A DNA stretch of 63,994 nt, counting the filler, from Jimgerdemannia flammicorona (lineage: Eukaryota), in NCBI GenBank assembly GCA_003990765.1. It is 3 parts of 3 records of this genome, joined end to end, with 100 filler letters (N's around TTAATTAATTAA, not from the genome) between each part and the next. Parts side by side here need not be neighbours in the genome. Positions count along the whole stretch, not along the records: positions 21,530 to 42,953 come from RBNJ01001457.1; 2 more parts are not named here. One strand, given 5' to 3'. The position numbers were made by a program, and so were the translations under genes. Under the pieces are notes generated by a model, which was not told where the DNA came from, searched no databases, and was given only the letters and a program-made list of their open reading frames with translations. Each line of letters starts with the position of its first letter. Within the stretch, counting starts at the first letter, position 1. Below, piece after piece: positions 1 through 63,994 of the stretch.

Positions 1-1355
1 CCCCCCCCCTTGGGGCCCCAACCAATCCACCACGCCTTGAAGAGCTCAAGCATCAGCTCCTCCCATCTCACAACCCTCATTTGCACAGTCCCCCACTGCC
101 ACTACCCCCATCCAACCTCGCCAGCAGCTCCTTCTGAATTTTCCTCCCCTGCAACTTCTCCCAAGCCCCCTTCTCCATTCGGACCCTCTTCCCATCCACC
201 TCCCCCACCACTGTCCTGGCTTCAAACTCCTTCCATGCTAATCTCCTCCTTGCGACCATCCCTTCTAGATCTGCCAGAGCCTCCAACAGGTCTTTCAACT
301 CCTCCTGGGTCCCCTTCACCCTCGTGACCTTGCACTCCACTGGTCCCCACCTCAGCATCGCTGGCCAGTCCCTCGACTTCCCCATCAGCCAGCCTCACTC
401 TGACATCAACATTACCAGTTCAAAGCTCCATACCCTCCCAGACCTTGAACCCAACATCCACAATCTCGCCATACTCCCTGATCACCTCTATAACCAACTC
501 TCTGATCCTCTCCTTCAACACTATAGGTAGATCCAGCACTGTCAACTACACCACTTGGAGGTCCCAGCACATGCACCTGGCCATAGAGACAACAACTCTG
601 CCAACCATCACCCCCTTCTCCAAGGCTGCCAGCAAGGCATCTTCCTCCTCAAACCCCACCTTGACCCCTTCCTTCCCCTTCAAAAACTTCACTGATGCTG
701 CTCCCTTCACCTCCTGTACCACCAGCCCCAAAATCATCCTCGCCATCACTGCCAAGCCCTGGAAATACATTGTGACTGTGAATTCAGACCTTGACTTCTT
801 GAATAACGGAGCTGATACCATGCCCATAACCCCATCTGCCAGCTCCCCAGGCCTCATGCCCACTCCCTGTTCTGAATTATCAACTGCCATCACATCTGGA
901 TTTTTGCCAGATCCTCAGTCACAGCCCCATTACCAGCCACATCTCTGGCCCCTACTCCTGCTCCTCCCCCACCCTCAGCAACTCCCCTGGGTGCACCTCC
1001 CAGTCCCCCAGCAGCAGCTGTCGATTCCTTCCCCAGGCCTAGCCAACCATCTAGACCTGAGGCCATCTTCCCCATTCTGACCTTATCAGCAAAGGTTGAT
1101 CTCTCTCCTCCTCTCTGCCTCAGACCACCCCTCCCTCCACCACTGGGACCTCGGCTAGCCATTGAGGCCCCTGGCATCTCCAAACCATCTCCCCTCCTTT
1201 CTACCTACTGCCAGCCAAAGGCACCCTCTCCCCCCTGGCCAGTATGCTCACTAGTTCGATTGTTGCCATCCATGTCAGTAGTCGTCGGACACCAAAAACA
1301 TACTAAAAAGTGTTGTCTGAGTCTTGTGTCACCCGAATAGTACTGGTGAAAGATG
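1..1355 (-). mobile_element. 5' end (UTR and degenerate ORF1) of a non-LTR (LINE-like) retrotransposon, running off the window start
   Basis: Broken minus-strand ORFs 890-1183, 546-893 and 77-385: Gly-rich N-terminus, 'STFADKVR' motif, then an RRM-like segment. Clearly homologous to 21530-21848 ('VSFVEKVK...LESWL'), including the same minus-strand terminal motif CATCTTTC. CpG-depleted. Confidence 0.55.
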
Positions 1356-1493
1356 CATCACTGTAGTTGAACATATCTTCTTTACTAACTTATAATATGG
1401 GTTCTCTTGGGGTTCTCACCCCTACCATCTGAATCCCAAGTACTAACTTTTATTCATTCTGAAATATATATAGCCAATATCTAATAAGTCTTA

Positions 1494-1623
1494 TGTTGAA
1501 ATGGCAACTCAATATGCCAGCATATAACCTTACACTATTCTATCAGATTTACATCATTTATCAGTAATTTAGAGAAATATGCAACCTACACAACTTCAAT
1601 AAAATTGCCCCTCTTTTACAACA
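1494..1623 (+). repeat. 5' LTR of Copia copy 1 (TGTTG...CAACA), followed by PBS GGTTATGAGC at 1626-1635
   Basis: Terminal inverted TGTTG/CAACA. Immediately followed by aaGGTTATGAGC, resembling the Copia-type internal tRNA-Met primer site. Similar to 6322-6498. Confidence 0.75.
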
Positions 1624-4600
1624 AAGGTTATGAGCTTCTCTAGTACAAAGTAGCTATAACTGATACACCTCTTTAAAATATACTATGTTAGAAATATCTG
1701 ATGATCAGCTTAGTAATATAAATATGGAAATAGATATATTAATTATAAGTATTCCTCCTATAGGTGTAACCTCAATAGGTTTGGAAAATACAGTCCTAGT
1801 TATTAGTATAAATATGGCCAAGAGATTTATCTCGATCTTCAATGAGAAAGACTATGCCATTTGGGCATTTTATATAATGAATCTCCTTGTTAAATATAGC
1901 CTAACAGAGTATATGAAGTTATAAGTGCTAATTCAAGATTATGATCTTACAAATAATTGCCAAGATTATATTCATATTATCAAACTTGTAAATGAAGCTC
2001 AAAATATATACTACAATAGCTCATAAGGTATGAGAAGTCCTATGCAAGCATTATATGTAAGCATCTGTATTAATTCAATTCCACCTGAAATCTCAGCTAT
2101 TCTATCTTCAAATAAAGCTGAAGGAGAGCATCTGTAAATATACCAGTTGTGTTAATGATCTGGTGAATCAAGTGAATTCCCTCAGTATATCTGTGGATTA
2201 CATTGGCAATGAAGATAAGATTATAGCACTCACAAGAGAATTTCCAGATACTTATAATGTTGTTGTCACAGTCATATATGAGAATAGTAGTCTCTCAGAT
2301 TATGCCCATATAATAACAAGCCTCATGAATGAGAAAATGTACCAAGGAAATAGTACCAATGATGATGAGAATACTTTCTATAGATTCTGCAGATATAGTG
2401 GCAAATGAGGTCAAAAGTATATTCAACAAGGTCAGCAATCCTAAACTTAAGCTCAATAATGTGACAATAACTAGTCTAGCTAATCAATCAAGTATGATGG
2501 TTACTGTGAGTACTCCAGCAAGTATGGATATAGGAAGTATCATTGCTATAGTTGGGAAAATGACAAAAAGAGTGGTGAAAATAAGCAACAATGTAAAAAA
2601 AGCTGGCATTGGCAATATAGATATAGGAACTATCAAAAAGAAGTATAATAATATAAATATCACTGAAATTGATGAAAGTAGTAATCTATTTTTTGTGTAA
2701 GCCACCAGCTCTACTATCAATTCTGCCATTGTAAGATCTACATCTATGATGAGCAGTTCCACCAGTAGTACTAGTTCTGCTAGTATAATATTTACTACTA
2801 AATCCACTAATCTGTCAACTATGAATCCCATTCAGTCAAATATTTTTACTTAATGAAAAGTGATAATAGTGAATCTGTCAATATAGCTAATGATAATGAT
2901 GTCTGGCTATTGGATTCAGAAGCCATATAATATATGATACTATATAGAGAATAGTTCTCTATATATAAATCTTATAAATACTCTATACCTATCAAGTTAG
3001 GAGATAATAATGTAATCTATACTTAAGGAAAGAGAAATATAGGGATACATCTCTACAGAAATGTCATTGAGTCTGCCACTACTTTTGAGGATATACTGTA
3101 TACTCTAAAGATAGGAAAGAACTCCTTCTTTATAGGAAAAATGATGTCCTATAGTAATAAAGAAATACACATACATTCAAAAAGTGCTATTATATATAAT
3201 TCACACAATAATGAGCTTTTGACAGCTTCAAAACACAGAAATCTTTATATGATCAATAGCATACTAACTGACATAAACACCTCTACTTATATAATAACTT
3301 TATATGACATATCCAATATATAGCATTAATGCTTAGAACATATCAGCAAGATGAGCCTCAAATATATAATAAGAAGCAGGTCAGTGAAAAAATTACTAGT
3401 ATATATACATTCAGAGGATAGCTTTTATAAGATATATGCAGAAAGCAAAGCTTCCTGATGCCTATTTGAAGAATAATTAAAGTGTATCTTGGGAATTCTC
3501 AATCTAATCTATATAGATATACATGTGGTCTGATATATACTCTATCATATTCTGGCAAGAAATATTTTCTGACATTTATTGATGATTATATATATAAGAT
3601 ATATATATATTTTCTATTAGTAAGAAGTAAAGTCTTGGAGAAATTCAGTAAATTCAAAGCAATCACCAAGAATAAAACAGAATGTAGAATATGTGCTATA
3701 TATTCAGATAATGGATATAAAAATGTCAACAATACATTCAGAGAATTCTTGATGAAATATGATATAAGCCATCAAATAACAGCTTCTTATATATCTCAGC
3801 AAAATAGCTTGGTTAAGCAATTTAATCATATAGCTATCAAAATGATATAAATGATGATTAATGCTACTGGATTAGGATATTTCCATTGGGCTGAGGTCAT
3901 CAATATAGTGGTATATATCTGCAATCAATGTATTTCTCAATTACTAAGCAAAGAAGCTAGTAACAACAATAAGCATAAGAATGATGATCTTACTTCTGAA
4001 GAATTATAGAGCAGAATAAAGCCAATGTGTCCCATCTATGTATATTTGGATATGATGTATATATCCTTAACAAAAGCAATGCTACTTGGTATAAATTCAA
4101 GCCAAAAGCAGTTAAGCACATACTTCTTGGATATGGTGGAAAATTGTATAGGCTTTGGAATCTGCATATAAAATATATAGTGATTTCATATGATATACAA
4201 TTTAATAAAAAAAGAAACAATAAGAAGATTAATGTGGAAATATCTGAAGAAATATCTAGATTCCAACTAACACTACTAATATCTCTGATAATTCCAGCAG
4301 TTAATCAAAACTATTTCCAATCACTATATATATCTGAGCCAGAGTTGCCTGAGTCAAGGATCACCAAGATCAAATATAAAGATAATGATGGTAAATTCTA
4401 CAATGATAAAGGATCTTCTATGAAGGGTAAACAAATGCAAAAGTAGTCTAAAGCAGCTGAGAGATATATTCAGAATTAGGAAGTTATTGGAAGATACTAG
4501 TAAGCCCTAGACAGCAGTAATATCAAGACCATGTAAGCTATGCTGAAGTATATGAATGCATATATATTACAATATCTGGTAAGCCAAACACATACAATGT

Positions 4601-4898
4601 AGCTATAAGTAATACTGACAACCAAAAATGCCAATGTATAATGTATGAGAAATATAATTCACTCATCAAGAACAGTATCAGAAATCTAGTACCTCTTCTA
4701 CCAAACTGTCAAGCAATTAAATCCAAGTGGATATATAGGATAAAGTACAATACTGATGGCAATGTAGAGTAGTATAATGCTCATTTTATTGCTAAGAGTT
4801 ATTTGCAAGATTATAGTATAGACTATGATGAGACATTTTCGCTAGTATTCAAGCTTACTTCACTTAGAATACTTCTTGTGATAGATATGATATATGAT

Positions 4899-4955
4899 AA
4901 GTATTAATAAAGGCAGAAGTCCAAGTGATTATAAAAAAAAAAAAAAAAAAAAAAA
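4899..4955 (+). mobile_element. Very short poly(A)-tailed retro-insertion inside the Copia-1 RT
   Basis: AATAAA followed by an A23 tract. Absent from the aligned position in Copia copy 2 (~9790-9810). Flanked by a degenerate 15-bp duplication, 4884-4898 / 4956-4970. Confidence 0.6.
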
Positions 4956-6321
4956 GATATAGTTTATGCCCTTGAAATCCATCAAATAGATGTAAAGACA
5001 GTATTTCTAAATAGTGATATAGACACCAAACTATATGTCTGTCAACTGCAAGAATATGAACTATATAATAGCCTAAATAGTGAGCTCATATATAAATTAT
5101 ACCAAGGACTATACAGTATCAAACACACAGTATGATTGTAGAATAAACGAATTGATAAATATCTCCTTGACAATAGATTCATGTATTACAAAGTAGATAA
5201 TTACATATATATATCTAATATAATGAAAATAATATAGTATTCATTAGCATATAGATATGTAAATGATATCATCATTATTGCCAGTAATAATAGGCTTAAT
5301 AGAGTAAAGAAAACTCTATGCTGAGAATTTAAAATGACCAATATAGGCAACATATCTTTCCTTTTAGAGATATCAATTATACTTAATAGGAATGTGTGTA
5401 TGCTATATACCTCTTGCAAGAAACATACACCAAAGCCATTCTTGATTACTTCAATATAAGTGAATATAAGCCAATCAGCACTCCTATAGATACTTCCATG
5501 AAGATAAGGAAGCCAAACACTATATCTGAGGATAATGATAACAATATATCTGCCAAAAACATTCCCTATTATTAAGTAGTTAGCTCTCTCATATATCTTA
5601 TACTAGGAATAAGACCTGAGATATCATATACTATAAATAAAGTAGTGCAGTACTCTTCTACTATGATAATTTATATTAGAGTACCATTAAAAGAATTTTC
5701 CAATACTTAAAGAGATTAGTGCACTATATGCCCACATTGAGTAATGATATTAGATTAAGCAGAAGCAATGATAAGAGCAATAGTAAAAGCAATAGTATCT
5801 GACTATCCAGTACATGTGATACTGATTGGGCCAGAGACTTAGATGATAATTAATCTATAACTAGATACCTCTTCCATATTGGTGACCAAGGATCTATTAT
5901 CTAATGACAAATGTATAAACAATCTTCTATTACAATGTCATCTTTATAAGTTAAATATCAGGCTTATCATTGGCAACAAAGAAAGCTGTATGGCTTTATA
6001 AACTATTAAAGAAGCTTGGCTTTATGAAAGAAAGTATTATACTATACCAAGATAACTAGTCTATAATAGTGCTTATCAAGAATCCAGTATATTATAGCAG
6101 AATGCAACATATTGATATATAGTATCATTTTATATGAAAATGCATAGAAACTGGTATAATACATCTGGAATATATTCTCATAGAGTACATGATTGCAGAC
6201 TCATTAACCAAAGCTCTTCTAAAGTAAAAATGCAAGAAATATATTAAATTGATGGTTCTTATAAGCTATATGTCAGCATTTGATTAGCTATGGGACAATT
6301 TTCAGGCTATTAAAAGCCTCT

Positions 6322-6498
6322 TGTTGAGATGATAACTCAATATATATCTATATGACCTTTCTATGCCAATGTTTTTTTTTATCAGTTTTATATTATCTGC
6401 CATCCATCAATAATATGTAAATTCATGCTATACATTTTATCAATAAAATTGCTCTGTTTCTCTTATAAGGATATATGTATATAAATATATATTTAATA
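6322..6498 (+). repeat. LTR of Copia copy 2, followed by PBS GGTTATGAGC (6501-6510)
   Basis: Starts TGTTGAGATGATAACTCAATAT (compare TGTTGAAATGGCAACTCAATAT at 1494) and shares CAATAAAATTGC. Ends TAATA (a C>T-decayed CAACA), followed by the same PBS. Confidence 0.7.
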
Positions 6499-9400
6499 AA
6501 GGTTATGAGCTATGCTAGCACTAAGCAGGTATAGGAAAAAAAAACATCTCTTTAAAACATACACTACAATCAAAGATGAGTGAAGATCAGCTAAGTAACA
6601 CAGACACACCAATTATAAGTACTCTGGTAATAGAAACAGTCCCCATTATAACTACAGGTACAGATATGGGAAATGTAGTCTCAGTTGTAAGCATAAATAC
6701 AGTCAAGAGGTCCATCCCAATCTTTGATAGAAAAGACTACACCATTTGGATATTCTATATGATGAATCTTCTTGACAAATGTGGCTTAGTAGAGTATATA
6801 AAGCCACAGTAGCAAATTGAAGACTCTAATACTATGAATAATTATTAAACATTAAGAGAGATAATATTCATACTTACAAACTTACAAGCAAAGCTTATAA
6901 TGCACACTATGACAGTGTATGATACATAGAAACTCTACATGATCATTATATGCAAGTATCTACATCAAATTGATTTCACCTAAAAACGCGGTTATTCAAT
7001 TTACAAATGAAATCCAATAAGGAAAGTATCTATAAATATGCTGATCATATTGATGATCTGATAAATCAGATCAATTTGCTCACTATGACTCCAGCCAAAG
7101 CCATCAATGATGAAGATAAGGTCCTGGCACTTATAAGAGGCCTTCCAAAGAGTATAATATAGTCATTACAGCCATATGCAAGAGTATCAAACTTACAGAC
7201 TATACCTATATGACAATGAGCCTTATGAATGAAGAGATACCAGAATGGTCCTAATAACAATAAGGATGAAAGGGCATTCTATGGTTTCCAAGAACATGGC
7301 AGCAAATGAGATCAGAGCCAGTATTATTAGTGAGATCAGCAAAAAAAACAAGGACAGATAGGATAAACCCAAATACAAAATCAAAGCAGTCCAGCTAAGT
7401 TTGATGGCTATTGCCATTACTGTGGGAAGTATGGACATAAGTAAAGTGATTGCTATTATAAGGATAAGGAGAGCAGTGAAAATAAGTATAGGAAAAGCCA
7501 GTGGTGTAGAAACTATTGTGGCAAAAGCCAGCAAGATCATGCAAATATCACTGAAATAGATAATAATGGTGGTCTTTTTTTCACACAAGCAATATATGTA
7601 GATGATAGTTCTACTGCCACCACCAACAACTCAATATATACAACTCATCAGCCATACACTTTTGTTGCTGCAAAAAGTGGTGACATCAATAGTATGAGCA
7701 GCCATATATTCTGCAAATATACCAATACTGCCAATGAAAATGATGTTTGGCTAATGGATTCTGGCACCATGTAATATATAACAGCCCACTAGGAGTGGTT
7801 TTCAATATATGAACCCTTTGAGTACCTAGTGCCAATCAAATTAGGCAACAACAATGTCATATATGCTCAGAGAAAAGGAAATGTTAGCATGCATCTCTAT
7901 GGGAATTTTGCAGAGCCTGCTGCCACTCTTATGGACATACTATATACTCTGAAGATAGGAAAGAACCTCTTCTCCATAGGCAAGATATTGGCTTATAGTG
8001 ATAAGGAAATTTACATATATCTCAAAGATGTGACCATATATGGTTTTATAGCAGAAACAATGCTAAAGAGTTAATAATAGTCTCAAAATAAGGCAATTTA
8101 TATATGATCAATGGCACACCAAATGGAAATGGTATAGTAAAAGCCTCTACATATACAATAACAACTACACTTGATGCTATTATTTGGTATCAATGCTTAG
8201 GACATATTGGCATAACAAGCCTCAAATGTATAATAAAGAGTAGATCCATTAGTGGATTGTCACTAAATATACACCCTTATGATAATTTCTTTTGTGATGA
8301 TTGTATGGCAAATAAAACTTCCAAACACCTATTCAAGGAATGATTGAAGCACATCTCAGGCATCCTCAATCCCATGCATACAGATATATATAGGCTGATA
8401 TATATGCCATCAAACTCTAAGAAGAAGTATTTTATCACATTCATTGATGACTATACATATAAGGCATATATATATTTCTTATCAGTGAAGAGTAAAGTAT
8501 TAAAAGTATTAGAAAAATTTGCAGAATTCAAAGTAATTGCTGAGAATGAGATAGGATATAGAATATATACTATATGCTCAGATAACAGATAGAAATACAT
8601 CAATGGTTCATTTAGATAGTTTCTGATAAAACATAGCATATACTATCAAATGACAGTACCCTATATACCTCAGCAGAATGGTGTGGCTGAACAATTCAAT
8701 CAAATGATAGTAGAGATGGTATATATAATGATTAATGCTGCTGGATTGGGATATTCTTATTGGGCCAGAGTAGTACATATAGCAGTGTATATATACAATC
8801 AATATATTTCTCAAGTGCTAAGCAAGGATTCTGACAATAATAAGAAAAAAGATGAGGATCTAACCCCTGAGGAAATATGGAGCAGAACAAAGCCAGATAT
8901 ATCCTATTTACATATATTTGGCTGTTAAGCATATGTCCTCAATAAGAGTAATATCAATCAGCACAAGTTTGAGGCAAAAGCCAGCAAGCATATATTTCTT
9001 GGGTACAGTGAAAACAGCAAAGCTTACAGGCTTTAAAATCCACACAAGTAGCATGTAGTTATATCCTGTGATGTGCAATTCAAGGAATTCAAAGGAGATT
9101 GAGATCAAGAGATCTGTATGGAAATACTGATTAAAAATCATTTTCACTGACAACTGCAGCCAGCATAATATCTACTGCAATCTATATCTCCCAGATTATC
9201 ATCTAGAGGACAGCAATAACCAACAGTGGTGAATTAAAATTATTTTCAACCACTATATGTGCCAGAGTTATCTGAGCCAAGAATAACTGAAATCAAGGAT
9301 AAGGATGATGAAAAATCTAGCAGTGATGAGGAATTCACCACCAGAGGCAAGCAAAAGCCAAAGTATAAGCCCAGAAACATAATCCATTCTGACTTAGGAG

Positions 9401-9860
9401 GTTACTGGGATATGCTAGTAAGCTCTCGATGACAACATAATGATAAGAATCACATAAGCTATGTTGACAACATATTTGGTAACATCTGATAAGCCAAACA
9501 TATACAATGAGACCATAGCCAGACCAGATAGCAAGAAATGGCAATATATAATAGATGAGGAATATGATTTGCTCATCAAGAATAGTATCTGGAATATGAT
9601 ACTCCTTCTGACCAATTGACAGACAATAGAATTGTACTGGGTATATAGAATCAAGCATAAGAGTGATGGAAGCATAGAGTGATGCAAGGCATACCTTATT
9701 GCTAAGGATTATTTATAAGATAATAGCATAGATTATAATGAAACATTCTCACTAGTGATTAAGCTTATATTACTTAGAATACTCCTTGCAATTGGCACAC
9801 TATACAACCTTGAAATCCATCAAATAGATGTAAAGACAGTATTTCTGAATAGTGATATAG

Positions 9861-11332
9861 TGTAACGTGCCGGCTCAATGGAGGAAAATTACAAGGTTGG
9901 GGGTTGATGTAGTTTGGCTTGAGCCCCCAGTTACTTTGTCAAAAAGCAACAAAATGTTCTAAGATTCCTGAGGTCCTTGGTGTTTAGTGGTATAATAGTC
10001 AAAGCAGGATATCTGTGAGCGATTTCCTTATTGGGATGGTTCTCTGGGTGTAGCAGCGATTTGTGTGGATGGGTTTCCTTCTTGGGTCAACTGGGAATAG
10101 TACAATTTTGTATAGCGAGGCAATCTCCAAAAGTATGTGATTTCTGGCATGACAATCTCTTGTGTAGTGCGACAATCTTGTGTAGCACGGGTTTCTATAC
10201 ATGACGATCTGGCAATTTGGCGGATAACTCGATTTGGCTCAGATTTTCCAAAAGCAGTAGTTTGGGAATAGAAGATGGTGCAGATTCTTCTTACTAGGAA
10301 TTATACTGGTGGTGGGTAATTCAATAACTCAGGCTCACTGGGAACAATGAATAACTTGGATGTCATGGATTCTTCCTAAATTGGCAGCTCTTCTGGGAAT
10401 ATGATGGCGCAGATTCTTCTGAATCAGCGGCTTCAACTGGGAATATGGCAGATAGCTTAGAAATGGCGGATGATGTGGATTCGGCTCCAACTGGGAATAC
10501 TACTCAGATGGCGCAGGTAATTCAGATAACTTGGGTGGTGCGGATTCTTTCTGAATCAGCAGGCTTTAACTGGGAAATAACTACGATTCTTAGCAAGTTA
10601 TGTCGAGACTGACTTCATTTGTATGGAGTTGCATCAATAGACTAGCTCTACTGCGAAGTTGCATCAGGGACTGGCTTGTGGCAAGGCTCTCTGGAAATGC
10701 AGAAACTGGGGTTCTTCAGGCTTATCTGGCAAGCATACCAATAGCATGGCTTTTTCCTTAGGCAGCAGGTTCTTCAAAAGGCAGTGAAGTTCTTCCTTGA
10801 ACTTAGTGGCAAATCTTCAGGCTTATCTTGCAAGCGAACCAAAAACAAACTTGTTCTTTGTATTGGAAAGGGGACCAGAGTGGGAAAAGGGGACCAATGC
10901 TTACAATCTCCTAACAGTGGCTGTAGAGTTCCTCTTGAAGTGTGGTAGGCAGACTTGTCTTTTGCTTTTGGATTCAATTTCGGACTTTTTGGACTGAGGT
11001 TTATTCACTCTTGTCTCTGGGGTATTTTATACAAGTTGGTTGCTATCTGGTTACTATATGGCTAACCTCAGATCTGCTACTTATGGCAGGTATACAGAGT
11101 CTGTATGGTGTACAGGACCTGTATAGTGTACAGGACCTGTACAGTGTACAGAGTCTGTATGGTGTACACAGTCAGTACAGATAAACAGACCCTTTCTGGT
11201 ATGTCTGGCTGTTTATACAGTTTTTCACAACAATGGTTGCTGGTTACTATGCTGTGTGTTCACGTCATCTTGCCTAATTGTTCATGTCATCTGGTTAAGA
11301 TATAATTTGGGTGGTACATTTGGTTTGTAACA
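9861..11332 (-). repeat. Gypsy 3' LTR (1472 bp)
   Basis: Colinear direct repeat of 18922-20370; TGTAAC...GTAACA termini; internal 18-bp tandem repeat at ~11090-11180. Confidence 0.95.
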
Positions 11333-11899
11333 TCAGCTCCTACTGAAGGGTAGTCTGTCACAGACTATTTTTCAGTCATCATCCCAATAAGCATAGACTG
11401 TTTCTGCATCTATACCTGTTCTATCATTTTCATTGTCTGTACTGGGGTCACTCCATTCTAGGGGCTCTTCTTCTTCTTCAGGAAATAGGATTTCGACAGA
11501 ATTGATGATACTCAAATAGGTAATAGGCCTCATTCCTTGAATATCATTCAGGGAGAATTGTGCCTGTATCAGGGCTGTGACATTTCATTTGTAAATAGTG
11601 TATAGTCTGTCTGCAGTCATAGTGTCTCTTCTAGTCAGACCTGTGGTATTCCTGATATAGGTCTGTTCCAGGGCTGGGAGGTTCTGCAATTGTTCACCAA
11701 TTGCATAATAGGTCTGCAGTTGGTGAACTTGTAGTAGGCATCTGGCCAAGATGAGATTTTCTTGATAAGCTTGGATCCTTTGAAGGGGGCTTTGGTTGGC
11801 TTGGCCGAATTAGGGTAGAGGGACTGGTAGGGCTGGGAAGGAGCTGAGGACCAATGTCTGGAGGCGCTGATCAATCCATTGGCTCATGGTGTAGAGGGG

Positions 11900-12900
11900 A
11901 AATATAGTTTGAGGTGATTGATGTGGACTGGTGTTCTCAGGGTTTGTCCATCCATGTTTCTTAAATAGATACTGGTTCCTCTGATGTTGTGTACAAGATA
12001 AGGTCCTTCCCATTTTGGTTCTAGTTTGGCAGCAAAGTTTGTCTCAATCATGCTTCTCTAAACTAGGACTTGATCTCTAATCTTAATCTCCTGATCCTTC
12101 TGTTTTTGGTTATAGTACTTCTTTTGTCTTTCCTGGGCTTTGATAATCTGTCCTTGGACTTGATTACATAACTGTTCTGCCTTCTTGAGGAGGTCTCCGA
12201 GATTCTCATGGTCAGCAGTTCTGGTTCTCTGGGCAAACATCATTTCGAATGGCTTTTGTTTGGTGGATGCAGCAGGGGTATTCTGAATTTCCCATAGGAT
12301 CTCAGGTAAGCAGAGGTCCCAATTAGTAGGATTGACTTGAGCAAATCCTTTCTTGATGGTCTGGTTCATTCTCTCTGTCATGCCATTGGTCTGGGGGTAG
12401 TATGATGTGGTCCTTTTGAGGTGGATCTTGTGAATGCAGGCATAACTTGTGATTATGTTGTTGATGAATTCTGTGCCTCAGTCAGAGATGAGTTCTTCGG
12501 GGGGTCCATATCTGAGTGTGAGTCTATGGAGGAGGCCTAGAATGGTTAAGGCATCTGCAATTTCTATTGGGAAAGCCTCAGGCCACTTGGTCAGATGTTC
12601 CACAAATACAAGGATGTATTTGTTTCTTCTTGGTGTAACTGATAGAGGTCCAATTACATCTACTCCCATCTTTGAAAGATGTGAGTGGGTGGGGAAATTG
12701 GTTGCAGAGGGGCTTGATAGTTCTTCTTTCCTTGATACTTCTGGCAGATGTCACATTTCTGAATAATTTCTTGGACTTGGGTTCTGAGGTGGGGCCAATG
12801 TTGATGTTGTTTTTGAATCTTGTCTTCTATGCATGTCTGTCCTTGGTGAGCTTTCTGATGTTCTTGTCAGATGAGATTTTCTTATTCCTTGATGGTCTGA
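11900..12900 (-). pseudogene. Gypsy integrase (HHCC zinc finger, rve core, GPY/F tail), disrupted
   Basis: 'MGVDVIGPL...KYILVFVEHLTKWPEAFP', 'YGPPEELISD', 'TERMNQTIK', 'WDLCLP', and 'PKWEGPY' near 12000-12025. Confidence 0.9.
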
Positions 12901-12959
12901 GGAGCTTCCTTTAGGTTGTGGTTCCTCGGGACACCCTTCTTCTGGTTCATTGGGGCTGG

Positions 12960-13400
12960 TGGGAAAGTACATCAACATTGTTAGAGGCTCTCCCTGCTTT
13001 GTGTATGATGGTGATTTTGTAATCCTGAAGGATAAGGATCCAGTGGACTAGGATTCCAGCAGGTTCTTTGTGGTTGAATAGCCATTTGAGGTCTACATGG
13101 TCTGTGATCAGGGTGAACCTTTTTCCAATGAGGTAATGCTTGAACAGAGTAACTGCTCATATGACTACAAGGCATTCCAGTTTGGTGCTCCCATAGTTCA
13201 TCTGCTGCTGGTTGGTAGCCCTGCTTGCATAAGCTATCACATAATGCTGTTGATCAGGTCCTTCTTGGGACAGTTCTGCCCCAAGGCAATCTTTAGAAGT
13301 ATCTGTATACAAGATGAATGACTTCTGTAGATTGGGGCACACAAGGATTGGTGCTATAGTCATGTGGTTCTTGACTTCTCTGAAGGCTTTTTTCTGTGAT
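12960..13400 (-). pseudogene. Gypsy RNase H
   Basis: 'FILYTDTSKDCLGAELSQ...VIAYASR...NYGSTKLECLVVI'. Confidence 0.9.
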
Positions 13401-13405
13401 TCTGT

Positions 13406-14362
13406 CTATTTGAATAGCACTTCTTTCTTGAGAAGGATTTGGATTGGGGTAGCGATTTGGGCAAAATCTTTGATAAACCTTCTGTAGTAGGATACTAGTA
13501 TCAGGAATGATAGTATTTCCTTTGGAGTCTTGGGTACTGGGCAATTGTTGATCTTCTCGATTTTCTTTGAATCTGCATGAGTTCCTTCCTTTGAAATCAT
13601 GAATCCCAGGAATTCTAGTTTCTGTTTCCCAAAGTAGTATTTCTTTGCATTTAGTCTCAAGTGATTCTTGTGGGTAAGCTTGAATAATTCCTCTAGGTAG
13701 TGCAGGTGTTCTTTGAAATTTGCTGAATAGATGTTGGAATCATCCATGTATACAATCAGACAGTAGTGGATCAAGGGGGTATAGACCAAATTCATCATCC
13801 TCTGGAAGGTGGGGGGTGCATTGCAAAGTCCAAAAGGCATTTGGAGGTATTCAAACAGTTTTCCTAGAGCAAGGAAGGCTGTCTTCTGGATGTCCTTTGG
13901 GTCCATGGGGATTTTATGGAATCCTGTGAAGAGGTCCATACTGCTGAAGTATCTGGCATCTTGTAACTGGACCAAAAGGTCATTGATTCTGGGCAAAAGA
14001 TAAGCATCCTTTTCAGTGACTGAGTTGAGTTTTCTGTAATCCATGCAGAGTCTCCATCCTCCTTTCTTTGATACAATAAGTATAGGGCTGGCCCAGGGAC
14101 TGGTAGAGGGTCGGATGACTCCATTGTCTAAGAGTTCTTGGATGTGCTCCTTTTCGAATGATTTCAAGTGATAGGGTATTCTATAAGGTTTTTGCCAGAT
14201 GGGTATTGCATTTCCTGTATTTATGCTGTGGTGATATGATGGATTGTATGGCTGGTTGCTATAATCGGTGGTGAAGATATCTTGATATTTGTTGAGAAGT
14301 TCTACTAGTTGTTGCTGTTGTTGAGGTGTCAATTCTTCTACAATGTTGGTGGAAGGCTTCAC
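13406..14362 (-). pseudogene. Gypsy reverse transcriptase
   Basis: 'SPWASPILIVSKKGGWRLCMDYRKLN', 'MPFGLCNAPPTFQRMM', 'YMDD', 'LEFLGF'. Confidence 0.97.
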
Positions 14363-14839
14363 TGTCTCCTGGGTCGCAGAGGGGCCTTTCCTTTCTTCTG
14401 GGACCTTTTGCCATTTCCCAATAGGTTTAGTTCATGAACTTCCCTATAAGTTTGGTTGAGAAAAGGCACCAGATGTCCAATGATGGTTCCTTTTGACAGG
14501 ATGATGGTCTCCCAACTTTGGTTGGTTGCTCGGGAGTTTACTAGGTTCATCTTGTCAGGGAATGTGTGTCCCTCTATGTCCAGGTGTGGGATATCTTCCT
14601 TGGGTTCAAAGAAAAGGTTCCTGGGGTCAGGTGGTACAAAGATTTCGAAGGTAGTTTGTTCTCCAGACTCCAGGATGAGATTCTTGTATAGTCTGACTGG
14701 TTGCCAGTACACTTGCTGGGGAACATTCCTCTTGAGGTGATTGACTTGAAGGAGATGTACCTCCTGTCTGAACTTCCAAATCCCTTGGCTTTTCTTGTTC
14801 CTTCAGTTAGTTCAGAGACTTCCTGTAATATTGGGTCTT

Positions 14840-15180
14840 GACCTTCATGAAGACTGCTTGGGCAATCTTCTGTCCTCTAATGATTCAGTGCCATTCCACA
14901 CTGCTATTGTGTAGGATAACCTTGATTTCGCCTGTATATCCAGGGTCAATGGTTCCTCCTTCTACAGTTATCCCTTGTCTGGCAAGTCCAGACCTTGAGG
15001 TCAGTTGAATATAAGCTCCTTGGGGTGGCTGCATGGCTAATCTGGTTCTGACCATAAAGGGTTTTCCAGGCTTGACAGATTCATCTTCCAGGCTGTGAAG
15101 ATCATATTCTACATCCTCTGGGTGGGCTTTGGTCGGGGGTTTGGCCTTGGGGTCCAGCAGGGCATACTGGGCAATGTCCT
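14840..15180 (-). pseudogene. Element-encoded trimeric dUTPase domain
   Basis: 'PTKAHPEDVEYDL' (motif I), 'SRSGLA' (II), 'GTIDPGYTGEIKVILHN' (III) and, after an in-frame stop, 'GQKIAQAVF' (IV). Confidence 0.9.
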
Positions 15181-16499
15181 TGCTGAGTTCAGGCTTTCTT
15201 GAGGCTGAAGCTCCACTAGTGGAAAGCCTCCAAGCTCTAAGGTTGAGGTGTGGCCATCTGGCTCCAGTAGAGGGGTCTTGAAGGTAATTGATTCCCCTCC
15301 TTCCTATAGGGTCAAGGGCTTCCATGAAGTTGGTGGCATCTTCTGCCCATCCTTGGTGAGTTGTATGTCTGATGAGAGCTAGGATGTCTTCTCCCAGATC
15401 ATAGATCTTGAGGATTCTTTTTTTTATCTTCTTGGTCTGACTTTTTCAAATCTGGCTTTTTCAGATCTGGCTTTGGTTATCTCCTTTCTTCAAAGTGTGC
15501 ACTGCAACATCATGACTGAGGTGAATCTTCTAATGTCTGCAGTCTTGGCAGTCAGGGTGTCTCCCATGGTTGCAATATCCCATTGCTCAGAAATGGTGTT
15601 CCTGGCTATTGATCTCTTGTTGTCTTGAGAATTGATACCCATCTTAGTTATAGATGAGTGGAAGAGTAGACAAGGGATATATTTCTGTCTGGGTGAAGAA
15701 ACCTTATCCTCTAAATCGACTTTGTAACCTTGTGGTAACTTCTTGAAAAGTGGTTGACTATGCAAGTGTAGTTGGAGGTTCTTCTCTCTGGGGTCTCTGT
15801 CTTTCTTATTGGTCCAAAAGATGACATTGATAGCAGTAGTCTTGGGGTGAGTGGAAGATCATTTGGTGTGGACATCTTTCTAGCAGAAAAGCTTTCTCTT
15901 GGTGAGTTTCTTTCTTAGGAATAATGGTGATTATACTGGGTCCTTCCTCCATATTCCAAGAGTCATTGTCTTCGGGTGGTGTCCAGTGAGGGTCATCCCA
16001 GGGAATGAGTTCAGGGACCTCTTCTTCATCAGGTACTTCTTGTTCAGAAACTTCTTGGTCAGAAGTTTCTTCTTCCTCAGATAATTCTTGACCCCAAATT
16101 ACTTGTACTTCTGCTACTTCAGTTGCAGGTGTTTCTGGAATATGTCTGCATTTCTTCTTCTTCCTTCTGACTCTAAGCATGCTGTGCCAGGCGATTTCCT
16201 TGTTCCCATGATCCTGGAGGAGTGCTCGGGACACTTATGTCTCTTGAGGCATGTAGGGCATCCTTTGGCTTCTCTTGCAATGGCTCCAATGGTGATAGGG
16301 ATAGTGTTCTTGACCCACACATCATCTTCTGGTCTGTCATCCACCAGGTTAATTCAGGGACTGAGTCTGGGATCATTTCCATCTTCAGATTCTTCTCCCT
16401 CTTCTGTAGTAGACTCCTCACTACTGGAATATTCTTCTTGAATAGTGACCTTCTTTTTCTTCTTCGATTGCTCATAGCTGGTCACCTTAACCTTATATT

Positions 16500-16860
16500 T
16501 CTTGCCTCAGTAATCAAATTTGAGTACTTGTTGGCTGATATCAAAAACTGCATTCATTTCCTTCATCCAGTTGGTGCCAAGAATCATGTCATAGGTGACA
16601 GCTTCAGTGACAACAGCTTTGGGGATAGAGAACTGAATGTGTCCAAGAGAGATGATGATATTTCATACTTCTCCAAGGGGTTGAGTTTGGGCTCCATCTA
16701 CTACTATGATGCTGAGGTTGGATGGTCCATCAATGGGCCATTGGAGGGTGTCCAAGAATCGTTTGACAATGACACAGATAGCTGTTCCTGTATCTATGAG
16801 GATTTTCGCTTTTTGTCCTCCAATATCTCCATATAGGTAGGTGCTGATATGTCTTTCAGC
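16500..16860 (-). pseudogene. Gypsy aspartic protease
   Basis: Minus-strand translation gives 'KILIDTGTAICVI' (~16770-16810) and 'YDMILGTNWMK' (~16560-16595). Confidence 0.85.
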
Positions 16861-17511
16861 TGCTTGAACAGGGATAGGAGCTCATTCTTGCTGTGGGATT
16901 GGAAGTCGGCCAGTACTAGACCTAGTGGTTCTTAGCAATTTGTTTTGAACCCCAGCTGGTGTCATTTGCAAGAACTGCAGGAGAGGGACTTCTATCTTGG
17001 CCTCTTGGATCTTCTGCCAGGCTTCATTATAGATATCTCTAGGCATCATTTTTGGGGTGTACTTCTTTTTGGGTTTTTGGGTGACAGGTTCCTATTCTTC
17101 TTGTTCCATTTCTTCATCCTCTGGTGGCAACTCATTTGTCTCGGGAGCAAAAGGTGAGGGGGTTCAGAGAGGTGTTTCTACTTGTTCCTCCTCATGTTCT
17201 TCATCCTCTTCTTGGATAATTCTTCTGCTGATGTTCCTGGATGGTCTTCCTACAGGCCTCTTTCTTTTCTCTGCTGGATAGACTGTTTTCTGGATTGTAA
17301 CCTTGGTAGGGTACAAATCGAGGTCACTGTAGTCTTCACTGTTGCTTGCTTCCTTGAAATCTTCAACAGGATGGGCTTCAGTCTTTTTGTACTGAGTGTC
17401 ATTCCTTCAGTTTGCTGGTTCTGGGTCTCTTTGGTCACTTCTTTTGTTGTCACATTCAGTGGCATAGTGTCTGAATTGTCTCCAGTAGAAGCATTGGACT
17501 TGGGCTCTATC

Positions 17512-18354
17512 TCAGACAGGGTACCTTCTTTCTTCTTGCTGGTAATTCCTATTATCTCTTAGTGGATAACATTGGCTCCTCTGTGGTAGGTACCCTCTGT
17601 TGTTTTGGTAGTCCCTATTTTCATATATGGTGAGTTTTTCAATCTGTCCAACCAATTGGTCTAACTTGGAGCCAAGGTCTTGGATTTCACTTCTGTCCTT
17701 CTTTCCTTCCTTGGCTGGCCTTCTTTCTTCGGACCTTTCTTGTCCTTGAAGGAGTCCTTGTAGGGGTTTGACCAGTATATCTTCTTTATCTTCCTTCTTG
17801 TCATGATCACTCCAGGTGGTTCCTTGCCTGATATTAAAGAATCCTTGGACTGCATCTACTTGCTCTTCAGACCTTCTGATGCCTAAGGTGTGGACATGCT
17901 GGGCAATATTCAGGGGAATTCTATTCATAAAGGTCATTGGACCTATGATGTCTTGATTGGTAGCATTGAACTCGGCAGAATGCATTCTCTTCTAGATTCT
18001 TGTGAAGAAGGCTCTGGGTGATTCTCCAAGATTCATCTTCATTCCCATGATGGATTCCTGAGCCTTGTGGTGGGTTTTGTTTCCTGCATATTTTTCAATG
18101 AGCCAGTGGACCATGGCTTCATATTCTAGCTCATCAGACATTGCTGCTTGTATCTGTCTTGCTAGTTCTGAATCTCTGTTATTTGCTGTCTGATGGAAAA
18201 TTCCTCTGGCTGGTTCTCTGAGCTGAGCTTTATAGATGGCGATTTTTCTTTCTTCTGAGAGATTTCTCAAGGCTGCAATTTCTTCAATTCCATTAAGGAA
18301 TTCTCTGGGATCTTCCTCTGGATATCCTGCAAAGGTTGGCAATGAGGTGGTCAT
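17512..18354 (-). pseudogene. Gypsy gag (capsid-like), with one in-frame stop near 17990
   Basis: 'LPTFAGYPEEDPREFLNGIEEIA...', 'MKMNLGESPRAFFTRI', then a coiled-coil 'LDQLVGQIEKLTI'. Lies just downstream of the 5' LTR/PBS. Confidence 0.8.
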
Positions 18355-18901
18355 TTCCTCATCACTTTCTTCTGATTCTGGTTCAAGTTCAGATTCAGAT
18401 TCTGATTCATTTCCGAAATGTCACTAGAGACAGCGGTGCTTGGGTATCTTGAAGATCGTGTTCTGGTCCTTGGGTGAGGTAGAATAGGCCTAGGTATTCT
18501 TGTAGGAGCTACTTCTGGTTCTGCAAGGAGTTGTGGTAGGGGTTCTATTAGTGAGATTGGTGGGACTGGTGTGGGGTGTCTGGCTGTAAAGTATTTGGTC
18601 TGTGTAATAAGGTCTTCTAGTTCTTGTGCAAGTTCTCCAAAGTCTCTAATAGGGCTGCCTGTATTGTCTGGTTGATCTGGTTGATCTGGTTGGGGATTTT
18701 GGGCTGTACTGCCTTCTGCTACTGGTTGGGATCCTTCTGATGCTGGGTAGTTGGCAAGTCTTGAGGTGATTACTTCTCTCCTTGTCCAAATACTAGTGAT
18801 GACCTGTTCTCCTATAGTGGTAGAGATTGGTGTTGTATCAAATGTATCCAGTTTGACTGTGAGTTCTTGTGAGCTGAAAAGTCACATCAATTTTAAATAT
18901 C

Positions 18902-18920
18902 TTCCCAGTTGTGCCCCCAA
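18902..18920 (-). promoter_or_regulatory. Gypsy primer-binding site, tRNA-Pro-like
   Basis: Minus strand reads TTGGGGGCACAACTGGGAA directly after the LTR end, resembling the tRNA-Pro PBS TGGGGGCTCGTCCGGGA with CpG decay. Confidence 0.6.
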
Positions 18921-18921
18921 A

Positions 18922-20370
18922 TGTAATGTGCTGGCTCAATGGAGACAAATTACAAGGTTGGGAGTTGATGTAGTTTGGCTTGAGCCCCCAGTTACTTTGT
19001 CAAAAAGCAACAAAATGTTCTAAGATTCCTGAGGTCCTTGGTGTTTAGTAGTATAATAGTCAAAGCTGGATATCTGCGAGTGATTTTCTTATTGGGATGG
19101 TTCTCTGGGTGTAGCAGTGATTTGTGTGGATGGGTTTCCTTCTTGGGTCAACTGGGAATGGCACAATTTTGTGTAGTAAGGCAATCTCCAAAAGTATGTG
19201 ATTTCTGGCATGACAATCTCTTGTGTAGCACAACAATCTTTGTGTAGTTTGGATTTCTATATGTGGTAATCTGGCAATTTGGCAGATAACTCAATTTGGC
19301 TTGGATTTTCCAAAAGTGGTAGTTTGGGAATAGAAGATGGTGCAGATTCTTCTTACTGGGAATTATACTAGTGGTAGGTAATTTAATAACTCAGGCTCAC
19401 TGGAAACAATGAATAACTCAGATGTTGCGGATTCTTCCTAAATCGGTGGCTCTTCTGGGAATATGATGGCGTGGATTCTTCTGAATCAGCGGCTTCAACT
19501 GGGAATGTAGCAGATAGCTTAGAAACAGCAGATGACGTGGATTCGGCTCCAACTACTACTTGGATGGCATGGGTAATTTGGATAACTTAGGTGGCATGGA
19601 TTCTTCCTGAATTAGTGAGCTTCAACTGGGAATTAACTAGAATTCTTAGCAAGTTATGTCGAGACTGGCTTCATTTGCACAGAGTTGTGTTGATAGACTG
19701 GCTCTACTGTGAAGTTGCATCAGGGACTGGCTTGTAGCAAGGCTCTCTAGGAATATAGAAACTGGGGTTCTTCAGGCTTATCTGGCAAGTGTACCAATAG
19801 CGTGGCTTTTTCCTTACGTAGCGGGTTCTTCATTAGGTGGCGAAGTTCTTCCTTGAACTTGGCAGCAAATCTTCAGACTTATCTGGCAAGCAAACCAAAA
19901 ACAAACTCATTCTTTGTATTGGAAAGTGGACCAGAGTGGGAAAAGGAGACCAATGCTCACAATCTCCTAACAGTGGCTATAGAGTTCCTCTAGAAGTGTG
20001 GTAGGCAGACTTGTCTTTTGCTTTTGGATTCAATTTTGGACTTTTCGGACTGAGGTTTATTCACTCTTGTCTCTGGGGTAATTTATATAATTTGGTTGCT
20101 ATCTGGTTACTATGTGGCTAACTACAGCTCTGCTACTTATGGCAGGTGTACAGAGTCTGTACAGTGTACAGGACCTGTATAGTATACAGAGTCTGTATAG
20201 TGTACAGAGTCTGTACAGGTATACAGACCCTTTCTGGTATGTCTGGCTATTTATACAGTTTTCTGCAGTAATGGTTGCTGGTTACTATGCTGTGTGTTCA
20301 TGTCATCTTGCCTAATTGTTCATATCATCTGGTTAAGATATAATTCAGATGGTACATTTGGTTTGTCACA
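18922..20370 (-). repeat. Gypsy 5' LTR (1449 bp)
   Basis: Direct repeat of 9861-11332; ends in TG/CA; abuts the ATAG TSD. Confidence 0.95.
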
Positions 20371-21039
20371 ATAGATACTGAACTATACATCTATTAATCA
20401 TAAGGCTATGAAAATGATCAGAACAATGAACTCATATGCAAACTCTATAAGGGATTATATAGTATCAAATAAGTGGTACAATTGTGAAATAAAAGTTTTA
20501 ATAAGCATTTTCTTGATAATGGATTTATATGCTGTAAAGTGGATAATTACATATACATCTAATACTATGATGATGGCATAGTTTTTATTGACGTTTGGGT
20601 TGATGATATAATCATCATTACCAGTAAAAATCAGCTTAACAGAGTAAAGAAAACTCTATGCTGAGAGTTTAAAATGATGGATATGGGTAACACCTCCTTC
20701 CTTTTGAGGATTTGAATTATATATGACGGAAATGCATATGCCATATACCTCTCGCAAGCAACATATGCTCAAGCAATCCTCAAACATTTCAATATGAGTG
20801 ATTGCAAGCCCATTGAAACTCTAATAGATACTTTTATGAAGTTAAGGGAAGTCCAACAACAATATGTATGAGGATAATAACATTATATACACCAAGGATA
20901 CCAATATTCCCTACAGATAAGCTGTCAGTTCTCTCATATATTTAATGCTTTGAATGAGGCCTGACATATCCTTTGCTATCAATAAAGTGGCACAGTATTG
21001 CTCATGTTATGAAAACTTGCACTGGTTGGCAATCAAGAG

Positions 21040-21429
21040 TAGTGCTCCGAACGAGTCAATCCGGATGGGATTCGGATGGATTCGAATTGGATTCGAATCA
21101 GATTCGAATTGGATTCGAATCCCATCCGGATGGATTCGAATCGGATTCGAATCGGATTCGAATCGGATTCGAATCAACCATTGTTTTGATTTCCAAATTA
21201 GACAATTAAATGTTTACATCAATAACTTGATGAATAATCATCCAAATTTGATGATCTTGGTGTCATTTGAAAGCCCTTAATAAGGCCTTTCTAATGATAC
21301 CAAGAACATTAAAATCGGATTACGTGTTGCCGAGATATTAAGGAAAACGTTCCATTTGACGAAATTTCCAAAATCGGCAAATCAAAGAATTTCCAAAATC
21401 GGCGATTCAGACGTTTTCCTTCATAACTC
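21040..21429. mobile_element. End of a probable DNA transposon/MITE (hAT-like TAGTG start) truncating Copia 2; 11-bp palindromic tandem repeats and hairpins
   Basis: Abrupt switch from AT-rich Copia RT to CpG-rich TAGTGCTCCG...; repeated GGATTCGAATC at 21068-21175; inverted repeats at ~21242-21319 and 21332-21350/21411-21429. Runs into the gap. Confidence 0.55.
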
Positions 21430-21529
21430 NNNNNNNNNNNNNNNNNNNNNNNNNNNNNNNNNNNNNNNNNNNNTTAATTAATTAANNNNNNNNNNNNNNN
21501 NNNNNNNNNNNNNNNNNNNNNNNNNNNNN
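21430..21529. other. Assembly gap with artificial TTAATTAATTAA six-frame-stop linker
   Basis: N44-TTAATTAATTAA-N44; identical structure at 42954-43053. Confidence 0.97.
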
Positions 21530-21848
21530 CCCCCCTCTCAGCCAGCTCTCCAGTCCCGCTCCCTGCCGACCCCCCTTCACCTTCTCCACAAAGCTCACCC
21601 TGCCTGACCCCTGACCTCCAGCTCCACCCCCTCCTCCACCGTGGCCCCCCGCCAGCAGGCCTCCCATACTTCCCCCCAAGCCGGGGCCTCTCCCCACTTG
21701 CTGCCAATCAAATGCTCCAGGGCCACCCTGCCCAGTACGCACCTCCGGATACTTGTTGGTCACCATGTTACTAGTAGCTTTTCTCCAGAAACTGTGTTGA
21801 AAGTGTTGCCAAAGTGTTGTGTAACCTGAATGTTACCGGAGAAAGATG
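21530..21848 (-). mobile_element. 5' end of a second LINE-like element of the same family as 1-1355
   Basis: ORF 'MVTNKY...GGGGG...RVSFVEKVKGG...LESWL' and the shared terminal motif (plus strand GTAACCTGAATGTTACCGGAGAAAGATG vs GTCACCCGAATAGTACTGGTGAAAGATG). Confidence 0.55.
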
Positions 21849-22358
21849 TGCCAAGGGTCATTCACATTTTAGTGAGAACATCTAAGAAAAGTAGCCATGA
21901 CATCCAAGGGCATAGTTTATTTTTGACATAAGACATGACCGATAACATATACATGTAGGACATGTGGCATAGAGATGAACGAAGCATATAGGCCGGAGTT
22001 CGAGGTGAAAAGATATATGCGTGTAAGCGCGTTTCATGGGTGATATTTAAATTATTGATATATATACTAGAACATAAGCTCAGTTTAATTAATGAACAAG
22101 GTGAAATTGTATAAATCAGAAAAAATTATATAATGTAATGTTTTATAAGACTTTTAAAATCGGTTTATCTGTAATATGCTGGTCATATTCTCCTCAGAGT
22201 GTATGCCGTTATGCTCTGTGCCTGTTCCCTCAATAAATGCTATGGCCTGTAACAGCAGTTGTAATCCAGTATCACAACGGGACGTCGCATTTTCTTGGTT
22301 CTCGGTCAGGGTGTGGTGGGCCTGTTCTTCGATTGGATCTGCAGGCGGCTGATATTGC

Positions 22359-23510
22359 TTAGTTTTGTATCGACATTAAAGTCTAAGTTAATGTTGATGT
22401 TGTTGCAGTTCCGCAAGTATAAGCTAAGCTTGCCATAATAATGAGAGTAGTTCCAGTATTTTGGACGACTAATAGCATAGATCTTCTGGATGCCATTGTG
22501 CTCCTTTAAATATTGCAAATAGCGGTTGACTCCATGGTGCTTTCTGTCACAAAACTGCATGACAATGTTACAAGATTGTTTGAGAGCCTTCCTCACGATC
22601 TTCTCATTTGAGGCGGACAGATTATTACTAAAACTGTCGATGATGGTAGGTACTGTCTCCGAAACAAGCTCTGTCATATTCTTTGCAAGAACCACACGAG
22701 ATGCCCCCAGAACATCGCTTGCCTTCCATCTTGCACCAATTGCATGCTTTACCCGGCCAAATTCTTTCCACTTTCTCCAAGGAGACATGGCGAGGACAGT
22801 ACTTATTCCTACGCAAACAGTCTGGGCATTGCTTGTATTTCACAGGTGGTGTGACGATGGAAGGTGTAAACGATGTTGGTGTCGCGATCAGTTATGATAG
22901 TTGGCGATGAACTTTGTGTAACTTCGTCTATTTGACAGACCATCCAAAGTGGAGCAGTATGAATGTCTTCGCCGAATATGTTGGAGTTGAGGAATGATTG
23001 AAGATCATCCTCCATGATTGTGTCGATGATATTGGGAACTCTATGGTAGTGTTGGTTAAATATATCAATTTCACTGAGAGTGACGCTATGATCAAGTATG
23101 TCGAGTTCATCTTTGTCGATATCTATGTGAAGGTCTTCGTTGAATAATTGGATCTTCATGGTGGTATTCTTCACCGAGTGCGCTTAGTGAGAAGTCGATG
23201 GTGGGATCAAAGTCAAGATTAATCGGAAGAGATTCAGCGATGCTGCCACCAGGTATGAAATTTTCGAAGTCGAAGTATGTGTTGAGGTCCTCTTCGACAA
23301 TTTTTATGCTGCTGTTATTGAGGATGTCATTAATTGCATCGTCCAAGGCGCTAGAATCCAGATCGATGTCGGATTGACCTTGTTGAGCGTCGCTAGCATG
23401 GCACTCCAGTTGCAATTCAAGTTGGGCTTGGAGGGCGTCCTCACAGTTAAAAAATCCTGGACCCATTTGACTGGTGCATAAGAGGCAGGAGGTGTTGGAA
23501 TGGGAAGATT
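22359..23510 (-). pseudogene. Zn2Cys6/ARM-tail family copy 1 (frameshifted)
   Basis: Pieces in four ORFs (23107-23715, 22809-23174, 22628-22843, 22306-22788) together reproduce the 26536-27747 protein, including 'CNWCKMEGKRCSGGISCGSCKEYDRAC'. Confidence 0.85.
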
Positions 23511-23913
23511 TTAATAGGATCAAGGTAGAAGTAGTGGAGGAAAGATATGATATTTGTTGGCGAGGTTGCAAGTCTTCGACTTTATAGCTCAAAGTGACGT
23601 TTGAAAAAGGCAGTGGTTGGACGTAACCACATTCTCCATAAAGCATGCCCCCAACTGAATGTCTTACGGGTAAGGACAACCCGACAACTTCCCGCTTACT
23701 TAGCAGTTTCATCATATCACACGGTAGGTTCCGTCAAAGAAAACGGCACATAACCACCACAATGATATATGTCATACGTTATTATTTGTGGCTTATGTTA
23801 TACGTCATCAATGTTACGTCACAACGCGTTATTTGCATTATCAATAAGTGCCAGTACGACCTTATAATAAGGCGCCCAAGATTTGAAGAATCGACCCAAA
23901 TAATCCTGTAGGC

Positions 23914-25506
23914 GTGCACTTGAACACGGACAGCGACAACTACACTCCGCACAATGCGACGCGACAAACCTGCATACGCACCCGCAACCTCCTCGATATG
24001 ACAGCACTCCCTCACTCCAACTCCTTCCATCTAATCTCGTTGACATCGCTCTGCGAGGACAAGACTATCTCGCAATCCGCATCGGAGCCGGAGAAGCTCG
24101 GAAAGCGACGGAGATCCGGCTCTGGCTCCGGCTCCGGCAGCGGCTCCGATAACGGCTTTGGCTCTTCCGTGTCGCACTCGTCCGACTCTAGTTCGCATCA
24201 CTCCGGTTCGGGCCACTCGGGGATCCAGGGGAACCTGGAGGAGGAGTGGGGCGAATTTGTACACCCGGCAGGGGTGAAGCCCAAACACAAGAGGATCGTC
24301 ACTTGGCTCGGCAAAATCGGGTTCACTGCCAAGGGCATCGTGTACGGCCTCATCGGCGGCATGATATACGCGTCTGCGAATAGGTTCAATTTGCCGGGAA
24401 TTGCGATCGATAATGGATCGCCTTAGGTAAGCGTGGTGCTTTGGGCTATCGTGTAAAGTGGCTCCGTGTAGAGATTAATCATGACTTATTGGTTTTGTTA
24501 TTCATGCATATTCACAGGAAGTTTTCATATTCATCGATGATATTCCGATTGGAACGCCTTTGCTTGTAATCATGTTCACCGGTGTACTCTCCTATGCCGT
24601 ATGACGATTGTGAGTTTACTAATCGCCTTGTAAATAGTCATTTCTTCCGCGGTAACCTATACTTACCAACCCTCCATCCTCTTTCATCTAACAGCTGGGA
24701 AACCATTACTGGCCAGGGTACTGACGCCCAATTCTCCGCCAAAAGATCTTCTTCCGCTACCGCCTTTCTCCCTTCGTCAGCGGCTGCGTCTACGCGGCTT
24801 ATTTCTATTACATTATCAAATTAATCCCCATGACGAGCCAAAGCCGCTCAGAAGCCGGCAGTCCGGGCTGCTTCCCGTCATGCTGGCGCGACTCTAGTCT
24901 TATTTAGCATAGCCTTCTCCATTGCGACGGTGACGCAGCTAATCAACATGCTGACGGTGGGGTGGCATCGTGACCTACGCGTTAGGCACTCACACCCGAT
25001 CAAGTACGGCGTCTACGCTAGGCCACGCCGGGTTCCTTGCGCGTGCGGGAGTGTCTCTGTTCGTAGCGGTGCTCATGTTCCGCGCATTGGCGGCACCCGT
25101 CGACTCGACCCATTCTACCGTCGCCAACGCGCTCAACGTTCTACTGCCCACGACCTCCGGGAAGGTATTCATGTTCGTGCTGGAGGTCGGGCTCATTTTG
25201 TTTGGCTTGTTCGCCATCCTGGATTCCGCGTACAAGTACTTCCCAATGCCGCCGCCGAGCCGGGAGCAAGATGGGAGTTTGGAAGGGGAGAGGAAGAGAC
25301 GAATGTGGAGGGCGGTGACAAAGTGGGCCGGGTATACGGATCAGCCAAAGTCGCCGTTCGAGATCGAAGAGGGCGAGATGTATATGGAAAAGGTCAAAAG
25401 GGAAAGGAGGGACAAAGTGGAAAATGGACATGAAGCAGATGAGGGATATTTTAGTTTTCGATCACGTGGGGATAACGAGAAGAGGTGGGTGAGGGATGGG
25501 GAGTAA
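23914..25506 (+). pseudogene. DUF1206-like multi-pass membrane protein gene, copy A (about 3 exons; disrupted)
   Basis: 'WLGKIGFTAKGIVYGLIGG', 'LGHAGFLARAGVSLFV', 'GKVFMFVLEVGLILFGLFAI'. Introns ~24427-24518 and ~24610-24694. GTG where copy B has ATG; TAG at 24424 where copy D has CAG before the GTAAG donor; frameshifts. Confidence 0.7.
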
Positions 25507-26535
25507 GACGTAAACCTCCAACAAGAATTGTTTGTACATTGCCAACTTTCTCAAATCTGACTCGAATACCAAACGGTCTTAGCTATCATGCATGGCATGT
25601 TTATTTATACTTATCTGGCAGCCCATTCCTTATTGTTAGCTACACCATTTCTCCAATTATTTCACCTTGAAATTTGGTAAATAAAAGTTGCATTTAATAT
25701 ATTTTTAATGAGCAGTCAAAAGTTATTGAATGTAAGCTCGAGAAAAGAACTACGAAAAAAAGGCCACTTCTCATGACAGTAGATTTTCTATGCAAATCCG
25801 GTACTGTAATACTCGATGAAATTCGAGGGTACAACGTCACTATCATAGTCTCTAAAGTCTGTCGAAGGTTTACAACTAGCCTCCGTCCCTGGGTTCCAAA
25901 GCTAGTTTCGTGGAACCCAAAAGTCTGGCCACGTGGCTTTCACATGGTAATAAGCGCAATGATACCAACGCCGCTTGAGCAGTATTCACCTCGATGTAAA
26001 CCAAGTCGACATAGACCAATGAAGATTTTGAATGCCTGACATTTGCTTTTGTGATAATTTAGAAATAGTTTAGGCGAGGAGCAAAGCTCAGACTGCCGAA
26101 CATTTATTAGTAGCATCGCTATAACGGTAAAGCTTGTTGGCGTAGTTTAATTTTGACATAAAGGCTTGATCGTGAACATGCATATAGCATAAACATATGT
26201 GACATACAACATAGGTATGAACGATGTATATAAGCCGGAGTTTGGTAAGATACAAAAGATAAAGAATCAACTATATGCGTGTAAGCGAGTTTCATGAGTG
26301 ATGTTATCAATAATTGGATTAGAATTTGCTCGAGCATAAGTTTAGGACAATAAATGAAGACAAATTTATATGTGAGGAGGAGAAGTATAACGTTTGTATT
26401 GTACATTGACTCAAATATTGAACACATGTAATATGAAGCTAGTTTTCTCAATAAACGTTATGGCTAATAACAGTAATTAGAGTCCTGTATCACGACAGGA
26501 CGCGGTTTCTTGGTCTTGCAGGCGGCTGATATAGA

Positions 26536-27747
26536 TTAGTTCTGTGAGGTCGATGTTGGTATTGGTGTCGTTGCAGTCTCGCAAGTTGAGATGAGTTCTT
26601 TGCGATAATATGAGTTACGCCAGTCGTTTGAATCGATATCATAGATCTTCTGGATGCCACCATTCTCCATTAGATATTGCCGGTAGCGGTTGACTCCATG
26701 GCGCCTTTGGCTACTGCTACCGAGCTGTATGATAATGCCATAAAGCTGCTCGAGAGCCCTCCATCCGATATTCTCATCTGAATTGGACAGATTGTTGCAC
26801 AAACTATCGATGACGGTAGGATAAGTACTGTCTCCGAAACAAGTCCTGTCATATTTTTCGCAAGAAGCACATGGGACGCCCCCAGAACATCGGTTGCCTT
26901 CAATCTTGCACCAACTGCACGCCTTGCCCGGCCCAATTCTTTTCACCTTCTTCAAGGAGACGTGGCGAGGACAGCGCTTCTTCCTACGCGAACAGTCCGA
27001 GCATTGCTTGTATTTCACAGTTGGTGTTGCAATGGAAGGTGTAATCGATGTGTGTGTCGCATCAATTTTTAGGTAAGGTGCCGAAAGAGAATTTTCGGTT
27101 ATAATGGTTGGCGATGGACTTTGTGTAACTTCGTCGACTTGATAGGCCAGCCAAGGCGTAGCAGTATGAATGTTTTCGCCGAATATGCTGGAATTGAGGA
27201 ATGATTGGAGATCATCCTCTACGCTCGCTTCGTCGACTTGACAGGTCATCCAAGGCATAGTAGTATAAAGGTCTTCGCCAAATATACTGAAGTTGAGATG
27301 ATCCTCTGTGACTGCTTCCGTGATTGTGTCGCTGATATTGGGATCTCCGTGGTAATGTTGATTTAATATATCCATTTCACTGCGAGTAACGCTGTGGCCT
27401 ATGTCGAGTTCATCTTTGCCGAAGAAATTGGGATCTCCGTGGTGGTATTCCTCACCGAGTGCGCTTATTGAGAAGCTGATGTTGATATCAGGGTCAAGGT
27501 TAAGTTGGAGAGGTTCAGCGATGTTGTCACGTATGCCGAAACGCGAGTCAATTTTATATTTTTCGAATTTGTCGAAGTCGAAGTATATGTTGTGGTCCTC
27601 TTCATCCAGGATGCTGGGATCTAGCTCGAAGTCCGATTGGTCTTGCTGAATGTGAGTCGCGTCGCTAGCATGGCACGCGTAGCAAAAAAAAGCTGGACGC
27701 ATCTGACAGGTGCAGGGGAGGCAGGTGGTGTTATAATTTGAAGTCAT
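26536..27747 (-). CDS. Zn(II)2Cys6 protein with acidic repeats, CxxCx6CxxH half-cluster and importin-alpha-like ARM tail, copy 2 (intact, intronless)
   Basis: Open frame with 'CSWCKIEGNRCSGGVPCASCEKYDRTC' (C-2-C-6-C-5-C-2-C-6-C). ATG at 27747 lies downstream of a minus-strand TATAAAA at ~27824-27830. Confidence 0.85.
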   Translation of the reverse strand: MTSNYNTTCLPCTCQMRPAFFCYACHASDATHIQQDQSDFELDPSILDEEDHNIYFDFDKFEKYKIDSRFGIRDNIAEPLQLNLDPDINISFSISALGEEYHHGDPNFFGKDELDIGHSVTRSEMDILNQHYHGDPNISDTITEAVTEDHLNFSIFGEDLYTTMPWMTCQVDEASVEDDLQSFLNSSIFGENIHTATPWLAYQVDEVTQSPSPTIITENSLSAPYLKIDATHTSITPSIATPTVKYKQCSDCSRRKKRCPRHVSLKKVKRIGPGKACSWCKIEGNRCSGGVPCASCEKYDRTCFGDSTYPTVIDSLCNNLSNSDENIGWRALEQLYGIIIQLGSSSQRRHGVNRYRQYLMENGGIQKIYDIDSNDWRNSYYRKELISTCETATTPIPTSTSQN

Positions 27748-29149
27748 TGTTTTGATAGAGGGATAAAGTGGAGGAAGGGTATGTTTTTGGTGAAGTTGCA
27801 AGTCTTAGACTTAGACGCCGACGTTTTATAGGCCTGATTTCTGAAGAAGCGGAAACGGGCCCGGTTTTGACTTGTTACACAGGCACAGGAACTCCGAACA
27901 CGAGAGCAGGTAAGTTGGTCAATTGCAATTAATGCAATTGAAGTGACTGCCTTTTTCACATTTCTGTGACCTGTCTGTTGCCTTCCGGTGCTGTGGTTGC
28001 TGTGATAGCACATCACATGGCACAACAATAAGGGCTGCGGTTTGGGAGTGTCAAAACTAGCGTGTCCGTACAGATAGATCGCTGAGGAGAGGAACCATTA
28101 CATGAACTTGAAGTGGGAAATAACCTGAAGTATATCCATAGAATGAAATCTCGTGTTTGTTCCATTGCTATAAAGTACCTTTGTTCGCAAGTAGCAAGTA
28201 GTATATACGCAGCTTACTGCAATGAGGCACAACGTCATGGCGCTATAGGCTTTAAGATCCGCGTGTGACTGGTAACAACAGTGAAATCTGATTTTGTTAC
28301 TTTGCGGAGATGAATGTTTTTCCTAGTTACTATTACAATGTACACTTCCCTTCGATATGCGAGGCACATGACTGTCACACAAGGTAGAAAAACGTCAATA
28401 GAAGCTTGCGAGGAGCTTTATGTAGAGGTTTGGATGCCAAAGTTTTGATTTATTTTCTCCGAGTTTGGCTCAGCGGGAACGTGATCAGGCTCGTACCGTA
28501 ATGCTGTGGGCGATTAGATGGCAAACATTGGCCTCCGCATGTCGCTTTGTTTCGTTTATTCTCCACATTAAAAATGCGCGATGTTTCGAACAGATATGTT
28601 GTGGAAGTTTGAACTATCTTTTTTCGATTCGAAATGTAGGACCACAACAACAAAAAATGATGATGACCGTTGCGTTACTGTCGAAAGTTATACAAAAATA
28701 AAATAAATAAATTAAAGTAAGAATACAGGGTGGGAAGAGGGAAAGAGGGAAGTTACATTTATACATAAGGCATGCAATACTACATTGTTGCTATTCTTAA
28801 CACCAGCGATCGCAACGTTCTGAATGGCTGTTCATTTTGTGCTTGCGGCATATTGACACAGAGCTCGCCGAACGGTCTACCACAAATGCCGAAAAGAATA
28901 GGTCTGATGAAGAAAGCCATGGAGACTTTGCAATATAATCTAGACTTTATAACCTCTGTCCTGTCCCAAGCATCGACATGTTGGAAACAATTCAAACTCG
29001 CAATACCACTGTCAAGAACTTTAACTCTGGTGATATGTCTTGTTGGAAGTCAAGGTTAGATTCTGATCGCTGCATTCTCAACATCGACACCGAAAGATTC
29101 TAAAACTCAACAAAATGCCATACTGCCTTACAATGGTGCTGAGAGAACA

Positions 29150-29530
29150 TGGATCCACTGTAGACTGAATAAGCAAACGTGGGCTGGAGTGGACGAGCGA
29201 ACATGGACTGGAGAATATGGACTGGACAATCGAACGGGACCAAACGAGCAAATGTGAACAGACGAACTTGGATTGAAAAATGGATTGCCGAACGTGGACT
29301 GCCGGACAACTGCGAACTGGAAAATGACCTGCCGAGAAAACTTGGACTGGACGAGAAAACATGAACTGTACGAACAAAAACCACAGTTTCGATGGTGACA
29401 TCACAGTTTTGATGACATCACAGTTTCGATGTGACATCACAGTTTTGATGACATCACAGTTTCGATGTGACATCACAGTTTTGATGGTGACATCAGTTTC
29501 GATGGTGTGTTCTTGATGATGACGTCACAG
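29150..29530. repeat. Degenerate TGGACTG-rich repeats followed by 16-19-bp GATG(GT)GACATCACAGTTT(C/T) tandem repeats; probable non-autonomous TE remnant
   Basis: About seven units visible at 29385-29510; repeated GAACATGGACTGG-type words at 29145-29370. Confidence 0.75.
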
Positions 29531-30357
29531 TCCGATCAATCGAAAACATGTCGCCCGTCCGACTAAGCCTCCGTTGTTACACAAAACGTTGCCAAGTCGC
29601 GAGATAGACTTCTCAAATTGCTCGTCTATCTCTGTATAATCCCAGCCATACACATAATTAAGTGGTTAAAGTTGAAGTCGAGCGTAAGCTCGAGAAAGAG
29701 AATGAAAGAAATTAAGAGAAGTGTTCAAGGTCACACTTAGATGTCACGGCTCGCGAGACAGCAGATTTCTAGCAATCCTATAACCAGGAAAATTCGAGCA
29801 GGCGACTGGTATACCGTACAGTAGCGTAGCTCTCAGAGTCCAGAATCTTTCAACTTTTAAACGTTTGTCGAAGGTTTAAAACCAGACTCTGTAACATGGT
29901 AATAAGCGCAAAGTAACTACGTCGCTTGAGAAGTATTCATCTCGGTGCAACATTTTCAAAGCCGAGTTGACAAACGTCTAATACATAGTCAAGCAGTCGT
30001 GACATCTAAAGGCATAGTTTATTTTGACGTAAGACATGAAGTATTAGTGACCGATAGCATATACATATGACATAAAGATGAACGAAGCATATAAGCCGGA
30101 GTTCGAGAAGAAATAAGGTGACAAAGAATCGACTATATGCGTGTAACCGCGTTTCATGGTAATGTTATCAAATAATTGGATTCTGCTCAATGAATTAACA
30201 GGACAAATTATGTATCAGGGAGGAGGTATATTACATTTGTAATTGTACGTCAATTCAGTATTGAAACATGTGTAATAAAAAGCCGGTTCTCTCAATAAAC
30301 ATTATTCTGTATCACGATAGGACGCGTTTTCTTGGTCTTGCAGGTGGCTGATATTTC

Positions 30358-31626
30358 TTAGTTCTGTTGGGACATTGAGGCCGAGGTTGGAGTCGGTGTC
30401 GTTGCAGTCTCGAAAGTTGAGATGAGACTTCCACGGTAATATGAACCGTTTGGGCAATTTACATCATAGATCTTCTGGATACCACCGTTCTCCATTAGAT
30501 ATTTCCGGTAGCGGTCGACTCCATGGCGCTTTTCGTCGTGGTCAAGAATTATGACAATGTAATAAAGTTGCTCGAGAGCCTTCCACGCGATCTTCTCATC
30601 AGAATCGGACAGATTATTGCACAAAGCATCGATAACGGTAGGATAGTTACCGTTTCCGATACAAGCCCTCTCGTATACTTTGCAGCTAATACACGGGATG
30701 CCCCCAAGACATCGCTTGTATTCCATCTTGCACCAGCTGCACGCCTTGTTCGATCCGACTCTTTTCACTTTCTTTAAGGAGACGTGGAGACGACAGCGCC
30801 TCTTCCTACGCGAACAGTCCGGGCATTGCTTGTATTTTACGGGCGGTGTCGCGATAGAAGGTGTAGTCGATATTTGCGTCGCACCAATTTTAGGCGAAGG
30901 TACCGGAAGAGCATTTTCGGTTATGATAGTTGACGATTGACTTTGTGGAATCTTATCGACTTGACAGGCAATCCAAGGCATAGCAGTATGAAAGTCTTTG
31001 CCGAATATGCTGTGGTTGAGGAATGATTGAAGGTCATCCTCCACAGTTGCTTTGTCGAATTGACAGGACATCAGGGGAGTAGCAACATGAACGTCTTCGT
31101 CGAATATGCTGGAGTTGAGGAATGCTCGGAGGTCATCCTCCATGCTTGCATCGTCGACTTGACAAGCCATCCAAGGCATAGAATTATGAAGGTCTTCGCC
31201 GAATATACTGGAGTTGAGATCACACTCTGTGTCTGATTCTCCAAATGTACTAAAGTTGAAAAATGATTGGAGGTCACCCTCCGTGATTGTGTCGCTGACA
31301 TTGGGATCTCCTTGGTGGTATTCCTCACCGGGGGCGCTTAGTGAGAAATCGATGTTGAGATCAGAGTCGAGGTTGATTGGAAGAGATTCGGCGATGCTTC
31401 CACTGGGTATGTCGAAATTCGAACCGATTTTGCCTTTGTTGAAATTTTCGAAGTCGAAGTACGTGTTGAGGTCCCCTTCGACAACGTTTATGCTGCTGTC
31501 ATTGAGGATGTCATAAATTTCACCGCCCAGGGCGCTGTAATCCAGAGTTGCGTCGCTAGCATAGCACTCCGGTTGCGATTCGAGTTGGGCTTGGAGGGCC
31601 TCACAGTTAAAAAAGCCTGAACCCAT
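30358..31626 (-). CDS. Zn2Cys6/ARM-tail family copy 3 (intact ORF, 422 aa)
   Basis: 'CPDCSRRKRRCRLH', 'CSWCKMEYKRCLGGIPCISCKVYERAC', three acidic 'SSIFGED..MPW.ACQVD' repeats, and the ARM-like tail 'LMENGGIQKIY'. Confidence 0.85.
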   Translation of the reverse strand: MGSGFFNCEALQAQLESQPECYASDATLDYSALGGEIYDILNDSSINVVEGDLNTYFDFENFNKGKIGSNFDIPSGSIAESLPINLDSDLNIDFSLSAPGEEYHQGDPNVSDTITEGDLQSFFNFSTFGESDTECDLNSSIFGEDLHNSMPWMACQVDDASMEDDLRAFLNSSIFDEDVHVATPLMSCQFDKATVEDDLQSFLNHSIFGKDFHTAMPWIACQVDKIPQSQSSTIITENALPVPSPKIGATQISTTPSIATPPVKYKQCPDCSRRKRRCRLHVSLKKVKRVGSNKACSWCKMEYKRCLGGIPCISCKVYERACIGNGNYPTVIDALCNNLSDSDEKIAWKALEQLYYIVIILDHDEKRHGVDRYRKYLMENGGIQKIYDVNCPNGSYYRGSLISTFETATTPTPTSASMSQQN

Positions 31627-32102
31627 TGGACTGGTATAAATAATGCAGGAGGTGTTGGAATGGGGGTTTTGATAGAAGGATCAAGCGGAAGAAAGGTAGT
31701 AGAGGAAAGGTATGATATTTGTGATATTTGTGGGCGAGACTTTATAGTGTAAAGTGGCATTTGAAAAAGGCAATCCATTGTTACACAAACGCGGAATTTC
31801 TGGCGGTTGACGGTTTTGGCATAAATTTTCGTTACCCGAGACTCCAGACGCTTATTACTATTTGGAGCCACGTGGCCAGACTTTTTGAAACCCTCGAATT
31901 TCCTCGATATCCCCATCGAACACAGTATTATTATCGGATTTGCATAGAAAGCTACTGAGTGTCGTGAGCCACTGTACATCAACTTAAGTATTGAAAAACA
32001 CGTAACAAGCTGGTTTCCTCAACAAACGTTATAGCTAATAACGGCAGTTGCAATTCTATTGACAGGAGGCGTTTCCTTGGTCTTGCATGTGGCTGATATC
32101 GC

Positions 32103-33150
32103 TTAGTTCTGTATCGACATTGAGGTCGAGGTTGGAGTTGATGTCGTTGCAGTCTCGCAAGTTGAGATGAGTCTGCTGCGATAATATGAGTGAAGCCAGT
32201 CGATCGGACTATTAATATCACGGATCTCCTGCTCCATTAGATATTTCTGGTAGCGGTCGACTTCATGGCACCTTTTGCCACAGAGCTTCGTGATAATATG
32301 ATAAAGCTGCCTGTGAGCCTTCCACGCGATCTTATCATCTGAATCGGACAGATTATTGCACAAACTATCGATGACGGTAGGATAGGTATATACTGTCTCC
32401 GAGACAGCCCTGTCACGTTTTTTGCAACTAGCACACGGGACACCTCCAAAACATCGCTTGGCTTCCTTCTTGCACCAACTGCACGCTTTGCCCAGCCCAA
32501 CTCTTTTCACTTTCTTCAAGGAGACGTGACGAGAACAGCGCTTCTTCCTACTCGAACAGTCCGGTCATTGCTTGTATTATTACAGGCGCGATGTTTGCGT
32601 CACATCAATTTTACGAGAGGGTGCTGAAAGAAAATTTTCGGTTGTGATAGTTGGTGATCGACTTTGTGTAACTTTGTTCGACTTGACAGGCGTAGCAGCA
32701 TGAAGGTTTTTGCTGAGTTGGAAATCTCCGTGTTAGTGTCGATTGAATCCCTCCAAATCAAGCTGTCGTCGAGTATGTCGAAATGAGAGTCGGGTATATC
32801 TTTGTCGATGTCCATGTGAAGTTGTTCGCTGAATAATTGGATGAAATTGGGATCTCCGTGACGGTATAGGTTGTATTCCTCGCTGAGTGAGAAGTCAAAG
32901 TAGAGGTTAACTTGGAGAGGTTCAGTGTTATCATTGAGTATATCGAAACGCGAGTCGATTTCGAATTTGTCGAAGAATGTGTTGGAATCTAGGATGCTGG
33001 GATTTAGATCGAAGTTGGATTGACCTTGCTGTATATGAGTTGTGTTGCTATCATGGCATTCCGGTAGCTGAGCTTGGAGGGTGGAAAAAATTTAGACGCA
33101 TCGGATTAATGCAGAGGAGGCAGGAGGTGTTGGAATTGGGTTTGATAGAT
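32103..33150 (-). pseudogene. Zn2Cys6/ARM-tail family copy 4 (frameshifts and deletions)
   Basis: 3' ORF 32103-32519 with a complete cluster; upstream fragments (32600-32815) closely match copy 5. Confidence 0.85.
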
Positions 33151-33646
33151 CAAGGTGTGAGATTTGACTAGACGCAGACGCTTTGGCCGAATTTCGTCGT
33201 CCGTAGCTGGGGTCGCGATGGAGGTGCTACATCCAACGAAACGGAGGAGCTACACCCAAATGAGGAAAAAGAGGGGGGGCACTCTGAGTCTATCTCGCGA
33301 CTTAGCGGCGTTTGTGTAACAACGGAGGCTTAGTCGGTGACTGCAGTTTCTGTGTGTTTTTATATCCCCAACTGAAGTAAGGACAACCGGTCAACTTCCC
33401 GCTTATTTAGCAGTTTCATCAATTCACATGGTAGGTCTCGTTAAAGAAAACGGCACATACTCTTGGTGGCCCGCCACATTTATTGAAGAGAAGATAAAAA
33501 AACTCGTATCTTTTCCGTTTGCTGGCAATTTCAAACACCCAAACCTCATGCCTCCCTAGCATACTCCTGCAGGGCGCCCAAGATTTAAAGAATCGAGAAG
33601 AAAAACGACCATGACGCAAGAATACACCCCACCTAATCATGTAGGC

Positions 33647-34836
33647 ATGCACCTGAAGACGGGCAGCGACAACAATGCCAACATTTTAACGGTGACGGCG
33701 ACGTCCACCTCCATCAACTCGCATCTGAACCTCAGTAACAGCAATGATCACGACACGGCGAACCCCATACGCACCCGCAACCTCCTCGAATGATACCGCC
33801 CCCTCACTCCGACTCCTCCCATCTAATCCCATTGACGTCGCTCTGCGAGGACAGGACTATCTCGCAATTCGCATTGGAGCCGAAGAAGCTCGGGAAGCTG
33901 CGGGGGTGAAGCCCTAGCACAAGGTGATCGTTTCCTGGCTCGGCAGGATCGGGTTCACCGCCAAGTGTATTGTGTCGACCTCATGGGCGGCATGACATGC
34001 GCGTCTGCGAATAGGCTCAATTTTCCAGCGTCAGGTAAGCGTGGTGCTTTGGGCTACCGTGCAAAGTGACGAGGTGCCGAGTAATAATGTCTTATTGGCT
34101 TCGTTACCCATGGGTATTCACAGGCATATTCATCGATCGGAACGCCTTTGCTTGTAGTTATGTTCGTCTGTGTACTCTTCCATGCCTTATGGCGACTGTG
34201 AGTTCTAATCGTCTTTTAAACAGAGTACATCTTCCGCGGTAACCCATTCTTACCAACCCACTTTTTCTCTCTTCGTCAGTGACTGCGTCTACATGGCCTA
34301 TCTCTACTGCATTGTCAAGTTAGTCCCCATGGCGCGCCAAAGCCGCACAGAAGCCGGCAGTCCGGGCTGCTTCCGTCCTGTTGGCACGATTCGGTTTATG
34401 TCATACGGGGCTAGTCCCATTCGGTGTAGCCTTCTGCATTGCAGCTAATCAACGCGCTGACGGTGAGGTGGCACCGTGACCTGCGCGTTAGGCATTCGCA
34501 TCTGATGATAAGTACGGCGTCTACACGTTAGGCCAACGCCAGGTTCCTCGCGCGCGCGGGGATGTTCCTATTCGTAGCGGTGCTCACGTTCCGCGTACAA
34601 ATACTTCCCAACGCCGCCTCCGAGCAGGGAGCAAGATGAGAGTAGAGAAGGGGCGAGAAACACGGGCATGTGGAGGAAGATGACGAAGTGGGCCGGGCAT
34701 ATACGGATCAGCCAAAGTCGCCGTTTGAGATTGAAAAGCACAAGAAGTATATGGAAAAGGTGGAGAGTGAAAGGAGGGATAAAGTGGAAAATGTCCAGGG
34801 ATTAAGTGCTCGATCGCGTGAGGATAACGAGAAGTA
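33647..34836 (+). pseudogene. DUF1206-like gene copy B
   Basis: Colinear nucleotide similarity to 23914-25506, with stops, frameshifts and internal deletions. Confidence 0.75.
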
Positions 34837-35759
34837 AACCTCCAACAAGGATTGGCTGCGTGATGTGCATACTTTACCGACTTTCCCAGATCTGACTTGA
34901 ATACTGAATATTCTTAGCCATTACATGGCATATGCTTATTTATACTTATCTGGCACCCTTCCTTACCGTTAGCTATGCCAGTTCTCCAATTATTCCACCT
35001 TGAAGTTTGGCAAATAAGTTACATTAATATATTTTTAACGAGCGGTTAAAAGTTGAAGTCGAGTATAAAGCTCGAGGAAGCCCACACTTAGTACCAATCC
35101 TATAACAATTAGGGATATCGAAGTACGGTAACTCCTGGGGAGGATTTAAAATTGGCATCGACAGGCTATGATTGTCGAAACTGTAGGATATAAATAGCAT
35201 CATTTTCGCCACTCGCCACTCAACCATCGGCTCGGGACACCTTAAACAAATACAAACAACCGGCCCCTGTGCAACTCTGATTCTATAACCGGTGGCATCC
35301 GCTGTTCCACTCTCCTTGCGGATACCGTGGGACGCGTGTCATTGCAACGTAAACAAATACTCTCATTAGTAATTTTATAACCGGTAGCATCCGCTGTTCT
35401 GTTCTCCTCGCGGAAACAGCTGAACACGTCGAGTCATATCACAAAATTGTGTCCGACATCATACATCAGATGGGAATAAAAGGGCAACGGTAGATCAGGC
35501 AGTCATCCATTACATTTGCTAGTGTGGTATGTAAACAAGTTCTGTTCTTCAGTCGTTACTGCGCAAGCTGCCCCGAGTGGCTAACTTACTATTTAAGGAA
35601 CTTCCGTCATCGGGCCCCAATGAATTCAGCAGTGCATATGACCATAAGATGGTCCGCCACATGATGAAAAGTCTCGCAAATCTTAGTCACGTGTTTGAAT
35701 TTCAGTCTTCCCTGACTCCCATTCCAAACACCCATACCTCAAGCCTCCGATGCCCCTAC

Positions 35760-36591
35760 CCAGCATGTTCATGCTCCAACAGCTCGCGTTTCAATGTGTC
35801 CACCTTCATCGGCTCGCATTCTGATCTCTGTAACAGCAACAATCACGACGCACCCGCAACCTACTTGAATGACACCGCTCCCTCACTCCGACTCCTTCCA
35901 TATGATTCCGTTGACATCGCTCTGCGAGGACAAGATCATCTCGCTCGGGAAGCGACGGGGTCCGGCTCTGGCTCAGGCTCCGTGTCGTACTCGTCCGACT
36001 CCGGTTCTCAACATTTCGGCTTGGGCCACTCGCACATCCAGAGGAACCTGGAGGAGTGAGGCGAATTCGTGCACTCGGCAGGGGTGAAGCCCAAGCACAA
36101 GAAGATTGTCACCTGGCCCGGCGGGCGCGGCATGACACACGCGCCCGCGAACAAGCTCAATTTTCCGGGGACTGCGAACGATAATGGTGCTTTGGGCTAT
36201 CGTGTGAAGTGACGAGAATACATTCCGTGCCGAGATCAATCGTGTCTTATTGGTTTTGTTACTTCCACATATTCACAGGAAGTTTTCATATCAATCGGTG
36301 GCTTTTCGATCGGAATGTCTTTGCTTGTACTCATGTTCATTTCTGTGCCGTATGGCGATTGTGATTCTGTTTGGCTTGTTCGCCATCCAGAATTCCGTGT
36401 ACAGGTACTTCCCAAAGCAGCCGCCCAGCAGGGAGCAAGATGGGAGTAGGGATGGAGGAGGAAGAGACAAGAAAACCAGGCATGATAGCAAAGTAGGCCG
36501 GGTATACGGATCAGCCAAAGTGGCCGTTCGAGATATTCGATTGCGTGGAGATAACGAAAAAAGAGGTGGATGGGGATGGAGGAAGAAGTAA
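35760..36591 (+). pseudogene. DUF1206-like gene copy C (large internal deletion)
   Basis: 'PHSDSFHMIPLTSLCEDK' and 'ILFGLFAIQNSVYRYFPKQPPSREQDGS' match copy A; the central part is missing. Confidence 0.75.
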
Positions 36592-37487
36592 ACTACCAAT
36601 AAGAATTTTTGCCTGCATGATGTGCATACTTTACTGACTTTCCTAATCTGACTCAAATACCGAATAATCTTAGCCATTATATATGGTATTTGCTTATCCA
36701 TACTTATCTGACTTCCGCACCCTTTCTTATTGTTAGTTACGCCATTTCTTCGATTATTTCGGTTTGAAGTTCGACAAATAAAGCTATGTTAATATATTTA
36801 AAAGTTGACATTGGGTGTAAGGAACTACAAACCCATACTTGGTAAGCTTAGACGTCACGGCTCACGACGCTCAGTAAAATTTCTATGCAAATCCGATAAC
36901 AATTAGGAATATCGAGAAGATTCGAGTGTATGGTACAATAGCGTAACTCCCAGAGTCCAGTCTCTAAAGTCTGTCGAAGGTTTAGAACTTCTGGGTTCCG
37001 AGTTTTGTGGGACCTAAAAATTAACCACGTGTGCAACGATAACGACGCCGCTTGAATAGTAGTCACCTCGATGCAAACCAAGTTGACGTAGATTTTGAAT
37101 GCATGGCATTTGCTTTTGTGATAAGTTGGAAATAATTTAGGCAAGCAGAGCTCAGGCTGCCAAACATCTAATAGTAACGCTGCCGCTTGTTAGCATAGTT
37201 TAATCCTGACATATATTTAGCGACCAATAGCATAGACATATGGAAATACGGCACAAAAGTGAACGAAGTATATAAAAGTCGACTATATACATATGTATGC
37301 ATGTTTCATTGCTCGAGCACAAGACGAAATTATGTATCAGGGAGAAGGCATATTACGTTTCTATTGTACGTCAATTCGAATATTGAAACATACATATGTA
37401 ACAATATAGTAAGATGCCGGTTCCCTCAATAAGAGTTATGATTAATAACGACAGGGCGCGTTTCCTTGATCTAAATATCGCCTAGTT

Positions 37488-38567
37488 CTATATCGACATT
37501 GAGGTCGAGGTAGGAGTTGGTGTTGTTGCAGTCTCGCAAGTTGAGATGTGTCTGCTGCGGTAATATGCGTGAAGCCAGTCGATTGGACTATTGATATCAT
37601 GGATCTCCTGGGTGCCACTATGCTCCATTAGATATTTCTGGTAGTGGTTGACTTCATGGCGCCTCTCGCCACAGAGTTTCGTGACAATATGATAAAGCTG
37701 CCTGTGAGCCTTCCACGCGATCTTATCATCTGAATCGGACAGATTATTGCACAAGCTATCGATGATGGTAGGATAGTTACTGTCTCCGAGACAAGCCCTG
37801 TCATGTTTTTTGCAACCAGCACACGGGACACCTCCGGAACATCGTTTGGCTTCCTTCTTGCACCAACTGCACGCCTTGCCCGGCCCAACTCTTTTCACTT
37901 TCTTCAAGGAGACGTGACGAGGACAGCGCTTCTTCCTACTCGAACAGTCCAGGCATTGCTTGTATTTTATAGGCAGCATTGCGATGAAAGGTGCAGTCGA
38001 TGTTTGCGTCGCACCAATTTTAGGAGATGCCGAAAGGAAATTTTCGGTTGTGATAGTTGGCGATCGACTTTGTGTAACTTCGTCGACTTGACTGGCCATC
38101 CAAGGCGTAGCAGCATGGTGGTCTTCGCTGAATATACTGGAGCTGATCTCCGTGGTAGTGTTGATTGAATCTCTCCATATCAAGCTGTCACTGAGTATGT
38201 CGAAATGAGAGTTGGGTTTATCTTTCTCGATGTCCATGTGAAGATCTTCGCCGAATAATTGGATGTAATTGGGATATCCGTCACCGAGTGAGAAGTCGGA
38301 GCCGAGGTTAACTTGGAGAGATTCAGTGTTGTCATTGGGTATATCGAAACGTGAGTCGATTTCGAATTTGCCGAAGTATGTGTTAAAATCCAGGATTCTA
38401 GGATCCAGATCGAAGTTGGATTGACCTTGCTGGATATGAGTTACGTTGCTAGCATGGTACTCCGGTTGTGATTCGAGTTGGACTTGGAGGGAGTCTTCAC
38501 CGTTAAAAAGAGCTCGACACATCTGACAGGTGCAGAGGAGGCGGGAGGTGTTGGAATGGGAAGACAT
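37488..38567 (-). CDS. Zn2Cys6/ARM-tail family copy 5 (intact ORF; an alternative in-frame ATG lies at 38636)
   Basis: 'CLDCSSRKKRCPRH', 'CSWCKKEAKRCSGGVPCAGCKKHDRAC', ARM-like tail 'IIDSLCNNLSDSDDKIAWKA'. Confidence 0.85.
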   Translation of the reverse strand: MSSHSNTSRLLCTCQMCRALFNGEDSLQVQLESQPEYHASNVTHIQQGQSNFDLDPRILDFNTYFGKFEIDSRFDIPNDNTESLQVNLGSDFSLGDGYPNYIQLFGEDLHMDIEKDKPNSHFDILSDSLIWRDSINTTTEISSSIFSEDHHAATPWMASQVDEVTQSRSPTITTENFLSASPKIGATQTSTAPFIAMLPIKYKQCLDCSSRKKRCPRHVSLKKVKRVGPGKACSWCKKEAKRCSGGVPCAGCKKHDRACLGDSNYPTIIDSLCNNLSDSDDKIAWKAHRQLYHIVTKLCGERRHEVNHYQKYLMEHSGTQEIHDINSPIDWLHAYYRSRHISTCETATTPTPTSTSMSI

Positions 38568-38747
38568 TGTTTTGATAATAGAGGGATCAAGTAGAGGAAA
38601 GGTATGATATTTGTTGGTGAGGTTGCAGGTCCTCATTTTATACTAATTTTGGCGGAACCGGTCGTTACACAGATATGTTACCTGGCTCGGCTGCTTGACC
38701 CTCGCAATTGGAAATCATGACGTCTCCCTGTGAGCGGTCCGTTCGCA

Positions 38748-39900
38748 TGACATGTGACGGAGACTGCGAACGATAATAAATTGCCTCAGGTAAGCCTAAG
38801 CCTCCGTTGTTCACAAACGTCGAGCGAATTGCTCGTCTATCTGTCTATCGTGTAAGTGGCGAGAATACACTTCTTGCTGAGATTAATCATGTCTTATTGG
38901 TTTCGTTACTCATGTGCATTCACAGGGAGTTTTCATATTCATCAGTGGCTTTCCGATCGGAACACCTTTGCTTGTAGTCATGTTCATCTGTGTACTCTTC
39001 TATGCCGTACGGCGATTGTCAGTTTCCTACTCGCCTTGTAAATAGTCAAATATCCCTTACTCACCAACCCACTATCCTCATTTATTTAACAGCTGGGAAG
39101 TCATTACTAGCTAAGGTGCTGATGCCCAATTCTCCACCAAGAACCTCTTCCGCTACTGCCTTTCTCCCATCGCCAGCGACTGCGTATACGCGGCCTACAT
39201 ATCAAACTAATCTCCGTGGCGTGCCAAAGCCGCACAGAATATAGCAGTCCGTACTGCTTTCGTCCTGCTGGCCCGACTCTGGTTTAGGTCGTACGGGGCT
39301 AGTTCTACTCGGCGTAGCCTTCTACATTGTGACGGTGACGCAGCTAATCAACGCGCTGAAGGTGGGGTGGCACCGCGACCTACGCGTTAAGCACTCGCAC
39401 CTGATCGTCAAGTAAGGCGTCTACACGCTAGACCACGCCGGGTTCCTCGCGCGTGCGGGGTGTTCTGTTCGTAGCGGAACCCGTCGACTCGACGCAATCT
39501 ACCGTCGCCAACGCGCTCAACTTGTTACTGCCAACGACAACGACTACGGTCGGGTTTGGGCACTCTGTTTGACTTGTTCGCCATCCCGAATTCCGTGTAC
39601 AAGTACTACCCAACGCCACTGCCGAACAGGGAGCAAGATGGGAGTAGGAATGGGAGGAAGATGACAAAGTGGGCCAGGTATATGGAGTAGCCAAAGTCAC
39701 CGTTCGAGGTCAAGGAGGACGAAAAGTATATGGAGAGGATGGAGAGGGAAAGGAGGGACAAAGAGGAAAATGGGCATGGGGCGGAGGGGGGATATTTCAG
39801 TTTTCGATCGCGTGGGAATAACGAGAAAAAGATTGATGGGGAAGGCGAAAGAAGTAAACCTCCAACAAGAATTGGTTGCCTACGTGATGTACATATATAC
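38748..39900 (+). pseudogene. DUF1206-like gene copy D (5'-truncated)
   Basis: Matches copy A from the end of exon 1 onward; 'MERMERERRDKEENGHGAEGGYFSFRSRG'. Confidence 0.75.
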
Positions 39901-40659
39901 ATTACTGTCTTTCCCAGATCTGACTCGAATATCCAATAATCCTAGCCATTACATATGGAATATATTTATCTATACTTATCACCCTTCCTTATTGTTAGCT
40001 ACGCCATTTCTCTAGTTAGTTTCGCCTTGAAGTTTGACAGATAAAAATCACGTTAATTATTTTTAACGAGCGGTTAAAAGTTGAAGTTGGGACGAGGTCC
40101 CCGGATTACAAAGCCAGTTTCGTGAAACCCGAAAGGTCTGGCCACGTGGCATTCACATGGTAATAAGCACAACGATGCCAACGTCGCTTGAGCGGTATTC
40201 TCCTCGGTGCAATACATTTCATACTCAAGTTGACGTAGACCATTGAAGATTTTGAATCGACGACATTCGATTTTGTGATAAATTAGACGAGAAGCAAAGC
40301 TCAGACTGCCGAAGATCGTAACGCTGCCGTAGCATCTAAAGCTTGTTGGCGTAGTTAATTTTGACATATAGACATGGTTACATTTGGCGATCGATATTAG
40401 ACAGACATAGAGATGAACGAAATATATGAGATAACAAAAAATCTACTTTATTAAATGTATGCATGTTTCATTGTTCGAGCACAAGATGAAATCATGCATC
40501 AGAGAGAAATATTACGTTTCTATCGTATGTCAACTCAGGTATTGAAACACATGTAATAAGAAACTGGTTTCCCTCAATAAAAATTATGGCTAATAACAGC
40601 AGTTGCAATCTCGTATCGCGACGGGATGCGTTTTCTTGGTTCGATGGGATCTTGCAGGT

Positions 40660-41280
40660 GACTGAGGTCGATGATGGTACCGGTGTCGTTAAAGTCTCGC
40701 AAGTTGAGATGAGTTCGCTGCGATAATATAAACGAAGCTGGTCGTTTTGACAATCGATATCATAGATCTTCTGGATGCCATTAGATATTGCCGGTAACTG
40801 TCAACTCTATAGCACCTTCCGTCCTTAACAATGTAATAAAGCTGCTCGAGAGCTTTCTCTGCACTCTTCTCATTCGAGCCGGACAAATTATTGCACAAAC
40901 CGTCGATAACCAACAAGCCTTGCCTTGTTTTCGCAAAGAACACACGGGATTCCTCCGAAGCATCGCTGGGCTCTCATCTTACACGAACTGCACGCCTTTC
41001 CCCGCCCAACTCGTTCCACTTTTTTTAAGGAGGCGTGGCGAGGACAGCGCTTCTTCCTGCGTGAACAGTCCCGGCATTCCTTGTATTTCACAGGCGGTGT
41101 GGTGATGATGGAAGGTGTAGTTGATGTTTGCATTGTATCAACTTTAGGAGAAGGTTCCACCTTCTTCAGGGAGGCGTGGCGAGGACAGCGCTTCTTTCTA
41201 CGCGAACACTCCAAGCATTGCTTGTATTTCACAAGCGGTGTTGCGATGGAAAGTGTAGTGTTTGCGTCACATCACTTTTA
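40660..41280 (-). pseudogene. Zn2Cys6/ARM-tail family copy 6 (5'-truncated; half-cluster duplicated)
   Basis: Two tandem 'KYK.C..CSRRKKRCPRH' modules, then 'CSSCKMRAQRCFGGIPCVLC'; frameshifted ARM tail. Confidence 0.8.
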
Positions 41281-41809
41281 GGGGAAGGCGGGTCCGCCGA
41301 ATAGATCATCCTCGTCAAAGTGCTGAGTCCCAATGGCTCAGAAGGTAGAAGAAGCTCTATGTAGAAGTTTTGCTTTTAGGAGTGAATTAGGATCTATGCG
41401 GCGAGTGCCGATGTTTCATGGAACGTGATCCCGCGCGCATCCAGCGTCCGAATAATGCTAAAAGATGACCAGGGGCAAATCAATAGCAAACATTGCCTCC
41501 ACACGTCACTTCGTTTTATTGCATACTCTACAGTTGCGAACGGAGTTTTGAACTGCTTTTTTTCGATTCGAGATATAAAATAAATAAAATACGAGGTGAA
41601 AGGAGAGAGGGAGGGAAGCTACATTTATACATGAGGCGTACAATAGTACGACATTGTTGACATTCGTGCCACCAGCAATCACAAAATTCTGCATGGATCA
41701 GATGATGCCGATGGTGACACGCCGTTCCTTTTGTGTTTTCGGAATACTAAAACCGAGCTCGCCGAACCACAAATGTCGAAAAGAATAGGTCTGATAGAGA
41801 AAGCCATGG

Positions 41810-42953
41810 ATGCTCCTTTCTCCGCTACCTTACCGGTCACAAGGTTTGGTAGGTGACCTTCCGAGTCCCCTTTCCCCTAATATTACCCCCTCTACCTCGG
41901 GTTGGTTTGCTGTGCCTGCAGGGGCATGGTGGGAGGAGGGCAATGGTGATGAGTTGCCCCTTTATCGGTGTCGGATCGGTGCTTCCTCCACTTTTTCGCA
42001 GATTCTGGTGCCTTCAGCTGCGTCTGGGGTGTACCCGTTTTGGTGCGGCGCCTTCTTCCTTTTGTCGTCGCCAACAAGGAGTTGTCTTGGTGTGTCTCGG
42101 GCTACGTAGGGAGTCAGCCGACCTTGGGCATCAAGTGCTCAGTGTAGGTTACCTGCAGGTCCTCGGTGCCTGTGGTGGGGCCCTCTGGCTTTGGCAAGCT
42201 TCCCGGCAAGTGCGGTTCTGGTGTAGGTGACTGCTTTTCAGGTGTTGTCGGGATGGGAGGGGAGATGGCCATCACAGATAGATGGAAGGGCGATTACGGT
42301 GAACCAGTAGGATGCCAGGCTGGGGGCAGTCGTCGGGGCTGGGGCAGGTGCTGCTTCGGTGGGGCCTTTTGATTGGTGTGGCACGGTTAGGTGGTAGGTG
42401 TCACTCTCGGCTTCTTTTGGCGGGTAGCGGGGTGAGGCCCCAGTTGTCAGGGGGGGTCAGGGGGCCTGAGGCTACCCATTTCAGGCGTCTTGGCTGCACT
42501 CAACTGGAACCGGGAGCTGACATGGCAACGTGATCGAGGCCCACAGGCTTGAGTAGTGGGGTATTGGGGGTTTCCTCCCGCCTCACGTGTAAGTCCTTTA
42601 CTCACCTCGACTGGGAGAACCAGGCCCTACCCACCATGTTGTGCTTTGATGAGGGTTTTTTCTTTGCCTGTCATTCTCTTTGGGGTGGCAGGGGCTATTC
42701 TATTTGGCTTGGGTATGGCCTTGTACATATGTTGGGTTCTCAGGCGTACACTTTCAGTTGTTGGCATATGGTTGGGTTCCCTGGTGGTAGAGAGAGCATG
42801 GTGCACAGAATGAGGTGCGGGCTTATCAGCCCTGCTGCGCCTGGCATGGTCGAGCTGCTGGACAATAGCTAGCCTAGGTTAATGGGGGGGCAGTGCTTGG
42901 TGGGTGGTGGGGGAGGGTTTTGGCCTATATAGTCTAGGTTCCCTTCCAATAAA
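41810..42953 (-). mobile_element. Probable retroelement fragment (possible LTR from 42637 to the gap, PBS-like TGGTGGGTAGG, Pro-rich leader)
   Basis: Compositional break exactly where similarity to 28400-28925 stops. Minus strand reads ...CACAACA then TGGTGGG at 42636. No recognisable enzymatic domain. Confidence 0.35.
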
Positions 42954-43053
42954 NNNNNNNNNNNNNNNNNNNNNNNNNNNNNNNNNNNNNNNNNNNNTTA
43001 ATTAATTAANNNNNNNNNNNNNNNNNNNNNNNNNNNNNNNNNNNNNNNNNNNN
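42954..43053. other. Assembly gap with artificial TTAATTAATTAA linker
   Basis: Same N44-linker-N44 structure as 21430-21529. Confidence 0.97.
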
Positions 43054-43416
43054 AAAAAAAAAAAGGACGCGTGCATGGGGCACAATAAACAAATAGACAA
43101 GATTACGAGGCAGACGCGCGCACAGAGCAAACAAGAATGCGAGCGACAATAACATCAGTGGTAGTGGCAATCTCTACGCAGGCCAAGCCAGGTTCCCACG
43201 ACACGTGCACGCTCAAACGCGTAATCATCTCTCCATGTTCCGAAGCCAAGCGAGATCAACACGCCATGCGTCCCCCCTCCCATAAAAAAGGCCTGAAAAT
43301 AATCATCTCGATTGATACCCATATCCATTGTCCTCGCAAATCTCTCTCACCAAACATAAAAGTCACCGTGTTGTCCCATAAAGATTCATTCACACTTGCG
43401 TCAACAGTGACACACC

Positions 43417-46400
43417 TTAGCTCCACCGATACCTTTTATCCCTCCCATCTCTTGGATCTCTGCCCCCCCCACCTCCCCCAAGTGGCCCATACGACAACCC
43501 ACTACCACCATACGATGCTATCCCCGAACGGGAAGGGGTCGGAGACCTCATGTAAGGGTGAGCCTGAACCGCAGCGGGTGTGCTCCTGGAATCGTACGGC
43601 GGCTCGGTCTGATACACTGGATCATATTTGCGTTTACGCGCTGCCAGATCGTCGTATCCACCAGGGCCGAAATTTTTGTCGCCTCCGTAGTAATCCTTGT
43701 TACTGTTGATGACACCGACAGGGTTCTGATGGTAAGGTGATGGGTAGTACGGATCTTTGGGTGTTAAGCCTGTTGATAACCTCTGCGGTGGCGGATAGTG
43801 CTCTGCCACGGAAGCGGGGCGGTAATCGTCGTACTCCGGTGCACGCCGAAATTCGTCATACTGAGGTGACATGTTACGCATACTACGGTCGTCACGATAC
43901 TGGTCGTAGTTTGGATTTTCGTCCGCAAGGTATCGGACGACTGAGCGCTCACGTTCGCGCTCACGTTCCCAGGCTCGCTCGCGTTCGCGCTCGTACAGCG
44001 GCTCTCGTGGAGGTGCGTTAAAGCTATCGCGTTTTGGTGTCAGCGGACGAACCAGAGGCCCTCGTGGTGGAGAAGAATACTCGCGGCGTGGTTGTGTTGG
44101 GAGAAGCGAAGATTGGAAAGAAGTCGAAGGCGGGTGAGACGATGGCCCGTACCCGTGAGCTGGAGGCTGTTCCGCGCGGCGTGGGCTCATAGGAAGTGTC
44201 AGCTGCTGTTGAAATGCATAGTTTTGAACCTGTGGTAGCTGTTGCGGCATATGTGAAGAGATGCCAGGTGAGGGTTCACGCGCAAGTGATATATCCTGTC
44301 TTACTGGCAACGGCGGGATCGCTTGATTCGGAGGCGGAGGCGCGTATGATTGCAGGATTAGCGGCATCGGGGCCCTCTGAGCGCTCGAGGTAATGGTCGC
44401 AATGGGACCCATCGATGACAATGGCGCTTGATGAGAGGCGGGTCTCTGGGGAATAGGATGAAGTATAGGGGGCTCGGAGCGCAAGTTGGATATATCTGGC
44501 TCGATAGACTCTTGCTTGACGAATATTTTGTCCGATGCCGTCTCGCCGGGCTTGGAAGCAGGTACGATCATGCCTCGTAACGAGCTCAAGGCAGCCTCAC
44601 GTAGTTGCCGAAGCCGCTCTTCCTCCGGGGAGATGGGGCGTGATGGCTGGTCAAGAGGCTGTCCTTGTGATGATTGCGAAGCGTGCAGCGATATTTGTTG
44701 TTGTTCCACCCAGTTCAGATGGCCTACAGACATGTCTTCCTGATCGTGAATTTTGTCAGTTGACCATTCACGACCGACATTTTGCCGAGGTATGTCCCGC
44801 TGGTGGTGTGGAAATTCAGGTCGAGGAGACATGGTAACAGGCACACTGGAATCGACTCGCCTGATTATCTCATCCGCAGACCAATCGTCGTCCATCTTTG
44901 CTCTGCTGTTGTCCACATACCCTGATCTGTGCGGCAAGGTCGAATCCGTAGAAGGCCTACGAGGATCTTCCAGATCCCTATCCTCAACTCCGTGGTCATG
45001 TTCCCCAAGTAATAATGGCCCGTCGCTTGGATCCGCTCCAACTCTACGAGGACAATGTGTGAACCGATGATCACCCGAACAGATGGAACATATATGACGG
45101 AATTGGCATTTCAAACTCTTGCATCGACTTCGGTTCCAGTTCCAGCACGGACGATTATCCCTCTTGTTATACTCGTTCGATTTTTCTTTTGATTGATCGT
45201 ACTGTTCTTTTGATGATTCGTGATGATAATCCCTAGGGGGTTGATGTTCCTTCGGCGAGTCGAGATGATCCCTGGGAGGTTCACCATGATGTCGATGTTG
45301 CCCATAATGCGACTGCGGGTACGATTCAGGCCTTGGTTCACCCTTTCCGCTGTTCTGCGAGTAACCGCTTACAGACGACGTTGACGTCTTGCGCTCGATC
45401 ACCGGTGCCGGAGTGTGTCTATCTCTGTCTGGCAATCTCGGAGGCAACTCTGCATTCGATTTCGACGGCGCGTGCGATGCAATATCAGATTTTGTCCTTG
45501 TTTCCCGCTCTCGCTCTGGTATCCACTCATCCTCAAAATCCTGATCCAAATCGACATCAGCCAATTCCATGTCCTTTGGAGACGACGCCTGATGTGCGTC
45601 AGCTGTATCAAAATGTACGGTCGGTTTTGGAATATCGCCGGCTTTACACAAGCCCTCCACGCTAGGGCAAAGAACAACCGGATGAGCCTGTTGGCAATGC
45701 ATGCATGCGTGCACGTTGGGGCAAGCACGGCCACGGCCAGCATGCAAACACTTATTCTTGAAATTGAACGAGAAGCAGTATTCGTTGGTGTTGTCCTCCC
45801 TAGCGCGGAAGGAGAGATCGTCATTGTCTGTGATGTCAATCTTCCCGCCGTTCTTTTTCAACATTTCGTTGAATTCATCCATTATCTTCCCTTTGACGCC
45901 ATGATTGTGAGAGTACAAAGAAGACAAAACAACACGCCGTTGATTGATCGCATGCCGCATCGGGCCAAGCTTGCTCTGCAGATTCATTTTCTCGTCGTCC
46001 AGATTCTGTAATTTCCGCTTCTCTGCTTGGAGTTGATCCTGCAGCTCACGAATGCGGGACTGCGCACGCACGGCCTCGCCAGCGGCCTTTTCGTACTTTT
46101 GTGAAACCAAAGTTGACCTCTTTTCCCGTTGAGTGAGAAAATAATTGACCCTTAGAATATTCATGCTGTTTTCCAGTCTCGGCTGACGCCGAGGAGGCGC
46201 AACAGGTGGTGAGATGTTACCATGCATAGATTCTCTGATTTCTGCGGGGCGAGACTGAGAAGTTCCGGTAGTTGAAATTAGGGCATTTGATGTGCCTCTC
46301 TGGTTTCCCATAGAGTCTGTTGACCCTCCGCGAGTATCCAAGTGAGAATTGGCAGAGTGCATTTGTTTGTAGATCAGATCATCATTGCGAGAGCTATTCG

Positions 46401-47154
46401 ATGCCTGCCCGTTCGATTCACCCTGGTTGTAATTCGCCTTTGTCGGATCGACATCGCTATGACTATGAGTCGACAAAGAAGTCGCTTGCCAAAGGACATT
46501 TCTGCCAACATCCCCGCCGTTGATTGCCTCAATAATGCCGTTGGTCGCATTTGATTTTTTCGAATGTTCTCGATTAATATCCACAGATGGCGTCAAGGAT
46601 ACTTTCGTTTGCGTATCACTGACGGTGCGATTTTCATCGGATACAGCCTGCGAGGACCAAGCCGTGTTCGCCTGAGTTGAAGTAGTAGCAGCCGTAATAA
46701 TTGTAGTAGACTTCATAGTAGCGTTCTGTTCGCTTATCTTTCCGCCATCGTCATCTTGTCTCTTAGCAGAATTAGTATTTCGCACCGCAGCACGACGTTT
46801 CTCAAGCATTTCTTTGAATTTAGCCTTGTTACCCTGCGCAGCCGCATTCATAGTATGCTCAGCCAAGCTCGGTGAAGGGTCTCTAGCAACGCCACCAGCC
46901 AACCAGCCCGAATCACCGGCGGCCTTCGTACCGTAGGCAGCGGAGTTTGGTTCGTCACTGCGAGGGTGTGATTGAGGTACGTGCGAGTCATTCCCCCCTA
47001 ATGCCGCATGTTCTACCTCCATCGCTGACCTCCCATCATTGGCAAAATTAGTTCCAGGCATCCTCAAGCCAAGGGGCATGTTCTGGTCGGCCCACAGAGA
47101 CACTGCAGACACCCGATATGGCGGTTGACCATTCGGTGAAGTTGGTTGTTCCAT
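43417..47154 (-). CDS. Large low-complexity protein with a coiled coil and two CCCH+CCHC zinc-finger modules (putative nuclear RNA-binding protein); may have an upstream exon
   Basis: 3.7-kb uninterrupted ORF. 'CFSFNFKNKC...CPNVHACMHCQQAHPVVLC' and 'CWNWNRSRCKSLKCQFRHICSICSGDHRFTHC'; RE-rich and Pro/Tyr-rich C-terminus. Confidence 0.85.
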   Translation of the reverse strand: MEQPTSPNGQPPYRVSAVSLWADQNMPLGLRMPGTNFANDGRSAMEVEHAALGGNDSHVPQSHPRSDEPNSAAYGTKAAGDSGWLAGGVARDPSPSLAEHTMNAAAQGNKAKFKEMLEKRRAAVRNTNSAKRQDDDGGKISEQNATMKSTTIITAATTSTQANTAWSSQAVSDENRTVSDTQTKVSLTPSVDINREHSKKSNATNGIIEAINGGDVGRNVLWQATSLSTHSHSDVDPTKANYNQGESNGQASNSSRNDDLIYKQMHSANSHLDTRGGSTDSMGNQRGTSNALISTTGTSQSRPAEIRESMHGNISPPVAPPRRQPRLENSMNILRVNYFLTQREKRSTLVSQKYEKAAGEAVRAQSRIRELQDQLQAEKRKLQNLDDEKMNLQSKLGPMRHAINQRRVVLSSLYSHNHGVKGKIMDEFNEMLKKNGGKIDITDNDDLSFRAREDNTNEYCFSFNFKNKCLHAGRGRACPNVHACMHCQQAHPVVLCPSVEGLCKAGDIPKPTVHFDTADAHQASSPKDMELADVDLDQDFEDEWIPERERETRTKSDIASHAPSKSNAELPPRLPDRDRHTPAPVIERKTSTSSVSGYSQNSGKGEPRPESYPQSHYGQHRHHGEPPRDHLDSPKEHQPPRDYHHESSKEQYDQSKEKSNEYNKRDNRPCWNWNRSRCKSLKCQFRHICSICSGDHRFTHCPRRVGADPSDGPLLLGEHDHGVEDRDLEDPRRPSTDSTLPHRSGYVDNSRAKMDDDWSADEIIRRVDSSVPVTMSPRPEFPHHQRDIPRQNVGREWSTDKIHDQEDMSVGHLNWVEQQQISLHASQSSQGQPLDQPSRPISPEEERLRQLREAALSSLRGMIVPASKPGETASDKIFVKQESIEPDISNLRSEPPILHPIPQRPASHQAPLSSMGPIATITSSAQRAPMPLILQSYAPPPPNQAIPPLPVRQDISLAREPSPGISSHMPQQLPQVQNYAFQQQLTLPMSPRRAEQPPAHGYGPSSHPPSTSFQSSLLPTQPRREYSSPPRGPLVRPLTPKRDSFNAPPREPLYERERERAWERERERERSVVRYLADENPNYDQYRDDRSMRNMSPQYDEFRRAPEYDDYRPASVAEHYPPPQRLSTGLTPKDPYYPSPYHQNPVGVINSNKDYYGGDKNFGPGGYDDLAARKRKYDPVYQTEPPYDSRSTPAAVQAHPYMRSPTPSRSGIASYGGSGLSYGPLGGGGGGRDPRDGRDKRYRWS

Positions 47155-47695
47155 TCTCTTCAATCAGAAGACAAACATACAGCGGTGGAGCTGTGACGCG
47201 TTGCACAAGTAAGCCACGGAACAAGGTTTGAGACGGCATGCAAGCTCATGGCAAAGGATCGGCGGATACTTGCCTCAAGAGCAGCGGAATCACAGCGCGA
47301 CGAAGGTTGTTACTGGTGTTTTGACCACCACAATTTTGCGTGTAAGAATGTGGGACAATGACGTCACTCCTCTTGCTTCGTGTCGTTATAGATTATGCGC
47401 GAATTGGTCATTTTCTTTAATTGGAGACTGAATTGGGTCCACGTTTGACTCCATTGACTCGCAGGAGAGATCGTACTTAGGTAGATTCTTGCACGGTGTA
47501 TTAGGAAGTTGACCATTTCATACAGCTCTCACACCAGGCCTAGGATTCTGATTTTGAATACTCGGTACACAATGATTGGAATGATTGTATAATATGTATT
47601 TACAGCCGACTTTACTTAAATAAAAAATAAAAATAAAATGCAGTCAACTAGAGGGGTATAGGTGAATAGGTCCAACCATTCTGACCAGTGATGCG

Positions 47696-50195
47696 TCAGT
47701 ACCATCCCAACAGTTTCCACCATGGCAACCCTATCGAGAGAAATACGGTTATATAAACCGCGGACATCATGAATCCGACAGCGAACCAGTACGATCGGGA
47801 GACGTAGCCTTCTGCAAAGTACATTACGACCGAGCCTAACATTGTAGATAGAATCAAGCGATTAGATATGATAAACATGAGCAAATTGCGGGAATATAAT
47901 GATGACGTAGGACAATACCTGTGGAGAAGCTGGTCTGTGACGGATCAAGTTGTACAAGTTGTGTTAGCTGGAGACTGAACCCTAGAAAAATGCAACATCT
48001 CAATCGTGAACTCACCATGCATCCGCCCAAAGAGCTGAAATATCCCAGAAGTCCGACTAGCAGCATGCCAGGCACATTCAATGCCTTGCCGGCTTCCAGA
48101 AATGGCCCCACGAAAGCAACTATATGGGCCGTCAAGCTGGAGAACAAGAATGTGGAGAAGAAGTAGGCGAGAGAGAGGACAATACATATAATCAATGGCG
48201 AAGTGGACACGTGCTGAATAGCATCCGACATCCAGCGACCCAAGAAAGCCGATACACCATTGTCCGTGAGCTGCTGGGCGATGGTGATGAATCCGCCGAG
48301 CCAGAAGAATGTGTCCCACTGAAGAGAATCAGGAGGACGGAGTACATGGACAACAATATTAACAAGCCGTCTGGAAAGCATTGCAATCAATGCAATCATC
48401 CAAAAGCTAACTTACAGCCTTGGTGTTGTCGAGGATATTCTTCCAAGTGATCGTTTCCATGAGAAGCAATACAGTGATAGCAGTAAACGCAATCCCAGTG
48501 GCGTTCAAGCCCGTGTATGGGTCCGTCGCCCACAAGAAGAGGCATGAGAGCAAGGTGAGGCTAAGTTGCTGCAGGATGTGATAATATGGGAGTGTTAATC
48601 GTTATTTCAAAACGACGCAGGTCAAACTATGAATCAACCAATAGAAAGACTCGCGTATCTACTTTTTCTTTGACAGACATTGGCCCTAGCGCCTGCAGTT
48701 GCCCTTCAACAAGGACCCTCGCCTTCCTTGTGGCGGCGTTGCCATCTGTATCTTCCCCCCCACCAGTGCTAAAACAGATTCGCTTCAAGAACCATGGCAT
48801 AATGACAACGACCGTCAAACCTGGGACCAGACACCCACTCGTCCAGTCCATAAAGCTAATTTTTAACTCAGGGAAGACGTCTCGGGTTTTGGAAATGATG
48901 AGTGGATTAGCGGCCATGCCTAATTATAGGGATTAGTGTCAGCTTATTGATTAATTCGCTCGTCAACGGTTTCTCGTAAACTTCAAGAACCAATACAAAA
49001 ATCCACTCGCCCGTCAAATAAAACGAGGCTGAAATTAGGTTAGAGTGCGCTCCGACCAGCATTAGATATCGCCCAGTAGCGGGGTTGTGCGTAGGCTTCG
49101 AACCGAGCGACGTCGCCACCGCAGTGACGATAGGGAGGACAATGCTTCCTCCTCGTGCCGCGTTCGAAGGCACGAAAGGCCCAAGTAGTAGTTCTATTAT
49201 AATCAGCAATGTCGTTATGAATGAAAATATTAAGAGGCTTGCGCTAAATTTTTCTATCAATAATAAAATAGAGATCGTACCCGAGATTGTGATGGCATAT
49301 CCCAGCCCCAATATACTCCATCCCATGTATTTGATGAGCAACAACGACAACCTCTTCCCCAGTAACGTAATCTTGACCGCATGGCCAAGATGAAACGCAC
49401 AGAAGACGAGCCAGTTGATGTCATTGGAGTATCCCGATAACGCTTGTTCAAAGGCTTCTTTATATCCGTCGCACTGATAAATTTCCTTGAGCCCCGGTTT
49501 CCGAAGTCCGCATCGAGAGCATTCGATAGCAATCCCATCCTTCGTTTCGCACTCGAATGAACGGGTGAAAGAGAGAACGGCCAGAGCGAAAGCGACGATG
49601 ACGGACATCTCGCAGTTGCTGGTGAGGAGAGCGCAAATGACGCTGGTGGAAAGGGAGATCGGATGACATGATTGAGTTAGGGAGATTATCCAATGTTGAT
49701 ACAAAGATAAAAATAAAAAAATACAATCACCTTACGAAAACCGCCATTACGTGTACGGACGTGGGCGTCAAGCCGTCTCCAGGTTGGACTCCGTACCAAA
49801 TTACGAGGCCCAAAAGGATTGACGGAAGTAATGACAGAGACCGTGATTGCCGATACATATCGAGCCACATTGTACCTAGATGTATCGCTTCATGAAGTCG
49901 ATAAGTATAACGTCGTCGATCGATGCTCTCCGACGAGGCATGGCACTGGACAGCCATATTGCATACACAGCTACCGCCGTGACCACACACCTTGGCCAGA
50001 ACCGACACGCGTCTCCTCCGATCCGACAGCAAAGGCGTTATAATTCGGGCCTGAGTTACTTCCCAATAGCTTGGCACTTTCGCCCGGCACCGGCGACGAC
50101 ACGCGAGATGATTCCCCGCCGGTTTCGCCAGCAATTTCGATCTCCACCATGGATTCGTGACGGGGGGAATTGGCGGAACCCGGTTGAGCTTTCAT
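47696..50195 (-). CDS. DASS/SLC13 family anion transporter (CitT / 2-oxoglutarate-malate translocator type), multi-exon
   Basis: 'PFVPSNAARGGSIVLPI', 'MAANPLI', 'WDTFFWLGG', 'FSSLTAHIVAF', C-terminal 'GLPWWKLLGWY*'. Exon 1 (ATG at 50195 or 50150) splices GT..AG in frame into 'GTMWLD'. Confidence 0.9.
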
Positions 50196-51120
50196 AGCGG
50201 CGGGCGATTGCAAAGGCTCGTTAATTTATGAACGGTTTTATGCTCGTCGATTACGGATGGAATGATGAGATGGATTTGAAGATTGGAGGATTTCAAATTT
50301 TCAGGTTGCTTATCATGCTGATCACACGTGGTGGTTAAATACTCACGCGGAAATCGTATTTGAAGGGACATTTTTGGCTATCCTTACTTGTCAAGTGACC
50401 GTGCACGACCATCATGTTGGACTCGACATGCTCTTTCAATCAACCAATTTGAGCGAATTGTCGGCACATGTAGAGCCGATGATAACAAATTGTATTTTAT
50501 CCAACGATTAGGCCGTCAGCCCGGACTTGCGCTATTGTTTCGCTTTGTTCCATATACATAACAGTGCTTACTGACGATACTTCACAGGACTCGAAAACAT
50601 CGCATTGATACACGTAATTGCGCTGTAGAAGATGAATTGGACTGTCATGAGTAGCAAAGAGAGAGCTTGGTATTTCAGCTGGTCGCACAATGATCAAGTG
50701 TAGGGACCAATGGCGAATATGTATCAAGTGTAGGGAATGACGAGCACAGCAATGACTGATCACGTCAGTGGAATCAATTTCTATAATGACATGACTGTAA
50801 TGCTTTGTTGACGTTTAAGATTTTGAATGAGAAGGAGAATTGAGGCATACGAGTTTAACAAAGTTTGCGAGCGGCGCGACATGCATCATAAAACCACATC
50901 ACGTACATGGCATACTTGGAGTATACATGTACATAAATGTATAAATGTATGGCGCAACCAGGTACTTCAATATCAAGGCCAGTGTACTCCAAAAATAGAT
51001 GTATTTATAACACTTTCCATGTTGGTTAGTTCGTCAAACTAGTATGAACATACCATGCTTAGCATTGAGCAAATCGATCCAGAGTTCGAAAAACCTACGA
51101 TGAAGTCTTGGCGTCTATCT

Positions 51121-51234
51121 CTCTTGGCATGGCTTATAGTAACCCGCTCGTTCTGACTCTCTTGGCATGGCTTATAGTAACCCGCTCGTTCTGTCCCTCT
51201 TGGCATGGCCTATAGTAACCCGCTCGTTCCGTCT
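51121..51234. repeat. Three tandem copies of a 38-bp unit in the DASS/ABP1 intergenic region
   Basis: CTCTTGGCATGGCTTATAGTAACCCGCTCGTTCTGACT repeated at 51121, 51159 and 51197 with few mismatches. Confidence 0.9.
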
Positions 51235-51355
51235 CTCTATAGGCTATAGTGATCAAGCAGTCTCAACCAGCTAATTCATGATGTCACTGTGCGCCCCGTG
51301 ACGTGTACTTTTATATAGACCTTGACAAATCCGTCCATAACACAACAACTTCAAC

Positions 51356-54300
51356 ATGAGCTTGCGAGTCAACTTCTCCACACATTCTAAAACCATTCAG
51401 GACACTTACAGGGCCGTGCTCAACGGTGACGAAGCTGTCAATTGGGTGGTCTATGGCTACGATAAAGGAACCAACGATTTGAAGGTGTTGGCTCAGGGCG
51501 GTGCGTTCGACCGTCTTCCTCTTCGCTATTGGAATAATGAAGGGCATAAAACGCGTGGCACATAACTCATGAATGCCAACCATATTTCCTTTGATGCTCT
51601 TCGGCCAAAAGACGATGGGCTTGAGGGGTTAACGGAGGAATTCAGCGATGGTAAGATTCAATACGCGTTCACCAGAGTTATTGACCCCAACACAGAGCTC
51701 CCCAAGTTTGTTTTCATATCGTGGGTAAGGGCATACCTTCAATCCATAAATTAGTTAATAGCAAGTGGGCGCTTGATGTACACACATGGATCGGGGTTTG
51801 GGCTATTGTTTATGGTATTACCTATTTTTCTTCTAGTGTGGCTCCGGTGTCCCTGAGTCGCGAAAGGGTTTGTTCAACTCCCACCTCGATGATGTTTCAA
51901 AAATTTTGAAGGTGACCGTCAGCTTGGTTGACGCATTATGCTTTCATCGCGGTTGGGTACAGCATGCTGTACACCATGGATCTTGTTTCACCTACTCATC
52001 ACTATTTCTGCTTCTTTGGCTCAGGGATATCACGTGCAAATCAACGCTAGAGGAGAAGTACGTTGGCTGTCACTATCTTAAAGTGCTGTTAAGTGGTATT
52101 TTCGCATCGGGGTTTGAGGATGGTGATTTAGTAATTAACGTTTGATTTTTTGACTAGGCTGATGTTGAACCTAGTTACATCATGAAACGTGTCAACGAAA
52201 GCTCAGGCTCCAAGTACTCCATTCACAAAGAGGCGCCCAAGCCTATGGAGAAACCAACTCCAGTGGTATGTCAGGAGAAGGACAGGCGGGAAATTGGGAC
52301 TGGGAATATCAACGTGCTAATCGAACTTGACATTGTCTCGAATAGAACTCTGTCTACAAGAAGACTGAGATTCCGAATATTGCGGCAATGCAGCGCGCAG
52401 CAATGCAGAAGGAACCCGCGCCTGCTCCCGTGGTATGCCATGTCTTATATCTACCAGCTCAATATTTGGTTTCATTTTCACCGTCATTGACATCTATTTA
52501 TCGTATATCTTTCTTATCCAAATCGATGCAGAACTCCGTCTACAAGAAGACTGAAATTCCAAATATTGCTGCAATACAGCGCGCGGCGCAGAAGGAATTT
52601 GCACCTGATCCTGTGGTACACGTTTTCTTATGTTTGTTTTCGTATCCTATCACTTTGTTATCGAAATTAACAAATATATCTTCTTCAGACATCGTACAAG
52701 ACCGAGATTCCTGATATTGCTGCGATGCAGCGCGCGACACAGAGGGAATCTGCACCTGCTCCTGTGGTACGCGATTGCCACCTAATTTTGGTTTCGATTT
52801 TCACTATCAATTCTTACCTACTTTTGTTTGGAATTTTACGAACATTATATTTTTCAGAATTCAGTCTACCAGCGCGTAGTCACGGCACCCAAGCCCCTCG
52901 CTTCACGCTGGGGCGCGCAACAGCAGCAGCACGAGCAAGAGGAGAAGGAACGTGTTGAGCGCGAGGCTACCGAGCGTGCCACGCGGGAGCGCGAAGAGCG
53001 AGAACGCGATCAACGGTCGCGCGTGAATCAGGATCGGCAGCGCGAGGAGCAGGAGGCGACCGAGGCGAAGCGTAGAGACGCTGCGGCTCGTGAGCAGGCG
53101 AGGGTGGAGGCCGAGCGAGCGCAGCATAGAGACGCTGAGGATCGTGAGAAGGCGAAGAGGGAGGCCGAGCTGGCGAGGAGGGAGGCCGAGCAGGCGCAGC
53201 GTCAGCGTGAGGAGGAGGAGGAGGAGGCTCAGAAGAGGTGGCAAATTGAGGAGAAGGAGCAGGCGCAGCGTCAGCGCGAGAGGGAGGAGGAGGAAGCACA
53301 GAGAAGGCGGCAGAACGAAGAGAGTGAGAAGCACAAGAGGATGCAGGAGGAGAGTATGGCAGAGAAGGCGAGAATCGAACAAGAACAATCGGAGAGAGAG
53401 TGGGAGGTATGTGCAATGCGTGAGACTGATCTTTGTGGAAGGGTGGTCAACAATTCTTTGCGATTTGTTTTCTTACATTTTCTTTCTATAAACCTTTTTC
53501 ACTGCTATGGGCACAATCAGGAACAAGAACGCTTACGACTGGAGGAAGAGCAGGAAGGTCTGCGGGCCAGGCTCGATGCTGTAAGTTTGAACACGGTAGC
53601 TGTACCTCTTCCTCCAGTGTTACACTTCGCGTTTGCGATGCCTATGTTAAAGCTCCCGTACGTTCGCTTCTTGCCAGACTGCCGAACACGCTGCCACTGT
53701 CGCGGAACACGCTGCTGAGGCACTCGTGGAACCAAAGCATACTTTGGGAGTTCAAACTGCACTGGTCTTGTTTGCGTATGATGCTGGTAATTGATCTGAC
53801 ATTTAGCCTTACTGATGTGTTCGATATAGCTGCATTACACATGACGTGATGAAACATTTGTACCTGACTGACGGCTTCCATTTTTTCAAACTCATCTACA
53901 GCTGAAGCCAACGAGATGACGCTCTTTGAGGGCGAGGTAATCAGCAGCATCGAACAGGTGGATGACGGATGGTGGACCGCTGTGAGTGAAGATGGGACGC
54001 GGTCTGGATTATTCCCTGGTAAGTTAGGCAGGCTTTACTGACGTTAACCTATATTGTGGGGCATTTACACTGTGTAAATTTGCGATTTCGGAAGGCATTA
54101 CATATTTGTGTTCCATCTAATTTCTTCGCGTGTGTTTCTTTCGCTAGCCAATTACGTTCAGCTGCTTGAATTCGAAGAGGTACACGGAACTACATTTTAA
54201 TTTCTCGTTCCACTGTTGTATTGGAGCAAACACTGACCTATCATCCTTATCCCGCACCCTATGGACTCGACAACCCCTAGTCGCAGCAGTCGCAGTCCAA

Positions 54301-54653
54301 GCAAGTTGCTCTCATTGCAGAGGAAGAACTTGCAGTCCCTGCCACTGATATGGAGGACCAAGGTAACGTGGCCTTGGCGCTCTACGATTACATCGCTGCT
54401 GAGGAAAACGAGATTACCTTCCACGAGGGCGACCTGATCACGCAGATCGAGTTCGCGTCGGACGATTGGTGGCAAGGAACTGCACCGAACGGTGCCATTG
54501 GGCTGTTCCCTTGTAAGCGGACTGTAGGCTCTTCATTTTGGAGGATGGAACATTGATGTATAGTTGTTTTCAATTACCCGATGTTCAAATCGACTGATCT
54601 TACTTCTTTACCCCTTCTTATTCGCAGCCAACTACGTCGAGATGCGCCAATGA
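51356..54653 (+). CDS. ABP1: Actin-binding protein Abp1/drebrin-like (ADF-H, charged helix, two SH3 domains), multi-exon
   Basis: ADF-H 'NWVVYGYDKGTNDLKV', 'EEFSDGKIQYAFTRVIDPNTELPKFVFISW'; E/R-rich helix 52860-53406; SH3 'EQVDDGWW...GLFP' and 'ALYDYIAAEENEITFHEGD...DDWWQG...GLFP|ANYVE'. Stop TGA at 54651-54653. Confidence 0.92.
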
Positions 54654-54854
54654 GGCCTATTACAAGCAAACGATCGAATATGAGCGTTCCTATTATGTAC
54701 CATACTCAAATAATACAACAATATCAATAAAAATAGCGATGGATGAGGATTACGTCACGCAATAAATTTGCAGGTATTCCAAACTGGTTAAATGGACTCT
54801 CCCAGTGTCCGCCTCCATTTTTCTTTCTTGTCCTCCTGTTGCCCTGCTGTGCCA

Positions 54855-55108
54855 GTCGCGTACTCTCTCGCGCCACGCCTATCCTCGCGTTCCACCCTAT
54901 AAAAAAGGTACGTGCCATACATCATCTTCGAACCAGAGCCCCCTCAGTCAATGCGATCTACTGGAATCCTCGTTCCTGTCGCGTCATACGCGTCTGACGC
55001 GTAACGAATCGAGGCTTCAGATTGCAAGGGTGTGGGGCACGTAGTACGTCGACGCAAAATCGCTCAGCATTCTACTGTGTACTATACACTTTGTGGTATC
55101 TGACGCGA
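54855..55108 (+). promoter_or_regulatory. Cluster of MCB-like (ACGCGT/CGCG) elements upstream of PCNA
   Basis: ACGCGT at 54988-54993 and 54997-55002; TCGCGTCA ~54979; TGACGCGA 55101-55108; TCTCGCGCC ~54866. Confidence 0.65.
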
Positions 55109-55165
55109 GCGTACACGTCGTCATGCACCTTCGCTCTCACATGGAACAGCACACTACCTACCAAC

Positions 55166-56566
<1,401 letters not shown>

Positions 56567-56868
56567 TAGATCGAATCGTGCGTGTTTGCATAAAGTATGC
56601 TCTGATGGGTTTGGCTTACTGGTTTTCTTTACGTTTTTAATTTTTTTGTTCTTTTGACACCCCCCCTTTGTTCAACAGCGGTGTACCCTGACATCTATTG
56701 TAAATTTCACGTCATCGGTGCGTGCCGTTTGAAATTAAATACCGTGCACAGATTGTACAAATGTTGGAGAGGAACGGAGTTATTTTCATTATGATTGGGA
56801 ACAATAATAATTATTTGAAGGTGGAAACGACAGACGGTCGGGTTCTCTAACACGCAGAACACGACCAT

Positions 56869-58458
56869 CTAATTTGCGGCTGGATAATCCATCGCGTTGC
56901 CCACCTCCACCGACTCCGCCTTTTCTACAACTTTCCCCTTCGCCCTTACCACCTCGCCAATGACTCTGATCAAGGTCTCGACCGCCTCGGGTGTAATCTG
57001 ATGGTGCAGCACCAGGCGCGAGGTGGTGGCGTCCGGCTTACCCGCGATGCGGATATCCTCCTGTAGCAGGTGCGGCGCGATGTCACCTACCGTCAGCCTG
57101 ACAGGGGCGAGCTGCGCGTGGACCATGTTGGTCATGACAGGAAAGGCGAGCCCGAGCCCGAGCGCCCGAAGCGAGTCGGCGAGGTGCCGCGTCAGCGCGT
57201 GCGTCCCGGGCATCGTAGGCCAGATCGTGTCGAGGCAGTGACGCGCGACGGCGGCAAGGGAACCGGCCTTGGGTTGAAGTCAGTTGAACGATGTGATGAT
57301 GAATTTGTCGGGCGCATCGGGAAAGAGAAATAATCCAGATTGCCATACATCCTTCTACATACCTGCCTCCACCCACCACCAAACAGCTTCCTGAAATGCC
57401 TGGCTCTCTTGATTAGGTCCCTGCTCCCGACGAGTATGGATCCGATGGGGGCGCCGATTCCCTTGGACAGACACAGAGACATGGAATCAAAGTGGCGGCC
57501 GTACTCGGCAAGCGGGATACCCGTGGCCATGGACGCGTTCCAGGCGCGCGCGCCGTCCAGGTGCATCTTAATCCCCCGAGAGCGGCCGTACTCGCTGATC
57601 CTCGAGATCTCGGAGAGTGGAAAGATCATGCCGTTTAGAGTGTTCTCGAGAGCAATGACTGGGTGGCGGGATGTGATGTCGGCGTGGATGATGGTCATCG
57701 TTTGAACAAGGCTATTGAAGAGCCGTTGTATTCAGAATAACAAAGCTGCATATTGACGAGAAGACGCCGAACGATATAGCATACTTCTCGTCGGAGCCGT
57801 ATGGACATCTTCCTCCAGAATTCCTGTTTTAACCTCCTCGAGGGTAAGGTGAACACCGTTCTTGGCCACGACGGGGGTCACATTCGCCTGGCTGTGGAAG
57901 GCGATGCCGCCAGCCTCCCAGAGGAAGATGTGGGCGCGCGAGTCGAGGAGGACCGAGTGCGGGGGTTGAACCAAGAGGGAGCGGATGCCTAGCTGGTTTG
58001 TCATAGTCCCGCTGACGCAGAAGAGGGCGTCCTCGTGGCCGCAAAGGGATGCGACGTATGACTCTAGGTCATTGACGTCCCTACTCTCCTGGATGCGGAG
58101 TAGTTGGTGAGGGAGAGGGATTCGTAGTTTGGAATGAATGGGCGCGTGAGTGATTCGGATTGCACGAATGGATAGGGGTTCGATTTCTTGTAGCATCTGT
58201 ACTAATAGCTAATAGACAGATGGGATAAGATGTATCTTCGTGTACCTTCAAAACATCGTCGCCCTTCGACGCTGCCTTCATGATGTCAAACATTTCGTCC
58301 GTCGGGATCGTAGCGGTGTCGCTTCGAAAGTTAAATATGATTTGATTTGAATGTTCGCGTAAGATTCTTGAGGTAGAGAATGAGCGGAAGGTGGCAACGA
58401 GAGGCGTCCTGCCGGTCCTTATTGTGGAGCGGAAGAAGAGAGATAAAGAGCGCGCCAT
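56869..58458 (-). CDS. GLY1: Low-specificity L-threonine aldolase (4 exons), with a probable mitochondrial presequence
   Basis: 'FRSDTATIPT', 'SGTMTNQLG', 'LENT', 'HLDGARAWNA', PLP lysine motif 'SLCLSKGIGAPIGS', 'RKLFGGGWRQ|AG'. Confidence 0.95.
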
Positions 58459-59149
58459 GGTGGGATTTTGGGTGATGCGTGACATCTCTCGCCATAAGTA
58501 GTGAAATTTAGGATTAACACTGATCAAGTCTATGAAAATGCTCAATTTTTTAAAAAATAAAATTTACTTTTTTGTAAAATTTTAATCATAAGTAAATATA
58601 TATATATTATTAGTAAAAATTTTTTATAAAGTTATTAATTTATAAGTAAAACTTCAAAAGTTAAATTTGGCTATATTATAGTTTAAAAGATATAAAGTAT
58701 TAATTATAAAATTATTAATATATAAATACTAATACTAAATAATATAGATAGGGGTATTCTGTCGCACCGTCACATAAACAGTCACACAATTACTGTAAAG
58801 TTGAAATAAACGTTTGGCTTATAATTAATTTAAGGCCAACATCTTAGTGACTGGCCTCTGATTTAAGGCCACAAAGGTACAGCATTTCAATATTTAAGGC
58901 CGCCATTAGAGTGACTGGCCTCTGTTACTGGCCTCTGATTTAAGGCCACAATCCAGTCTTACAGATCTTGGACTCAATATTTCAATAAATAAAAATCTGT
59001 AAAATAATTAAATAATATAATAAACTATCTAAAATAAATAAAGATATAATTATATTTAATCCAATTTTAATTATGACTGTTTGAAATGAATGTTAGAAAT
59101 GACGTCATTTATCAATGTGGAGTAGTCAGAAGAGCAGCATTTATTGTTC

Positions 59150-62100
59150 TCATTACTGGCTCTCACTTGTATTCTCTTATACTCAACTTTCTCTAGCATT
59201 GCCAGAGTAAGTAGAGAGAGTTTCAGTTTTTGAAGTCTGGAGAAAAGAGGTTAGAATGGTTATCAATTTTCATTACAAGAAAGGAAGGTTGGTGATTTTC
59301 ATCACTGAATTGACTCACTTGCATTCTCATATTTCTTTAGACTTCCTCTAGTATTGTCAGAGTAAGTAGAGAGAGCTTCAGTTTTGGAGTAGTCTGGAGA
59401 AGGGAGGTTAGCACGGTTATCAATTTTTATCACTGGAGAAGGGAGGTTGGCATGGTTATCAATTTTTGTCACTGGAGAAGAGAGGTTGGCATGGTTATCG
59501 ATTTTTGTCACTGAAGAAGGGAGGTTGGCGGGGTTATTGATTTTTGTCACTGGAGAAGGGAGGTTGGCACGGTTATTGATTTTTTGTCACTGGAGAAGGG
59601 AGGTTGACGCGGTTATCGATTTTCATCACTGAATTGACTCTTACTCACATTCTCATATTCCTTTAGACTTCCTCTAGTATTGCCAGAGTAAGTAGAGAGA
59701 GCTTCAGTTTTGGAGTAGTCTGGAGAAGGGAGGTTGGTGCAGTTATCGATTTTTGTCACTAGAGAAGAGAGGTTGATGTAGTTATCGATTTTTGTCACTG
59801 GAGAAGGGAGGTTAGTGGGGTTATCGATTTTTGTCACTGGAGAAGGGAGGTTGGCGTGGTTATCAATTTTTTGTCACTGGAGAAGAGAGGTTGGCGCGGT
59901 TATCGATTTTCGTCACTGGATTGACTCTCACTCCCATTCTCATATTTCTTTAGACTTCCTCTAGTATTGCTAGAGTAAGTAGAGAGAGCTTCAGTTTTGG
60001 AGTAGTCTGGAGAAGGGAGGTTGGCGTGGTTATCGATTTTTGTTGCTGGAGGAGGTTGGCATAGTTATCGATTTTTGTCACTGAAGAAGGGAGGTTGGTG
60101 CGGTTATCGATTTTTATCTCTAGAGAAGGGAGGTTGGTGCAGTTATCGATTTTTTGTCACTGGAGAAGGGAGGTTGGCATGGTTATCAATTTTCGTCACT
60201 GGATTGACTCTCACTCGCATTCTCATATTCCTTTAGACTTCCTATAGTATTACTAGAGTAAGTAGAGTAAGCTTTAGTTTTGGAGTAGTCTGGAGAAGGG
60301 AGGTTGTCGCGGTTATCAATTTTTGTCACTGGAGAAGAGAGGTTGGCGTAGTTATCAATTTTTATCACTGGAGAAGAGAGGTTGGCGTGGTTATCAATTT
60401 TTGTCACTGGAGAAGGGAGGTTGGCATAGTTATCGATTTTTGTCACTAGAGAAGGGAGGTTGGTGCAGTTATCGATTTTTTATCACTAGAGAAGGAAGGT
60501 TGGTGTGGTTATTGATTTTCATCACTGGATTGACTCTCACTCACATTCTCATATTCCTTTAGACTTCCTCTAGTATTGCCAGAGTAAGTAGAGAGAGCTT
60601 CAGTTTTGGAGTAGTCTGAAGAAGGGAGGTTGGCGCAGTTATCGATTTTTGTCACTGGAGAAGAGAGGTTGATGTGGTTATCGATTTTTGTCACTAGAGA
60701 AGGGAGGTTGGCATGGTTATTGATTTTTGTCACTAGAGAAGGGAGGTTGGTACAGTTATCAATTTTTTGTCACTAGAGAAGAGAGGTTGGCGCGGTTATC
60801 AACTTTTGTCACTGGATTGACTCTCACTCGCATTCTCATATTCCTTTAGACTTCCTATAGTATTGCCAGAGTAAATAGAGTGAGCTTCAGTTTTGGAGTA
60901 GTCTGGAGAAGAGAGGTTGTCACGGTTATCGATTTTTGTCACTGGAGAAGAGAGGTTGGCATGGTTATCAATTTTTGTCACTAGAGAAGGGAGGTTGGTG
61001 CAGTTATCAATTTTTGTATCACTGGAGAAGGGAGGTTGGCGTGGTTATCGATTTTCGTCACTGGATTGACTCACTCGCATTCTCATATTCCTTTAGACTT
61101 CCTCTAGTATTGTCAGAGTAAGTAGAGAGAGCTTCAGTTTTGGAGTAGTCTGGAGAAGGGAGGTTGGGCGGTTATCGATTTTTGTCACTGGAGAAGAGAG
61201 GTTGGCATGGTTATCGACTTTTGTCACTGGAGAAGGGAGGTTGGTGGGGTTATCAATTTTTGTCACTGGAGAAGAGAGGTTGGCATGGTTATTGATTTTT
61301 GTCACTAGAGAAGGGAGGTTGGCATGGTTATCGATTTTTTGTCACTGGAGAAGGGAGGTTGGTGCAGTTATCGATTTTCATCACTGGATTGACTCTCACT
61401 CGCATTCTCATATTCCTTTAGACTTCCTCTAGTATTGCCAGAGTAAGTAGAGAGCTTCAGTTTTTGGAGTAGTCTGGAGAAGGGAGGTTGGTGCAGTTAT
61501 CGATTTTCATCACTAGATTGACTCTCACTTGCATTCTCATATTTCTTTAGACTTCCTCTAGTATTGCCAGAGTAAGTAGAGAGAGAGCTTCAGTTTTTGG
61601 AGTAGTCTGGAGAAGGGAGGTTGGCATGGTTATCGATTTTTATCACTGGAGAAGAGAGGTTGGCACAGTTATTGATTTTTTGTCACTGGAGAAGGAAGGT
61701 TGGCATGGTTATCAATTTTTGTCACTAGAGAAGAGAGGTTGGCACGGTTATTGATTTTTGTCACTGGAGAAGGGAGGTTGGCATGGTTATCAATTTTTGT
61801 TACTAGAGAAGGAAGGTTGGCACGGTTATGGATTTTTGTCACTGGAGAAGGGAGGTTGGTGCAGTTATCGATTTTTGTCACTGGATTGACTCTCACTTAC
61901 ATTCTCATATTCCTTTAGACTTCCTCTAGTATTGCCAGAGTAAGTAGAGGGAGCTTCAATTTTGGAGTAGTCTAGAGAAGGGAGATTGGTGTGGTTATCG
62001 ATTTTTGTCACTGGAGAAGGGAGGTTGGCGGGGTTATCGACTTTTGTCACTGGAGAAGGGAGGTTGGTGTGGTTATCGATTTTTGTCACTGGAGAAGGGA

Positions 62101-63370
62101 GGTTGGCATGGTTATTGATTTTTGTCACTAGAGAAGGGAGGTTGGCGCAGTTATTGATTTTTGTCACTGGAGAAGGGAGGTTGGCGCAGTTATCGATTTT
62201 CGTCACTGGATTGACTCTCACTTGCATTCTCATATTCCTTTAGACTTCCTCTAGTATTGCCAGAGTAAGTAGAGAGAGCTTCAGTTTTGGAGTAGTCTGG
62301 AGAAGGGAGGTTGGCATGGTTATCGATTTTTGTCACTGGAGAAGGGAGGTTGGCATGGTTATCGACTTTTGTCATTAAAGAAGGGAGGTTGGCGTGGTTA
62401 TTGATTTTTGTCACTAGAGAAGGGAGGTTGATGTGGTTATCGATTTTTGTCACTGGAGAAGGGAGGTTGGCAGGGTTATCAATTTTTGTCACTGGAGAAG
62501 GGAGGTTGGCATAGTTATCGATTTTGTCACTGGAGAAGGGAGGTTGGCGCAGTTATCAATTTTCATCACTGGATTGACTCTCACTTACATTCTCATATTC
62601 CTTTAGACTTCCTCTAGTATTGCCAGAGTAAGTAGAGAGAGAGCTTCAGTTTTTAGAGTAGTCTGGAGAAGGGAGGTTGGCGTGGTTATCAATTTTTGTC
62701 ACTGGAGAAGAGAGGTTGGTGCAGTTATCGATTTTTTGTCACTGGAGAAGGGAAGTTGGCATGGTTATCGATTTTTGTCACTGGAGAAGGGAGGTTGGCA
62801 TGGTTATTGATTTTTGTCACTGGAGAAGGGAGGTTGGCGCAGTTATCGATTTTTTGTCACTGGAGAAGGGAGGTTGGCATGGTTATCAATTTTTGTCACT
62901 GGATTGACTCTCACTTGCATTCTCATATTCCTTTAGACTTTCTCTAGTATTGCTAGAGTAAGTAGAGAGAGCTTCAGTTTTGGAGTAGTCTGGAGAAGGA
63001 AGGTTGGCATGGTTATCAATTTTTGTCACTGGAGAAGGGAGGTTGGCATGGTTATCGATTTTTGTCACTAGAGAAGGGAGGTTGGCGCAGTTATCGATTT
63101 TTGTCACTGGAGAAGAGAGGTTGGCGCAGTTATTGATTTTTGTCACTGAATTGACTCTCACTCGCATTCTCATATTCCTTTAGACTTCCTCTAGCATTGC
63201 CAGAGTAAGTAGAGAGAGCTTCAGTTTTTGGAGTAGTCTGGAGAAGGGAGGAGGTTGGTGTAGTTATCAATTTTTGTCACTATAGAAGAGAGGTTGACAA
63301 GATATTACTGAGAGTTGACTCTCACTTATACTTCTTTATATTTATACTTTCTCTAGCATCTCCAGAGTAG
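59150..63370. repeat. Higher-order tandem repeat: ~91-bp monomer B followed by 1-7 copies of 39-bp monomer A; about 16 higher-order units
   Basis: A = TGGAGAAGGGAGGTTGGCATGGTTATCGATTTTTGTCAC; B = TGGATTGACTCTCACTCGCATTCTCATATTCC...TTTTGGAGTAGTC. Outermost units are degenerate. Confidence 0.97.
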
Positions 63371-63429
63371 GACTGATCTTATATTTCTAAAGTAAGATAA
63401 TACCACCAAGTTGAAATAAGGCTTTGTCT

Positions 63430-63994
63430 GATTGAAATAAGGCTCTGTTAAATTGAAAGAAAGCTATTGAAAAAGCAGTACAGTATTATCAGGATTTTTC
63501 AGATTCTTCTAGTATCTGTGGAGTTGCTGGAAGATTTGGAATTCAGGAAATAGCTTTATGTTGAGCTTTGAAAGATAGAGTCTCTGGTCATTCAGGTCCT
63601 AAAACTATTTTGACTGTTGAAGAGAAAGAAGAACTTGTTGGATATTGTTTGAATATACAACAACTTGGATTTGGCTTGACAAAATCTTCAGTTAATTATA
63701 CTGTCTTGGAGATGGTTAAAATAGACAATATCCTTTTTCTAAAAAAGGACCTGGACAAGCTTGGTGGGAGAGATTTCTAAATGATCATCCAAATATATCA
63801 TTTAGAAAACCTCAAATACTTACAGCAGCAAGAGCTCAAAAAGGCAATTCTATTATTATTCATAATTATTTTGATAAACTTCAAAAGTTGATCAATGAAC
63901 ATTCTCTTACTGCTGATCAGATATGGAATATGGATGAAACTGGATTCAGTATGAAGAGAGAGCTTCAGCCTATTTTATCTAAAAAAGGTGCTCA
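63430..63994 (+). pseudogene. pogo/Fot1-like transposase (CENP-B-type HTH and start of DDE_1), frameshifted, runs off the window
   Basis: 'GPKTILTVEEKEELVGYCLNIQQLGFGLT', then in another frame 'GPGQAWWERFLNDHPNISFRKPQ...YFDKLQKLI...IWNMDETGF'. Confidence 0.9.

Follow-up and report, generated by a model that had tools for sequence, protein, structure and literature searches.

The region between 22.3 and 41.3 kb of the window (the whole 63,994-nt stretch of DNA that was analyzed) is best read, with fair probability, as a segmentally duplicated array of Zn2Cys6 regulators whose parts stand in reverse order, from Jimgerdemannia flammicorona or one of its closest relatives. Jimgerdemannia (Endogonales, Mucoromycota) is a soil fungus of an early-diverging plant-symbiotic lineage. 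The PCNA exon of the window is 100% identical to two J. flammicorona entries, and the best match after these stands at 90%. A tblastn search with the 422-aa copy as query detected six minus-strand paralogs in this region (E values from 2.5e-26 to 0) and no further match in the window. Three copies (c2, c3 and c5) have intact ORFs and three (c1, c4 and c6) are broken (Table 1), so that both the number and the state of the copies given in the preliminary description were borne out by tblastn and the ORF calls. The start codon of c3 is a conserved internal Met, and c5 has the most diverged tail of the intact copies. Every domain is still recognizable in c1, spread across three reading frames, while c4 has lost 4 aa from the tail as well as the last cysteine of the cluster. 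For c6, the first half-cluster segment is duplicated (repeat family D3) and the tail lies over two frames with stops. We also noted a reverse-transcriptase ORF upstream of the array, at 13406-14431.

Table 1. Features of the array, with positions counted along the window.
Feature	Position	Strand	Basis or detail
c1, pseudogene	about 22306-23466	(-)	tblastn pieces in frames -2/-3/-1/-2 and ORF fragments
DUF1206 gene, co-duplicated neighbor	23957-25724	(+)	at least two ORFs; Pfam, blastn and ORF layout
c2, intact, 403 aa (P0001)	26536-27747	(-)	cysteine module 26824-27015; tail 26539-26823
c3, intact, 422 aa (P0002)	30358-31626	(-)	cysteine module 30646-30837; tail 30361-30645
99-bp (33-aa) intragenic tandem repeat, 2.7 copies	30956-31218	(-)	acidic N-terminal part of c3; repeat families D4, D10
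c4, pseudogene	about 32103-33082	(-)	in-frame stops and a frame change
Further DUF1206 gene copies or fragments	about 33751-35054, 35848-36534, 38879-40082		blastn of unit 1
c5, intact, 382 aa (P0003)	37488-38636	(-)	cysteine module 37776-37967; tail 37491-37775
c6, truncated pseudogene, C-terminal part only	40657-41265	(-)	at least two frameshifts, and stops

The intact proteins share one layout, in which the N-terminal part, strongly acidic (net charge -16 to -37) and containing 33-aa repeats, is followed by a strongly basic 64-aa cysteine module (+12 to +15) and a helical tail of ~80 aa, predicted as four helices. The module reads CX2CX6C-X17-CX2CX6CX5CX2CX6C and can be divided into a half-cluster, CX2CX6C(X2)H, basic runs that resemble an NLS, and a binuclear cluster of the canonical form CX2CX6CX5CX2CX6C; c2, c3 and c5 retain every one of the nine cysteines at identical spacing (2,6,17,2,6,5,2,6). 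The N-terminal part ahead of the module measures 223-263 residues, and about 80-95 residues follow the cluster. In c2, the module occupies residues 245-308 of 403, with ~95 residues C-terminal to it, and together with the PDB profile matches described below this upholds the earlier claim of a Zn2Cys6 cluster late in the protein. The Zn_clus consensus has six cysteines arranged as CX2CX6CX5-12CX2CX6-8C, a pattern satisfied by the last six cysteines of all three intact copies (spacing 2,6,5,2,6); among the pseudogenes, c1 keeps it, c4 has it minus the last cysteine and c6 is truncated.

For a profile of the module (A5, built from five window copies together with the related proteins P0006 and P0007), all eight PDB matches at E <= 1 were Zn2Cys6 DNA-binding domains, namely those of PUT3 (1.3e-4 and 1.8e-4), LAC9 (7.9e-4), Pho7, Cep3, PPR1 and LEU3. 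Against Pfam Zn_clus (PF00172), the 159-aa C-terminal pieces of three copies scored 14.8-15.9 bits (E 0.015-0.033), under the gathering cut-off of 21, and among the three intact full-length proteins c2 alone gave a match, at 11.9 bits. On the strength of its PDB matches, the module is a genuine Zn2Cys6 domain. When the full-length proteins of c2, c3 and c5 were searched against Pfam at E <= 1, no further family passed the curated cut-off, so that a middle-homology-type region was not reported.

An exhaustive HMMER search of 1.84 billion representative proteins returned six matches, all within the cysteine module; none extends into the tail, and no relative carrying the tail was found in that set. 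Three of the matched proteins, P0006, P0007 and P0008, share the composite of half-cluster and cluster (E 8.7e-7 to 6.3e-5), and tblastn of this group back to the window recovered all six copies. P0008 (RUS25576.1) is a 600-aa 'Zn(2)-C6 fungal-type domain-containing protein' of J. flammicorona, and P0009, a distant HMMER match, passes Pfam Zn_clus at 30.1 bits. The array proteins themselves are absent from a 15-billion-protein collection that does hold annotated J. flammicorona proteins, and a narrow literature search returned no family of this architecture. Together with the HMMER result, this agrees with the earlier statement that no such family had been described, and suggests that, in what was searched, the zinc-cluster family is undescribed and lineage-restricted.

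The repeat unit spans ~3-5 kb, and comparison of unit 1 with the window by blastn showed both 5´ and 3´ non-coding flanks to be shared between units. The unit also takes in a DUF1206 gene, oriented divergently from the zinc-cluster gene and in the same relative order across units; its ORF at 24955-25506 scores 27.2 bits on Pfam DUF1206 (PF06724), for which the gathering cut-off is 26.2 (E 4e-6). Because the unit includes this gene as well as both flanks, we attribute the array to segmental tandem duplication. The absence of introns from the family had been taken as a hint of a retro- or TE-mediated origin. The three intact ORFs are indeed uninterrupted, whereas the neighboring PCNA, Na/sulfate-symporter homolog and DUF1206 genes are split over several ORFs, which fits introns. 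We nonetheless regard retroposition, or carriage by a transposable element, as a very improbable account of how the family originated or spread, even with the uninterrupted ORFs and the reverse-transcriptase ORF in its favor. Retrocopies carry the transcript alone, and for this reason the shared flanks and the intron-containing DUF1206 gene, kept in order, count against such an origin, as does the finding that all copies are adjacent on one strand with none elsewhere in the window.

Pairwise dN/dS values for the intact copies range from 0.48 to 0.56, and synonymous change exceeded non-synonymous change in all three pairs (Fisher p 1.6e-6 to 4.6e-4). This excess marks the minus-strand frame as coding and under weak constraint, as a dN/dS near 0.5 denotes. 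The tail is evolving fast, with values of 0.48-1.14, the highest being that for the tail core of c2 versus c5. Such numbers (dN/dS ~0.5 overall and ~1 for one tail comparison), along with the breakage of half of the copies, the reverse-transcriptase ORF upstream and the absence of the proteins from the large collection despite annotated entries for the species, would suit a dying pseudogene cluster in a repeat-rich region, with the open frames as its youngest survivors, now unexpressed or non-functional. We consider this unlikely, given that frames of 382-422 codons have stayed open through 21-27% nucleotide divergence between copies, that the synonymous excess is significant in every pair, and that the nine cysteines with their spacing are retained in the three intact copies.

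The tail was originally proposed to derive from importin-alpha, and the peptide quoted for it is present in c2. Importin-alpha combines an IBB domain with ten ARM repeats and their NLS-binding groove, and its C-terminal end contacts CAS/Cse1. When tail profiles were searched against PDB, the best match was indeed importin-alpha, at the equivalent last-ARM region, with E values that are not significant (0.14 for a five-row profile and 0.16 for a seven-row profile, the latter followed by two human importin-alphas at 0.75 and 1.2). Seven PDB matches at E <= 10 include three different importin-alphas. The alignment is collinear over ~65 residues with residues 371-442 of chain 4rxh_B (Neurospora crassa importin-alpha), and human alpha-6 and alpha-7 aligned over the corresponding stretch. 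Searched singly, the c3 tail gave the same best match at E 0.26 (21/60 identical residues as printed) and the c2 tail a weak one at E 1, while the c5 tail did not find importin-alpha in PDB and gave no usable Atlas match either. The location of the best match favors the earlier proposal, and the E values of 0.14-1.2 and the c5 tail weigh against its significance. None of seven tail pieces matched Pfam Arm (PF00514) or Arm_3 (PF16186) at E <= 10, and neither did any of the three intact tails, a result to be read with the HMMER filters, which discard most matches above E ~0.1; a weak HEAT-type match, Vac14_Fab1_bd (E 0.085), was seen in two of the seven pieces only. Clusters of Arm_3 and Arm proteins are among the language-model neighbors of the c2 tail (0.75-0.77), a lead only.

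The fold comparison, for which the preliminary description proposed superposition on ARM9-10, was limited by AlphaFold models of poor quality (pLDDT 40.8 and 56.0). With a low-confidence model, Foldseek found no match at E <= 0.001, and the best 50 VIA-align matches were generic helical-repeat proteins (Z 4.6-6.9), none of them importin-alpha. In the N-terminal 223-263 residues, Pfam detected neither Arm nor IBB. The tail looks like one or two repeats of the ARM/HEAT type, the array protein would be at most an importin-alpha fragment rather than a family member, and the chances that the tail descended from importin-alpha are about even.

A more specific proposal is that the tail comprises the last two ARM repeats captured from the fungus's own importin-alpha gene and retains a transport-linked role, such as contact with the exportin CAS/Cse1 or a nucleoporin, which would tie nuclear residence of the regulator to the importin-alpha recycling route. 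We think this quite unlikely. In its favor are the recurrence of the same C-terminal region in the best PDB matches, the presence of three importin-alphas at E <= 10, the improvement from 0.26-1 for single sequences to 0.14-0.16 for profiles, as expected of real homology, and the Arm_3 clusters among the closest language-model neighbors. However, every E value is above 0.1, the Pfam ARM families and the c5 tail give no signal, the structural matches are generic or lacking for low-confidence models, the tail is evolving quickly (dN/dS 0.48-1.14), and two repeats excised from a solenoid of ten might be unable to fold or bind by themselves. We give similarly little credence to the wider scenario in which a DNA-binding regulator that captured these repeats would use them to link directly to the cycle of nuclear transport, with RanGTP-dependent export of a transcription factor, or its docking at nucleoporins, as examples, and with the chimera then amplified and diversifying in the Endogonales.

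Under the segmental-array reading that we prefer, each unit carries a minus-strand gene for a small, lineage-restricted Zn2Cys6-type protein, and some units add a plus-strand gene for a DUF1206 membrane protein; three of the zinc-cluster copies are under weak purifying selection and three are decaying. The protein is most likely a sequence-specific transcription regulator with the order of its parts reversed relative to Gal4. The acidic N-terminal part, with its 33-aa acidic/hydrophobic repeats, could serve as an activation region, the basic cysteine module could provide DNA binding and nuclear targeting, and the ~80-aa four-helix tail might be a protein-protein contact or dimerization module. 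If expressed, the genes would form a branch of fungal zinc-cluster regulators that is undescribed and very narrow in distribution, with an inverted domain order, an extra half-cluster and a tail without counterpart elsewhere, and lineage-specific regulation is a candidate role for young tandem families of this kind. What is solid is of an ordinary kind, an orphan Zn2Cys6 family that evolves fast and is half decayed. The striking part, the importin-alpha link of the tail, is suggestive but unproven, and if true it would be a rare case of a transcription factor that has put part of a transport receptor to new use.

Next to importin-alpha, the array protein has a tail of only ~80 aa, and the IBB domain and cargo-binding ARM repeats 1-8 are missing. 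P0006, P0007 and P0008 differ in having neither the tail nor the acidic repeats, their matches ending at profile position 322 or earlier, and in P0008 the module is N-terminal, whereas the array modules lie late in the protein. With the Zn(II)2Cys6 factors Gal4, Put3 and Lac9 (PF00172), the array proteins share CX2CX6CX5CX2CX6C in a basic segment, but their cluster follows an acidic region and an additional conserved CX2CX6C(X2)H half-cluster, with ~100 residues left to the C-terminus; the proteins are also small (382-422 aa), and single array sequences fall under the Pfam cut-off. A precedent for a cluster near the C-terminus is Ume6 of Saccharomyces cerevisiae, to which the title of Anderson et al. 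(1995), in the reference list of PMC8224235, ascribes a C-terminal Zn2Cys6 cluster, the likeness to the array proteins considered here being that of cluster type.

A tblastn search with the 422-aa c3 protein located six minus-strand copies of the gene (c1 to c6) between 22.3 and 41.3 kb, bearing out the six-copy array of a preliminary description, with uninterrupted ORFs in three of them (c2, c3 and c5; see the table) and with no copies in the rest of the window. The intact copies are 73-79% identical at the nucleotide level, with pairwise dN/dS values of 0.48-0.56 and more synonymous than non-synonymous change in all three pairs (Fisher p 1.6e-6 to 4.6e-4); for the tail core, the comparison of c2 with c5 gave a dN/dS of 1.14. 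Constraint on the intact copies is weak. The spacing of the nine cysteines of the cysteine module is the same in all three.

Using unit 1 as a blastn query against the window, we found that the copies share sequence beyond the ORF, extending ~100-150 bp upstream and ~300 bp downstream. Several units also share a divergently oriented gene encoding a DUF1206 domain, split over at least two ORFs. Judged from sequence, the shared flanks and the DUF1206 gene are the marks left by segmental tandem duplication through unequal exchange. Because the DUF1206 gene was duplicated along with the Zn2Cys6-type gene, the array consists of a two-gene unit from which one partner has been lost in some cases. The same two features are not those expected of retroposition, or of transport as transposon cargo, and the retro- or TE-mediated origin first suggested for the family, whose copies carry common flanks and the split neighbour, is not supported.

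The whole array is flanked by two blocks of an 8-bp-periodic repeat (family D5), up to 94% alike, which may delimit the duplicated stretch. Upstream, a reverse-transcriptase ORF is enclosed in a block of strong strand skew, and the block together with this ORF is probably a retroelement. The window further contains a low-G+C segment, a C-rich plus-strand segment at its start and, beyond the array, a 1248-codon open frame and several housekeeping neighbours, namely PCNA, a Na/sulfate-symporter homologue and a fragment of a beta-eliminating lyase. The identity of the PCNA exon assigns the window to J. flammicorona or a very near relative. No Pfam match was obtained for the long open frames of the C-rich segment, nor any Pfam family at E ≤ 0.01 for the 1248-codon frame.

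Features of the window, with positions counted along the whole stretch
Feature	Position	Strand	Remarks
c1		-	coding sequence scattered across three frames
c2	26536-27747	-	uninterrupted ORF, 403 aa
c3	30358-31626	-	uninterrupted ORF, 422 aa
c4		-	in-frame stops, frame change, 4-aa tail deletion, last cluster cysteine gone
c5	37488-38636	-	uninterrupted ORF, 382 aa
c6		-	C-terminal part only; at least two frameshifts, stops, internal duplication
Half-cluster, intact copies	26968-27015, 30790-30837, 37920-37967	-	
DUF1206 gene	23957-25724	+	co-duplicated
DUF1206 gene, further units	about 33751-35054, 35848-36534, 38879-40082		co-duplicated
8-bp-periodic repeat	21407-21537, 42931-43061		
C-rich segment	1-1300	+	very C-rich; GC skew -0.42 across first 2 kb
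Low-G+C segment	2001-10000		29-34% G+C vs 42-52% elsewhere
Strand-skewed block	10000-20000		AT skew -0.15 to -0.31
Reverse-transcriptase ORF	13406-14431	-	Pfam RVT_1, E 4e-29
1248-codon open frame	43417-47163	-	low-complexity, Ser/Pro/Arg-rich, two cysteine/histidine-rich patches
Na/sulfate-symporter homologue	47854-50191	-	split across several ORFs
PCNA	54998-55558	+	exon 100% identical to two J. flammicorona entries; next best 90%
Beta-eliminating lyase fragment	57192-57731	-	

The intact proteins have three parts: a strongly acidic N-terminal part (223-263 residues, net charge -16 to -37), a basic cysteine module (64 residues, net charge +12 to +15) and a neutral tail comprising the last 95 residues, with a Thr/Ser/Pro-rich stretch at the C-terminal end. 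The acidic part holds 33-aa repeats, seen in c3 as 2.7 tandem copies of a 99-bp unit. Basic runs within the module appear to resemble nuclear localisation signals. The cysteines of the module follow the pattern CX2CX6C-X17-CX2CX6CX5CX2CX6C, in which a conserved CX2CX6C(X2)H half-cluster precedes the Zn2Cys6 cluster by 17 residues. The half-cluster is also kept in three distant relatives recovered by profile search (P0006, P0007 and P0008) and is doubled in c6 and in P0004, another match of the profile search; we know of no described family that has it.

Single copies of the cluster scored 14.8-15.9 bits against Pfam Zn_clus, for which the cut-off is 21, and no family above its cut-off was reported for the module pieces searched against Pfam. 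With a module profile that combined five copies of the window with two distant relatives, all eight PDB matches at E ≤ 1 were Zn2Cys6 DNA-binding domains, among them those of PUT3 (1.3e-4), LAC9 (7.9e-4), Pho7, Cep3, PPR1 and LEU3. Since the matches were all of this one kind, we accept homology to Zn2Cys6 domains, as originally proposed.

The preliminary description had also read the tail as a captured end of importin-alpha. A phmmer search of PDB with the c2 protein aligned tail residues 313-380 with chain residues 371-442 of Neurospora crassa importin-alpha (4rxh_B, E 1). The same chain was the sole match at E ≤ 10 for a 5-row tail profile (E 0.14) and the top PDB match for the c3 tail alone (E 0.26; 21 of 60 residues identical as printed). 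When the c6 pieces were included, the resulting 7-row profile gave seven PDB matches at E ≤ 10, three of which were importin-alphas matched in the equivalent region (N. crassa 0.16, human alpha-6 0.75 and alpha-7 1.2). Arm_3 and Arm clusters are among the language-model neighbours of the c2 tail (0.75-0.77), a lead only. For the c5 tail alone, importin-alpha was not found in PDB and no usable match was obtained in the Atlas. Importin-alpha is the top PDB match of the tail profiles, but every E-value of an importin-alpha match to the tail exceeds 0.1 and none of the seven tail pieces matches Pfam Arm or Arm_3; a weak HEAT-type Pfam match was seen in only two of the seven.

AlphaFold2 predicted four helices for the tail, though as poor models (pLDDT 56.0 for the tail alone, 40.8 for cluster plus tail). 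Foldseek with this poor tail-alone model returned nothing from PDB at E ≤ 0.001. In a wide VIA-align search the best 50 rows were generic helical-repeat proteins, with Z values (4.6-6.9) lower than what the tool gives as noise for models of this helical kind and importin-alpha absent among them. Prediction of a tail homodimer scored 0.13 against a mark of 0.32. We also considered whether the tail is an ordinary post-cluster region like that of P0009, a small Zn2Cys6 protein from Aspergillus with a Pfam Zn_clus score above the cut-off; this was rejected (hhalign probability 0.2%), and the BLASTP similarity to P0009 stems from the cluster. On our reading, the tail would be a helical ARM/HEAT-like module for which descent from importin-alpha has about an even chance, and its capture from importin-alpha a testable lead.

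When 1.84 billion representative proteins were searched exhaustively by HMMER, the full-length alignment had six matches at E ≤ 0.001 (one at ≤ 1e-10, none at ≤ 1e-30), all inside profile positions 230-326, which correspond to the cysteine module; none reached the tail. The best, P0004 (122 aa), is 66% identical to c6 and has the same duplicated half-cluster; another sample therefore contains a related copy. In P0008, a J. flammicorona protein of 600 aa, the module lies close to the N-terminus. P0005, also 600 aa, contains about five long repeats, each with a 'YKSCSDC'-type motif, and its match to the family profile (E 1.6e-7) is probably repeat-derived or spurious. Word-based searches detected no homologue of the c3 protein (P0002) at near lengths (E ≤ 0.001). 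With A1, the alignment of the tails, 7999 candidates of longer length were compared and no match reached E ≤ 10. Metagenome contig scans with A3 and A1 gave 168 and 179 pattern matches, with none confirmed in either. Within the databases searched, the tail-bearing architecture is, on these comparisons, confined to the window array. Narrow searches of open-access text retrieved nothing joining Zn2Cys6 with Arm_3, or Zn2Cys6, armadillo and domain architecture together. With no tail-bearing relative and these literature searches empty, the architecture still appears not to match any described family. Collectively, this part of the initial interpretation and the Zn2Cys6 identity stand, whereas the retro/TE origin is not supported.

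The window protein lies outside the importin-alpha family, as it lacks all of the defining parts of importin-alpha, except possibly a fragment. By the profile evidence, the family belongs to the fungal Zn2Cys6 regulators, and it would work like them. It differs from these regulators in having an acidic region placed first, an extra half-cluster ahead of the cluster and, behind the cluster, a tail found nowhere else in the databases searched. The cluster also sits late in the protein compared with the usual arrangement, a placement for which Ume6 is a reported precedent.
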